A stretch of 64,000 nucleotides of DNA, taken from the NCBI GenBank assembly GCA_964016885.1, contig OZ024741.1, positions 117,986,001 through 118,050,000 of the forward strand, written 5' to 3'. The DNA is from Eledone cirrhosa (lineage: Eukaryota). The notes under the pieces are model-generated. The model was not told where the DNA came from, made no database searches, and saw only the letters and a program-made list of their open reading frames with translations. A program made the translations under genes and the position numbers. Positions 1-64,000 of this stretch are shown here, in pieces. Positions within the stretch are counted from its first letter, which is position 1, and each line of letters starts with the position of its first letter.

Positions 1-344
1 TATACATATCGCACACATATACAGACATACATACAATGCATATACATATACACACATACTCATATACAGTATATATATATATATCACACACATGCACACA
101 TAAATATGCATACACACTTGTACATATGCACACATGCGCAGACATACCATACACATACATACACATACATATATGCAATCACACACATATACACATGAAA
201 TGTAACATATAATGGTAGATTAACAACAATAGTATGATTATTTCACAATATCACCTATCAAAATGGTGTTTGATGTTACAGAAAGCTATTCTCTATCTTG
301 TTAGAACCTCAGATCTTATCTACGCTGTTAGACAAGCACAATGA

Positions 345-790
345 GGGTGCATGGCTTAGTGGTTAGAAGTGTTTGGCTGAAGTTCGTAATGTTGTGAGTT
401 CAAAATGTTGTTTGATGTTACAAAGAACGTGTTAGTACCCCAGGTATTATCTACACAGCTAAGATGAGCATAGTGAAGGCTCATGGCTTACTGCCTAGGA
501 GTGTTTGACTGAAGATCATAAAGTTGTTTGTTCAATTCCTGGTAGCACTCTCTGTCCTTAAACAAGATACTTTATTTCATGTTGCACCAGTCTAAAATGA
601 GTTTTAGCTGTAATTCAAAGTACCAGCCTTGTTACACACTGTGTCATGGTGAACTTCCATGTGAACTACATTAAGTGGCACATATCTGTGGAATGTTCGG
701 CCACTTACATGTTAATTTTGTGAGCAGATTGTTTCATTGTTTGAACAACTGGAATGCTCATCATCAGAACTGATGGAGCTCCAACACAAA
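345..790 (+). mobile_element. CORE-type tRNA SINE with duplicated head; related copies ~1685-1975, 20975-21205 (-), 43690-43800, 46893-47170, 54005-54360, 57870-57990
   Basis: TGGCTTAGTGGTTAG A box, GTTCAATTCC B box, TGTCCTT..CAAGA.ACTTTATTTCA body. Confidence 0.65.
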
Positions 791-2782
791 CAAGAGGAGC
801 ACAATTCATGTCTTTAACAACAATAATAAGCATTTTGAGACACTTTCCCTGCTAAAGCACGTATTACCTTTGTGGTGTGTATGTCTGTGTGTGTAGAGAG
901 AGAGGGGTTCATGATAAGCTTCTCTGCTTTGCCCTATCAAGGAGGGCATCTCGCCATAAAACATTGCTTTAAAAAGGAACCCAAGATGAGCATGAAGCTT
1001 GCAAGGCTAACCTTTGCTTTAACAATGGATAAATTGATCAACAAGATCCCAAACTGCAAGTGGGGTGTAACTCGTCAAATTGGACCAAACAGTATTTCCA
1101 TTGGTTTTGCAATTTCTACCAGTCATAACTCCTGGCCGAAAGAACAATGTAAAATAAAGTGTCTTGCTCATGGCCATAATACATCACTCAGTCTGGGAAT
1201 CAAACTCACAACCTCATGATTGCAAGTTTGATTCAATTCTCTAACCCCTAAGCCACAGGGAAAATTATCTTAAAACACTTGGTGTAGTTATAGAGGGAAG
1301 GTAGGTGCTTATAATCTTTTTCTGGGCCTCTGAAACTGGTGGAGGGAGGATCGAGGTTATCTTCAAAATCCCCAAACCTGGCCTGAATGCTTTCAGCAGA
1401 ATGGACTCTACTAAAGTCACTCAGGTGTTAAATTGGATGATAGATTAACTCTACTACCTAAGATTCTATCTAGATTTAAACACTTCCAGTTTATCTCATT
1501 CTTCATTTTATAACAATATTATTGAGGTGGAGGAGAGTATTTCATTATCAATGATAACAAGATTATTTCCTTGAAGAGCTTTGCTATACTTGTTGCTCTT
1601 CTCATTGACCATCAGTGTTCAAAATGAATTATCAAACTACCTGAAAGACTAGATTTATGGACTTTATTATTTGTTAAGGCATGAAGGCGGTGGATAGACG
1701 GCAGTATCTGTAGAATGTCGGACAACTTGCTTTGTGGTATAGTTACATCCCTTGAGGATGACACTTTAATTCACATTGCTCCAGTTCACTCAGCTGTAGA
1801 AATTAGTTGCAATGTCACTGGTTGCCAAGCTGTATCGGCCTTTGGACTACAACGGTGATGTGGAGAGGGGAGACCTGTATGCATGGATGTCTGTTGATGT
1901 TCCACGAACAACCTTGCCTGGACTTGTGCCTTGGATGGGAACTTTTTAGGTGAAAATCCCATGGTCATCATTGAAGGTGGGGAGGGGGGTATTTACTCAT
2001 GTATGTGTGTGTAACTTAACTACTGGACCTACAAATCCTTATTTCCATATTTTTATGTTTTTCAATGAATGTTATAAGTAGTCAACAATTTGAAGGAATT
2101 ATTAAGCTGGTGTTCAGTACATAGCTTACCAGAGATATTCTTCCATAACATTATTTTTATTTAAATATGAATGGTTTAAAAACAAGAGGGTTTTCATCAT
2201 AGAATTGTTGTGGTTTTGGTTGGTTTGGCATCAAAAGGGTTTTAACATTATATTTATATTGGAAAAGATGCGACTTATACACAAGTATTATTTATATCGG
2301 TGGATTGGCAGTATCAGTAGAGGGTCGGACGCCATGCTTTGATACATAGAGTTATGGCCCTTGACATTCTCAGTTCAAATCCCGCCGAGGTCAACTTTGC
2401 CTTTCATCCTTACGGGGTCGATAAAATAAAATACCAGTAATGCACTGGGTAATTGCTGGCCTTGTGCCAAAAAGTAGAAACAATTATTTATATACGGCAT
2501 ATTAAATTGTACAAACATAATATATAATTTCAGTAAATTAAAATGTTGGTGCTTTATTTCCAAGAAACCACCCGCTCCTACATATAAGGAATTCTATGAT
2601 TTATTGTAAATAAATAAATAATAAAATAGAAAAGTGTGCATACCCATATGTAAAGTCACATATAGTTATAAATACACATGGATGTGTGTGTATACTCACA
2701 CATTCACACACAGACATACACAGTTATAAATACACATGGATATGTATGTGTGTGTATATACACACACATACACATATATATA

Positions 2783-2978
2783 TAACGAAGGAGTTGTGGT
2801 AAGGAACCAGATGGATCGTAACGCACCAGAGTACTCAATACTTAGGGTAGTAGAGTGGGTATTGGGAAAAAGTATGACTCCGACGGCAGAGCTCAAGCCG
2901 TTTCGACGGCTATTTCTTGAAATAGCTGTTGAAACGGCTTGAGCTCTGCCGTCGGGGTCATACTTTTTCCCATTTCCC
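2783..2978 (-). mobile_element. Fold-back element, copy A
   Basis: Hairpin 2863-2972 plus ~80-bp single-sided tail containing GAGTACTCAAT (2829-2839); (TA)n flanks. Confidence 0.75.
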
Positions 2979-3119
2979 ATATATATATATATATATACAC
3001 ACACAACAGACATACATACATAGTTATAAACACACATGGATATATATATATACAGACATACACTTGAATATATATATATATGCATATACACACACATACA
3101 TAGTTATAAATACACATGG

Positions 3120-3152
<33 letters not shown>

Positions 3153-4079
3153 TACATAGTTATAAAAACACAAGCACGCATACACATATAGACACACAGA
3201 TATGCTATAGAGTTGATGTCATATGATCTGTGTTGAATTGTGATTTTTCTGTAGTACAAACAATTTACTTTTTGCTCACTCATTCTCTCCTATACATACA
3301 TGTACTTATATATAATCACATACATATGTATACTAATACAAATATATAATATCACACGTGCAAACACATGCACACTCATATACATATTCATACCAATACA
3401 TAATCACATACATACGTATATACTAATATAGATAGATGATCATACACATTCATATACTAATACAAGTTTATAATCACATACACATTCATATATACTAATA
3501 TAAATACATTATCACACTCACATACACTATAAAAACATAATCACATACACACATACATATACTAATACAAATACATAATCATACATACGTACATATACAT
3601 ATTCATGCACTCACACACAGACACACACACATACACGGGCAGATGTCTACTAATACATATACATAACTATGCACTTATACATACATATACATAATATATA
3701 CATACATGCATATGCCAATACATATACATAATCACACACATACATATTCATACAATGAATCATGCATACACTCTCTCAGACAGACTTGCACTGTCTGTTT
3801 TTATAAACATGCACATACAAACAGCTTTTGATATACAAATGTACAGACACACCCATACACACACACACACAACCACAGACACACAAACACACAGACACAC
3901 AGACACACACTCACATACACACAAACACACAAACACAGACACACACAAGGATACATGTTGATACAGTCTGAGTGTATTGATTTTCCTATTTCCAAGACAT
4001 TCCATCGGCTTCGTCGCTTTAACGCTGCACACAACCATTGCTATATAACATACTTCCCATGCTGCTTTGCAGGTCAACG

Positions 4080-4916
4080 CTATCATCATCATCATCATCA
4101 TCATCATCACTAGCATTATCAATGCTATCACCACCATCACCACCATCACCACCATCACCACCACCATCATCACCACTACCATCATCATCACCACCACCAT
4201 CATCACCACCACCACCACCATCACCACCACCATCATCATCACCACCACCATCATCATCACCACCACCATCATCACCACCACCACCACCATCATCATCATC
4301 ACCACCACCATCATCACCACTACCATCATCATCATCACCATCACCATCATCACCACCACCACCATCATCATCATCACCACCACCATCATCACCACTAACA
4401 TCATCATCACCACCACCATCATCACCACCACCACCATCATCATCATCATCACCACCACCATCATCACCACTACCATCATCATCATCACCATCACCACCAT
4501 CACCACCACTACCATCATCATCACCACCACCATCACCACTACCATCATCATCACCATCACCACCACCACCATCATCACCACCACCATCATCATCACCACC
4601 ACCATCATCATCACTACCATCATCATCACCATCACCATTATCTTACCATCATCATCATAATCACCATTATCATCATCATCATCATTAATATCATTAACTT
4701 CAACACCACTACCATTATCATCATCATTACCTCACCACTACCATCATTTTCAAAGTCACTATCATCACCACCACCATCATCATCATCATTTCCATCATTA
4801 TCACTACCATCAACATTATCACTACCATCAACATTATCACTACCATCAACATTATCACTACCATCAACATCATCACTCTCATCACATCCCTACTCCACCA
4901 TCACCACCATCACCAC

Positions 4917-4951
<35 letters not shown>

Positions 4952-6754
4952 ATTCAATCTCAATGTTTGTCTTTAACCTCCATCCACAACAATAATGCGG
5001 TGAATTTTAACACCATCTTCATCACCACCACCATTACCATCACCTCCACCACCATCACCTCCACTACCACCATTACCACCACCACCACTACCATCATTAT
5101 CACCGCCACCATTACCATCACCTCCACTACCACCATTACCACCACCTCCACTACCATCATTATCACCACCGCCATTACCATCAGCACTGCCACCACCATC
5201 ACCTCCACTACCACCATTACCACCACCTCCACTACCATCATTATCACCACCAACATTACCACCACCGCCACCACCATCACCTCCACTACCACCATTACCA
5301 CCACCACCACCTCCACTACCATCATTATCACCACCACCATTACCACCACCACCATTACCACCACCTCCACTACCACCATTACCACCACCTCCACTACCAT
5401 CATTATCACCACCACTACTACCATCACCTTCACTACCACCATTACCACCACCTCCACTACCATCATTATCACCACCACCATTACCACCACCTCCACTACC
5501 ATCATTATCACCACCACCATTACCATCACCTCCACTACCACCATTACCACCACCACTACTACCATCATTATCACCACCACTACTACCATCACCTCCACCA
5601 CCACCACCTCCACTACCACCATTACCACCACCACCACTACCATCATTATCACCACCACCATTACCATCACCTCCACCACCATCACCTCCACTACCACCAT
5701 TACCATCACCTCCACTACCACCATTACCACCACCTCCACTACCATCATTATCACCACCGCCATTACCATCAGCACTGCCACCACCATCACCTCCACTACC
5801 ACCATTACCACCACCTCCACTACCATCATTATCACCACCACCATTACCATCACCTCCACCACCACCACCTCCACTTCCACCATTACCACCACCTCCACTA
5901 CCATCATTATCACCACCGCCATTACCATCAGCACTGCCACCACCATCACCATCTACATCACTGCAATCATCACTACCTACATCATCACAACCACCTCCAC
6001 AATCAGCACTGCCACCACCATCACCACCACCACCACCACCAACAACAGCAACACCACCATCATCATCATCACAATCATCATCATCTTTACTGTCAATACA
6101 AGCACACAACTGTCACCACCATCATTACTATAACTAAACAATCTCTTAACCATACCATTACTACTACTACTACTACTACTACTACATGGCCACTAAATTA
6201 TCATCATCACCATCATCATCGCCATCATCACTACCACCATCATCATTATCATCATCCTCATCTGAGTTCAAATCCCGCCGAGGTTAACTTTGCCTTTCAT
6301 CCTTACGGGGTCGATAAAATAAAGTACCAGTAATGTACTGGGTTTTTGCTGGCCTTGTGCCAAACGTAGAAACAATTATTATTAACATTACCATTAAGAC
6401 GGTTGCCAATTTGTATCAATTTTGTTCTCCTTCCTCTTGACATCATCATCATCACCAACACCACCACCACCAACATCATCATCATCAGCAGCAACAACAA
6501 CAACATCACTACTATCAAACCTCATCCATACCATCAAACATTATTGTTACCACTACAACACAATTACCTCTATCACAACCACCACTACAACCACCACTAC
6601 AACCACATCACTACTACTACTGCACCATTACCTCTATCATAACCACCACCACTACCACATCACTGCTACTACTGCAACACTACTACTACTACTACTACTA
6701 CAACACCACTACCACGACAACACAAGTACTATTTCTATCACATCAACCACCACC

Positions 6755-6785
<31 letters not shown>

Positions 6786-7354
6786 AAATACTACTATCAC
6801 CACAACACCACTACCTCCATCACAACCACCACTACTACTACTACAACACCACTACCACGACAACACAAGTACTATTTCTATCACATCCACCACCACTACT
6901 ACTACTACAACACTACTATCACCACTACCTCCATCACAACCACCACTACTACTACTACTACAACACCACTACCACGACAACACAAGTACTATTTCTATCA
7001 CATCAACCACCACCACAACTACTACTACTACTACTACTACTACTACTGCTACTACTACTACAACACTACTATCACCACAACACCACTACCTCCATCACAT
7101 CCACCACTACTACTACTACAACACTACTATCACCACAACACCACTACCTCCATCACACCCGCCACTACTACTACTACTACTACTATCACCACAACACCAC
7201 TACCTCCATCACATCCACCACTACTACTACTACTACACAACTATCACCACAATACCACTACCTCCATCAAATCCACTACCACCGCCACTATTACTACTAC
7301 TACTATTACTACTACTACACTACTATCACCACAACACCACTACCTCCATCACAT

Positions 7355-7403
<49 letters not shown>

Positions 7404-8530
7404 ACTACTATCACCACAATACCACTACCTCCATCACATCCACCACTACAAAACCACTATCACCACAACACAGCTAACACTACTACTACCACCATAACAC
7501 TACTACCACCAAAACACCACTACCAATACAATAAAACTGCCTTTATCACAACCATCACCACTACCATTACCACTACAAACACTACATCACCTCCACTACT
7601 ACACCACTACAACTGCAAGACTACTACACCCACTACTACTACAACACTACTGCCACCACTACCATTATTATAACCACTATTTTTACAACAGCCATTACTT
7701 CATGATATCCACTATTACAGCAACCACTACCACTGCTACTACCACCAATACCACAACTACCACTGCTACCACCACTACATATTATCCATTATTACTATTT
7801 CCGGGGGGGGGGGGTGAATTGGCTGAATTGGTAGAGGGTCGGACAATGTTTTGTCGCATAGAGTTACGGCCCTTTACATTCTGTGTTCAAATCCCGCTGA
7901 GGTTAGCTTTGCCTTTCATCCTCACGGAGTCGATAAAATAAAGTACCAGTAATGTACTGAGTAATTGCTGGCCTTGTTCCAAAAGTAGAAACATTTATTA
8001 CTATTACCATCACCATCACTACCATTGCCACCACTCTAGCTACCAATACCACAACTACAACACCATCACTACTAATACTACCATCAACACATCACCATCA
8101 CTAACTTTACAACAACTACCTCTACAACACCATCACTACCATACCACTACCACCAACACTACAACACCATCACTACCATTACCACAAATACTTCTACAAC
8201 ACCATCACCATCACTATCAATACTACCACCAATACTACATCACCATCACTACCATTACTACCGCAACTACCACCAGCACCACAACATCATCAATTGCTAT
8301 CATTCCTACCACCACCACACCAATACCACAACTACTACCTACACTACAGCACCATCACTACTGTTACAACAACTACCTCTACAACACCATCACCATTACT
8401 ACCATACCACTACCACTTACACTACAACACCATCACTATCATTCCTACCAATACCACAACTACCACCAACACTACAACACTACCACTACCATTACCACCA
8501 ATACCAATATCACAACTACCACCACCACCA
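4080..8530. repeat. Compound (ATC/ACC/ACT)n trinucleotide field with higher-order units, interrupted by SINEs
   Basis: Almost G-free + strand; source of the poly-T/I/S/P and poly-V/M/G ORFs. Confidence 0.95.
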
Positions 8531-9262
8531 GCAATCAACCTGTATGCAATCTTAGATTTTGGAGAAAGAAATAAAGACGTGATGGTCATACATGGAATGT
8601 CTTTATTTATAGGTCTGTTTTCTCAATCAGGACAGACTTGGAATGAAACAATGAAACCACTAGTTCTCATGTCTAAAAAGGAGTTTTATGTGGTCACTCA
8701 ACCTGCTAGAAATATCAGTCAAACCTGTTTTTAATCACACTCCTTCACCTTTAAAAAAGGACATATTGGAAACATTTATTCCGCAATCCCATTTGATTGG
8801 GAGATATTTTAACAACTTCTTTTTTCATTGAATTGTTTTTGTCAAACTGCTAAGTTAAGGGACATAAATACAGGTTCAGATATAAACACAGACATGGACA
8901 CACACACATATATATAATTGTTGCTACGTTTGTCACAAGGCCAGCAATTATCCAGTGCATTACTGGTGCTTTATTTTATTGACCCCGTAAGGATGAAAGG
9001 CAAAGTTAACTTCAGTGGGATTTGAACACATATAGATAGCATAATATAATAATTGTTTCTACATTTGGCATAAGGCCAGCAATTATCCCGGTGCATTACT
9101 GGTACTTTATTTTATCGACCCCGTAAGGACGAAAGGCAAAGTTAACCGTGTCAGGATTTTAACTCAGACCGGACACAACTCTTTGCTGGAAAGCATGGTG
9201 TCTGACACTCTACCGATACTGCCAGATATAATATAATGTGTGTGGTGTGTATGTGTATAGAC

Positions 9263-9358
9263 GTGTCCGAGGAACCTGCGAGTCCAGAGTCAGGTCGATC
9301 CATACACAGATCACACCTCAAGCTGTTCGCACGGGAAACAATTGTAACACACAATAAA
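9263..9358 (+). ncRNA. Variant hammerhead (CCGAGGA core, expanded stem II)
   Basis: GTGT-CCGAGGA-aCCTGCGA...TCGCAcGG-GAAA-CAATTG-TA-ACAC-acAATAAA; palindromic stem III ACAATTGT. Confidence 0.65.
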
Positions 9359-9412
9359 TTGAGTTCCGATGCATCACTGATTTTTCATTTTCCATTCTAT
9401 ATATATATAGGG

Positions 9413-9631
9413 GCCTAAGTCGGGGGACAGTGACGAAGGCCTGTAACCGGTTCCGAGGCCGCCTTGAGGCCGTCATCAAAGCCAATGGCGGCTTTGTTGA
9501 GTGAGATCAAAAGAACAAGTCATGAAGACAAACTGACCCAAGTTTGATAAATAAATCTTAAAAAAATAAAACTACTGTGTTACTTTTTCCTAGACAGTAA
9601 TCTTGCGAACAAATATCGTCCGCATCCTGTA
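9413..9631 (+). mobile_element. Tc1/mariner 3' remnant
   Basis: VTKACNRFRGRLEAVIKANGGFVE* is a typical Tc1/mariner transposase C-terminus; ends ...CATCCTG followed by TA. Confidence 0.75.
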
Positions 9632-9640
9632 TATATATAT

Positions 9641-10527
9641 ATATCACGATAGATTAACGGAGCCATAGACTCTCACTATTCCCTGTCAATAATGTGCTCA
9701 AAGGGGAAGGAATCCTGAGCTCTTTAAAATACAATATGTTGAAAAGGTAACACACTAGAGAGAGATAGTGCGCCATCAATAAAACAGGGAAAAACCACCA
9801 GTGTATGGAATCTATAACCTATGAAAGGCAGGGTAGACACACAGTAATTAAAAATATAAATTATTGTATTTTAAAGAGCTCAGGATTCCTTCTCGTTTGA
9901 GCACATTATTGACAGAGAATAACGTGATATTTCGCTCCTTATAACAGTCTTTCCTCTCTCTCTGTTTGGTTGAGCACACTCCTCTGAGTGGTTTTGGGCT
10001 TCCCTTTCTAACAGCTCGTTCCTCAGACACCACTGGTTGCTTGTCCTAAACCCGCTGTGACTTCTCTCCCACGTGTAGCTGGACAGTCGCTTTAAATTCT
10101 CTTAGAGTTGTTTGAAATGCATAGCCTTACACACGCTGATGAACCATGGGCTATTTATTTCTGTCAACAAATTATTGGCGAAACAGATCTCTTTGGATTT
10201 GTACGTGTGTGTTATATAGTTATAGAGGTTTGTATATACACTTTAATTTATATTTTTAATTACTGTGTATCTACCCTGCCTGTTATAAGGAGTGAAATAT
10301 CACGATAGATTAACGGAGCCATAGACTCTCGCTATTCCCTGTCAATAATGTGCTCAAAGGAGAAGGAATCCTGAGCTCTTTAAAATACAATAATTTATAT
10401 TTTTAATTACTGTGTGTCTACCCTGCCTTTCATAGGTTATAGACTCCATACACTGGTGGTTTTTCCCTGTTTTATTGATGGCCCACTATCTCTCTCTAGT
10501 GTGTTACCTTTTCAACATATTGTATTA
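9641..10527 (+). mobile_element. Non-coding hammerhead-bearing element with nested direct and inverted repeats, inserted in (TA)n
   Basis: Direct repeat 9641-9736 / 10297-10392. Inverted repeats 9728-9921 / 10333-10527 and 9923-9947 / 10280-10304. Short direct repeat 10246-10281 / 10392-10428. Hammerhead in the unique core. Confidence 0.75.
10129..10210 (+). ncRNA. Type I hammerhead ribozyme with a full stem III
   Basis: ACACACG-CTGATGA-aCCA...TGGc-GAAA-CAGATCT cttt GGATTTG-TA-CGTGTGT. 7-bp stem I, 8-bp stem III including G-U pairs, GUA cleavage triplet (cut after 10203). Confidence 0.85.
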
Positions 10528-10779
10528 TATATATATATGTGTAATAAAAGACTGATACTTTTCAAAAAATATGATAGAAAAATATAAAGGCAAATAATGA
10601 CAAATAAAAGAAAGTAATGTTTTACCCAGTATATTTCAGGGCTATTACCCTTTTTTTAAATGTAGAGCTGAAACAGTTCAAAACAAAACAAACAATCAAT
10701 GTGTTCTTCCTTAACTGGCTTATGTGTCTGAAATATACATGCATGAAGTCACTATAGTAACCAGTCTGCTTTGTGCATT

Positions 10780-10945
10780 TCCAATCTATTATTTGTCTGT
10801 GTTTATTCCGGTTGATGATAATGCCCTCTTTGATTCTTAAATTGCCTATGTTCCTTTCTGTCACCTCTCTAGTGACCTCAATGTCATGGCTACGGCATCT
10901 GTCAAAATGTTTTTTAACAGAAGAAGCTCTTGTCGTTATGTTCTC
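10780..10945 (-). mobile_element. GIY-YIG C-terminal remnant (Penelope-like)
   Basis: SSVKKHFDRC...EVTERNIGNLRIKEGIIINRNK resembles S.V..H..C...E.N...L.IKE..I. Confidence 0.5.
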
Positions 10946-11122
10946 CTTGTATGTATATATATATATATGTATCCATATAGTGGGCTTCTGTAATTTCCAT
11001 CTACCAGATTTTATGCACAATGAATTGGTTAACCCAAGATATAAGTAGAAGATACCTACCTTACATCTTAAGTAGCACACAGTGGGAATGAACCACACAT
11101 CCCATGACTGCACACACACACA

Positions 11123-11569
11123 TTTAGTGAGTTGGTCCCAGGGTTACTTACTCCAGTAAGCACCACCGGTTCCCAACTACTAAATTTAATAAAAATAAGA
11201 TATAGTAGAATTTTTCATACAATTTCTTTTTGTGAGAATTATCTCTCACTACATTTGAAATAATAACTGAGGCATGATAAGCTTCTCAAAACGAGTATCA
11301 AAATAACTTGCGTTTATTGTAGTCCGTGTATTACAAATGTGGTAAACAAATGTGCCTCGTGGCATGACAAGGTATAATCCTGAATTATAAGATATGGTTG
11401 AAAAAAGGTTAGCATGCTTGCGCTTGATGTGATCACTTCAAGGGTTAACCGGCAAAGAGAGTAAGTGAGCAAGAGAGCGCAAGCATGCTAACCTTTTTTC
11501 AACCACTTTTAGTGAGTTGGTCCCAGGGTTACTTACTCCAGTAAGCACCACCGGATCCCAACTACTAAA
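11123..11569. mobile_element. Small element with 62-bp terminal direct repeats and an internal 30-bp inverted repeat, inserted in (CA)n
   Basis: Direct repeat 11123-11184 / 11508-11569 (1 mismatch). Perfect inverted repeat 11395-11424 / 11476-11505. CA tracts abut both ends. Confidence 0.7.
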
Positions 11570-11808
11570 CACACACACACACATAATGTGTGTGACTCTC
11601 TGAAACAATTCAATTGCTTTTTCTCAAAATTTTGTTTTCCATTCCTTCTCAATCTCTATCTTGCTATTTTATCTTTTATTTTTTATTCAATCTTCTCATG
11701 AAGGATTAATGTCCGAAGCATAAAGACTCTTCCTGCTATAAAAAGTTTCAAATTAATATACTTCTCCTTTGTACTGTGCTGTTTGCTTTGTTGTTTCCAT
11801 TTACTTGT

Positions 11809-11846
<38 letters not shown>

Positions 11847-12089
11847 ATAAGGATTTAGATCAATATATGGTGATTTCGACCTCGTTGTTTACCATATGCT
11901 GATGGATCATTTCAGAGCAGACTTATATGTTAAATAGTAGCAAGACAATAGTCCCCTGCAGGAAACTCTGCAGGAAACCAGAGAAAAATTAATGATTCAA
12001 CAGCTCAACATAGGAATACATTAAAGTACTCACAATTTCAGTCATTTGAATAGATCAGTATCTCTATTATATATATATATAACTCTACA

Positions 12090-14030
12090 AGGTAAACAAT
12101 ATATATAAGTGCTGAATGTAACTCTTCCAGCTACAAATGAAATCTGTTCTCTTGAAAATGTTTTATCTCTATACTTTTAGTACATCTGTGTATATGCAAC
12201 ATTTGTTGACATTACATAAATAGCTCAGCCTAAATACTTCACTCTTCAGGTGAGTGCATGTAGCTGTAATGATGCAATAGATGTTATCATGAATCCTTTT
12301 AATTATTTACATTCTAGATACATCTGCTGGAACAACAATAAAATAACCATTGCTAAGAGTTAATCTATGTTAATATGATCTTTCGACACACATACTTTTA
12401 GTTTTAAATTCTGAAAATGATTTTGCCCACTATCAAGTCACACATTGTTTATGAAGCTAAGCAATCAAGATACAACATAGCTTCTTATCCAGTGTGTGAA
12501 TTTATCAATGTCTTCCAAAGTAATGTCTTCTTAATGCATTGATATGAGAAGTGATATTTATCCCCTTTAACATATCATCACCATCATCGTCCTCATCATC
12601 ATTATCATCATCATCATCGTCTTCATCACTGTTTACCATCTATTTTCTATGCTTGCGTGAGTTAATACATTCCATTACAGTTGAATGCCCTTTCTAATGC
12701 TGACCACTTTACAGAGTGGACTGGGTGTATTTACCATGGCACCAGCACTACCTCTTTACAGAGGGACTAGGTGCATTTATTGTGGAACTAGCACTACCAC
12801 TTTACAGTGTATACTGGGCACATTTATTGTGGCACCAGAGCTACCACTTTACAGAGTAGGCTGGGTGTATTTATTGTGGCACCAACACTCCCATTTACTG
12901 GGCTGGTTGTGTTCATCTATCATGGCACCAGCACTACCACTTTACAAGGTGGGCTGGGTACATCTATCATGGCACTTGCATATATGTGAAATCAAAATCA
13001 ACTGGTGCCCATCTCAGTATCCTCAAAGACATGGCCTTTAGGAATTCTTTTCATGTATTATAGATGAATTTAAGAGGTCGATGACTGAATATAAGTAGGA
13101 ATTTTCAACCAAATAAAAAACAACAGGCATGGCTTTGTGATCTACACAGCAGCTAAAGCCTTTTTCAATACTTAGATAATTAGATTCAGCAGTGGCTAAT
13201 CTTCTAAGCTCTTTGATAAATATAGCAATGGTTTGTTGACTTGTGATAACATTCTGATGTAGAATGCGCACTAGCTTTAGTTATCAATATAATGTATTGG
13301 TGTGCATCAAATATACTCCCAACAGGACTTTCAATAAGCTCTGTCGTTCTCTTACATTAACATTGCACATCCAGCAGGCTTCGATGAATGTGCAATGTTA
13401 ATGTAAGAGAAAGACAGAGTTTGGGTGAAATCCCAATGGAAGTAAGGAGCAGAAGAAGGGCAAAGAAAAACTGGGTAGAGGGGGTGTCAGCAAATCTCAA
13501 ATTGCCGAAACTCACAGTGGAGATGAGGAAGAGTCATGACATGTGGAGAGATGCTGTGTTGAAAAGGACCTGCCAAACCCATGGAAGTGTTGAAAAATGG
13601 ATGTAAAAACAATGATGGTGATGATTATGATGATAATGATTTTAATAATAATCTGATGCCTTTTACTGAACATTTGTCCAAGTAAATTAGGCATTTTCTT
13701 ACTGTAATTTCACCAATGATTTGACTATTTCCGAATACTTTGGCAAGTACCAACCATAAGAATTTACTATCTCAAAAATCATTTCAATTCTTTCTTATTA
13801 GTGTGGAGTTGCATCTTATATTTTCTGAACCATTCACTAATTTTGATAGAAATACCTTCCTTTGAAATGGAATATTCCCTAAAATGATATATTGTTTCTG
13901 TTTAATAAACATTTGTTTGAATTAATAGTCCTGCCTGCATCTCTCAGTCCATCCAACATAACCTTGCATTTTAGGTTCAATTTCTCCTCACTACTTGCAT
14001 TCAAATATAACATCCTGGTTATTCAATTAT
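12090..14030 (-). mobile_element. Decayed Ty3/Gypsy pol relic (RT, RNase H, integrase zinc-binding region), interrupted by later insertions
   Basis: Manual minus-strand translation: GLRDAGRTINSNKC...ISF (RT); RRLATAESNYLSIEK, ALAAV, SHRPLKFIY, RILRWA..DF (RNase H); IVVPAD...IIKRIHDNI...TCTHLKSEVF (integrase). Order RT-RH-IN; many stops and frameshifts. Confidence 0.7.
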
Positions 14031-14237
14031 TAAATGAGGGCAGTGGATTGGCAGTATCGGTAGAGCATCGGACAACATGCTTTGTGGTATATAGTTACTG
14101 TCCTTTACATTCTGAATTCAAACTGGGATCAATTTAATCGACTTTCCCTTCCCCCAGAATTATTCACCTTGTGCCTAAATCAGAAACCATTATTTAATTA
14201 TTGAATGGCTCTACACAGAACATTATACTTTCTATTC

Positions 14238-14310
<73 letters not shown>

Positions 14311-14707
14311 CTCTCTCTCTCTTTCACACACACACATATGTATATAGAATAGGTACACCATAGCCCTGTGTATCGTAAAAAGCTACAGAATGGAGTTAAT
14401 GTAAAGAAGGACATTCAGTTGTAAAATATTGCCTCAAACAGTCCTATCCAACATCTCATCCAGTCACTAGCATAGAAAGGTTAATGTAAAAATGATGTTG
14501 ATGATGATACATATATATATTGAGCACTCAATGGAATATGAGACCGTACATAAGCGCACAGGTTCCTGGCTTACCTGGGAGATCAGTGGACTTGGTCTGT
14601 ATTGACTCGTCCCTCCTTTGCTAACAGAGAAAGTGGATGTTAAAATAACAATGATGATGATGATGATTTGAATATATATCATCGTCATCATCATTTATAT
14701 ATATGTG

Positions 14708-15720
14708 TGGGCTCTTAGAAAACTAGGTGTTGACGAATGGCTTGTGAGAGCTATACAAGCCATGTATAAAGAAACAGTCAGCAAGGTTAGAATTAACAAC
14801 GAATATAGTGAAGAGTTTAGTCAGAACTGGATGGAAAAAGTTCAGAGAGCTTATACCACTATTAGCCGCTAAAGGGTTCTCCCTAAAAATGAAAGGCAGG
14901 TTGTATGATGCCTGCATACGAACAGCAATGTTGCATGGCAGTGAGACCTGGGCATTGTGTGCAGAGGATATACGCAGACTAGAGAGGAAGGAAGCTTGCA
15001 TGCTCCACTGGATGTGTAATAGTAATATACGTGAACGGCAAAGCATAAACGAACTAAGGAAAAAATTAGAAATAAGAGGGATCAGATGTTGTTTACTCGA
15101 GAGAAGGCTACGTTGGTATGGTCACGTGATGCGCATGAAAGACGACAGCTGTATAACAAAGTGCAGGGCAATAAAGATAGACGGTAGCCACGGAGTAGGC
15201 AGACCCAGAAAAACCTGGGACGAGCTGATAAATTCCGACCTCACACACTTACACCTCTCCAAGACAATGTCACTGGACCGAGACCTTTGGCGGTACTCAG
15301 TAATAGAGAAGACCCGCCTTACCTAAATACAAAGTAAAACCTACTACAGTCAGTAGGCATCTCTAACAAAATACACCCCCCGTCCCACCTCCCCCACCCC
15401 ATCCACACCGCCCCTTCAATGTAAAGTTATGTTGGTGCCACAACATCCAGGCCGAAACAAATGAGATCGTGTAGGTGTCACGACAAAAAAACACACAGTC
15501 CACGCTGTAATGTGGCCGTGTAGGCAACACTGTAAAGACCTCCCAGCCCCACACTGTAAATGTGGTTGGTGTTAGGAAGGGCATCCAGCTGTAGAAAACC
15601 CGCCAGACAGTCCTATGCGAGCAATGACAACCACTCTTGCCTCAAGTGGGAAAACTCCCGTCCAAACCCATGCAAGCGTGGAACATGGACGTTAAACGAT
15701 GATGATGATGATGATGATGA
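14708..15720 (+). mobile_element. RTE LINE 3' fragment with internal deletion, 3' UTR and (GAT)n tail
   Basis: WALRKLGVDEWLV joined to RTGWKKFRELIPLL...LHGSETW...RLRWYGHV...GRPRKTW. Confidence 0.9.
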
Positions 15721-15852
15721 TACAAATTATATCATATTATTTTTGTTGAGGATTTTCCTGTACCCTTAATAAAAATTATAAAACTGGACCACAATTATGT
15801 TTTCAATATAACGTGTTTGAATGAAAAGTTGTTCTTTACATAACACACACAT

Positions 15853-15896
<44 letters not shown>

Positions 15897-15942
15897 CACA
15901 CACACATATAAATATATATTTCTTTTTTTAATATATTTTCAG

Positions 15943-15994
15943 GAACTTGCAACTTATGAAAAGATGGGTGACCGAGTTCAAATTACTCCTGAAG
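15943..15994 (+). CDS. SAT1/SAT2: Internal coding exon (equivalent of exon 2) of a spermidine/spermine (diamine) N-acetyltransferase, GNAT family
   Basis: tattttcAG|GAACTT...CCTGAAG|GTatta; 52 nt encoding ELATYEKMGDRVQITPE+G. Matches human SAT1 ELAKYEYMEEQVILTEKD and SAT2 ELAEFEKLSDQVKISEE (recalled sequences). Phase 0 to phase 1, joins in frame to the exon at 63689. Confidence 0.9.
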
Positions 15995-16699
15995 GTATTA
16001 GATAAACATTTTTCTTTTACCATTTTTTCTTTAAAAAAATTCTATTAAATCTAATTGTTTATTAAAAAGTAATATCTATAATTGATTGATTGGTTCATTT
16101 GATCCTACCTCCTGAATAAGAGAGAAGGGAAGGGAGGTTTGAATGGATCAGCCAATCAAATTGAAGTTTTTTAAAGTAATAACTCCTGACGATCCTGTTA
16201 GATCTAACATGGTTAATGGAAAGTGATGTATTTTGCATCTGCTGTTGAAATACAATGAGTTGTTTTCATGATCACAACAGCACAACGTGAAGATATCTTT
16301 AATGGAACAACAACAAGAGCTTTATGGCCACTTTCCCTGCTAAAGCAAGGGTTAGCATTGTGGTGCCTTATAACAAGCTTCTCCATGTTTCCCTATCATC
16401 TGCATCCCATCTCACAATCCACCTGACTTTCATTTTTCCTCCATCATTATTAGCCATGCCTTTCTTGGTAATCCCTCTATTTCCTTCCACATTCATATCC
16501 GTCACTCCTCTCACCCAGTCACTTTCACCTTTCCTCAATCATCATCATCACCGTTTTACGTCCATTTTTCCACGCTAGCATGGGTTAGACGAGTTGTCCT
16601 GTTGTGGGCAATGCTAGGTCAGGTGACCATGTCTTGCTCATACAGAACTGATTTTGGCTTGGTTTCTACAGCTGGATGCTCTACTTAATGCTAACCTTA

Positions 16700-18595
16700 T
16701 TTACAGTGACTACTGGGTGCTTTTTGTTGTGACACCTACACAACCACTTTACAGTGAGTACTGGGTGCTTTTTGTCGTGACACCTACATGACCACTTTAC
16801 AGTGGGTACTGGGTGCTTTTTGTCGTGACACCTACACAACCACTTTACAGTGAGTACTGGGTGCTTTTTGTCGTGACACCTACATGACCACTTTACAGTG
16901 AGTACTGGGTGCTTTTTGTCGTGACACCTACACGACCACTTTACAGTGAGTACTTGGTGCTTTTTGTCGTGACACCTACATGACCACTTTACAGTGAGTA
17001 CTGGGTGCTTTTTGTTGTGACACCTACAATCACTTTACAGTGAGTACTGGGTGCTTTTTGTCATGACACCTACACAACCAGTTTACAGTGAGTACTGGGT
17101 GCTTTTTGCCGTGACACCTACACAACCACTTTACAGTGAGTACTATGTGCTTTTTGTCGTGACACCTACACAACCACTTTACAGTGAGTACTGGGTGCTT
17201 TTTGTCGTGACACCTACACAACCACTTTACAGTGAGTACTATGTGCTTTTTGTCATGACACCTACATGACCACTTTACAGTGAGTACTGGGTGCTTTTTG
17301 CCGTGACACCTACACAACCACTTTACAGTGAGTACTATGTGCTTTTTGCCGTGACACCTACACAACCACTTTACAGTGAGTACTGGGTGCTTTTTGTCGT
17401 GACACCTACACAACCAGTTTACAGTGAGTACTGGGTGCTTTTTGCGTGACACCTACACAACCACTTTACAGTGAGTACTGGGTGCTTTTTGCCGTGACAC
17501 CTACACAAACACTTTGCAGTCTGTAGTGGGTGCTTTTTGCTGTGACACCTACACAACCAGTTTACAGTGAGTACTGGGTGCTTTTTGCCGTGACACCTAC
17601 AAAAACACTTTGCAGTGAGTACTGGGTGCTTTTTGCTGTGACACCTACACAACCACTTTACAGTGAGTACTGGGTGCTTTTTGCCGTGACACCTACACAA
17701 CCACTTTACAGTGAGTACTGGGTGCTTTTTGCCGTGTCACCTACACAACCACTTTACAGTGAGTACTGGGTGCTTTTTGCCGTGACACCTACACAACCAC
17801 TTTACAGTGAGTACTGGGTGCTTTTTGTCGTGACACCTACACAACCACTTTACAGTGAGTACTGGGTGCTTTTTGTCGTGACACCTACACAACCACTTTA
17901 CAGTGAGTACTGGGTGCTTTTTGCCGTGACACCTACACAACCACTTTACAGTGAGTACTGGGTGCTTTTTGCCGTGACACCTACACAAACACTTTGCAGT
18001 GAGTACTGGGTGCTTTTTGTCGTGACACCTACACAACCACTTTACAGTGAGTACTGGGTGCTTTTTGCCGTGACACCTACACAACCACTTTACAGTGAGT
18101 ACTGGGTGCTTTTTGCCGTAACACCTACACAAACACTTTGCAGTGAGTACTGGGTGCTTTTTGCCGTGACACCTACACAACCACTTTACAGTGAGTACTG
18201 GGTGCTTTTTGTCGTGACACCTACACAACCACTTTACAGTGAGTACTGGGTGCTTTTTGCCGTGACACCTACACAACCACTTTACAGTGAGTACTGGGTG
18301 CTTTTTGCCGTGACACCTACACAACCACTTTACAGTGAGTACTGGGTGCTTTTTGCCGTGACACCTACACAACCACTTTACAGTGAGTACTGGGTGCTTT
18401 TTGCCGTGACACCTACACAACCACTTTACAGTGAGTACTGGGTGCTTTTTGTCATGACACCTACACAACCACTTTACAGTGAGTACTGGGTGCTTTTTGC
18501 CGTGACACCTACACAACCACTTTACAGTGAGTACTGGGTGCTTTTTGTCGTGACACCTACACAACCACTTTACAATGTGGACCGGGCGCTTTTTA
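16700..18595. repeat. 48-bp minisatellite, about 39 copies, inside an RTE 3' tail (16538-18600, minus strand)
   Basis: Unit CCACTTTACAGTGAGTACTGGGTGCTTTTTG(C/T)CGTGACACCTACACAA; preceded by the (ATC)n-CGTTTTACGTCC...GCATGGGTT tail. Confidence 0.95.
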
Positions 18596-19789
18596 CAATG
18601 TCACCATCATGATCACTTTTCCGTGTGGGTTGGGGGCTTCAATGGATGTATACTTACATTACCCAAATATCTGATTCCATTTCTCTTCACAACATTCATC
18701 ACTTGCTCTATTCTCATCATCCTTTGCAATTCATTGTTTGTCTTCCTCTCTCATATCTTAAGGAAACAAACCATGTTCATATTTGTTGTATCTTAAATCA
18801 TGATTCAGAAGAGAAACCACCTAATTCTTTCCTCAATCTTCTTTTTATCTTTTTACCTCCTTTTGCCTTGGCTTGTTTCTGGACCATAGCATTGTGTAAA
18901 GAGTGTTTATAGGATAGGGGTGTCAAACTTATTTACTATGGTAGGCCAGATATAATATGAGTACAAAATATGCAAGCCAGATGAAACAAAAGGGTAAAGA
19001 TCCTACTTCAATCACAAATGACCACGGGTTTTGCATCTAGAAAGTTTCCTTCTAAGGCACAAGTCCTGACATGGTGCTTTTGTGGAAGACCATCAGTCGC
19101 CCATGCATACTAGTCTCTCCTCACCATTTAAGGGAGATTTGACTGGTTACTGCTATTTCTAGCAAATGGAGCAACCACATAGAGGCTTCTGGAATTTGAT
19201 AGTGAAATCTATTTTCCCCTTTTTTTCTACGGAAGAAAAATATATTGAGCAGAATCAACTAGTGTATAACAATATCAATAACAGCAACAACAACCCAAAT
19301 GTTTTTTTTTTAAATATTTTTTAATCCATATGCATTATTCATCTCTTAGTTTATTTATTTTATTTTATTTTTTGTTTTATCTCTTTGATATGACTTGTTC
19401 CTGTTCATTCTTGTGTAAATGGCATTTAGGTTTTGGGAAATGACATTCTGACCTTTCGTGCTTCAGTAGACATCGGTATTTTTAGTTGAATATCAAATGC
19501 CCATCTCTGCCTATAAATGTCATTGGAGTACAGGTTTTAACAAGTTTGGTGGCACCATTGCAAAGAATAGAAGAAAAAAAAAAGACATTTTTTTCTTTTT
19601 TGCTTTGTTAAGATATAAATCCAGGGACATGTAGATCCAGCAATTTTTTAAGTGGCTGATCAGATTAAGTGTTCATATTTTGTATGGTTCTAACTTCTTA
19701 AATCCAACACAACACTCTATGATACATTTTGAATCTGCTTCCCTTTCTGGCTCTATTTTGAAAGAAAGACACTGCCTATTCCAGTTGCC

Positions 19790-20200
19790 AATTGTTAAAG
19801 GAGGTATCTTCAATTTGGTATTTGTGCTAACCCTTACTTATGGTCATGAATCTTGGTTAATGACCAAAAGGATACAATTGCAAATACAAGCAGCTGAAAT
19901 GGTGTTCTTCTGAAAGGTCTTTGGAGTAATGTTACTTAATAGAATGCATAGATCAGAGATCAGGGAGATGCTACTTCTTCGAATTGAGAGATCACAGCTA
20001 CAATATTACAAACCTATGGTCAGAATTTCTAAGGAAAGAAAACCAACTGGCAAGAGATCCAGGGATAAACCCCAAACAAGATTTTTGAATAACACCCATG
20101 AGCTCAGCTGGTCTCGTTTAGGGATCCAGCCAGATCAATTGGAGACAGTTGCTTCTGACAGAATCATCTGGAAGGCATGCCTGAGGACTCTATCTTTCTG
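19790..20200 (+). mobile_element. Second RTE family (REX3/Expander-like) 3' fragment; further copies ~26095-26460 (+), 53100-53370 (-), 60350-60780 (-)
   Basis: LTYGHESWLMT.RIQ.QIQAAEM.F...LLLRIERSQL. Confidence 0.75.
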
Positions 20201-20502
20201 CTAAATAATTACAGGATGTTAAGAGTTAATACTGCAAATTTCCCCAACAATCTGTCCATTAGTAAAGATAGTATAAACATCTAGATTAATAAAACTATTT
20301 GTCAGATATTTTTGTTTTACTGCTAAATAATTATAGTATGTTAAGCATTAATACTGCAAATTTCCACAACAATCTATCCACTAGTAAAGATAGTATAAAC
20401 ATCTAAATTAATAAAGCCACTTGTCAGATATTTTTTGTTTTTCTGCTAAATCATTACATTATGTTAAGTGTTAATACTGCAAATTTCCACAACAATCTGT
20501 CC
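20198..20502. repeat. ~120-bp tandem repeat, about 2.5 copies
   Basis: CTGCTAAAT.ATTA...TTAATACTGCAAATTTCC.CAACAATCT recurs three times. Confidence 0.85.
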
Positions 20503-21289
20503 TCCATTTAAAAATATTTTTCTGCTTACAAGATCTTAAGAGTTGATATATGTTTCATTAATATAGTATGTCACTGACCCATTTATGCTGTTTAGTGACT
20601 TGCTGTAATGGTAACAAACATCAGTCAAAATAAACAGGTTGGAATTTCTCTTATTTTGGCTTAGTTGAACAGGAGTGGGTGGGGGAGTAGAGATTAGGGG
20701 AAGGTGGCTAGGACTTTTATTTATTTATTCTTTTACTAGTTTCAGTTATAAGAATGTGGCCATGCTAAGTCACTGCCTCCGAGGAATATAGTCAATCATA
20801 TCAACTCATGGGATCTTTTTATTTTCATTTAAGTCTAGAATTTATTTTGTCAACCTCTACTTGCCAAATTGTTAAGTTAAGGAAACAAACAAATAGTAAA
20901 TGTAAACGCACACATGCAGGGACACACACACACACACACAATGTGCACATGCACACACACACACGTTGAACTTCCATCGTTTCTGATGAGTGCTCCAATT
21001 GATTCAATTAACGGAATTGTCTGCTTGTGAAATTGAGAGCATTCCACAGACCTGTGACCTTTAATGTAGTTCTCAGGGAGATTCAGCATGACAATATGTG
21101 ACAAGGCTGGCAACTTAAATATCAGGTACAACTCATTTTTGCTAGCTGTGTGAACTGCAGCAATGTGAAATAAAGTGTCTTGCTTAAGGACATAATGTAT
21201 TGCCAGGTACGGCATATATATATATATTTTTTTTTCATCCTTCTGTGTTCATTAAAATAAAATAGCAATTTAGAGTCAATATAATTCGT

Positions 21290-22005
21290 TGGATGTGTAA
21301 TAGTAATATATGCGAACGGCAAAGCATAAATGAACTAAGTGAGAAATTAGGAATAAGAGGGATTAGATGCTGTTTACTTGAGAGAAGTCTACGTTGGTAT
21401 GGTCACGTGATGCGCATGAAAGACGACAGCTGTATAAAAAAGTGCAGAGCGATCAAAATTGATGGAAGTTACGGAGTAGGTAGACCCAGAAAAATCTGGG
21501 ACGATTTGATAAATTCCGACCTAACACACTTACACCTCTCCAAGACAATGTCACTGGACCGAGATCTTTGGCACCACGCACTAATACAGAAGACCCGCCT
21601 TGCCTATGTTCATAGCGAAACCTACAGTCAGTAGGCACCTCTTAACCAAATATACACCCCATCCCACTACCCCTACTCCACCCCCACTCCCACCAACACC
21701 ACTCTCTCTCTGTAAAGTTATGTTGGTACCACAACATCCAGTCCAAAATAAATGAGGTCGTGTAGGTGTCACAACAAAAAAACACACAGTCCACGCTGTA
21801 ATGTGGCTGTGTAGGTAACACGGTAAAAACCTCCTAGTCCACACTGTAAATGTTGGTGTTAGGAAGGGCATCCAGCCGTAGAAAACCCGCCAGATAGTCC
21901 TATACGAGCGAGACACGGTCTCCCGACGAATCTTGCCTCCAGTAGGACAATTCCCGTCTAAACCCATGCTAGCGTGGAAGATAGACGTTAAACAATGATG
22001 ATGAT
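21290..22005 (+). mobile_element. RTE LINE 3' fragment
   Basis: ORF 21293-21634 (LRWYGHVMRM, GRPRKIW) and the same 3' UTR and tail as 15010-15720. Confidence 0.9.
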
Positions 22006-23790
22006 AATTAACTTATCCCTTCCTTCTCTAAATTAGAAACCAAGTGGATTGGCAGTGTTGGTTGAGCGTTTTGCAGCATATAGTTACATGTTTTTATTTT
22101 TGAGTTCAAATCCCGCCGAGGTTAGCTGTGCCTTTCATCCTTACGGGGTTGGTACAATATAGTAACAGTAACACACTAGAGTCGATTTAATCAACTTTCT
22201 TCAACCCTAAAATTGTTGGCCTTGTTTTTAAACTAGAAACCATCGTTGTTATTGTGAAACTGGTTTCATCGCTGAAGACTGGGTCTTTGGATTCGCTTTT
22301 CTGCCAATAACATCTGTTAATTTTCTTTTTCAAAATCATTGATTGATGATACTTATATCAAGTAAAATATAAACAAATTTGTTTTTGTTATTATTATTAT
22401 GGTTGTTGTTTTTTTTTGTTTAGTTTTCTCTTTCTTCTACTAGAATATAATAGTGAAACATGCAAGTGAGAGATATCAACTGTCTGAAACAAGTACAAAA
22501 CAATCATTATATTGATTATATATAAAATTTGCAGAAGTAATCACCTCCTGCTAGCATATATAAATTAATTTGAAAAAGATTGAAAAATAAATAGAGTGGA
22601 ATGAAAAAAAACATAATAATAAATGGGTTTTAAAATAGCACAAAATGCTCAGCAAAGATAAAACTGTTTGAATAGAATGACCTAGAAACTGATACTACTA
22701 AACGATATAAAACACTATTATTATATGTGATTTGCTATTTAGGATGCTATTATTGATCCTGAAGAAACACAGTTGTCTGTAACTGATGCCTATATGAAGA
22801 TTGTTAACAATACTCATTTGTTATATATGCCAGTGATAGAGAAAAAATACTTACAAAAAGATAGAAAAAACATGTCTTCAGTTATCTCCCGTATTTGTTG
22901 CCAAAAAGTACAATTTTGTGACTGTATTTCTAATGAAATACATACTATTTCAATGAATTAATGAAGAATTTTGAAGGTTTATTAAAATAATTAATTATTT
23001 CATTACTAAGATAGTAACTTAACACATAGTATAAAAAAATTATGGTGGAAGATTATAATTTATAAAGGAACCCTTTAAAGCAGGCAGTTTTATAGAACTA
23101 GAGCTGGTTTTGTATATTTTCATGTATACATTGCACTGATAGATCAGTCACACTTTCATTTTCCATACCACATTTGCAATGGTTGTTCATGTATTTTCAT
23201 GGAAAAAAGTGAAACTTATACATGAATATATATATATATCATCAACATCGTTTTTACAGCAGCTTGGGTTGGACATGACTTTTGTTTGGGGTAAAATTTT
23301 ACACCCAGATGCACTACCTACCTATCTATCTATCATCATCATCGTTTTTAATATATATATATATATTATCATCATCATCATCACCGTTTTATGTCTGTTC
23401 TTCCATGCTAGCATGGGTTAGATGGGTTGTCCTGTTGTGGGCAGTGTGTGGTTGGCTGACCTAGTCTTGCTCATACGGGAACTGATTTTGGCTTGATTTC
23501 TACAGCTGGATGCCCTTCCAAACCCCAACCTCATTTACAGTGAGTGCTGGGTGCTTTTTTTCCGTGGCGCCTACACGTCCACTTTACAGTGTGGGCTGGG
23601 TGCTTTTTTGGTGTGGCACCTCCACGACCACTTTGCAGTGGAATGATAGGGACTCCAGTCCTATCATCTCATTTCTACAGCTGAGTAAACTGGAGCAATG
23701 TGAAATAAAGTGTCTTGCTCAAGAAACAACACATCACCCGGTCCGAGTATTGAACTCACAACCTTTCGATTGCAAGCCCAATGCTTTAAC

Positions 23791-23867
<77 letters not shown>

Positions 23868-26800
23868 TGTATATATATCAGCACTTTGTGTCAATAATTG
23901 TCACAAGTGTAGTGTTTGTACCAGAGTTTTCAAGTCGCTGGCTGGACTAAAAAGTCACACTCGTTCAGCGCATCGGTAGGGGTTCTCCTACATGGATATA
24001 CAGTAGTGGCCGTACTCGAAAACGAGTTGGCAGCCACCATGTATATATATATATATATATATGTCTGAATGTCAAAGCAAAGATGACCTCGGTATAAGGG
24101 GAATCAGATTCAATGTGCAAGAGAGTGGACTACACTGGTAAGGACATATAATGCATATGGATGATGATTGTTGGGTGAAAAAGTACCAGGATATGCCATT
24201 AGAAGGAAGTTACAGTAGAAGGAAAACACAATAAGACATGGACTGAAGATCTCAATACACTGAACATTACAGAGGAGTCAATGAAAGAGTACATTGAATG
24301 TTTACTTTATAAAAAAATTTGAAGTATAGGTTTTAAGGGGGCAACAATGATAAAATGAATATATAAATATATATCGAGACTAGTAATAGGTAGTAACCTA
24401 ACCACTACCATGCTAGTCAATACATCAATCTCCACTGTTCAATCGACCCTCTGAAACGATTGTAAAACAATGAACTAACTCTCTACCTACACCTGACTTC
24501 TGTTTTTATTATTCAAACACACACACATATATATATATATAAACATAAATTCTCTTTTATTATCTATGCACCATCAAAATATGGATCTCTGCCAGCCTAA
24601 GTGGTGCAATAATTCAGTGTAGTTAAACATTATTTGATCTCTTTATGAAAAAAAATTATGAAGTTCATGTTTGAATGAGGCTGTAATTCATACAGAAAAA
24701 AAAACAATTTTTAATTGCAACATTTAATTGCAACATTTCATAAGAGACTCAGTTACAGTGGCCACTTTCTTCTGGTGTGATCTATGAATGAAACCTGTTA
24801 CATTTCTACTGGTGAGGGTAATCAATTTTGGGTGTTGGTAATTCAAATTATCCTCTGTCTATTATATAAGTGGTTTCCTTCATTCCACTCTGTCTCTGTG
24901 AGATGGATTGACTGTTCTAGTGCATCTCCCCTACTCTCCTTCAGGGAAATGTCTTCTCCATCCTGTTTGCCTGGACTACAAGGCTGATTGGCCCTTAACC
25001 TGCATTGATAGACTTGAAAACATATACATAAACTATATGTTGCTTTTTAATATTGTGAGGATCCTTCAGTTGTGTCAAGGACATGGCAACTTCCAAAGTT
25101 AGTGATCTACATAATAAACACCTAGTACACACTGTAACGTGGTTGGTGATAGGAAGAGAATCCAGCTATAGAAAGCTTGCCAAAGAAAGGGTTGGGAGGA
25201 CCCTTTAGTTGTGTCAAGGACATGATAGCCTCCCTAGAGCTGATGATCTACACAATAAAAGTACCTAGTACACTCTGTAAAGTGGCTTGTGTTAGGAAGA
25301 GCATCCAGCCATGGAAAGCTTGCTAAACAAGGGGTTCAGAAGTCCCTTCAGTTTGGGTCAAAAGACATGACAACTTCTCTACACCCAATAGAACATATAA
25401 CCATATGTAAGCAGACCACTCGGCCTATTTGGGAGGTAAGTAGCCTTGCTTCAGTACTGATTTAGTCTATGTAGATCCATCCAACCCTTGCTAGCAGGAA
25501 AAGAGGATGTTAAATGATGATGATAATATATAAAAACCTACAACATACAACTGTTTGTCATGAGTTTTTGAGGCATCAAATTGGTAGAGTCATTAGAGCA
25601 TTAGATTAAATGCCACAGTATTTATTCCAGCCTTCAGTGCTCTGAGTTCACATCTCACTACTGAGGTCAGCTTTGCCTTACATCTTTTTTGGGTTGATAA
25701 ATACAGTTCCAATTCAGGGAGCAGTGGATTTATGGAAGTGTTAGAGAATCAAACAGAGTGCCTCATGGTATTTGATCTGGTTCTGAGTGTTCTGAATTCA
25801 AATCTTGCCACTTTCTGCCAAGAGTTACGACCGGCGGACAGTATCAACAATGGAAAGACAATGAGAGACATTGTTTCCTTGGTCTAATTTGACAGGCTTC
25901 TAAACAGTTTCTATCACCCAATTTCACTCACAAGGCTTGTGTCAACCTGAGGCTATTGCCCAATATGCCATTTAATGAAATCAAATAATTATTGTGAAGC
26001 AAACTTCTTAACTATTCAACCATAATACATAGCATTAATAGTCTGAAAATAGATAATTTTATTAATAACTTATCTCAGGTATTTAGACATTTAAGATCAA
26101 AAGGTCTTTGGAGTAACGTTACTCAATAAAGTACATAGCTCAGAGATCAGAGGTCACTCCTGATAGAACCACTACTTCTCCGAATTTAGATATCACGGGC
26201 ATGTGGTTAGAATATCTCAGGAAAGAAACACTGGACAGATTTTACAGTCAAAACCAGCCAGCAGGAGATCCCGAGCAAGATGGTTGGATAACATCCATGA
26301 GCTCGGCTGGTTTCACTTGGGGATCTAGCTGGATCAGTTGGAGTTGGTTTCTTCTGACAGAACCTACTAGATGTGCTTGAGTACTCTACCCCCATGCCCC
26401 CCCCCCCCCCCCCCCCCCCAAGAATAAGTGGGCAAAGAAGGAGGTGACGAAGAAGAAAATGACAACTCAAGTATGTTTACCACACAAATAGAAAACTCTG
26501 TTAATTAAATTCAGAGTTGTACTTGTTTTGTAAGCATTTTGATTTGAAAGTCAGTGTAGAAACTGAAACAATTATACTGTAAAAGAGCCATTTAATCCCT
26601 TTGATATCAAACTATCTGAAACCACTCCTGTCTTCTTTTTTTTGTGTGGTTTTTAATATAAAACTACTAAAGTGTTTATATCTATCTAAAAAACTCCCAT
26701 CATAATTTTAACTCTTTAGCATTCACATTATTCTATATTTACTATTGAATATTCACAGTAAAGGCATTATCTCATCTATCAAATCTGAGATTTATTATTG

Positions 26801-27629
26801 AACAATGTATTAATATCTGTATGAGCAGCCTGTTACAACCGGTTTGAAAAGAAAGAGGTGAGGGAATTCTGGCCGGTTTAAATGGGTTAAGTTATGTTTC
26901 AAACACTAGATAAATAATTGTTTCTACTTTAGGCACAAGGCCAGCAATTACCCAGTGCATTACTGGTACTTTATTCTATCGGCCCCGTAAGGATAAAAGG
27001 CAAAGTCAACCTCGGCGGGATTTGAACTCAGACTGTAAAGGGACGTAACTATGCTGGAAAGCATGGCGTCCGACCCTCTACCGATACTGCCAATCCACCG
27101 CCCTAGATAAATAATGAAGAAAGTTTGTTATATTACTAAATCCCTCCAAATTCTTGGTTATTTTCAAAATCATTTAAAAATTATAGGCAATGTTTTTTAA
27201 TTAGAAATGTGGTAACGAAAAGTTAAGAACACAGAAAAACTGTTGTAGTCAATTTTTATTTCTTTCTTGTGTCGTCAAAATGTTTGTTTCACCTCAGTGA
27301 CCTGGTTACTGACACAATTTTACAGCATCTGTTGAAAATTAGTTAATGGTAAGTGTTTATAGGCCACAAAAAGGTTCTTTTAATGAATAAATGATTTGTT
27401 TATTTTTAAATTTCTATTTTTGCTGTCTATATTTGTTATAGTTATTGTGCTACCATTAGTCACTCTCTAGATCCAATAATTCCATCTACCTCTATATATT
27501 TCTATGTTTCATTATCCTCATTAGTTCTTTTCTTCTTCTTTATTATGTCACGGTGGCTAGTTTTGAACATATGGTGACATTGTGTGCAATATTTATATAA
27601 AGTGCCTGCTATATATATATATATATATA

Positions 27630-28995
27630 TATTTATTAAAATAACAGATTAAAGTTTAAGCAAAGAATCGCTGCTTTCACCCTTAACGGGATCTTCTGAA
27701 ACTAACAAAGTCAATCTGTAAACGCAGAACTGGATATTTCAAAAAACGTTGCAACCGGAGGAAGACGATACTTTGGTTCGTGGAAACGTTCGCTGGCTAA
27801 GAACGGGAAAAAAGGAATATAATACGTCATTAATAGGAGCGGTGAAAAACAATTACGCGCAAAGACAGAACCACGTTTATGGTATAAAAGAGGTCGTAGA
27901 CTAATGTTCTCTTAGGTGGTGCATAGAGACGTTCTCTGGCAATGAACGAAAAAAACGAAGATAATACGTCATATGTGGAGCGTGGAGAACAATAGCACGC
28001 AAAGACAAAACCACGTAAATGGTATAGCAGAAGTCGTAGACTAAAATTCTAACTAGGAAACCGAATGAATCTCCGTTACAGAGTTAAGAACAAAGTAAAT
28101 AAATACAATACAGAAGTAATAGAAATAAATAAATACATACACGCAAACACATACATACATACACAAGCATACGCAAAAACTTACCATAGGTAAACAAAAC
28201 CACGCACATATAAATGTGTGTGTGTGTGTAAGCGTGTATACAAATAAATAAATAATTATATAAACGTATATAAATAAATAAATACGTATATAACAAGCGC
28301 ACACACATACCTACATGTAAATACACGAATGTTCGGAGACGTAAGTCAACCAAAACATGAAGTACACATATACACACGCCCTACATACGTACGAACCTGC
28401 ATACTCACACAGACGCAAAACTCACGTATACACATAGCCGAACCATATGTACCAGAATATATAAAAAAATTATACGCCATAACAATCAAATATACGTACA
28501 AGAAGGTATACGTACCTTCACAAAACATACGGATAATATATACTTACCTATACAAATAAGTAAAGGTATAAACAAAACATATACTTAGCTCCCACATCGA
28601 GATGTAAAATATCCACGTATAGATCGTACTATCCGTTAGGGTATAATGTGGGGCTGTAATACAAGAAAGTGTTGTGCAATTTATGTTTACAAGCCGAAAT
28701 TGCCTCAGATTTTTTGTTTAAGATGTGGTCTGTGGCGTAGAGTATTTCCAGGGCCTCAGCGGCGCAGAGGTCACATGGTCTTTTATTTCCGTTATACGAT
28801 CTAGCCCTAGCTAGGATCTCCCAGTGTAACTTATATTGGGTGTGGCTGTCTTTTAGACTCCAGATATAAGCTGAAAGTGATGTCATATTCCTTCTTAGAG
28901 GGTAACGAAAAGAATGGGTATGCATGTAAAGACGCTGCTTGAACCCTATGTAGGCCCTACGGGGCGTAGGTGTTACAACCTTACATTTGTAGACA
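27630..28995 (-). mobile_element. 5'-truncated Penelope-like element (GIY-YIG fragment plus 3' UTR)
   Basis: YKCKV...[16 protein letters not shown]...[11 protein letters not shown]...WEIL...[12 protein letters not shown]...LNKKSE...CKH; same EN type as ORF 33458-34459. Degenerate hammerhead-like CAGAAGA..GAAA near 27675-27698, then AATAAA and (TA)n. Confidence 0.8.
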
Positions 28996-29196
28996 ATGTT
29001 AGTGTATATATGTGTGTATATATATGTGTGTATATATATATGTGTGTATATATATATGTGTATATATATATATGTGTATATATATGTGTATATATATATG
29101 TGTATATATATGTGTATATATGTATATGTATGTATATGTGTATGTATATATATATATGTATATGTGTATGTATATATATATATGTATATGTGTATG

Positions 29197-29227
<31 letters not shown>

Positions 29228-29354
29228 GTATATATATATGTATATGTGTATATATATATATATATGTATATATATATGTGTATATATTTATATATATATA
29301 TGTATATGTGTATATATATGTATATGTGTATATATATATATGTTTATGTGTATA

Positions 29355-29383
<29 letters not shown>

Positions 29384-29386
<3 letters not shown>

Positions 29387-29590
29387 GGAACGAGTAGGAC
29401 CACGACGGCTGAGCTCAAACCGTTTCGACGGCTAATTCTGGACTAAAATTTTAGTCCAGAATTAGCCGTCGAAACGGCTTGAGCTCAGCCGTCGGGGTCC
29501 TACTCGTTCCTATTACCCACTCTACTACCCTAAGTATTGAGTACTTTGGTGCATTATGGTTTATCTGGTTCTTTACCACATTTCCTTCGA
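29384..29590 (+). mobile_element. Fold-back element, copy B
   Basis: Near-perfect 130-bp palindrome 29384-29513 followed by the same tail; (TA)n flanks. Confidence 0.8.
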
Positions 29591-29613
29591 TATATATATA
29601 TATATGTGTGTGT

Positions 29614-29791
29614 GTAATAGGAGGAAGTATGAGTTTTTTTTTTTCTTACTTTAGTCCAGAAATAGCCGTCGAAAAGGCTTGAGCTCTGCCGTCGGGGTCA
29701 TACTTTCTCCTATTACCCACTCTACTACCCTAAGTATTGAGTACTCTGGTGCGTTATGGTCTATCTGGTTCCTTACCACAACTCCTCCGTT
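29614..29791 (+). mobile_element. Fold-back element, copy C (left arm partly deleted)
   Basis: GTAATAGGAGGAAGTATGA pairs with TCATACTTTCTCCTATTAC; same tail. Confidence 0.75.
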
Positions 29792-29886
29792 ATATATATA
29801 TGTATATGTGTATATATATATATGTGTATATATATATATGTATGTGTATATATATATATATGTGTATATATATATATATGTATGTG

Positions 29887-29917
<31 letters not shown>

Positions 29918-29926
29918 GTATATGTG

Positions 29927-29957
<31 letters not shown>

Positions 29958-30259
29958 GTATATGTGTATATATATATATGTATGTGTATATATGTATATA
30001 TGTATGTATATATATAAATTAATAAAAATAATGAATAAAAACAAAGAAACAGTTCCTTATATTAAAAAATTCATCATTTTACGATTGTTTCTAGGATATA
30101 TATGTGTGTGTTGGTATGTATATCATATAGATCTATGTAAAAGTTTTACAAACTATCAGAGGGAATATACATACCTACACATATATATGCTGTCTTCAGC
30201 ATATATATGTATAAGTGTATATATATGTATGTATATGTATATATACATATATATACATA

Positions 30260-30975
30260 TACGACTATACGAACATGCCAGGCAACAACACGACGGTAAC
30301 ATAGACAACATAGAAATTAGAATAATATCTAAACATAGAAATGACCCAGCAGATAGGCAAATCAGAGAGGTCAGTGAAATAGAACTTAGAAGGCCAAGGC
30401 TAAACAGAAAGAATGAATGGAATAACAACAACACTCAAACAAACAACACTGACCTAAGAGAAGTATAAATAAATAACTAGATAAATAAATAAATAAATAA
30501 ATACATACACAAGCACAATAACAACAAACACATATAAACACAAACTAGTAAAGATAGAATACATTAACAAATACACAGTCACCCAATCACGAACACACAT
30601 CAAACAAAACAATATACACACACGCAAACACATGCGCAAAGAAGACAAAATAAAATAAACAAATAAATAAATATATAAACCGACTAAATAAAGATGGCGT
30701 AGAAATTACAATGCAATGGGAGGAAATAATAGCACCACTGACGATGTTGCAGATGTGCAACGAAAGAACTTTGATAAACTATATATATGTGTTCGTGTCT
30801 ATATTGTATCTCTATTATTTTTTACCGTTGGTCAGTCAATGGCAACATTGAGGACCGAATAAATTAGATTACCGATATAAAAGACACAGAAGCGAAAACC
30901 AACCAAACAGTGAGTGTGTTCTGTTATTAATTCTGGCAATGTTACACAAATATGACCCTCCCCAAGTATAACAAT
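30260..30975 (+). mobile_element. Penelope-like 3' remnant: GIY-YIG C-terminal fragment, hammerhead and tail
   Basis: [11 protein letters not shown]...IRIISKH...[22 protein letters not shown] resembles a GIY-YIG C-terminus. Hammerhead at 30734-30775. Tail is homologous to 38250-38420 and 49760-49965. Confidence 0.7.
30734..30775 (+). ncRNA. Minimal hammerhead, GAAA-GAAC-UU family
   Basis: ACCA-CTGACGA-tGTTGCA gatg TGCAAC-GAAA-GAAC-TT-TGAT. Confidence 0.65.
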
Positions 30976-31047
30976 ATGTATATATATGTATATATATATA
31001 TATTCCAAACCCATGCAAGTGTGGAACATGGACGTTAAACGATGATG

Positions 31048-31090
<43 letters not shown>

Positions 31091-31091
31091 G

Positions 31092-31122
<31 letters not shown>

Positions 31123-31143
31123 GTATATATATGTATATATATG

Positions 31144-31188
<45 letters not shown>

Positions 31189-31330
31189 GTATATACATAT
31201 ATGTATATACATATATGTATATATATATGTATATATATATATATATGTATATATGTATATATATGTATATACATATATGTATATATATATGTATATATAT
31301 ATGTATATATATATATATATGTATATATAT

Positions 31331-32064
31331 AAATACATAATCGGAGAAAGCTAATAGCGATACTCCAGCCAAATTCCAACTCACTCAACAAACATTAGGA
31401 AATACCTGAGTATATTCCCAATTAAACGTTCGGGGTGCTAACTATATTGTATTGTGTGGATAATTGGCTGTATTATTCCATATGAGATATATCAAATATA
31501 TCATTTCACAGACGACTCGTTTCATTATAAGATTTCTACAAGTTGGGTGAAAATATACCAAGTTATGTAGAAGCTTGTATAAGATCAACAGATACTTATT
31601 CAAGTGGGCCCTTATAAATCTTCAGTGGGTAACCCAATAATATTAATATTAATAACCAAATCAACATCAATACTTAGCGATAATCACCATCAGTGTTTAA
31701 GGGAGCTGTTAGGTTGTTAGTCCAGCAGTTCTAAAGAAAATCTCACACTGTCCCGAAAATGGGAGGAAGGAGGCCACCGCCAAAATCAATACATGCGCAG
31801 GTCGTTGAACTCTAACAAGAATTCAAGCCACGTGCTAAGAACTCAATTGGATATGAAAAAATATTCACATGTGCACACCGCCAAATGACACAGATATTTT
31901 ATCGGGCAAAATAACAGAATGAGATACAAGAAACCATCAATATTCATATATAAAAATAAACAAAGAGAGTCAAACCTTATATCGGGAAGTTCATATCCGT
32001 TGCACTAAGAGTAAATATATAAATACATTATCGGAGAAAGCTAATAGCGATACTCCAGCCAAAT
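31331..32064 (-). mobile_element. Retrozyme-like non-coding unit with 44-bp terminal direct repeats and an internal hammerhead
   Basis: AAATACAT(A/T)ATCGGAGAAAGCTAATAGCGATACTCCAGCCAAAT at 31331 and 32021 (period 690). Minus-strand CA-CTGAAGA-tTTATAAG...CTTATAAt-GAAA-CGAGTCG-TC-TG at 31627-31509. (TA)n on both sides. Confidence 0.65.
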
Positions 32065-32194
32065 ATATATGTATATATATATATATGTGTGTGTATATAT
32101 ATATATGTGTATATATATGTATATATATATGTGTATATATATGTGTATATATATATATATAGGTATATATGTATATATATATTTTGAGTATATA

Positions 32195-35100
32195 TTGGTT
32201 GTATACCAACACCTCAGTATGCAGATTGGAGCACTCGACGAAGTGCGCAGGTTGGTTTGGTTACTCCGGAGTAATGTAAAATAAAATAAAATAAATAAGT
32301 CAAATGTTTAAAATTTAGCTTCGTTTATTACTGCTATATATATTTCAGTGACAGCCATCATTGGCTGTGACCTCTTCAGGCAGTCCGAATTAGTGTGGTA
32401 TAGACAAGTACATATGTTGTTGAGGTGTATATCTTTGTCAATACTCTGATATGCCCAGTTCCTGGTTGGGTTGTTATTTCACTGAGAAACTGGAATCATA
32501 TGAATTCAAACAAACGAATTTCAGTGTCAAAGGCCTCTTCTCCTCTCATTGGTCAGTTGTTAGAACATTCCTCATTCAAAAGTCTATAGAAATTCGTTCT
32601 GAGGCAAGCCAATCTGTAGTTGTTGTCCTTGTTATTACTATTACGTACATCTGACCTCAATTCTTGTGTTGGTATGTTGTTATTGTTGGAGTTAGGTAAA
32701 AAAAATTGATAAAGTGGTAGAAGGAATAAGATGGTAAAGGAACAAAATAACAAAAAAATGTCAAACTTCCCATTGGTCAGTTTTGAGAGCATCCCTCAGT
32801 CCAAAGTCTAGAAATTCTTTCTGGGGTGAGGCTCCCTGTAGTGTTTGTGTTTGCTATTGTTAAGTACATCTGACCTCTACCCTTATTTTGGTAGTGTTGT
32901 TGGTGTTGTGTTTCTTCATCCCTCCTGCCACCATCTCCCGTGGTGGTGGTGGTGGGGGGGGGGGGGGTTCTTCCATGTATATGAAGAAATATAAGGCAAT
33001 AAAATGATTCAAATAAAGTAAGATAAAGTGTGTGTGTGCTATAACCAATCTCAATGTCAGAAATATGTTGGATAGATTGGTATGAGGAACAAGATGGTAA
33101 AAGAATAAGATAATCAAATAAAATGTGTTTGTGTTATAACCAATCTCAACTTAAAAATAAATGTAAGGTGATAAAGTGAAGAGAACAGAAATCAAATAAC
33201 AAATTAATGAGAAATCAAGATTTAAAAATTGAAAAATTGAAAAATCACAAATCAAGTAAATTAAAATGTGTGTGTTATAAAGATGTTGGCCAAATTATAA
33301 TGGCTGTGTCAGAATCAATCTCTAGGCTATCATGGTGTCTGCTCAGCCTGGGTTGGTCCTTATGGCTTGAGGGGAGTTCCAATCTAGGGTGTTGTTATTG
33401 CCCATATAGCTTGAGGGAGGTCTGGCCGAGAGGTGTCTACATGTTCTGGAGAAGTCCCTATAGCTTGAGGGGAGTCCACATCTTCTTGTGTTGCTTCGGT
33501 CCATATATCTTGAGGAAGGTCCCAGCCCTGAGGTGTCTGCATGTCCCGAAGAAGTCGGTTCTGAGGTTTATCATGCCGCTTCCACCTCTTAGTATCTCGA
33601 GGGTCTCGTTCAGGCATAGTTTGCATATGCAAGATCCCCTTTTATCGGGTGGTACTTTCCTGATTATGTACCAGGCCAGAGAGTACGGGGTCCTGTCCAG
33701 CTTAAGCTTCCAGATCAGGTCGGAGAGAGCCGTGCTTTTTCTTTTGGCCTCCTTATTGAAGGAATGGCGATGGTTGTGCCAGCGGTCTTTAAAGCTCGTT
33801 GATGTCGCTCCTATGTAGAGGTGTTCGGAGTTGGGAGTTTTAACCCTACAACCGTATATTAGGTTCTTCTTAAGGCATTCATTACCAAGGGGGCATGATT
33901 CGGGGTTTCTGCAGTTGCAGAGGGTGGTCGACCTCTGCGTGCCTAGATTGGGGTTCCCGTTAGGTGTTACATGGCGGTCTTCCCCCAGGTATGGTGGGGG
34001 GTCCGCGGGTCTGTTTGGGTTTCTTGGGTGGGCACTGGGTCTCCCCTTCCCTCCTTTCACATGGTTCTGCTGAGTGCTTGTATTGCCATCTTCTGGTTGT
34101 GTGTGGTTTTTAAGCCTACTCCTGTTGATGCTAGCTATGTGTTGGGCCAGATTTCTCGTGGTGGAATACGAGAGCTTCACAGTGTGTCTGTTGAAGATCC
34201 TGTGGTATCTATGGTCCCTCGGGAAGCATTTATCAAGTGCTCCAAAGAATGATCGGGCCAAGCTGTTCTTTAGGGCCGCTGAGTAGGGTGGGTTGTACCA
34301 CATGATTTTTCTGTGTCTCCTCGTATATGTGTGGATCGGGGGCGTTGTGAGTTGTTGGAGATTTGTTGGGTTGCTGGTGGTTCCCGCACTGTTGCTTTCC
34401 CTTTGGGCGCTATGCGTTTTGCTATCTTCACGGCCCGAATCTGTGGAGTGGTCCGCCATTCCCCCCCCCCACGTGTCCTGCGGTTGTGATCGTGGGTCCT
34501 GGGGTGGTTAGCGTCACCCCTGAGACTGCTACTCATATTGGGTTTCATCTCATGGTTAAGCGTACTAGTCACCAACGCCCGTGTGGTGGTGACGGGCTCA
34601 TGGTGCCTATTTGTTTCTGTTCTGCCTGTATTGTTAGGGTTTCCCCCCCCCCCCCGGGCAACGCGGGTGTGGGTGTCCGTTAAGCCATCCCCATCCCGGC
34701 GTTTCGGACTATATGTTATATTTTGGCCATGTGCCGCCTTATTTAGAGCTGCGTTGTAATATTCCGCATTGTTATCGAATATTTCCTTACTTGCGGACAG
34801 GCTGGAGATCCTGTCCGAGACACTCTTCACCACGGCCTTGGTTATGGATCTAGGGTGGTTTGATTTGGCGTTAACATACACGAGTTTCTCGTTGGGCTTG
34901 TGGTAGGTGTAGTATTGTTCGGTGTTCAGGTTTAGGGTGGTGTCTAGGAAGTTAACTACCTTCCTATTTGGGTCTAGTTCTATACTGAGCCCCTGGTTCT
35001 TAAAGGAATGGCGAATACGCCTCCTCATTCCCTCCAACATATTGGTGCTGTGGTCATATACTGTGAATAGAGCATCGTCACGATATAATCTGCCGCCCAG

Positions 35101-35785
35101 GCAGGGGATTTCATCTTTTATCTGCTTCAGCAGGAAGAGCCCAACCAGGTCCGTTACCTGTGCTGAGTCACTGGAGCCCATCGTGATGTCAAAGTTATTT
35201 AGCCAATCACTCCTGGTCCATAGGTCTCCATCGAAATGGATTACAGTCTTTCTTGCGGCATGGATGATGCTCACCTCCTCGGGTTAGGTCCGTATTGGAC
35301 ATCGCTAAAAATAGGGCCTTATTGAGTACTATGGGTGAGATTGAGGAGTAGTAGCTTGCGATATCCAATTGTATAAAGCTGGTCTTACTTTTCTCATGTA
35401 GTATCTTAAACCATTCTATTACTTCTCCCGTGCATGACCATTGCTGTAATTTAGTTTTCTTCCGAAGCTTGGGCAAAATCCTATCTAGTATTCTTTTACT
35501 GACGATCCCTAGGTCAGATCTGGAGGGGGCTATTAGTCTGACAGGGAGGTCGGACTCAAAGTTTGGCTTGTGATCTTTAAGGGTATTCTGCGGCTCCCTT
35601 GTTTGGTATGGGGCCGTCCTGTCCTCTATGCCGAGTCTAGATATAATCCTGTAAGCTGTGGCATTGATCTCATCCAGGGTAGATCCAGGATTTTTTTTGT
35701 AGCACTTCCTCAGTTCCCTGAAAATTAGCTTATTATACAGTTCAGTGTTCATGTTGTAGAGGTTGTTGGTTTTGTCAGCAAAATG
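32195..35785 (-). mobile_element. Penelope-like retroelement (RT plus C-terminal GIY-YIG endonuclease), 5'-truncated and frameshifted, with 3' UTR/pLTR
   Basis: Three overlapping minus ORFs: 35752-35207 (FIQLDIASYYSSI, RT motif A); 35274-34270 (FDITMGSSDSAQVTDLVG, LYRDD, VNFLDTTLNL, YHKPN...SNHP); 34459-33458 (WYNPPYS, CNCR..CPL..CL, IYG...YIG, FKDRWHNH, CKLCLNE, CRH). Flanked by TA-rich tracts; hammerhead and AATAAA lie downstream. Confidence 0.92.
32330..32384 (-). ncRNA. Type I minimal hammerhead ribozyme in the Penelope 3' region
   Basis: Minus strand: ACTGC-CTGAAGA-GGTCACAGCCA atga TGGCTGTCACT-GAAA-TATATA-TA-GCAGT-AATAAA. 5-bp stem I, long stem II, palindromic stem III. Confidence 0.85.
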
Positions 35786-35828
35786 TATGTATATATATAT
35801 ATATATAGGTATATATGTGTATATATAT

Positions 35829-36912
35829 CATCATCATCATCATCATCACCGTTTTACGTCCGTTCTTCCACGCTAGCATGGGTTAGACGGGTTGTCCTGT
35901 TGTGGGCAGTGTCTGGTTGGCTGACCATGCCTTGCTCATACAGGAACTGATTTGGCTTGATTTCTACAGCTGGATGCCCTTCCTAACACCAACCTCATTT
36001 ACAGTGAGTGCTGGGTGCTTTTTCGTGGCGCCTACACGTCCACTTTACAGTGTGGGCTGGGTGCTTTTTTGCCGTGGCACCTCCACGACCACCTTGCAGT
36101 GTTGGGCGTGGGGGCATATTGTCTATATGCTTCAGCTTGAACCCATGGGAGGTCGGGTACTCTGTATTACTGTGTGACGCCAGAGGTCACGGTCGTGTGT
36201 CATCGCCTTTGAGAGGTGTAATTGGGTACGGTCGGCTTTTATCACCTCATCCCAGGTCATCTTGGGTCTCCCTACTCCGCGGTTTCCATCGACTTCTAGT
36301 GCTCTGCACCTTTTTATGCAACTGTCATCCTTCATACGCATCACATGTCCATACCAATGCAACCGCCTCTCCTGCACACAGCATTTGATTCCTCTTATGC
36401 TCAGTCTCCCTCTCAATTCATTTATGCTTTGTCGTTCACGTATATTACTATTACACATCCATCGGAGCATGCAGGCTTCGTTTCTCTCTAATCTACGTAC
36501 CATGCAACATCGCTGTTCGGATACATGCATCATACAGTCTGCCTTTGATTTTGAGGGAGAAGCCTTTTGCAGCTAGCAGTGGTAGTAGTTCCCTAAACTT
36601 CTTCCATCCCGTTCTTACCCTAGTTATTGTACTTTCTGAACACCCACTTTTAGCTAGGTACTTTTCCTGTAACTGCCTCACAAGGAAGAGGGCATCAGTG
36701 GTGCCTCTTCCTGGCACAAACCCAAATTGCATCTCATCTAGTTTCACCTAGTCCCTAATCAACTGTGCTATAACTCTTTGTGTTACTTTCAGGACCTGGT
36801 CCATCAGCTTTATACCTCTATAGTTTCCTCTATCTAGTGCATCACCTTTACCTTTGTAGCAGTTGACAATGATGCTACTGCACCAATCCTTTGGTATGAC
36901 TCCTTCTAGTAT
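35829..36912 (-). mobile_element. RTE LINE copy with an internal deletion of the RT core
   Basis: Colinear with 61302-63100 but lacks the equivalent of 62144-62841; reads QEKYLAK-SGCSES in frame. Confidence 0.9.
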
Positions 36913-36936
36913 TACATATGTATATGTATATATGTG

Positions 36937-36968
<32 letters not shown>

Positions 36969-36974
36969 TATATA

Positions 36975-37152
36975 CATGCTGTGTTGAGACTAGGAGGCTC
37001 ACTAATCATGGGAGTACTCAATGTATGGGGAGATGCAGAGGGGATATAGAGGTATGTAAAATCCCTACCACAGTGCCAAGCAGTTTTGACTTGTATGTTC
37101 AGCAAGCCAACACTGCTTGGTTCTGCAGTCGGGATTTTACATATCTCTATAT
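36975..37152 (-). mobile_element. Fold-back element, diverged copy E
   Basis: GAGTACTCAAT at 37012-37022, then hairpin 37044-37152 (TATAGAGGTATGTAAAATCCC...GGGATTTTACATATCTCTATA); alignable by eye to copies A-D. Confidence 0.65.
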
Positions 37153-37799
37153 ATACATATATATAGTCATCATCATCATCACTCAACCTTTCCAAAATTA
37201 AAAGTAGCCTATCTCTCCTCTTAATTAGGCTGGTTGTTCTACTTATCTAGTTGTTTATTGTCAGTCAGAAGTTCTGTTTTGAGACACTGCTTACTGATGA
37301 GTTTTCAGCATCTTAATTTATTAATTAATTATCTTGATTAATATAAGCACGAATTTGTAGATGAAGTTATAGTAACATAAACAACACACAGGAAGAGGTT
37401 TAGACCATTAACACACACACACACACATACACATACTATATGGGCTTCTATACAGTTTTCATCTACCAAATTCATCTAACAATGTATTATCCAACCCAAT
37501 GCTACAGTAAAAAACGAAACAAAAAAAAAAAATGTTTCTCCCAGCCCAGGTAATGTGTAGTAGAGTGGAACCCAGAACTATAAGTTGTGGAAGCAAACTT
37601 CTTAACTAATATACATACACCTATTTCTGCCCTGAAACAATTTAAATGCCAGCAGGGAATTTAAGGAGTAGTCTCATGTATTATTCATTTGGCCAGATGA
37701 TAATGGTTGCGCAGTGGTTTCCAAATTAAGGTCCACAGCGCTCTGGATATCCACTAAAGTAGTATTGGAGACCCTGTGAGTTCTGTTTAAAATTTAATG

Positions 37800-38230
37800 T
37801 ACTTTGTTATAAACATAATATACGCACACTATTGGGTATCCATTCTTCTCCAAATATAAACATTTCCCTCTTTCAATTGTAATTCTCACTGTATAACAAT
37901 TTCAAGTAGATTGTTATAAACATAATATTGGGTATCCATTCTTTTCTAAGTATAAACATTTCTCTTTCAATTATTCTCTCTGTGCAACAATGTTAAGTAC
38001 TTTGTCTTAAACATAATATATACACATTATTGAGAATTCATTCTTTAAGTATAAACATTTCTTTCTTTTGATTGTTGTTCTCACTGTATAATAATTTCCA
38101 GTACTTTGTTAAAAAAAAATACATACACGCATTATTGAGTAGCTAATCTTCTCAGTACAAATATTTCCCTTTTTCTATCCTTATTATCACTGTATAGCAA
38201 TTTCAAGTAGTTTATTGAAAACATAATGTA
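37800..38230. repeat. ~100-bp tandem repeat, about 4 copies
   Basis: AAACATAATAT...TATTGGGTATCCATTCTT...CTCACTGTATAACAATTTCAAGTA recurs. Confidence 0.8.
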
Positions 38231-38349
38231 CAAATTTTTGTTATATTTGGTGATGGTCATGTTGCCAGTATTGCCAATAAAAAGAAACACATGCATGATA
38301 TGATTTTCACTTTTTCACTTTACATTTATTACTGGTTATTGGTTAGTTC

Positions 38350-38392
38350 GTCAAAATTCTTTCATCACACATTCTGTGACCTCCTCAATGAC
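38350..38392 (-). ncRNA. Degenerate hammerhead, same family as 49886 (copy ~38250-38420)
   Basis: Minus strand: GTCA-TTGAGGA-gGTCACA gaatg TGTGAT-GAAA-GAAT-TT-TGAC; C3 is mutated. Confidence 0.5.
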
Positions 38393-40184
38393 TATCTGTT
38401 CTCTTTTATGCCTCCTCTACATGCTGGTCTTAATCTCTGGCTCCATCAACAAAGTACAGTATCAGTAGAGGGCCAGACAAAATGCTTTGTGGCACAGAGT
38501 AATGGCCCTTTATGTTCTGAGTTCAAATAATGCCATGGTTAGCTTTGCCTTTCATCCATATGGGGTTGATAAAATAAAATACCAGTGACTCACTGGAGTC
38601 GATTTAATCAATTTCCCCTTACTCCAAAATTGTTGGCTTTGTGTCGAAATCAGAAGCCATTGTTTATCAGGTATACAGAGTATAGCTTAACAAATATTCT
38701 TACATTCAATTATGATGGAAGGTTTCTAGATAAATAAAAACACTTTGAAATAAACAGCTTTGTGTTATAGAACCAAGGGTGGTTTCAGGTAGTTTAGTAT
38801 CAAAAGGGTTAAAGATCACAAATTACCTTAACCATGATGGTGATGGCTAAAACATAATTTTATCTTCTGATTGTAATTCTCACAGTATAACAATCTCTGT
38901 GAGGGGGAGGGGGTAATAAAAGTCACAAGATATGAATGACCTTAGCCATGATGGTGATGGCTAAAGCATATATTTCTCTCTATTCTATAACAATCTGGGT
39001 GGTGGTTAAGGGTGATAAAAGTCACAAGATAGAAATGAACTTGACCTTAACATTGATGGTGATGACTAAGCAAAAGAAGTCTACATACTTATGTGTCTAT
39101 TTCCCCCCTTTTTTGTTTTTGTTTTACATTTTTTTTTTTTGGCAATTAAAACTATCTTGGTCTCCCCTGGTGATAACAGAAACTGGACTTTTCCAAGATA
39201 AAAAAAAAATAGTGTGGACTGCTAATCCTTGAAATTTGGCTGACTATTCTGCTTATCTTAAGGGGTTGGTAAACAGTTGGTCCATTGCTAGAATTAGTAG
39301 CCTAATCATGGTCTGCTTGTATATGTGGGTAGGTAGGTGGTTGGGTGGGGGGAACCTGAATCAGAGATAAGAATAAAAAAAAGTTGAAAAGTATGGTGGC
39401 GGCAGTGGCCGGCTAATTGACGGTTGTGGGGTGGTGGATATAGCAGTTGCAGGGATAATGATGTTGGTGATAGTGGTGATTACAGAAATGGTGATGTTAG
39501 TTGCAGCAGTGATGATGGCAGTGGTGGTGGTGGTGGTGGTGGTGGTGGTGGTGGTGGCTAACCAAACTGAGGCTGAGCCAATGTAGAAGTCTCTATGTAG
39601 GTTATTGACCTGTTTGAAATAGCAACCAATTCTTCCTCAAATCATACTCAGCTATATCTCCTAGATTTAGGTATGAGCTAAACAAGCTACAGTTTAGTGC
39701 CTCACGACCAGCTGGGGCTTCCGAGCTTTATATATCTTAGGACTCACAGAGATGATGATGAAAGAACACGATGGGTGAAGAGATGCTGAAAAGGACCCAT
39801 CTAACCCATGCGAGCAGGGAAAAACATGGGTGTAAAAACGATGATGATTATAATGATGATGACATCGCTGAGTTTAAATCCAGCACACCAGAGTTACAAT
39901 AAAATGCTCTCAGTGCATGCTGTAAAATGGCCATGTTGGGGCTATAATAAAACACAATTAGCCCACTCTGTAAAGAAACCAAACCAAAACAGAGTGTACA
40001 AGCAAGATATAGTCATCTGACCAGTCAAGCCTCAGTATTACAACCTGTCTAACCTATGCAAACACAGAAAATAGATGTTAACAATGGTGATGATGAGGAT
40101 GAGGATGATGACTCTAAGACCAAATCACAGAGCCATGCTCATCCCCCTTAACCCCTACTACATAGTTAGAATTTTTACTTCAGA

Positions 40185-40405
40185 TGTAATCCATTTGATG
40201 CCAAACTGCCTGGAACCACCCTCAGGCTTTATGATACTAGAGTGTTTATAATTATCTAAAAACTCTTCCATCATAATTGTATGTAACAACCTTTAAGTTA
40301 TGTTCCAAATACTAAATCCTACTAAATTCTTGTTTATTTTCAAAATTATTTGAAAATCATAGATAGTATTTTTTAATTAGAAATATGGTAATAAAAGGGT
40401 TAAAT
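40185..40405. mobile_element. TTAA-ended non-autonomous DNA element family (piggyBac/Kolobok-like); related pieces ~2090-2245, 26593-27225, 38690-38812, 42780-42896, 43330-43455, 51200-51335
   Basis: Recurrent ends TAA.CC(C/A)TTTGAT..CAAAC and G(G/T)A(A/T)(C/T)AAAAGGGTTAA with shared internal sequence. Confidence 0.5.
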
Positions 40406-41176
40406 TGTTTATAATTATGTGAAAACCTTCCATTGTAATTTTCATTTTTGTTTCAAACATTAGACAAATAATGAAGAGATTTAGTGACATTTCTAAATCC
40501 CTCCAAATTCTTGATTATTTCAAAATTATAGGCAGTGTTTTTAACCTTCTGGGCACTCTAGGTGCCTTATGTCGCCGATAGAGTAATCGCCCCTTAATAG
40601 ATAATGCAATGTCAAGGGAAGCAATTCGTAAAAAAATTCAGCATGCTAAAGATTAAATTAGAAATCCTTATTATCATCATCAAGTAGTTGGCAATTAAAC
40701 TGGCTCCCCACCAGACCCTAGTCTAGTGAGGAGGGTAAGTGGAATCTCAGCTGCACAAAAAACAAGAGCTCTTAATAGGGCAGATGAACTTCTCAGAGTC
40801 AACGGCTATCCACTTCAACTAAGGGTGAAATAGCCTCACTAACCCACAATTGGCCAAGTATGGTAAGTACGGCTACACCCCTTACATGACCAAAACCAAA
40901 CAGAAAGCAGTGGGGGTCAACCAGGGAGGGGTCCTCTAACAAGTGTGAAAAGGCTCTGGATTGGATTACCATCACAGTTTAACATTATTTTCCCTGTTGG
41001 CATGAGTTAGACATATGGTAATGAAAGGATTAAGAACACACAGACTGTTATAGTCAGTTTTTATTTCTTGTGTTATCCAAATGTTTGTTTCACCTCATTG
41101 ACCTGGTCACTGACACAAGCATCAACTTGATTATAAGAAAGTTAGTCGTGTTACGAAATCACTACAAATTCTAGAT

Positions 41177-41680
41177 CAGTGGTTCTCAACCAAGGTCCAT
41201 GCGGCCTTTGAGGTATCATATTAGATGTTTTGGAGTCCATACAAGAAGTGAAATAGTAAATTCAGGATCCATGGCTGTATTTTAAGAGTCCATAAAAAAT
41301 CTTTTGCTCTAGATGTATATATTGCAAGAAACTATCTTAAGCAATAGAAAAAGAAACTTATTCGTTTCGCTTCATTCTGTGGTGATGAAATAAAAATATA
41401 AAACAGATATTTAATGGAATACTGTTGGTATTTATGACTTATTTTACTAATAAACATTTATTTTCCATAGAATTTAGTTATTAAAATTCATGTGTGATAA
41501 ATTAGTTATACTTCTACAATACACAAAATATTTTAACAATTTTTTAATACAATTCCTAATAGCATTTAATTAAATACGATAGGATTTTTTAAACATTGAA
41601 TAGCTATGGTGGTCTACCAGAGTAAAATAAGGATCAAAGGGGCCCTTAAGTAAAAAAAACCCAAAAAACCAGGACCAGTT
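41177..41680. mobile_element. hAT-like non-autonomous element
   Basis: Starts CAGTGGTTCTCAACC; right end is degenerate. Confidence 0.45.
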
Positions 41681-42919
41681 TTAGATTATTTTCAAAATTA
41701 TTGGAAAATCATAGGTAGATGTTTTTCATTAGAAATATGGTAATGAAAGAGTTAATAAAAGAGTCTAATGTGAGATCCATTTAGACATCCAATCCCCATA
41801 GCTAAGATAATGGTAGAAATAAAGGTCACAATATAGAGAAAAAAAGGAGAGATAGAGTGGAAATATGGGAGAGTAGGGTTATCAGGAAGGAAAGTGCATT
41901 TGGAATAATGTGTGGTGGGAAGAGGAGATGATCAGGAGATAAATAGATGTTGTAGGAAGATGAGCAGGAGAAAAAAAGAAGGTGTGTGGTGAGGAGAGGA
42001 GGAGATCAGGAGAGAAATGGGTGTGGTAAGGGAAGAGTGGTCAGGAGAGAAAAGGGGAGTTTGGAAGGGGTGTGATAGAGAGATTAGAAGAAAGAAAATA
42101 GTGTTAGAGAGGTCATGGGAAGACCGGAATAGTGAAATGATAAGTGGATTGATGGTTGAACACACAAATACATACACACACATACTCTCTCTTTATCTCC
42201 CTCTCACACACACACAGACGCACATATGTGTGTGTGTATATATATATATACACACACACAAACATATACACACATACTTATACCCTCTCTCTCTCTCATA
42301 TCTATTAATATAATTCACAGCCAGTAAACTCTGATTGTCTGTCACTCTTTGAATGCCAAAAATATTCTCACTGAATTCTATAATGAACGGATATATATAT
42401 ATCATATATATGAGAGATTCAGCATCATTTTATGTCTACTTTTCCATACTGACATAGGTTGGTCTGGTTGTTACAGACCAACTACATAATTTGAGCTACT
42501 CTCCTCATATACATTCCAAGTTTTCAGCATAGTTTCTCTAGATGGATGCCTTACCTAATGCCAACCACTTTACAGAGTATGCTGGGTTTATTTTATCAAG
42601 GCACTAGCTCTAAATACGACATTGTGTTCTTGGTAGAACTAAAAAGTTCCCTCAAGCCTCTTTGTTCTTCTTCTCTGTGTCTCCTCTTCTTTTTGGTCTT
42701 ATTCTAAATATTCCATCTTATCTTGCTGTCATGATTTCACATCAAGAATCTTGAAAAACATACATAAATATAACATGTTGGGAGATGTTTATTTAAATAG
42801 GAATCCTTTAAAATAGCTGGTTTCATTTCATACAACCAGAGGTAGTTTTTGGCATTCTAGTATCAAAAATATTAATGGTAGTATCAAAGGGTTAATCCTG
42901 AGTCACTTAATGATTCTAC

Positions 42920-43300
42920 TGACAGTCTATTGTTGGACAAATTGTGAATAATTTTTCCTGACTTCAATTTGGTTTCTGTGCAAGAACTCGATTTCTGGCT
43001 GTGTATGGTTCAGCAAGAAAATGTAGATATTTGCCGCAATCATTGTAATAGTAATCCATCTGTAACTTTTAGCTACACCTAAATTACCTTTCTTGAGAAA
43101 TAGGAGAATACAACCTTCAGTCCACTTTTAAATTATACTTTGATTGTATACTGCATTACAAAATTGAAGGAAGGTATCATTCAATAGCCCTGTCTCGCAG
43201 ATTCTTGCTGACATAGTATCAGGGCCAGCTGCTTTAACATTTGCATTACTCTATATATGGTATTGTATTTTTGCTGTAATGGTTTTACCTTACATAGCTA
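42920..43300 (-). mobile_element. Non-LTR retrotransposon RT N-terminal fragment
   Basis: Manual translation: KAAGPD...FLQFCNAVYNQ...KWTEGCILLFLKKGNLGVAKSYRWITIT. Confidence 0.65.
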
Positions 43301-44548
43301 TCTCACATTGTATCGATTCAATAAGATTTTGATATTATTTATTTTGAGAACAATACCTTAAAGTCAGTATGAGGGGCTGGTTATGGCCAATTTGAACAGA
43401 AAGAGGGGAGAGAATTCTGGCTGGATACAGCCAGTTTAAATGCTAAAGGGTTAATGCTTTGGGTCCTTTTCAGTACATCAGAGTTCATCTAATGTGAAAT
43501 CACTAAGTTTTATGTCAAGATCATATTTAATAGATAGACCTATAGATAGGTCTATCAGAAATTACTGGGGGTTACTGAGAATGTTCTGGAAATGTTCTTT
43601 CCATTTGTCTTGTTGTTGCTGTTGTTCCGGCTTTTAATTTCAACTTAGTCATCTTTTTCCTGACATTGTTTTCATTGGTGTGAAGGTATGAAGTTTAGTG
43701 GTTAGGGAGTTGGATTCACAATCGTGAAATTGTGAGTTTGATTTCCGGGCCAGGCGATGTGCTGTGTCCTTAAGCATTATACTTTATTTCATGTTGCTCC
43801 TTCTGCCAGTTGTGATCAGTAGATAATATCAGTAATTGGAAAAACCAATGGAAACATTGTTTTCTTTGTTCAATCTGACGAGTTCTACCTCATTTAGTAA
43901 GCGATTCTTGTTGATTCAGATAAAAAAATATATTCATTGGCAGCTTGCCACATCAGAGAGGATCGTTTGTATGCTGCTGCTTGTACAATCAAATGTATTT
44001 GGCCTACAATATATTTCGCTTGTTTGCTTTAATAGATGTAGATAATATCTTGCTAAACTTTTTTTTAATTTAAATAACCCTAACCCTAACTTTTTTTAAA
44101 ATTTAGTGATATCTGTTCTGGAAGGTTTGGTTGATTTTAAATGAGCAACACTCTTCAATTGGTTGCACTTTTCAGTAACTAGTTCAGGCTTGCATGGAAT
44201 TCATAATTGGATTTTAGTCCTAATGGGAATACATTTTTCTACAACTTGTTGATGAGAGATGACAAAATTGGATTGGCAGTATCGGTAGAGGGTCAGACGC
44301 CATGCTTTTCAGCAAAGAGTTTCAGCCCTTTATGATCTGAGTTCAAATCCCGCTGATTGGCAGTATTGGTAGAGGGTCGGACGCCATGCTTTCTAGCATA
44401 GTTACGTCCCTTTACGGTCTGAGTTCAAATCCCACCGACGTTAACTTTGCCTTTCATCCTTACGGGGTCGGTAAAATAAAGTACCACCAATACACTGGGA
44501 TAATTGCTGGCCTTGTGCCAAAAGTAGAAACAATTATTATTATTATTA

Positions 44549-44585
<37 letters not shown>

Positions 44586-45579
44586 GTGTGTTTGGGAAGC
44601 TGGTTTCAGTTGAGCCTGTGTTTTACTGATACTATGTGTTGTATGATGTGTTGTATGATTTTTTAAATATGGTAAATAGTTCACTAGATAGTACACAATG
44701 ATCAGAGTTGACCACCCCCTCAATTCCACCAGACAGTATACAATGATCAGAGCTGATCCCTTGAAAGGAAGTATGTGCCCCACAGTTTAGCTCACTGTTT
44801 TTCAGTTAATATTAATGAATATCCGCCGAGGTTAACTTTGCCTTTCATCCTTTCGGGGTCAATAAAATAAAGCACCAGTAATGTACTGGGTAATTGCTGG
44901 CCTTGTGCCAAAAGTAGAAACAATTAATGAATATCTAGTTAAGTTGGCCCTTAGCACCATTGGAATAAGTATCTGTCCATAATTTGGATCGTTTCTTTAG
45001 AAATTGAATATCTAGATATAGTTTGCTACTTTCAGTGATGAGATCTAGCATATACTGACCATTTTGAAAATTTTTACTTGTTATTTTGGTCTATCTGTGA
45101 GTTCAAATCCTGATGAGGTTAGCTTTGCCTTTCATCCTTACGGGGGTCGATAAAATAAAGTACCAGTAATGCACTGGGGATCGATTTAATCAACCCACCC
45201 TCCCAAAAAATTGTTGGCCGTATGTTTAAATCAAGAACCATTATTTTGGCCTATCCCTGAATTTAAGTCTCCACCAATGATTAAAACATGATGTTTTGGT
45301 GACATTTCAAATAAGAGAGGGCAGCTGGTTATAGAAAGTATAGAAATTGAGATGATGCAAATGTTCATTATGAAAACAGAAACAACCCCCTATAGTTGCA
45401 CTGAATTCTTTTTTAACACAGATAGACACATAAACAAAACCCTAGTTCTTACAAATATATATAACATACAGAAAATACCACTATTAAGCACTGCATGCAT
45501 ATTACATGTAGTAACTGCTTTCTATACAATAGACATAACTTGAAAATATAACACTGCACATACCCAAGGTACACATTTC

Positions 45580-45909
45580 ATTTCATTTTACGTCCACTTT
45601 TCCCTGCTTGCAAGGGTGGGACGGGAACTGATGCTGGCTTGATTTCTACAGCTGGATGCCCTTCCTAACACCAACCTCATTTACAGTGAGTGCTGGGTGC
45701 TTTTTTGCCGTGGCACCTCCACGACCACTTTGCAGTGGAATGATATGGACCCCAGTCCCTATCATCTCATTTCTACAGCTGAGTAAACTGGAGCAATGTG
45801 AAATAAAGTGTCTTACTCAAGGAAACAACACATCACCCAGTCTGAGAATTGAACTCACAACCTTTCGATTGCAAGGCCAATGCTCTAACCACTAAGCCAT
45901 GTGCCTCCA
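45580..45909 (-). mobile_element. tRNA-head/CORE-type SINE with RTE-derived 3' tail; further copies 23370-23795 and 48964-49449
   Basis: Minus strand: A box TGGCTTAGTGG, B box GAGTTCAATTC, CORE-like CCTTGAGYAAGACACTT, then the RTE 3' UTR (48-bp unit, TTAGGAAGGGCATCCAGC, GGACGTAAAATGA). Confidence 0.8.
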
Positions 45910-46459
45910 GAGCTGTGCTTGGTAATGCAGAGACAACACACAAGTGCTTTAGGAATGATAAAAAACAAAATATGTACAGACCAAACATCCAGGATTTAGA
46001 AATATGCACAACATAGAGAAAAATAACACAACTTGGCACTGCACACAAATATTATGCAGAGTACTTTCTATACGGTAGAAACAATAACACAAAGATATAA
46101 TACTGCACATACCCAATGTACACAAAGTTGTTGTTGGTAATACAATGACAGCACATAGCTACTCTGGGAATGAAAAAACAAAAGAAAACTGGTATTAATA
46201 ACCAAAGTTACAGCATTTATAAATATTCAGAAAATACTACTATTGACACTGCATAAACATTGCATAGAAAATGCTTCAATACAATATAAATGATAGCACC
46301 CAAAACAATTTTGCATGTACCCAAGATACACAGAGCTAGGATGATGATGATGATGATAAAGATTTCAATTGTTTTCCACAATGGCACCACATGAAAGGGA
46401 TATTACAAGAAAATGTTACATAGTGCGTGTGTGTATATACATATATATATATCTTGGGA

Positions 46460-46555
46460 GGTCCGACGAGCTTTTGATTCCAGAATCGGGCCAGATCAAT
46501 ACATACAGATCAAACCTTGAGCTGATCAGTGAAATATGCGTCACCAATCAATAAA
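46460..46555 (+). ncRNA. Variant hammerhead (CCGACGA core, expanded stem II), homologous to 9263
   Basis: GGT-CCGACGA-GCT...AGT-GAAA-TATGCG-TC-ACC-aatcAATAAA; the internal CCAGA(G/A)TC(A/G)GG..GATC..ACAGATC..AGCTG block is shared with 9263 and 47646-47800. Confidence 0.6.
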
Positions 46556-47166
46556 CGTAATAAAGACATAACAAATCGTCCTTTTAATATTTGGATTGGC
46601 AGCATCGGTAGAGGGTCGGACGCCTTGCTTTGCAAGCATAGAGTTATGCCCCTTTATGATCTGAGTTCAAATCCAGCCGAGGTTAACTTTGCCTTTTATC
46701 CTTACAGGGTCGATAAAATAAAGTACCAGTAATACTCTGGTATAATTGCTGGCCTTGTGCCAAAAGGAGAAACAATTATTATTATATATATATATATATA
46801 TATATATTATTATTATTATTATCATCATCATCACTATTTAACATCCATTTTTCCATGCTTGCATGGGTTATATATATATATATATATATGAGTGGAGGTG
46901 CGTGGCCTAGTGGTAAGGGTATTGGACTTACGATCATAATGTCATGAGTTTGCTACCTGGGCTGGGTTGCGTGTTGTGTTCTTGAGTAAACCACTTCATT
47001 TCATGTTGTTCCAGTACTCAGCTGAAATTGAATACTAGCAATAGCTGGGGGTTTAACCCTGTGATAGACTAGAGTCCTGTCCAGGGGAGAGTCTTGCACC
47101 CTTAGTCTCTTCATGCCATGGAACCAGGATAAGCATTGGCCTAACAAGTCTTCTTGCTTAGGACAG

Positions 47167-47258
<92 letters not shown>

Positions 47259-47645
47259 AATAGATATATAAATAGATATATAAATATATTTATATATATA
47301 TAAATAGATATATAAATATATATATATATATATAAATATATATATACATGTGTGTTTGTGTGTCCATTGTGTTGACCCTCCAAGTGTGTGTATATACAAG
47401 CAGGGAAAAGCGGACGTAAAATGATGATGATGATGATGAATATAATATAATAAAAATGAAATTATTGTGTACAGTGCTCGGGTGCACTACAGCTCACCAA
47501 AGGTGCACGTATAGTACATAGAATAATGTACAAATTTCAGGAAAATGAACAGTGTATGAGTCATGATATACATGTGTGCGTGTGTATGGAGGAGGGATAT
47601 CAGGTATAGTGTTGGCGAATTTCAAGAAGCATGGAGGTTTCAAAG

Positions 47646-47935
47646 GATCTGGCCCGACTCTGGAATCAATAGCTCATATAACCTCTGCTGTTGTAAAGAC
47701 AGAATGAACATATAAAGCATAGAAATGTCTGTAATCTTTCCCAATACAGATCGAACAATGAGCTGATCAATAGCGAAACACGCGTCACCAATCAGTAAAC
47801 GTAATGAAGGCTTAACAAATCATCCTTGTATTATTATATTATGCTCTTTTTAGCTCTACATCTTCACTGACGTGAACCTAAACATCGAGTGCTCACCTGG
47901 GTGAACCTACAGTAACCACACGTTATACTCCCTGG
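47646..47935 (+). mobile_element. Rearranged third copy of the variant-hammerhead element (5' half inverted) with 3' tail
   Basis: 47740-47800 reads ...GAGCTGATCAATAGC-GAAA-CACGCG-TC-ACC. 47646-47685 is the reverse complement of the 5' half (GCTATTGATTCCAGAGTCGGGCCAGATC). Tail ends at (TA)n. Confidence 0.6.
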
Positions 47936-47948
47936 ATATATATATATA

Positions 47949-48025
47949 CAGGGTGTCCCAAAAATGTATACACAATATTATTAGAATGCTTTTGAAGTGA
48001 GTATACATTTTTTGGAGACAGCCTG
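47949..48025. mobile_element. 77-bp Tc1/mariner-type MITE
   Basis: TA-CAGGGTGTCCCAAAAATGTATAC...GTATACATTTTTTGGAGACAGCCTG-TA. Confidence 0.75.
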
Positions 48026-48492
48026 TATATACATATACAATATACATGAAAGAGTCAACAACAACAACAAAACCTAAAACACAGAATAGACAACAAAGGG
48101 TCGATGCAAACAATTATATATATATATACACATACATATATACATGTACACACACATATACATATGTACTTACATACATACATGTACACACACATATACA
48201 TACTTACATACATACATACCTACATGCATACATATATATATATACATACATACACGTTGTTATACAGTAGAATTTGGCAAGATGCCAAGTGAGGAGAAGC
48301 CTAATATTCTAAGTACGGCAAGTCGTGGAGCTATGTATGTGAGCCATGTTACTGATAAGATGATGAATAAATAGTTACTTTCTAATGTATTATTCATAGT
48401 TTTTATTGATATTGTAGGTTCACTTGATGTTAGGTAAGGGTAGGTTGCAGTAGTTATCAGTAACTAATATATTATATGTATATATATATATA

Positions 48493-48962
48493 TGATCAAA
48501 ATAGACAGTAGCTACGGAGTAGGCAGACCCAGAAAAATCTGGGACGACTTGATAAAATCCGACCTCACACACTTACACCTCTCCAAGACAATGTCATCTT
48601 TGGCGCTACGTAGTAATACAGAAGACCCACCTTGCCTAAGTACAAAGCAAAACCTACAGTCTGTAGGCACCTCTTAACCAAAATACACCCCCGTCTCACA
48701 TCCAGTCCTAAATAAATGAGGTCGTGTAGGTGTCACGACAAAAAAACACACTGTCTATGCTGTAATGTGGCCGTGTAAGTAACATGGTAAAAACCTCCCA
48801 GTCCACACTGTAAATGTGGTTGGTGTTAGGAAGGGCATCCAGTCGTAGAAAACCCGCCAGATAGTCCTGAGCAAGACAACCAATCTTGCCTCAAGTGGGA
48901 CAATTCCCGTCCAGACCCATGCTAGCGTGGAAAATGGACGTTAAACGATGATGATGATGATG
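48493..48962 (+). mobile_element. RTE LINE 3' end
   Basis: GVGRPRKIWDDLIKSDL, shared 3' UTR and (GAT)n tail. Confidence 0.85.
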
Positions 48963-49885
48963 ACATCATCATCATCATTTTACGTCCGCTTTTCCCTGCT
49001 TACAAGGGTGGGACGGGAACTGATTCTGGCTTGATTTCTACAGCTGGATGCCCTTCCTAACACCAACCTCATTTACAGTGAGTGCTGGGTGCTTTTTTGC
49101 CGTGGCACCTCCACGACCACTTTACAGTGTGGGCTGGGTGTTTTTTTGCCGTGACACCTCCACGACCACTTTACAGTGAGTGCTGGGTGCTTTTTTGCCG
49201 TGACACCTCCACGACCACTTTACAGTGAGTGCTGGGTGCTTTTTTTTGCCGTGGCACCTCCACGACCACTTTGCAGTGGAATGATAGGGACCCCAGTTCC
49301 TATCATCTCATTTCTACAGCTGAGTAAACTGGAGCAATGTGAAATAAAGTGTCTTGCTCAAGGAAACAACACATCACCCGGTCTGAGAATTGAACTCACA
49401 ACCTTTCGATTGCAAGGCCAATGTACTAACCACTAAGCCATGTGCCTCCATATATACATATATATATATGTGTGTGTGTGTTATGTATACACGCATATAT
49501 GTGTATGTGTGCGTGTTGTATACATCTGTGCAATTACATGTATATATATCATATGCATGTGTATAAAGGCATATACATGTATGTGTATATATATATGTGT
49601 GTGTGTATTTATATATATGTGCATGTATATAAATGTATATGTGTGTATGTATATATGTTCATGTATATATATATATATTTATATATATATATAACCCATG
49701 CAAGCGTGGAAGATGGACGTTAAACGATGATGATGATGATGATGATATATATATAAATATATTGTTATACTTTGGGAGGGTCATGTTGCCAATAAGAAAC
49801 ACATGCACCAGTTGCTTTCACTTCAATTTATTATAAATTTCCGGTTGGTTGGTTGGTTCCACAACCGGATGGTTGTACATATATT

Positions 49886-49928
49886 GTCAAAGTTCTTTCA
49901 TCACACATTCTATGACCTCTTCAGTGAC
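49886..49928 (-). ncRNA. Minimal hammerhead, GAAA-GAAC-UU family (solo pLTR-like copy ~49760-49965)
   Basis: Minus strand: GTCA-CTGAAGA-gGTCA tagaatgtg TGAT-GAAA-GAAC-TT-TGAC; 4-bp stem I. Confidence 0.7.
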
Positions 49929-49994
49929 TGGGGATTCTTTTCTTTGTTTTGTGCCTCTCCTTTGTATATATATATGTGTGTATATAAATATATA

Positions 49995-50172
49995 TAACAA
50001 AGAGGGTTTGGTAAGATACCAGCTGAACCATAATGCACCAGAGTACTCAATACTTAGGGTAGTAGAGGGGGTAATATAAAAAGAGTCAGGACCCCGACGG
50101 CAGAGCTCCTACCATTTCAGATCTAGCTGTCGAAACGGCCGGAGTTCAACCGTCGGGGTCCTGACTCTTTTC
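49995..50172 (-). mobile_element. Fold-back element, copy D
   Basis: GAGTACTCAAT at 50041; arms AAAAGAGTCAGGACCCCGACGG / CCGTCGGGGTCCTGACTCTTTT. Confidence 0.75.
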
Positions 50173-50218
50173 ATATATGTTCATGTATATATGTATATTT
50201 ACATGGTTGTATATATGC

Positions 50219-50267
<49 letters not shown>

Positions 50268-53200
50268 TGTGTGAGTATATAATGTTATGATTAGAGAATT
50301 CACAATTCAACAAAATCTTTATATTTGGATTGTAAAGTGTATTGTACTTATTAAGAATACTGTTATTAATAAATATACCCACACATATATATGTGGTGTG
50401 TGTGTGTGTATATGTGTCTGAGAGCATATGTGTGTGCATGTGTCTCAGAGCATATGTACACAATTGTGTAACGTTGTATGCATTGTGTAACATTAAAACA
50501 ATTCTATTATAGAATGACACTCATAAAGATACATAATATTTATAATTAGCAGCTGCCTCCAATCACATCAGGCATTAAGTTCTATTTGAATACTGGTCCA
50601 TTATTTTCAGTCTATCAAGCCTATCAATTGTATATAAATATTATCATCATCATCATCCAGTTTTTGATTATGCAGGACACAATTAATCCACTAGTAGGGG
50701 TGTGTTTGTCTGACAGTGCTCCTTAACGTCCTGCTCCATGTGTTTCTGTCCACTGGTCTCACTTGAGCCAGGCCAAGCCTAGCTTGATCCTGACGGACAT
50801 CCTCCATCCAAGTTCTTTTTGGTCTTCCTGGGCTTCTACTGCCTCCTGAATCGACATTCATCACAATAGCAATGAGATAAAACCTCATAGGAGGCCAGCT
50901 AAACCTACATGGGTGTGAGCTGTAAGAACAGCATTGGTTTTCCTATCATCAAAACATCCAAGAAACTTCCTATGAGATACAATCCTACTAGAGATTACAA
51001 TCCAGCTAGGCGGTGTGAGCAGTAAATTTAATTTCATTCTTTCATTAATGAAATAATTAATAAGTTTAGTAAATCCCTTAATGTTAGTACTTAATATAAT
51101 ACTTTCCCTCATAATTTTACATAAGTTTTTTTTTAATGTTCCAAGCATCAACTTACTAATGAAAAAATGATTATATTAAATTCCTTAAGTTTTTAAAAAT
51201 TATTTTCAAAATAATTTTAAACACTAAGCAATGTATTTCATTTGAAAGGCAGTAACAAAAAAGTTACTTAATTGAAGTATAGGGTATTTCATTAGAAATT
51301 AGGTTAACATTATAAAGAAGGTCAGGAAAGGGTTAAGAATTTATTTAAAAAGGTACCTCATGCTAAAGAAAGGTCACCTTCAATGCTATAATGCTATTCG
51401 TTATGACTATCAGGTGTTGCAAAGCATTCAGTTGCATAAATTATACTTTGTTTTGTTTCTAGCTATTCCATATTCATGTTCCCTTGTTGAAAAACTATGT
51501 CACTAGCCAAAATTAAATACTGGAGACCAATTTTTGGTTTATGTCTTATAGAAGAAAGAGCAGTAAGCCTTGACCTTTGTGGGGTGTGTGTGTGGTGGTG
51601 GTGATGGTAGTGATGGTAGTGCTAGTGATATAGTGGTGGTGGTATAGTGGAGATGGTGTGATGTGATTGTGATAGATGTTAGTAGTGATTGTAGTGGAGA
51701 TGGTCACTATGATGTCGTGCTGGTGGTGGTGGTGCTGGTGTTACATGGAGATGGTGTGGTGAGTGGTGTTCTTTGAGGTAGTGGTGGTGGTTGCTGGTGA
51801 TGGTGTTGGTGATAGTTGTGATGGTGTTAATGGTGGATGAAAAGGAGGAGGAGGAGGTTTGGGAATTCTTGAGTGATTGCAATGTAAAATTCTGAACTAC
51901 ACAGTCATTCCCGCATCTATACACATACATGTACACACACATGCACATACACACATATAGTGTAGAATGCTTATAGAAGAAGGGACATTTGGTAGGAGAT
52001 GTGGAAGACATTGGATAACATTGTAAAGAATTACCTCAAGAAACTGACCTCATGAAGGAGAAGATACAGGATCAAATTGACCAGTGATTTACTGAGCTAC
52101 AAATGACCCATCCACCAACACAAGAATTCCTCCAAGAAATGACCTCATGAAGAAGACGCAGGATCAAGTTGACTAGCAATTTTCTGAACTACAAATGACC
52201 CATCCACCAATGCAAGCTCTAGTATTCTAAAAATAAATGTGGCAAATGATTAGTAACTATGTAGAGAGATTCCCTTAGCCTGCAGAGGACAAGACAACAT
52301 CTGGTGTCACAATGGAATACACTAGGCACCTCTCCTGTAAAATGGTGGGTTAACAAGCCAAGATAATATAGAGTAGAGAGGATCCTCTGGTCCTGCCAAG
52401 TACCTGACAACGTCTCTAGTGCTGGTGTCATGATAAAATGCACCAAGAACACTATGTAAAGTGGTTGGCAATCAGAGACAATATAGGGTAGAGACATATG
52501 ACCATCTCTCTAGTGATAGTGCTATGATAAAATGTACCCAGTACACTCTGTAAAGTGGTAGTGTTGGTGTCACAATAAAATACACTCAATGCACTCTGTA
52601 AAATGGTAGTGCTGGTATCACAATAAAATACACTCATGTATTGTGAAGTGGTTGTGCTGATGACATGATAAAATGCACCCTGTATACTCTGTAAAGTGTT
52701 TGGCATTAGGATGGATATGCAACCATAGAAACCATGCCAAATATGAAATGTTTGAACATCTGATTTCAGAATGTTACCACCTGTACAACACATGCCAACA
52801 TGGAAAGTAGACATAAAATAATGATAATGATGTTGATGATTCTGAATCTAACAGATTCTAATTATAATTAAATTCTAGTCACAAATTTATTTAATGATTA
52901 GAGCTGAAAGCATAATATATCATTTGAAGGCTGACTTTTGTAAACCAGTAGTGGTGGTAGTGAGTGGGATGTCACAGTGGTAATGGTAGTAGTACTTTAG
53001 TTAGAGGTCAACTTTGATTAAAATCATTTTAACTATGACCATCCCAGCAGTTTTGTTTTTAAGCATATTGCACCTAGCACTATGTGGGGTGGGGAGGTAA
53101 CATATTTCACTCCCAAGTAAGACCAGCCGAGCTTTGGATGTTATCCAACCATCTTGCTCGTGGTCTACATCTGGGTCTCCTGCTGGTTGGTTTTGCCTGT

Positions 53201-54423
53201 ACAATATCTCTCCAGTGATTCTTTCTGTAGACATTCTAACTATATATCCAGAGTATCATAGTTGTGATCTCTCAAGAAGTAGTGCCTCTACCAGGAGCAA
53301 ATCTTTGATCTACAAGCTATGCATTCTATTGAGTAACATTACTCCAAAGACTCTTCAGAGGAACCCCGTTTTGGCCACTAATAACTCAACTGTGAAATTA
53401 GGCCAATATAAAACACTTCTAGATCTGCATTGATATAACAATATATAATTGTATTTGTCATTGTTAGGTGTCTCATTTTTTTAGTGATATATAAGAATTA
53501 TTTCCTATCTATTCAGTTATTTTACTGTTCTTTCAAAACCTTAAAATTAAAATTACTATTACCATAGTAGTAGATATCAGCAACCTACACCATTGCTGCC
53601 CCAGTTATGCAAGCCTAGACAATGTGGGTGAAGACAAACACTCTCTGGCATGCAGAGTCCTGCTGCCCTACTGATACAAACCTAGATAGTTTGGGAAAAC
53701 ATTAACACTCTGGAATAGAGAACCCTGCTGCTCCAGTTATACAAGCCTAGACAGTGTGAGAGAACACTCTCTGGTTTGCAGACTTTTAGGTGCAAGCCAC
53801 TATATCATCCCAATGGATAGTATGGTAAAAGCGATATCCCAGAGAATAGCGAGGTACACTCATTGAAATAACCATTCCAACCTGCAGGACTCACTCCTGC
53901 AGGGGTCCATCTCTACCCCTACAGCAGTGAGTAGAGAGGTGGTAGGGGAACCAAGAACACCAGATGTCTCCATTGCTACAGTTCAACTGTTAACCACAAT
54001 CAGGAAGCAGCATGGCTGAATGATTAAGAAGTTTGCTTCAGAATCATGAGGTCCTAGATTCAATCTCTCTGTGTAGTATCTTGGGAAAGTGTAATTTACC
54101 ATTGCCTTGGGTTGAGCTTATGCCTTGTGAGTGAAACTGGGTAGACAGAAACTGTTTAGAAGTCTGTCAGATGGACTGTACCTGTAATTCAAAGGGCCAA
54201 CCATGTCACACATTGTATTACACTGAATCTCCCTGAGAATGACATTAAGGGTACACATGTCTCTGGAACACCCAACAATTTATACATTTATTACAGGAAC
54301 AGGCTGTTCCATTGATTAAACAACTGGAACATTCATTGTTGAAACCAATGGAGGTCCATTCCATTCCAGCCAAAATCAAAATTGCTGTTTGTTCTATATT
54401 AGGGATTACAATTTGTTTATCAC

Positions 54424-54640
54424 TTAGTCAGGAAGGGAAGGATAGGTACCCATGATCCTGTATTTGGCCAGGAAGGGAATACCAGTTACCTATGATCCTG
54501 TATTTAGTCAGAAAGGAAGGGTCAGTTACCTATGATCCTGTATTTATACAGGAAGGGAAGATTAGTTACCTTTGATCCTGTATTTAGTCGGGGAGGGAAG
54601 GTCAGTTACCCATGATCCTGTATTTAGTCAGGGAAAGAAG
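54424..54640. repeat. ~40-bp degenerate minisatellite, about 5 copies
   Basis: TGATCCTGTATTTAGTCAGGAAGGGAAGG.TCAGTTACC. Confidence 0.85.
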
Positions 54641-55553
54641 GGCAATACTTATGACACTTTATTTTTTTCAAGGTCACCAAGACTAAAGGGAGGAGGGTTA
54701 TCCTCATTCTGGAGACTTGACTCTGCTAAAAGTACCCAGGGGCCAGCTGTTGGTGTTAAACTGAGCAACAAATTAAATCAACCACCCAAATGAGCCATGG
54801 TAGGATTTGAACTAAGAATACAAATAACTGGAAGAAACCACCACCAATGTCTTCACCCATCACCACCACCACTGGTGTGTCCGTCTATCACTATCACCTC
54901 CAGCATCACCACCACCGGTTTCTCCACCCACCACTACCACCACCAGCATCTCCCTCCATCACCACTCATTACCACCACTACCACCAACACCTTCACTACC
55001 ACTAACACCACCACCAAGACAGCTGATAAGAAGAAATATGACAATCTAAATATAATTAGAATCAGCATCATCACCATCATTACCACCAAAGCCACTAGTA
55101 AGCACCATTATCGCCACCATTACCACACATTCATCACCACATCACTGCACCACCACACCATACCACCACCAGCACAATCTCCACCACACTATCACCATCA
55201 CCACCACCAGCACAACCACTATCACACCACCACCACCACCACCACCACCACCACACCACCACCACCACACCATCACCACACCACCACCAACACTACCACT
55301 ATCACACCACCACCAAAACTACCACTACCACACCATCACCAAGTCAGCTGATATGATCATCTAAAAATACATTATCTCAAAATATCCCAAACCCCACCTC
55401 TCTGGACAGGTACTTTATTTATCAACCATCAATTGCTGAAACGCAAAGCTGAACTCTGTAGAATTTGAACAGGAGGTCAGGAACTGGAATAAATACTGCA
55501 AGATATTTTGTCTCATTTTCCTCTCTAATGTGTCTTCCCTGTTATAAAATTAT

Positions 55554-56083
55554 CACCATATATACTCGAATATAAATTGACACCCTATTTTATAGCTGAG
55601 AAATGGCAAAAATCCAAATCTCATTTATAAGCCGAGGCAGGTAATCAACACATTATGTTTAGATGGTGTGGTTTTGGAGTTCTCATGAGTGGAGAATATA
55701 TTTATGAAGTTTTAATATTTTGATATTTAATATGTTTTAAGTGTCGTTTAGAGTATAGTTTGTTTCACAACTTCGTTATGTAATTATTTTTTTACCAATA
55801 TCCAACTATTTTGAAGGCCATATTTATTCAAAACATAAAAAAACAATAGAAAATACGAATTTCACATCGAAAGTGAAACTGGTGTAATATTCACCTCCAA
55901 AGTGAAACCAGTATAATATTCACCCCTAAAGTGAAAATATTTTAGCACCTTATTTACATAGAATTTTGAAGTTGGTGAAAATTGGCAAAATATTAACCTT
56001 GTATATAAGCCACCTTTTCATTTTGCCATCAATTTTTTTTTCTTGTCACATATTTCTTGACTTATATACAAGTATATACAGTA
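55554..56083. mobile_element. pogo/Tc2-like non-autonomous DNA transposon
   Basis: Imperfect TIRs CCATATATACTCGAATATAA / TTATATACAAGTATATACAG-TA; solo end also at ~60008-60033. Confidence 0.6.
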
Positions 56084-56781
56084 GTTTTAATCAGCTCTGA
56101 ATTAACCATTAAGCAAAATAGACATATTTAGAGCCTCAAAATAATTAAAAGGTATGTGTGTTATTCTTTTGTAAGGCCATCTGGTGGATTTTTTAAACAA
56201 GGGGCCTCCAAGCTTTATACAGCTTTAGGCTTCCCCATGTTTTAAACTAGCATTGGGTGTGATTTTAGGGAGATTTGGCTACTATTTCTAACTGACCTAG
56301 CAACTGCATAAAGGCTCCTTCATTTGCTTGTAACGAATAGTATGTGTTCTTTCTTGCAAATAAACTAGCAGTAATACCTATTGAGGCAAGCAAAGTTAAT
56401 GTACTCTGTCTAGAGAAAGAATGCATTATGGGGTCGATAAAATAAAGTACCAGTAATGCACTGGGTATTTGCTGGCCTTGTGCCTAAAGTAGAAACAATT
56501 ATCTATGGTATAGTTTGAACTCATGACTATGTGGTTAGTAGCTCATCAACAGGGCTGGATAAAGTCTTTTTCAGGTCCTAAGTATTTAAAAGATTATGGT
56601 GTTCCCCTCCCCATATATAAGGTGTGCAAAGAAAACATTTTTTTTCAAATGACAAATACATTTAATTTGAATAATATGGTGCCCTTAACATGTTCTTATG
56701 ATACCCTAAGTATGTCCTTATGGTTTTCCTCTTACCTTGATGCCCTAAACACGTCCTTATAGTTTTCCTCATACCTTGATA

Positions 56782-57344
56782 CCCTAAACATGTGATTATG
56801 GTGACCTTCTTCCATTACTGCCCTAAACATGTGATTATGGTGACCTTCTTCCATTACTGCCCTAAACATGTGATTATGGTGACCTTCTTCCATTACTGCC
56901 CTAAACATGTGATTATGGTGACCTTCTTCCATTACTGCCCTAAACATGTGATTATGGTGACCTTCTTCCATTACTGCCCTAAACATGTGATTATGGTGAC
57001 CTTCTTCCATTACTGCCCTAAACATGTGATTATGGTGACCTTCTTCCATTACTGCCCTAAACATGTGATTATGGTGACCTTCTTCCATTACTGCCCTAAA
57101 CATGTGATTATGGTGACCTTCTTCCATTACTGCCCTAAACATGTGATTATGGTGACCTTCTTCCATTACTGCCCTAAACATGTGATTATGGTGACCTTCT
57201 TCCATTACTGCCCTAAACATGTGATTATGGTGACCTTCTTCCATTACTGCCCTAAACATGTGATTATGGTGACCTTCTTCCATTACTGCCCTAAACATGT
57301 GATTATGGTGACCTTCTTCCATTACTGCCCTAAACATGTGATTA
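56782..57344. repeat. 39-bp minisatellite, about 14.4 identical copies
   Basis: Unit CCCTAAACATGTGATTATGGTGACCTTCTTCCATTACTG; preceded by diverged ~41-bp units from ~56700. Confidence 0.95.
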
Positions 57345-58241
57345 TTTTAATTGAGTCATGCTCATCACTTTAATCCCAGTCATTGGATATGAATAAAACA
57401 TGCAGACTTCAGTCTAGATTACCAGCTAATTGGTTGTTGTTTAACCCCAGGTCACCCTTGATCCAACAGACCTATGATCATAGCCATTCCGTCTTCTTAA
57501 GGGCATCAACAATAACATTCTTAATGTGTCCTTTTTTATATTTTAAAGCAGTGGGGTGTGATTTGAGGTAGACTTCATTGCTATTCCTAGCTGATTATCA
57601 TCATATATAATTCTACCTGTGGACATCCTGTTTTTTTAAGGGCATCTAGGACTACATATTCTGATGCATTCTTTCCTTCTGTTAAGAGGGTAGAATATGA
57701 TTTGAGGGTGACTTCACTGCTATTTTAAAAAGGTTGAATGACCACATAAAAAGCTCTTAATATTTATTGCTGGTCATTATAAATCTTGGCATAACTATAA
57801 AGTATAAACTCTTAAGATCAACTTTAATGTCAAGTGTTATTTTGTAGGATTTTAAAATAGTGGAAGGTACATGGGCTAGTGGTTATTGTAAGGCTTAGGT
57901 TCAATTCCAAGGAGTGGGTGGCCCACCTTCTCCTTGAGCAAGGCACTTCATTTCACATTTCTCCAGTCAACTCATTTGAAAATAAGTACCAGCTTAGTGC
58001 CCATGAAACTGAGATGAGCTCTAAGTGACTCAGAATGTACAGAGCTGGAACAGATACTGCAAGGTGTGTCATCCAATGCTCTAACAATTCAACCAATCCA
58101 CCATACCTGGGCTGGTATTTTTTATCAACCTTGAAAGAATGAAAAGCAAAGTTGACCTTGATGGGAGTTGATCTCAGAGCAAAGAGACAGAACAAATATC
58201 TCAAGGCATTTAACCATTCAATGCACCATCATCACCATCAT

Positions 58242-58274
<33 letters not shown>

Positions 58275-58795
58275 TATTATAATCATCATCACCATTATCA
58301 TCATCATCATTGTATGTCTGCTTTCCATGCTAGCATGGGTTGGATAGGTTGTTCTGATCTGTCAGTTCTCTTTTGGAGTTACTCTCCTCGTAGAAGGTTC
58401 AGAGGATGACATCTCACTTGTATTTATCTTAAAACAGTCACAAAAAGTTGGATAATGTGGTATTGGATGTATTATATCTGAATATCTATGCTTTACAACC
58501 CTCTATCAGTCTCCTGAAGACATTTACTAACTAAAAGAGGGAAAAAGCCAATCATCAAATAAGACTAAGGAAACAATGTTTACATTGGCCTGTCATCATT
58601 GATCTGCCAATCAAAACTCCTGGCAGAAGGAGCTACACAAAATAAAGTATTTCACTCAAGAACACAATGCACCACCCAGTCTAAGAATTGAACCCATCAA
58701 CATCATCATCATCACCATCACCAACATCATCGTCACCAACATGATCATCACTGACATCATTGCCATCATCACCATCCTCCTCCTCCTCCTCCTCC

Positions 58796-58858
<63 letters not shown>

Positions 58859-59461
58859 CCACCACCAACATTGGTGAAATCACATTGTTGTGAATCCAAC
58901 ATCCTAACCACTGGGCTACATGTCTTCACTCACTAAGCCAAACTAACCATCCAGAAAAATATTGATAAAGGACAACAGACAACATATGTATATTATACTA
59001 CCATCCATCTTATATTGAATAAGTACAGCATAATGATAGCAGCAATGATTGCCACTGAGAAGAGGAGAGATGAGAGAGAGAGATGTTAACTGGCTCAATA
59101 TTGATAAGAAGATAATATTTCAAGCTGTTAGTAATGACATATGATGACTTAATGACTGGCATTGCTGCCATTTCTGGCTTTCTTCCTATTCAAAACTACA
59201 TCTAAGACACATCGGTTTTTTTTTTATATCCTATACTTACAATAAATTTAGTGACAGGCCTTCTTCCTCTAATTATGACACAAGATATTAGAATGCTCTT
59301 CCGGTTATTCCCTGACTGCTTGGCTCAATTTAATGTGTTTAAATGAAGGATGTATTAGTCAGCAACATTTTGCCACAAGATCACCTCCACCACCACCACC
59401 ACTCTCTGGACCATTTGTTATTGACATACTCTAACACATGCTATTTATTATTGACACTCAT

Positions 59462-59528
<67 letters not shown>

Positions 59529-59687
59529 CCCCCCCTCTCTCTCTCACACACACCATCTGTCATAACTTTTACAATCCATAACTCTTTCAGGGTATATATG
59601 TAGCTGCCATCACTGTCTCTCTTCCATTACGTTCTACCATTACTATCATTTTACCATTAGTCCTTGCCATCACTGTCTCTCTTCCAT

Positions 59688-59872
59688 GGTGAATTGGCAG
59701 TATCGGTAGAGGGTTGGACGCCATGCTTTCTAGCATAGTTACGTCCCTTTACAGTCTGAGTTCAAATCCCGCCGAGGTTAACTTTGCCTTTCTTCCTTAC
59801 GGGGTCGATAAAATAAAGTACCAGTAATGTACTGGGTAATTGCTGGCCTTGTGCCTAAAGTAGAAACAATTA
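59688..59872 (+). mobile_element. tRNA-derived SINE with Meta/MESC-like central domain (representative); other copies ~2297-2490, 6260-6380, 7812-7995, 8920-9225 (-), 14040-14190, 22044-22240, 26917-27100 (-), 38455-38660, 44268-44535, 44820-44925, 45097-45245, 46590-46780, 56430-56500
   Basis: TGGCAGTATCGGTAGAG A box, GAGTTCAAATCCC B box, TTTGCCTTTCATCCTTACGGGGTCGATAAAATAAAGTACCAG core, AGAAACAATTATT tail. The family name is from recall. Confidence 0.85.
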
Positions 59873-61301
59873 CTCTCAGTCATTATTCTCTCATTTCTTT
59901 CATCCTCTCATCCTGGTTCATTACTCTCTTTCTCTCTCCTATTTATCTTCTCTTTCATATTGTCTTGATTTAAATAGTGTAGTGAGAGTCTTTTTTATCA
60001 CATATTTCTCAGCTTATATACAAGTATATACAGTTTGATCAATGGAGTTCCAGCTATAACGATCATATCATTTTGTTTCTTTTTTTTTTTGTTAATTTTT
60101 CACACATAATATATTTGAGAATACATTATTAAATGCACCCCTGTTTTTCTTTTTTGTTTGTATATTTTTATAAATGTGATTTGAGGAGATTTGGCTACCA
60201 TTTTTAGCATCTTGGATGTAGAAATTCACCTGTTGGTTAATCTAGGGTTTAAAATTTACATACTATAATCAATCTCTTTATTACTCTTCGAATTTTTAAC
60301 TTCTTCATCTCTTGAACAATTTCAGCTCTAATCCTGACAGGATTGTGGAGACAGAGTCCTCAAACACTCCTTCTGATCCAGCTGGATCCCCAAGCATGAC
60401 CAGCCAAGCTCATGGATGTTATCCAACCATCTTGCTCAGGGTCCACCCCTGAGTCTCTTGCCGGTTGGGTTTTGCCTGTAAAATCTGTCCAGCGATTCTT
60501 TCCTGAGACATTCTAACCACATGGCCATAGTATCAGAGCTGTTATCTCTCAATTCGGAGAAGTAGCAACTCTACCTGGAAGGAATCTTTGATCTCCAAGC
60601 TACACACTTTATCAAGTAACATTACTCCAAAGACCCTTCAGAGGAATCCCATTTCGACCACTTGTATTCGCAATCGTATTTTTTCGGTTATTACTCAAGA
60701 TTCATGACCATAGGTAAGGTTTGGCACAAATACCGAATTGAAGACAGCGAGTTTGGCTTTTATGCCTACCTCCCTGATTCAATTTCAATAATTTCAGTTC
60801 TGATCAATTCAATTCTAATAATTTCAACTCTGATTGATTCGGTTCCAATAATTTCAGCTCTAATAATTTTAGTTCCAATAATATCAGTTCCAATAATTCA
60901 AGTTTGATCAAACCAATTCTAATAATTGCAGTTCCAATATTTCCAGGTCTGTGTCTAGTTTATATATCATTTTCATAGAAATATATCCTCAATATTTTGT
61001 TTGAAAATATCCAATAAGTCATTTTATTACAGGTCTACTTTCATCTTTCACTATCTCTGTTTGCTACTATTTCTCCCTCTATGTATCTCTATAGTTCACT
61101 ATTTCTCACTCCCACTCTTTTATTAGATATTTATATATTTCTCTCTTTCCCACTCCCACTCTTTCATTTTCTATATATTTTCCTCCGTTTTTATCTCTTT
61201 ATATCTCTCTATATATTTTTATCATTTTCCTCTCTACATTTGTATCTATCTATCTAACTTTCCCTTTCTCACTATCCTCTCTCTCTTTAAATATATATAT
61301 A

Positions 61302-63448
61302 TCATCATCACCGTTTTACGTCTGTTCTTCCACGCTAGCATGGGTTAGACGGGTTGTCCTGTTGTGGGCAGTGTCCAGTTGGCTGACCTTGTCTTGCTCA
61401 TACGGGAACTGATTCTGGCTTGATTTCTACAGCTGGATGCCCTTCCTAACACCAACCTCATTTACAGTGAGTGCTGTGTTCTTTTTTTCCATGGCGCCTA
61501 CACGTCCACTATACAGTGTGGGCTGGGTGCTTTTTTGGTGTGGCACCTCCATGACCACTTTGCAGTGGGAGGGTTATTGTCTATATGCTTCAGCTTCGGC
61601 TTGTACCCGTGGGGGGTCGGGTCTTCTGTATTACTGCATGACGCTAGAGGTCATGGTCATGTGTCATCGCCTTTGAGAGGCGTAATTGGGTAAAGTCGGC
61701 TTTTATCACCTCATCCCAGGTCTTCTTGGGTCTCCCCACTCCGCGGTTTCCATCAACTTGTAGTGCTCTGCACCTTTTTATGCAGCTGTCATCCTTCATA
61801 CATATCACATGTCCATACCAACGCAACCGCCTCTCCTGCACACAGCATTTGATTCCTCTTATGCTCAGTCTCTCTGTCAATTCTTTTATGCTTTGCCGTT
61901 TGCGTATATTACTATTACACATCCATTGGAGCATGCAGGCTTTGTTTCTTTCTAATCTACGCAAGTCTTCCACAGACAGCGCCCAGGTCTCACTACCATG
62001 TAACTTTGCTGTTCATATACACGCATCATACAGTCTGCCTTTCATTTTGAGGGAAAAGCCTTTTGCAACTAGCAGTGGCAGTAGCTCCCTGAACTTCTTC
62101 CATCCCGTTCTTACCCTAGTTAATGTACATTCTGAACACCCACCTCCGCTGCTAATTTGGTCACCTAGGTAGCAGAAGCTGTCTACTTATTTCTACAGAG
62201 CCCTCCCAGAGTTTGGTGGTACTTGTTTCCTGTGGCTGTTTGCTGCTTGCTGTCCCAGCACAGCTGCTACATGTGAAGCCTAATTCTTAGTTAAGCTTCC
62301 TGAGATCCCGCTACATCTCTTGTATACCCATTGTTTGCATTTGGGGCAGAGAATGGAGTTCCTACCTACACCTTTCCTACATACTGAGGAGATCTGGGTT
62401 CTGTTTTCTCATCTACTTACAAGGACCTTAGTCTTTGTCAGGTTGACTTTGAGACCCTTTCTTTCTAGTCCCTGCTCTGCTTCCAAGTTTGGAATTTCTT
62501 CTCTAGTTCTACCATAGATTCAGCTATAAGTGTGAGGTCATCTGTATAGAGGAGTTCCCATGGGCATCCGGTCTTAAACTCCTCCGTTATTGCCTGCAGG
62601 ACTATGATGAACAGGACAGGGCTAAGAACAGAGCCCTGGTGGACACCGACCTGTATGCTAAATTCCTCGCTATACTCATTGCTAATCCTAACTTTGCTGA
62701 CTTCTCCCATATACATGGCTTGTACAGCTTTCACAAGCCATTCATCTACTCCTAGTTTTCTAAGAGCCCACCAGATTATAGCATGGGGAACTCTGTCAAA
62801 GGCTTTCTCGAGATCGACGAATGCCAGGTAGAGTGGCTTACTTTTAGCTAGGTACTTTTCCTGTAATTGCCTCACAAGGAAGAGGGCATCAGTGGTGCCT
62901 TTTCCTGGCACAAACCCAAATTGTATCTCATTTAGTTTCACCCAGTCCCTAATCAACTGTGATATGAACTCTTTCTGTTACTTTCATGACCTGGTCCATC
63001 AGCTTTATACCTCTATAGTTTCCTCTATCTAGTGCATCTCCTTTACCCTTGTAGCAGTTGACAATGATGCTACTGCACCAATCTTTTGGTATGACACCTA
63101 GTATTATCTGGTTAACAATACGTGTGGTTATGGTGTGACCTACCGACCCAGATGCCTTCAGCATCTTGGCAGCTATACCCGATGGACCGGTTGCCTTCCC
63201 TGTCTCCATATCTTTGATTGCCTTACTTACTACGCTGTGGCTGACTTGTACTGCTGGCCCCTCTATAAGGTCCACTTGGGGTAGGATCTCTTCCCATGCA
63301 TTCTCCTCATTTAGTAATCTATCATAATGGCTCTTCCACGCATCTTTCTTCTCAGCACTTGTGAGGGCAAGCTCACCTTTATCATTCCGGATACACTTCT
63401 CTCCAATGACATCACAATTCTCTCTGACACACTGGCTCGCGATCTTGA
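61302..63448 (-). mobile_element. RTE-clade LINE, 5'-truncated, RT region with stops, 3' UTR and (GAT)n tail
   Basis: KATGPSG, YKGKGDALDRGNYRGIKL, QFGFVPGKGTTDA, FVDLEKAFDRVP, GVHQGSVLSP, LLYTDDL, RRLRWYGHV, GRPKKTW. Confidence 0.93.
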
Positions 63449-63552
<104 letters not shown>

Positions 63553-63688
63553 AGAGAGAGAGAGTGAGAGAGACATATAATACACTAACCTATCTATCAA
63601 TCTTTGTCTCACAAATATTTTAGTCTGTTATATTATCTTATATATTAGATTATACTACATTATATATGTTTCCCATCTATTTTTGTAG

Positions 63689-63772
63689 TTCTAAAGCAAC
63701 ATGGATTTGGAAAGCATAAATATTTCCATTTGCTGGTAGCGGAATGTAGCCCTGACGATGATTCGGAACTAG
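63689..63772 (+). CDS. SAT1/SAT2: Internal coding exon (equivalent of exon 3) of the same SAT-family acetyltransferase
   Basis: ttttgtAG|TTCTAAAG...GAACTAG|GTgagac; 84 nt encoding (V)LKQHGFGKHKYFHLLVAECSPDDDSEL. Matches the SAT motif L..DGFG..PFYHCLVAE. Phase 1 at both ends. Confidence 0.9.
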
Positions 63773-63821
63773 GTGAGACTTTTATATTTGTTTTATTCCT
63801 TCATTGAAAAACTTGTAGAGA

Positions 63822-64000
63822 TTTAGTAATACAACTAACTTCCTTTGACCAAGAATTTGGAATGGTTTAGTAATACAACTAACTTCCTTTGACCAAGAAT
63901 TTGGAATGGTTTAGTAATACAACTAACTTCCTTTGACCAAGAATTTGGAATGGTTTAGTAATACAACTAACTTCCTTTGACCAAGAATTTGGAATGGTTT
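63822..64000. repeat. 44-bp minisatellite, at least 4 copies, runs off the window
   Basis: Unit TTTAGTAATACAACTAACTTCCTTTGACCAAGAATTTGGAATGG. Confidence 0.95.

Follow-up and report, generated by a model that had tools for sequence, protein, structure and literature searches.

The window analysed here is a stretch of 64,000 nt of the Eledone cirrhosa genome (GCA_964016885.1, contig OZ024741.1, positions 117,986,001–118,050,000, forward strand). At 9263 and again at 46460 it carries a unit resembling a hammerhead ribozyme, in which the core reads CCGA(G/C)GA with C at position 4 where the consensus has U, and in which a long segment separates this core from the GAAA box. The question raised by this locus is whether such units are decayed hammerheads or, as the original prediction had it, one distinct ribozyme subfamily defined by C4 together with a conserved domain inserted in stem II. 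Both diverged copies were located exactly as described, each with stem I, GAAA, palindrome, UH and AATAAA, and a third was recognised (Table 1). Judged from its sequence, the unit at 9263–9358 is a hammerhead motif of type I that lies within the terminal repeat (pLTR) of a Penelope retroelement (PLE) resembling Neptune.

Table 1. Positions of the three hammerhead copies in the window and of the predicted parts of copy 1
Feature	Positions	Strand	Details
Copy 1, subfamily A, 5'-truncated 3' end of a Neptune-like Penelope	9257–9399	+	(TG)n and (TA)n on either side
Copy 1, stem I 5' strand GTGT	9263–9266	+	Partner ACAC 9347–9350; from sequence and covariation
Copy 1, core box CCGAGGA (C3-C4-G5-A6-G7-G8-A9)	9267–9273	+	U4C is 9268
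Copy 1, helix II, 61 nt	9274–9334	+	Basal 9-bp irregular stem, 2-nt bulge, conserved element, apical GAUC/GAUC hairpin
Copy 1, conserved element, 5' half (CAG AG UC AGG)	9285–9294	+	
Copy 1, conserved element, 3' half (CCU, bulged C, GA, G, CUG)	9316–9325	+	
Copy 1, GAAA box	9335–9338	+	Stem III palindrome ACAATTGT 9338–9345
Copy 1, GAAA, palindromic stem III (ACAAUUGU) and UH	9335–9346	+	Predicted cut after 9346
Copy 1, AATAAA	9353–9358	+	Directly 3' of stem I; also in short-arm families
Copy 2, subfamily B	46456–46590 (about)	+	Core CCGACGA 46463–46469
Copy 3, inverted 5' piece, subfamily B	47646–47734	-	Core positions 3–7 changed to TATAT at 47680–47676
Copy 3, 3' piece with long 'tail'	47744–47936	+	

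Copy 1 was up to 96% identical to other copies in the genome and aligned with copy 2 at 75% over 67 nt (E 2e-5). A covariance model trained on 32 representatives, copy 1 (9257–9366) among them, found exactly three sites in the window: 9257–9366 (81 bits), 46453–46562 (67 bits), and 47719–47806 (26.5 bits). Compared to contigs from two runs of one sample, both of which carry the family, copy 1 has private changes at 9303, 9313, 9320, 9331, and 9332. The change at 9320 (G>A) disrupts one pair of the conserved element, and the stem II register previously proposed for this copy (TGCGA/TCGCA with a bulged c) rests on the private changes at 9331–9332. The UH of copy 1 is T9345 A9346. In copy 2, stem I is GGT (46460–46462) with ACC (46543–46545), helix II is 61 nt long, GAAA lies at 46531–46534, UH is T46541 C46542, and AATAAA lies at 46550–46555. 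This copy is more decayed, with a 3-nt loss in basal helix II, a 4-nt gain in the loop, and a change of C15.2 to T. The stem II of subfamily B had been read as GCTATTGAT; most B copies have GCTTTTGAT. What had been taken as a split copy at 47646–47790 is indeed a third copy but proved to be a head-to-head inversion of a minus-strand and a plus-strand piece, and its changed core positions 3–7 make it uninformative on position 4. The window copies are decayed insertions. A SINE-like repeat was observed not more than 50 nt to one side of both hammerhead copies (8930–9230 and 46595–46790) and likewise at many other loci, which probably reflects a common preference for (TA)n-rich sites.

Three helices surround the predicted core, which is open at helix I (type I), and stems I and II and the stem III palindrome covary, so that the early remark on stems differing between copies with pairing kept is borne out. 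C3, G5, A6, G8, A9, G12, A13, A14, A15.1–U16.1, and H17 are all present in the window copies, and their columns are invariant or near-invariant. At position 4, both window copies and their subfamilies have C. The G10.1–C11.1 pair is A·G in subfamily A (including copy 1) and G–C in subfamily B, and is formed in 15 of 32 representatives. Helix I is short. Stem III has two base pairs and is closed by a palindrome, which is kept through two-sided changes (variants CAAUUG, CGCGCG, CAUAUG, and CGAUUG); in cofold predictions, the palindromes of two of five units paired between strands. No hammerhead family appeared among the 150 Rfam matches listed (of 160) for the window or among 114 matches in five loci, in agreement with the expectation that standard searches would miss the motif. 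The matches listed were microsatellite-driven miRNA noise, with no hammerhead, SECIS, or SRP among them.

The proposed association with Penelope is supported by the full-length locus L061, which came from ten loci extended outward. Here, the subfamily A motif stands in both pLTRs (5421–5285 and 811–673), with its two copies about 4.6 kb apart, around a broken ORF for a reverse transcriptase (RT) followed by an endonuclease. Loci L066 and L068 have the order endonuclease–UTR–motif, and the same order was found for subfamily B in L064, where the endonuclease end and its L061 counterpart share 58% identity across 38 aa. The order of RT and C-terminal GIY-YIG-type endonuclease was derived from tblastn pieces in L061 and L066, with YRDD and CCHH-like residues. 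The ORF of L061 starts about 175 nt 3' of the motif and contains a DKTG motif, YRDD, and a Cys-rich linker CNC-x5-CP-x4-C before the endonuclease. A DKG-type motif and a Cys-rich linker are described as features of Neptune-type elements, although the linker printed for these in the accessible text, CX2-5CxxC, differs in spacing from that of L061 (PMC8557442). The clade name Neptune is a putative assignment by motifs. Pfam gave weak matches for aligned homologs (RVT_1 in 3 of 17, GIY-YIG in 1 of 17) and none for the protein pieces of L061 and L066; a PDB search with the element protein returned only a weak retron RT match (E 0.0087). The closest named homolog was from Argonauta hians (40% identity). 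The copies have head-to-head inverted partners, 5' truncation, two alternative 3' ends (an optional 'tail'), and (TA)n flanks; inverted partners, alternative 3' ends and (TA)n flanks are the signature described for PLEs. An assignment to non-LTR retrozymes was rejected for the copies examined, which are scattered as truncated forms or head-to-head pairs deriving from a coding element of about 4.6 kb. An ORF in L337, beside a subfamily B copy, was considered as the protein of that copy and rejected because it belongs to another family. For this reason, the RT tree, which took in only local sequences and unnamed homologs with no reference Neptune, Nematis, or Poseidon, cannot tell whether the long-arm elements form one clade.

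Several other Penelope-like elements were observed. A near-complete Neptune-like ORF in three frames (RT, Cys linker, endonuclease) occupies 33458–35827 (minus strand) of the window; at the end of this related element, whose RT is 53–57% identical, stands a canonical U4 hammerhead (32335–32379, minus strand; 32330–32384 with flanks) that has AATAAA and a helix II of 26 nt. The 3' part of another family (endonuclease end and long UTR), related to L337, L340, and L342, lies at 27700–29000 (minus strand). The L337 element terminates in CAGAAGA, a very short variant of the core whose helix II measures 10 nt. L066 also contains a different, Poseidon-like Penelope ORF at 2464–4444 (minus strand; RVT_1 E 1e-7, GIY-YIG E 4e-5), head-to-head with its subfamily A element. 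The rest of the window includes ORF fragments at 14748–15326 (plus), 61648–63584 (minus), and 36060–36400, which we take to be RTE-type LINE reverse transcriptase, as well as minisatellite arrays at 17527–18612 (unit about 48 nt) and 56732–57373 (unit about 39 nt) and a long trinucleotide-rich tract at 3760–8730.

The 'inserted domain' of the original prediction reads in the alignment as a continuation of helix II, which is prolonged to about 60 nt as an irregular hairpin. From the base upwards it consists of a 9-step stem, a 2–3-nt bulge, CAG/CUG, a 2x1 AG/G loop, U–A, Y–G, a bulged pyrimidine, RGG/CCU, and an apical hairpin, usually GAUC/GAUC; the segment is 57–63 nt long with about 25 paired or near-paired steps. 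The AG/G loop and the bulged pyrimidine are near-invariant, and compensatory changes occur in the surrounding pairs. Among 28 representatives chosen via the insert, 81% of cells were paired, with 70 two-sided changes vs. 34 in shuffles; the invariance of the element in this set is circular. With 32 representatives, of which 15 came from families that an insert-free pattern had brought in, 84.6% of cells were paired with 100 two-sided changes vs. 38.7 in shuffled alignments, and slid controls gave 29–46%; these counts are of sequences rather than events, the shuffle control ignores kinship, and the structure was hand-drawn from the same sequences. The covariation predicted for the unit was found within these limits. 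In this set, the helix of the conserved element was 91% paired, with compensatory changes C–G to U–A (6), A–U to G–C (4), and G–C to A–U (2) in families recovered independently of the insert, and the U–A beside the AG/G loop was kept in 32 of 32. RNAalifold recovered the register of the conserved element (11 pairs); stems I and III and the basal stem were absent from its prediction. Single-sequence folding was not unusual in any of five units (z -0.6 to -1.35), and the structural evidence is therefore covariation, not stability.

The distance from the element to GAAA was 9 nt in 107 of 109 scorable units, a further 44 units without a scorable element standing outside this count. The 5' offset of the element was 10–12 nt and its apex 23–29 nt. 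A coding role of the segment was rejected, as its apex may be 25, 26, or 27 nt long, each of these lengths being common, and the ORF begins farther downstream. A SECIS, for which Naiad elements had given a lead, was rejected by inspection: the quartet is missing, and the endonuclease of the element is C-terminal. We know of no fit of the conserved element to SRP helix 8, sarcin-ricin, K-turn, or the 11-nt tetraloop receptor.

The search covered the 3.0-Gb genome of this one species. A DNA search gave 3,654 and 1,413 first-look candidates for copies 1 and 2, of which 40 were scored for each. The insert pattern alone had 6,006 exact matches (0 for the reversed-pattern control), and the core with the start of the insert had 8,982 (control 386). 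A pattern with no insert letters, consisting of the core, a gap of 50–76 nt and the GAAA box, yielded 10,344 exact long-helix-II cores (control 162). Gaps of 22–49 nt gave 3,304 exact matches (control 1,756), and short-arm gaps of 12–36 nt gave 103,556 (control 132). Overall, the genome contains at least 113,000 exact hammerhead-core motifs (103,556 short-arm and 10,344 long-arm). By eye, the conserved element was present in 88 of the first 100 long-gap matches listed, the other 12 being other long-arm families or chance; these are the first sites on contig 1, include head-to-head pairs, and are not independent. The lengths of helix II across families were 12, 20, 26, 30–36, 44–47, 51, 56–65, and about 75 nt. 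Given this spread, the 60-nt arm belongs to the upper end of the lengths seen and stands out by a single conserved element. One abundant family (L259, L260, L263–L275), nearly all U4, has a 47-nt helix II with an apical GAUC/GAUC hairpin and without the AG/G element. Pattern matches outside this genome (1 in a metagenome and 21 in viral contigs) were rejected as chance, with no core alongside.

When positions 4–5 were left free, the first 100 of 799 subfamily B matches had CG (70), TG (10), CA (11), or other letters (9); TG and CA being about equal, this is as expected of CpG decay from a C4 founder. For subfamily A, the first 100 of 304 matches had CG (61), TG (26), CA (8), or other letters (5), consistent with a C4 majority and a U4 branch. 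On these counts, C4 is the majority state of subfamilies A and B and not decay. The long-arm family as a whole is mostly U4: T was found in 66 and C in 21 of 87 core-plus-insert matches listed (after 13 unrelated ones had been dropped from the 100 listed). Among insert-free long-gap matches listed, U4 stood in 70 and C4 in 18 of 88 by eye, from which roughly 2,000 long-arm C4 copies can be extrapolated genome-wide. Chance decay of C4, which the original prediction named as evidence against itself, is thus not the case for the two subfamilies, but the family consensus is indeed U4. For the two largest clusters, mismatches at the other five positions of the 5' box numbered 10 in 180 cells and 4 in 305, with a core regex tolerating up to two mismatches.

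Further C4 groups exist among the long-arm matches beyond A and B. In a tree of 125 units, the C4/U4 label requires 10 changes, at least seven of them forced by supported branches, and the deepest split separates subfamily A from subfamily B, U4 lineages being placed between the two; this tree has 112 columns, an unsettled bootstrap and a midpoint root, its sample is enriched for A and B, and some T4 tips are decay. C4 also occurs in 11,531 of the 103,556 short-arm motifs, which have no insert (control 67). These belong mostly to one 20-nt-arm family, also found beside Neptune-like ORFs, and to a 12-nt-arm family. A single subfamily defined by C4 plus insert is therefore not supported, given the U4 majority among long-arm matches, the repeated changes on the tree, and the short-arm C4 motifs. 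The idea that the insert compensates for U4C was rejected likewise, since U4 is the majority among long-arm copies and C4 is common in short-arm copies without insert. As the sequences stand, the long helix II and U4C are two independent features, and U4C appears to have arisen repeatedly.

The 20-nt-arm family (L313, L327–L336) has a high copy number, a C4 majority, mismatched 10.1/11.1, and a covarying helix II; it is the best substrate for testing U4C by itself. In the long-arm C4 groups, position 7 was G, C or A and rarely U, and the commonest short-arm U4 core was CUGAUGA. A coupling of positions 4 and 7 is possible, though CCGAUGA occurs in the 20-nt family.

The motif resembles the PLE hammerheads of Cervera and de la Pena (2014; PMC4209133) in its occurrence in both pLTRs, short helix I, tiny palindromic helix III, and AU-rich 3' flank, as well as in the many consensus families per genome, head-to-head pairs and mostly truncated copies. 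Published PLE hammerheads had been supposed to be minimal, with a short stem II. At 7–8 bp, their helix II is in fact longer than in canonical hammerheads, yet far shorter than here (PMC4209133). The 56 representatives in Fig. S3 of that paper have helix II of about 3–8 bp with loops of up to 9 nt and, as printed, none has C4 or the conserved extension, in contrast to the arm of about 60 nt with a near-invariant internal element found here; in this the claim of an unusual stem II stood. G10.1–C11.1 is often absent here, unlike in the hammerheads of the same paper, and Xenopus tropicalis has about 9,000 hammerheads (PMC4209133) compared to more than 110,000 here. Poseidon of Anolis carolinensis shares RT with C-terminal GIY-YIG, a pLTR hammerhead, two alternative 3' ends, and AT-rich targets, but its ORF starts at stem II, whereas here the ORF starts far 3' of the motif and the extension is noncoding; the accessible text reports no extension of its stem II (Frangieh et al., 2024; PMC11167929). 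Core halves lying far apart are known from the discontinuous Clec2 hammerhead and the Naiad 'HHR_half_core'. Clec2 is of type III with a helix I of 150–1500 nt, while the intervening segment here is a covarying helix II; Naiad half-cores are 35–50 nt apart and are not described there as structured, while covariation indicates structure here.

In the literature searched, a U4C hammerhead was found only in PMC3088659, which cites a viroid variant considerably less active in vitro and sufficient for infectivity (Ambros and Flores, 1998); no CCGANGA hammerhead was found in the accessible literature. In the viroid, U4C is a rare variant; here it is the majority in several high-copy subfamilies, with at least 11,531 short-arm and roughly 2,000 long-arm copies. 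The accessible parts of PMC6155905 and bioRxiv 10.64898/2026.07.22.740005 hold no description of such motifs. The literature searched gave no description of these motifs in an octopus or cephalopod Penelope, and the alignments of Lunse et al. (2017), reportedly a large survey of PLE hammerhead variants, may include such cases. Repeat libraries may contain these elements without RNA annotation. What appears new is a long-helix-II variant of known PLE hammerheads and a repeatedly spread U4C core.

The full element has a motif copy on either side of its ORF, and in a read-through transcript the two copies would pair their palindromes and cleave after UH, as published for PLE hammerheads; the unit is predicted to be slow and dimer-type in cleavage. 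In metazoan PLE hammerheads, helix III is a tiny palindrome, and cleavage is weak and takes place in dimers (PMC4209133, PMC6765202). Cleavage has been assayed in the presence of the element's protein for a single PLE ribozyme, the anole Poseidon hammerhead, and depends on that protein (PMC11167929). An element such as the AG/G loop, U–A pair, and bulged pyrimidine at 9 nt from GAAA, fixed, sequence-specific and non-Watson–Crick within pairs that change compensatorily, would suit a protein or tertiary contact. We hold with moderate confidence, by analogy and from sequence patterns, that the fixed-distance helix II element is where the RT-endonuclease protein of the same retroelement binds. Several points count against it. 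Reverse transcription of the anole element depends on RNA 3' of +20, beyond where stem II starts (PMC11167929), which means that the protein does not necessarily bind at stem II; and the 103,556 short-helix-II motifs without the element, from successful families, indicate that it is not generally required. The pairing of G10.1–C11.1 in only 15 of 32 representatives and the lack of a pile-up of copy ends at the cut site also weigh against this reading.

The same fixed 9-nt offset from the core would also suit an RNA–RNA tertiary receptor, either for the strand leaving stem I (AAUAAA, +7 to +9) or for the dimer partner, and tandem G–C pairs adjoining a bulge can accept adenosines. Such a receptor would stand in for the contact between loops I and II, which is missing from minimal PLE hammerheads, and would speed protein-free cleavage; helices I and II run alongside each other in the active fold (PMC4209133). 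We consider this reading unlikely. AAUAAA is present in short-arm families too and lies at about +14 in one element-bearing family, no covariation with outside segments was seen, and no known receptor was matched by inspection.

Besides binding by the element's protein, the proposed course of events includes attenuation of the ribozyme. U4C became the majority several times in long- and short-arm families with the remaining core kept, and by analogy with the viroid it likely attenuates cleavage without killing it, because C4 subfamilies with different stems keep the other core letters. It would then be tolerated, with fast cleavage unneeded for insertion, while the elements spread as thousands of mostly 5'-truncated copies. 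With G10.1–C11.1 often unpaired in addition to U4C, subfamily A could be very weak. An alternative that we judge distinctly unlikely takes this further: the C4 lineages would have lost useful catalysis altogether, the ribozyme being a dispensable passenger and the hairpin being kept for another reason or by recent common descent. The anole hammerhead is dispensable for insertion in vitro, where its catalytic mutants still insert, and no read ends at the cut (PMC11167929). No cut-site footprint was found in this genome either, and 10.1/11.1 is frequently mismatched: for subfamily A and its sister, about 5 of 100 matches broke within the 15 nt shown, spread from -3 to +3; for B-type copies (junction-enriched by the pattern), breaks were even from -5 to +7 with 2–4 at the cut by eye; and 1 of 30 loci started near the cut, with no clear excess of copy ends there. 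Against a passenger, the C4 subfamilies A, B, C, and I and the 20-nt family differ in all three stems yet keep C3, G5, A6, G8, A9, GAAA, UH, and a palindromic stem III; loss of function should let other founder core letters drift, rather than position 4 every time.

It is improbable that the extension acts at the DNA or pre-mRNA level, as part of an internal pLTR promoter or as a splice acceptor with the hairpin incidental: pLTRs contain promoters and the intron end of Drosophila Penelope maps at helix I in the accessible literature, YAG opens the element, the core CUGAN lying 18 nt upstream in the manner of a branch sequence, and subfamily A often carries the change CAG>TAG, but other families have TGG or AAG with compensating 3' changes, which break YAG and keep the pairing, and two-sided changes favour RNA structure.

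Taken further, the protein-binding reading leads to a broader picture, which we offer as tentative and rather doubtful: an octopod Penelope clade with a ribonucleoprotein hammerhead, in which the helix II element would let the telomerase-like RT trigger cleavage only after binding its own RNA, U4 being thereby freed to change. If so, the genome would hold a natural series of more than 110,000 hammerheads with graded cores and arm lengths. About one-fifth of the motifs (11,531 short-arm C4 and 10,344 long-arm, of about 114,000) would escape descriptors that require CUGANGA and a short helix II. PLE hammerheads cleave poorly in vitro, one is protein-dependent, and insertion in vitro proceeds without cleavage. 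This genome has matched sister subfamilies with U4 or C4 (e.g., subfamily A and its U4 sister) and with or without the element, which would allow a direct test of protein assistance and of selection on catalysis.

Follow-up and report, generated by a model that had tools for sequence, protein, structure and literature searches.

Units of metazoan retrozymes measure 150–450 bp in the available text of Cervera and de la Pena 2020 (PMC7229834) and 51–972 bp in that of Li, Clavereau and Pollet 2026 (10.64898/2026.07.22.740005), and in both the mobilisation of animal retrozymes by PLEs is stated as an open question. A further question stated as open is how PLEs form their tandem and inverted structures (PMC8557442, in its available sections). 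According to the sections of Frangieh et al. 2024 (PMC11167929) considered here, the tail of PLEs is the segment bounded by two internal RT start sites, and in vitro the Poseidon element of Anolis (PAc) has both strands nicked and extended, hammerhead cleavage being unneeded. Ngaro elements, as far as the consulted part of PMC9210276 describes them, have a fixed family layout, A1...B1-A2-B2.

The element described here occupies positions 9641–10527 of the window, which is the whole stretch of 64,000 nucleotides of Eledone cirrhosa DNA that was analysed, and is a copy of a retrozyme-like family of dispersed, non-coding 539-nt units with one type I hammerhead each, which is present in hundreds of TA microsatellites and in which position 1 is the first base after the predicted cut. 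The original prediction of a retrozyme-like element is supported in this form, as a copy of a dispersed non-coding hammerhead family. The genome (3.0 Gb) contains 241 exact matches to a 16-nt hammerhead motif and 126 to a 29-mer, and the initial genome-wide searches returned 3276 and 2457 candidates. From three lists 114 loci were mapped (47 + 27 + 40): the 47 best-scoring loci (60 fetched, 13 duplicates removed), 27 loci from the list of 29-mer matches (30 fetched, 3 duplicates removed) and a replicate set of 40 further loci taken among the first 100 entries in the list of 241 hammerhead-motif matches. All 114 resolve into the 539-nt unit; over the first 74 loci the copies diverge on average by 3.8% from the majority. 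At L022 and L121 a head-to-tail arm includes two hammerheads, the 887-bp copy having one. No paper on octopus hammerhead repeats was found in the open-access literature, and supplements, Repbase or Dfam may already list the family.

The outer ends of the insertions lie at one of two sites 88 nt apart, the short site S (~175) or the long site L (~263), in 162 of 190 cases at the 114 loci, and TA-rich sequence adjoins 146 of these 162 ends versus a background of 9.4% at random places. Head-to-head arms occur in 68/122 insertions and more than two segments in 9/122. Among the scorable pairs, which are those with both ends at S or L (20 head-to-head insertions with another type of end were excluded, as was a mirror duplicate at L021), 43 of 48 combine one S and one L end (p = 7e-9), and this pairing is found in 30/34 discovery loci and in 13/14 replicate loci; the rule is broken by 5/48 pairs, and L/L pairs make up 3/48 of the same-family pairs. 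The family shows features of PLE type, namely 5′ truncation, partial tandems, an inverted 5′ copy and a bias for (TA)n targets like that of Neptune and Naiad; in particular, the combination of a partial tandem, an inverted truncated copy and a tail at one end is the signature of PLEs in the description available in PMC8557442. Template switching and a PLE-type inverted and tandem structure, already put forward for this element, are supported.

The features of the locus are the following, in coordinates of the window and positions of the 539-nt unit:

9630..9640, no strand: left (TA)n target tract, read from the sequence
9641..9863, minus strand: inverted arm S1, unit 263 to 41, with the long site L and its 88-nt tail at the outer end
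9850..9880, no strand: first copy of the private 41/168 junction, from the genome junction search
9862..10287, plus strand: main sense arm S2, unit 168–539 then 1 to ~78, from unit mapping
near 9920, plus strand: 27-nt deletion in S2 (unit 226–252), from unit mapping
10128..10211, plus strand: type I hammerhead motif, cut predicted after 10203
10271..10292, plus strand: private 78/280 junction, with short, imperfect microhomology
10280..10392, minus strand: extra inverted segment S3, unit 280 to 168, which copies 9862–9947 without the 27-nt deletion
10376..10403, no strand: second copy, inverted, of the private 41/168 junction, from the genome junction search
10391..10527, plus strand: sense segment S4, unit 41–175, with the short site S and no tail at the outer end
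10528..10539, no strand: right (TA)n target tract, read from the sequence
15943..15994, plus strand: presumed exon of a spermidine/spermine N1-acetyltransferase-like (SAT-like) gene, from resemblance and splice phase, the element lying in the upstream intron

The layout of the 887-bp copy is inverted 263 to 41, sense 168 to 539 and 1 to ~78, inverted 280 to 168 and sense 41 to 175, both outer ends being the family-standard L and S sites. The few-mismatch repeats claimed in both orientations are all present in the computed list: direct repeats of 96 nt (98%; 9641–9736/10297–10392) and 44 nt (93%; 10244–10287/10391–10434), and inverted repeats of 203 nt (97%; 9725–9927/10327–10529, in the ungapped form), 60 nt (9677–9736/9862–9921), 44 nt (9820–9863/10244–10287) and 28 nt (9920–9947/10280–10307). 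Once gapped, the long inverted repeat extends over 9728–9947 versus 10280–10527, with the 27-nt deletion in the left arm; this refines the ~190-bp inverted repeat said to enclose the ribozyme, and the predicted fold of the whole element is one long hairpin. The description as a non-coding unit set in (TA)n also stands, short (TA)n tracts being located at both ends and no open frame of at least 90 aa being present in 9641–10527.

Without ~148 bp the 887-bp copy is an ordinary head-to-head insertion, and the extra piece is the central junction reverse-copied. The assembly-wide junction search (at most 1 mismatch) gave two matches for the 41/168 junction and one for the 78/280 junction, all inside the 887-bp copy, and the layout is absent from the other 113 mapped loci; the architecture, which the original prediction had left between fixed and unique, is unique (1/114 loci) and not fixed in the family. 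The nested repeat pattern is a one-off scar, and the 539-nt unit with its two fixed ends accounts for most of it with two events. None of the 6 private substitutions is common to S1 and S4 or to S2 and S3, the overlaps having only subfamily variants in common, which indicates that S3 was copied at or soon after insertion.

A type I hammerhead with a 7-bp stem I and an 8-bp stem III had been proposed and is borne out by a descriptor match, the sole one in the 64-kb window, with 0 matches in 60 shuffled windows. Stem I is formed by 10129–10135/10204–10210 (7 bp, or 8 counting a U·G) and the core by 10136–10142 and 10180–10183, with the cut predicted after A10203; stem III has 8 bp, and 3 bp of stem II come after an A·C at 10.1/11.1. 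The hammerhead is unrecognised by Rfam at the gathering and E<=5 thresholds. For the active fold in isolation the predicted energy is -15.9 kcal/mol, 6.8 kcal/mol above that of the best fold (-22.7), so that the predicted fold would disfavour the cleavage-active form. In the 539-nt family A is found at 10.1 in 74/74 covering segments and C at 11.1 in 72/79, which identifies the A·C pair as the family state and not as damage; G10.1, once regarded as something to restore, loses this role. There are 69 complete hammerhead stretches across 63/74 loci, with an intact core in 52/69, and the stem I covariation consists of a single subfamily-level change from A-U to G-C in 3/69 stretches, too little to count. 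A splice donor at the cleavage triplet is not claimed, since the GUH cut site supplies GT regardless.

The reading that we prefer, and consider quite probable, is that the 887-bp copy is a member of the 539-nt family, likely inserted in trans by a Neptune-type PLE and then likely rearranged once by a template switch at the DNA level. A partial-tandem copy would be transcribed into an RNA that often starts at the hammerhead cut and whose inner hammerhead stays uncut, and the PLE protein would nick both strands of a (TA)n tract, as suggested by the flanks and by the consulted sections of PMC11167929. Two RTs, probably on one RNA, would start at 263 and 175, one per side of the break, a mechanism suggested by the observed pattern of ends; one start site per break side leaves a tail at one end only. 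In the structure seen, the presumed cDNAs are joined head to head as inverted 263 to 41 and sense 168 to 539 and 1 to 175. During fill-in or early repair the growing strand may have quit its template at unit ~78 and reverse-copied the central junction of the left arm (280 to 168, then 41 to 78), the right arm being rejoined by homology with a gain of ~148 bp; from this would result the duplicate of the junction, the direct repeat of 44 nt, the 'split' repeat of 96 nt and the lengthened hairpin. The 27-nt deletion would have arisen in S2 and not in its copy S3.

One insertion event would explain why the junction is doubled, why the outer ends are the standard L and S sites and why 27 nt are deleted, if the four-segment form had been copied from a source locus with both odd junctions, the cDNAs having met in unit 168–280 and the deletion being an imprecise joint; this is unlikely, as neither junction occurs elsewhere in the assembly with at most 1 mismatch and the source would have to be lost or unassembled. 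The extra segments might also derive from the assembly process, because PLE tandem and inverted insertions trouble assemblers (PMC8557442, in its available text) and no independent read or contig spans the odd junctions: these and the unique flank are bridged by no listed contig or RAD read of the other family-bearing samples, which are possibly insertion-free. Such an artefact appears nonetheless very improbable, given that the repeated segments differ from one another by substitutions and by the 27-nt deletion, that the total is 887 bp and that both outer ends are standard. Split direct repeats had moreover suggested a Ngaro/PAT affinity, and the left-end 96-nt direct repeat does recur near the right end; however, a non-autonomous Ngaro/PAT or DIRS tyrosine-recombinase element has practically no credit here, because a fixed layout is required (PMC9210276, consulted part) and the present one is private to a single insertion (1/114 loci, with junction matches of 2 and 1, all in the 887-bp copy), truncation makes the inner ends variable, and both a hammerhead and a tail are present in the family.

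The form of the RNA template is reflected in the arm lengths. Arms longer than one unit, which read through an intact hammerhead, are 30/91 L arms and 13/71 S arms (43/162), and 3/71 S arms cross two hammerheads, which calls for a template that is longer or circular, or else for a jump. These arms speak for a circular monomer that the reverse transcriptase copies by rolling, the scheme put forward for metazoan retrozymes, with the same family and enzyme; the 539-nt unit also folds better than shuffles (z -4.1), and the available text of PMC7229834 demonstrates circles of the retrozymes of coral, mussel and axolotl. The circle would nonetheless have to accommodate the absence of any arm of two full units in the 114 loci and the clustering of the L arms at 764–803, with 0/91 passing the second hammerhead site and 9 coming within 100 nt of it, a limit that a slowdown after one turn could imitate. 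In addition, the predicted fold disfavours cleavage, and some 5′ ends lie at the cut (6/133 at no more than 3 nt, 5 of them independent, the test null being uniform and the sampling not). A circular template is possible, with doubt prevailing, and the arm lengths point rather to a linear RNA of partial-tandem form whose inner hammerhead is uncut. An A-to-I scar test gave equal A>G and T>C rates (ratio 1.07, p = 0.47).

Other loci of the family present particular structures. Inner breakpoints recur at unit 499 and 367 (L065, L069, L079 and L121); L069 and L079 have an identical junction, and at L069 both ends are short and a TA tract is absent. At L021:522–2046 a head-to-head insertion is mirror-duplicated across a flank of ~220 bp, a second case of a reverse-copied junction, and at L114:1090–1430 an arm that begins at the cut is preceded by same-sense sequence of another hammerhead family, possibly through an RT jump between RNAs.

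As for the candidate enzyme, a GIY-YIG search of the genome gave 10,596 candidates, and long ORFs with RT plus GIY-YIG at the C-terminus were confirmed at three loci; the CxxxxCxxC linker and the TA flanks point to the Neptune clade according to the description available in PMC8557442. No sequence shared with the 539-nt unit beyond chance was found in 70 GIY-YIG loci of the 10,596 candidates, L035 being a neighbouring separate insertion. A direct head-to-head join of an arm of the 539-nt family to a coding Neptune-type end is present at L116, and two ends of this kind are also seen in one young coding Neptune-type family. Three coding copies have their TA-joined end shortly before an AG and the start codon, and position 263 of the retrozyme unit lies 17 nt before an AG. 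A 5′-UTR intron is known for PLEs, and this arrangement looks like a candidate for it.

Several related elements were also observed. A very young coding Neptune-type family (L094, L104 and L143–L172; 920 candidates) has two ends and a minimal hammerhead, and 40 scored copies of the L094-type family are ~100% identical over 311 nt. Near-complete Neptune-type ORFs are located at L091:3809–6622 (minus strand) and L093:1988–5062 (plus strand), with open frames of 938 and 1025 aa; they have RT and GIY-YIG, and their pseudo-LTRs end in (TA)n. L092:6010–6919 is a tandem of a 459-nt unit whose type I hammerhead is a different one, and the tandem ends in (TA)n. In the window, 33461–35827 on the minus strand contains broken RT frames with a DD motif that we take to be of PLE type, possibly Naiad.

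Among 31 loci with a non-TA 5′ flank read by eye, 5 join directly to an inverted arm of another family that extends as far as a TA tract, so that two RNAs can apparently serve in one insertion. The partner is a ~430-nt hammerhead family with ends 56 nt apart at L017, L029 and L208, the coding Neptune-type family at L116 and another hammerhead family at L233. The foreign arm is at its long site in 5/5 and the 539-nt family arm at L in 4/5; both arms are at the long site in 4/5 mixed versus 3/48 same-family pairs (p = 6e-4), the mixed pairs being few and eye-picked, with a complex joint at L029 and two candidates, L112 and L241, unassigned. Mixed pairs may derive from an insertion that landed next to an older element, the TA tract being lost; they fit start-site exclusion on one common RNA, as weak evidence. 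Two RTs on one RNA would have to take different start sites, whereas with the RNAs of two families both could take the long site, and one Neptune-type enzyme would then serve several unrelated retrozyme families and could fuse them at a single break; we advance this tentatively, as a proposal a little short of an even chance. In the open-access literature no paper on mixed head-to-head PLE insertions was found. The ~430-nt hammerhead family (L249, L017:2030–2700 and L242–L271) has an internal TA tract and 6865 exact matches to a 28-mer, and 10/10 of its head-to-head pairs read by eye (28 loci) have one end of each kind, short/short pairs being unsampled.

In the host, the 887-bp element lies in sense in a 62.7-kb intron between exon 1 (G000:C2:117939184) and exon 15943–15994, which we take to be exons of the SAT-like gene on the basis of resemblance and matching splice phase. 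The sense orientation upstream of the 15943 exon, as predicted originally, is retained, the exon being present on the same strand. The downstream last exon matches the PDB diamine acetyltransferase 1 (E 9e-7), and the middle exons were not found by a motif search. The hairpin and hammerhead predicted on the sense strand could influence the host transcript. Elsewhere in the window, 9250–9410 is a piece of another repeat that ends in a TA tract and resembles the flank of L210, and 45838–45901 on the minus strand is a tRNA-like match slightly over the Rfam cut-off, probably the head of a SINE.

The 539-nt family bears on both questions stated as open, the formation of tandem and inverted PLE structures and the mobilisation of animal retrozymes by PLEs. 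It offers a short RNA on which two start sites are mapped, and it supplies a replicated pair count, pairs of mixed family and a limit on arm length that does not speak for the circle. The prediction is that on one RNA the strands start at different sites and that, given two RNAs, each strand begins at the long site; if this is true, the family is a genome-scale read-out of the formation of PLE head-to-head insertions.

As far as the available text of the cited papers goes, the family resembles metazoan non-LTR retrozymes in its non-coding low-GC unit, its single type I hammerhead per unit, its head-to-tail units and the co-occurrence of PLEs; its 539 nt are inside the range of 51–972 bp (10.64898/2026.07.22.740005) and above that of 150–450 bp (PMC7229834). 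In contrast to the long tandem arrays of retrozymes, it consists of dispersed insertions under two units, and these sources contain no description, for retrozymes, of arms set head to head, of a pair of fixed ends or of (TA)n as a target. With the EN+ PLEs of the Neptune clade, in the accessible sections of Craig et al. 2021 (PMC8557442) and Arkhipova et al. 2013 (PMC3846280), it shares 5′ truncation, partial tandems, an inverted truncated 5′ copy, a one-end tail, microsatellite bias, a hammerhead upstream of the fixed ends and fold-back junctions, while it differs from them in having no ORF, a tail of 88 nt versus 30–40 bp and a long stem III versus a minimal hammerhead. The terminal direct repeat that reappears internally near the opposite end recalls Ngaro/PAT elements as described in the consulted part of PMC9210276, but here it belongs to no fixed family layout and arises from one private junction duplication. 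The comparison with PAc in vitro, within the sections of Frangieh et al. 2024 (PMC11167929) considered, is close as regards the two internal RT starts that bound the tail and the AT-rich targets; for PAc, however, no difference in start site was seen between the strands, pairing within a single event lying outside that study, whereas the two ends of one insertion of the 539-nt family are almost always different sites. Both start sites of the family, moreover, have TA-like letters at their end, and these could base-pair with the target.
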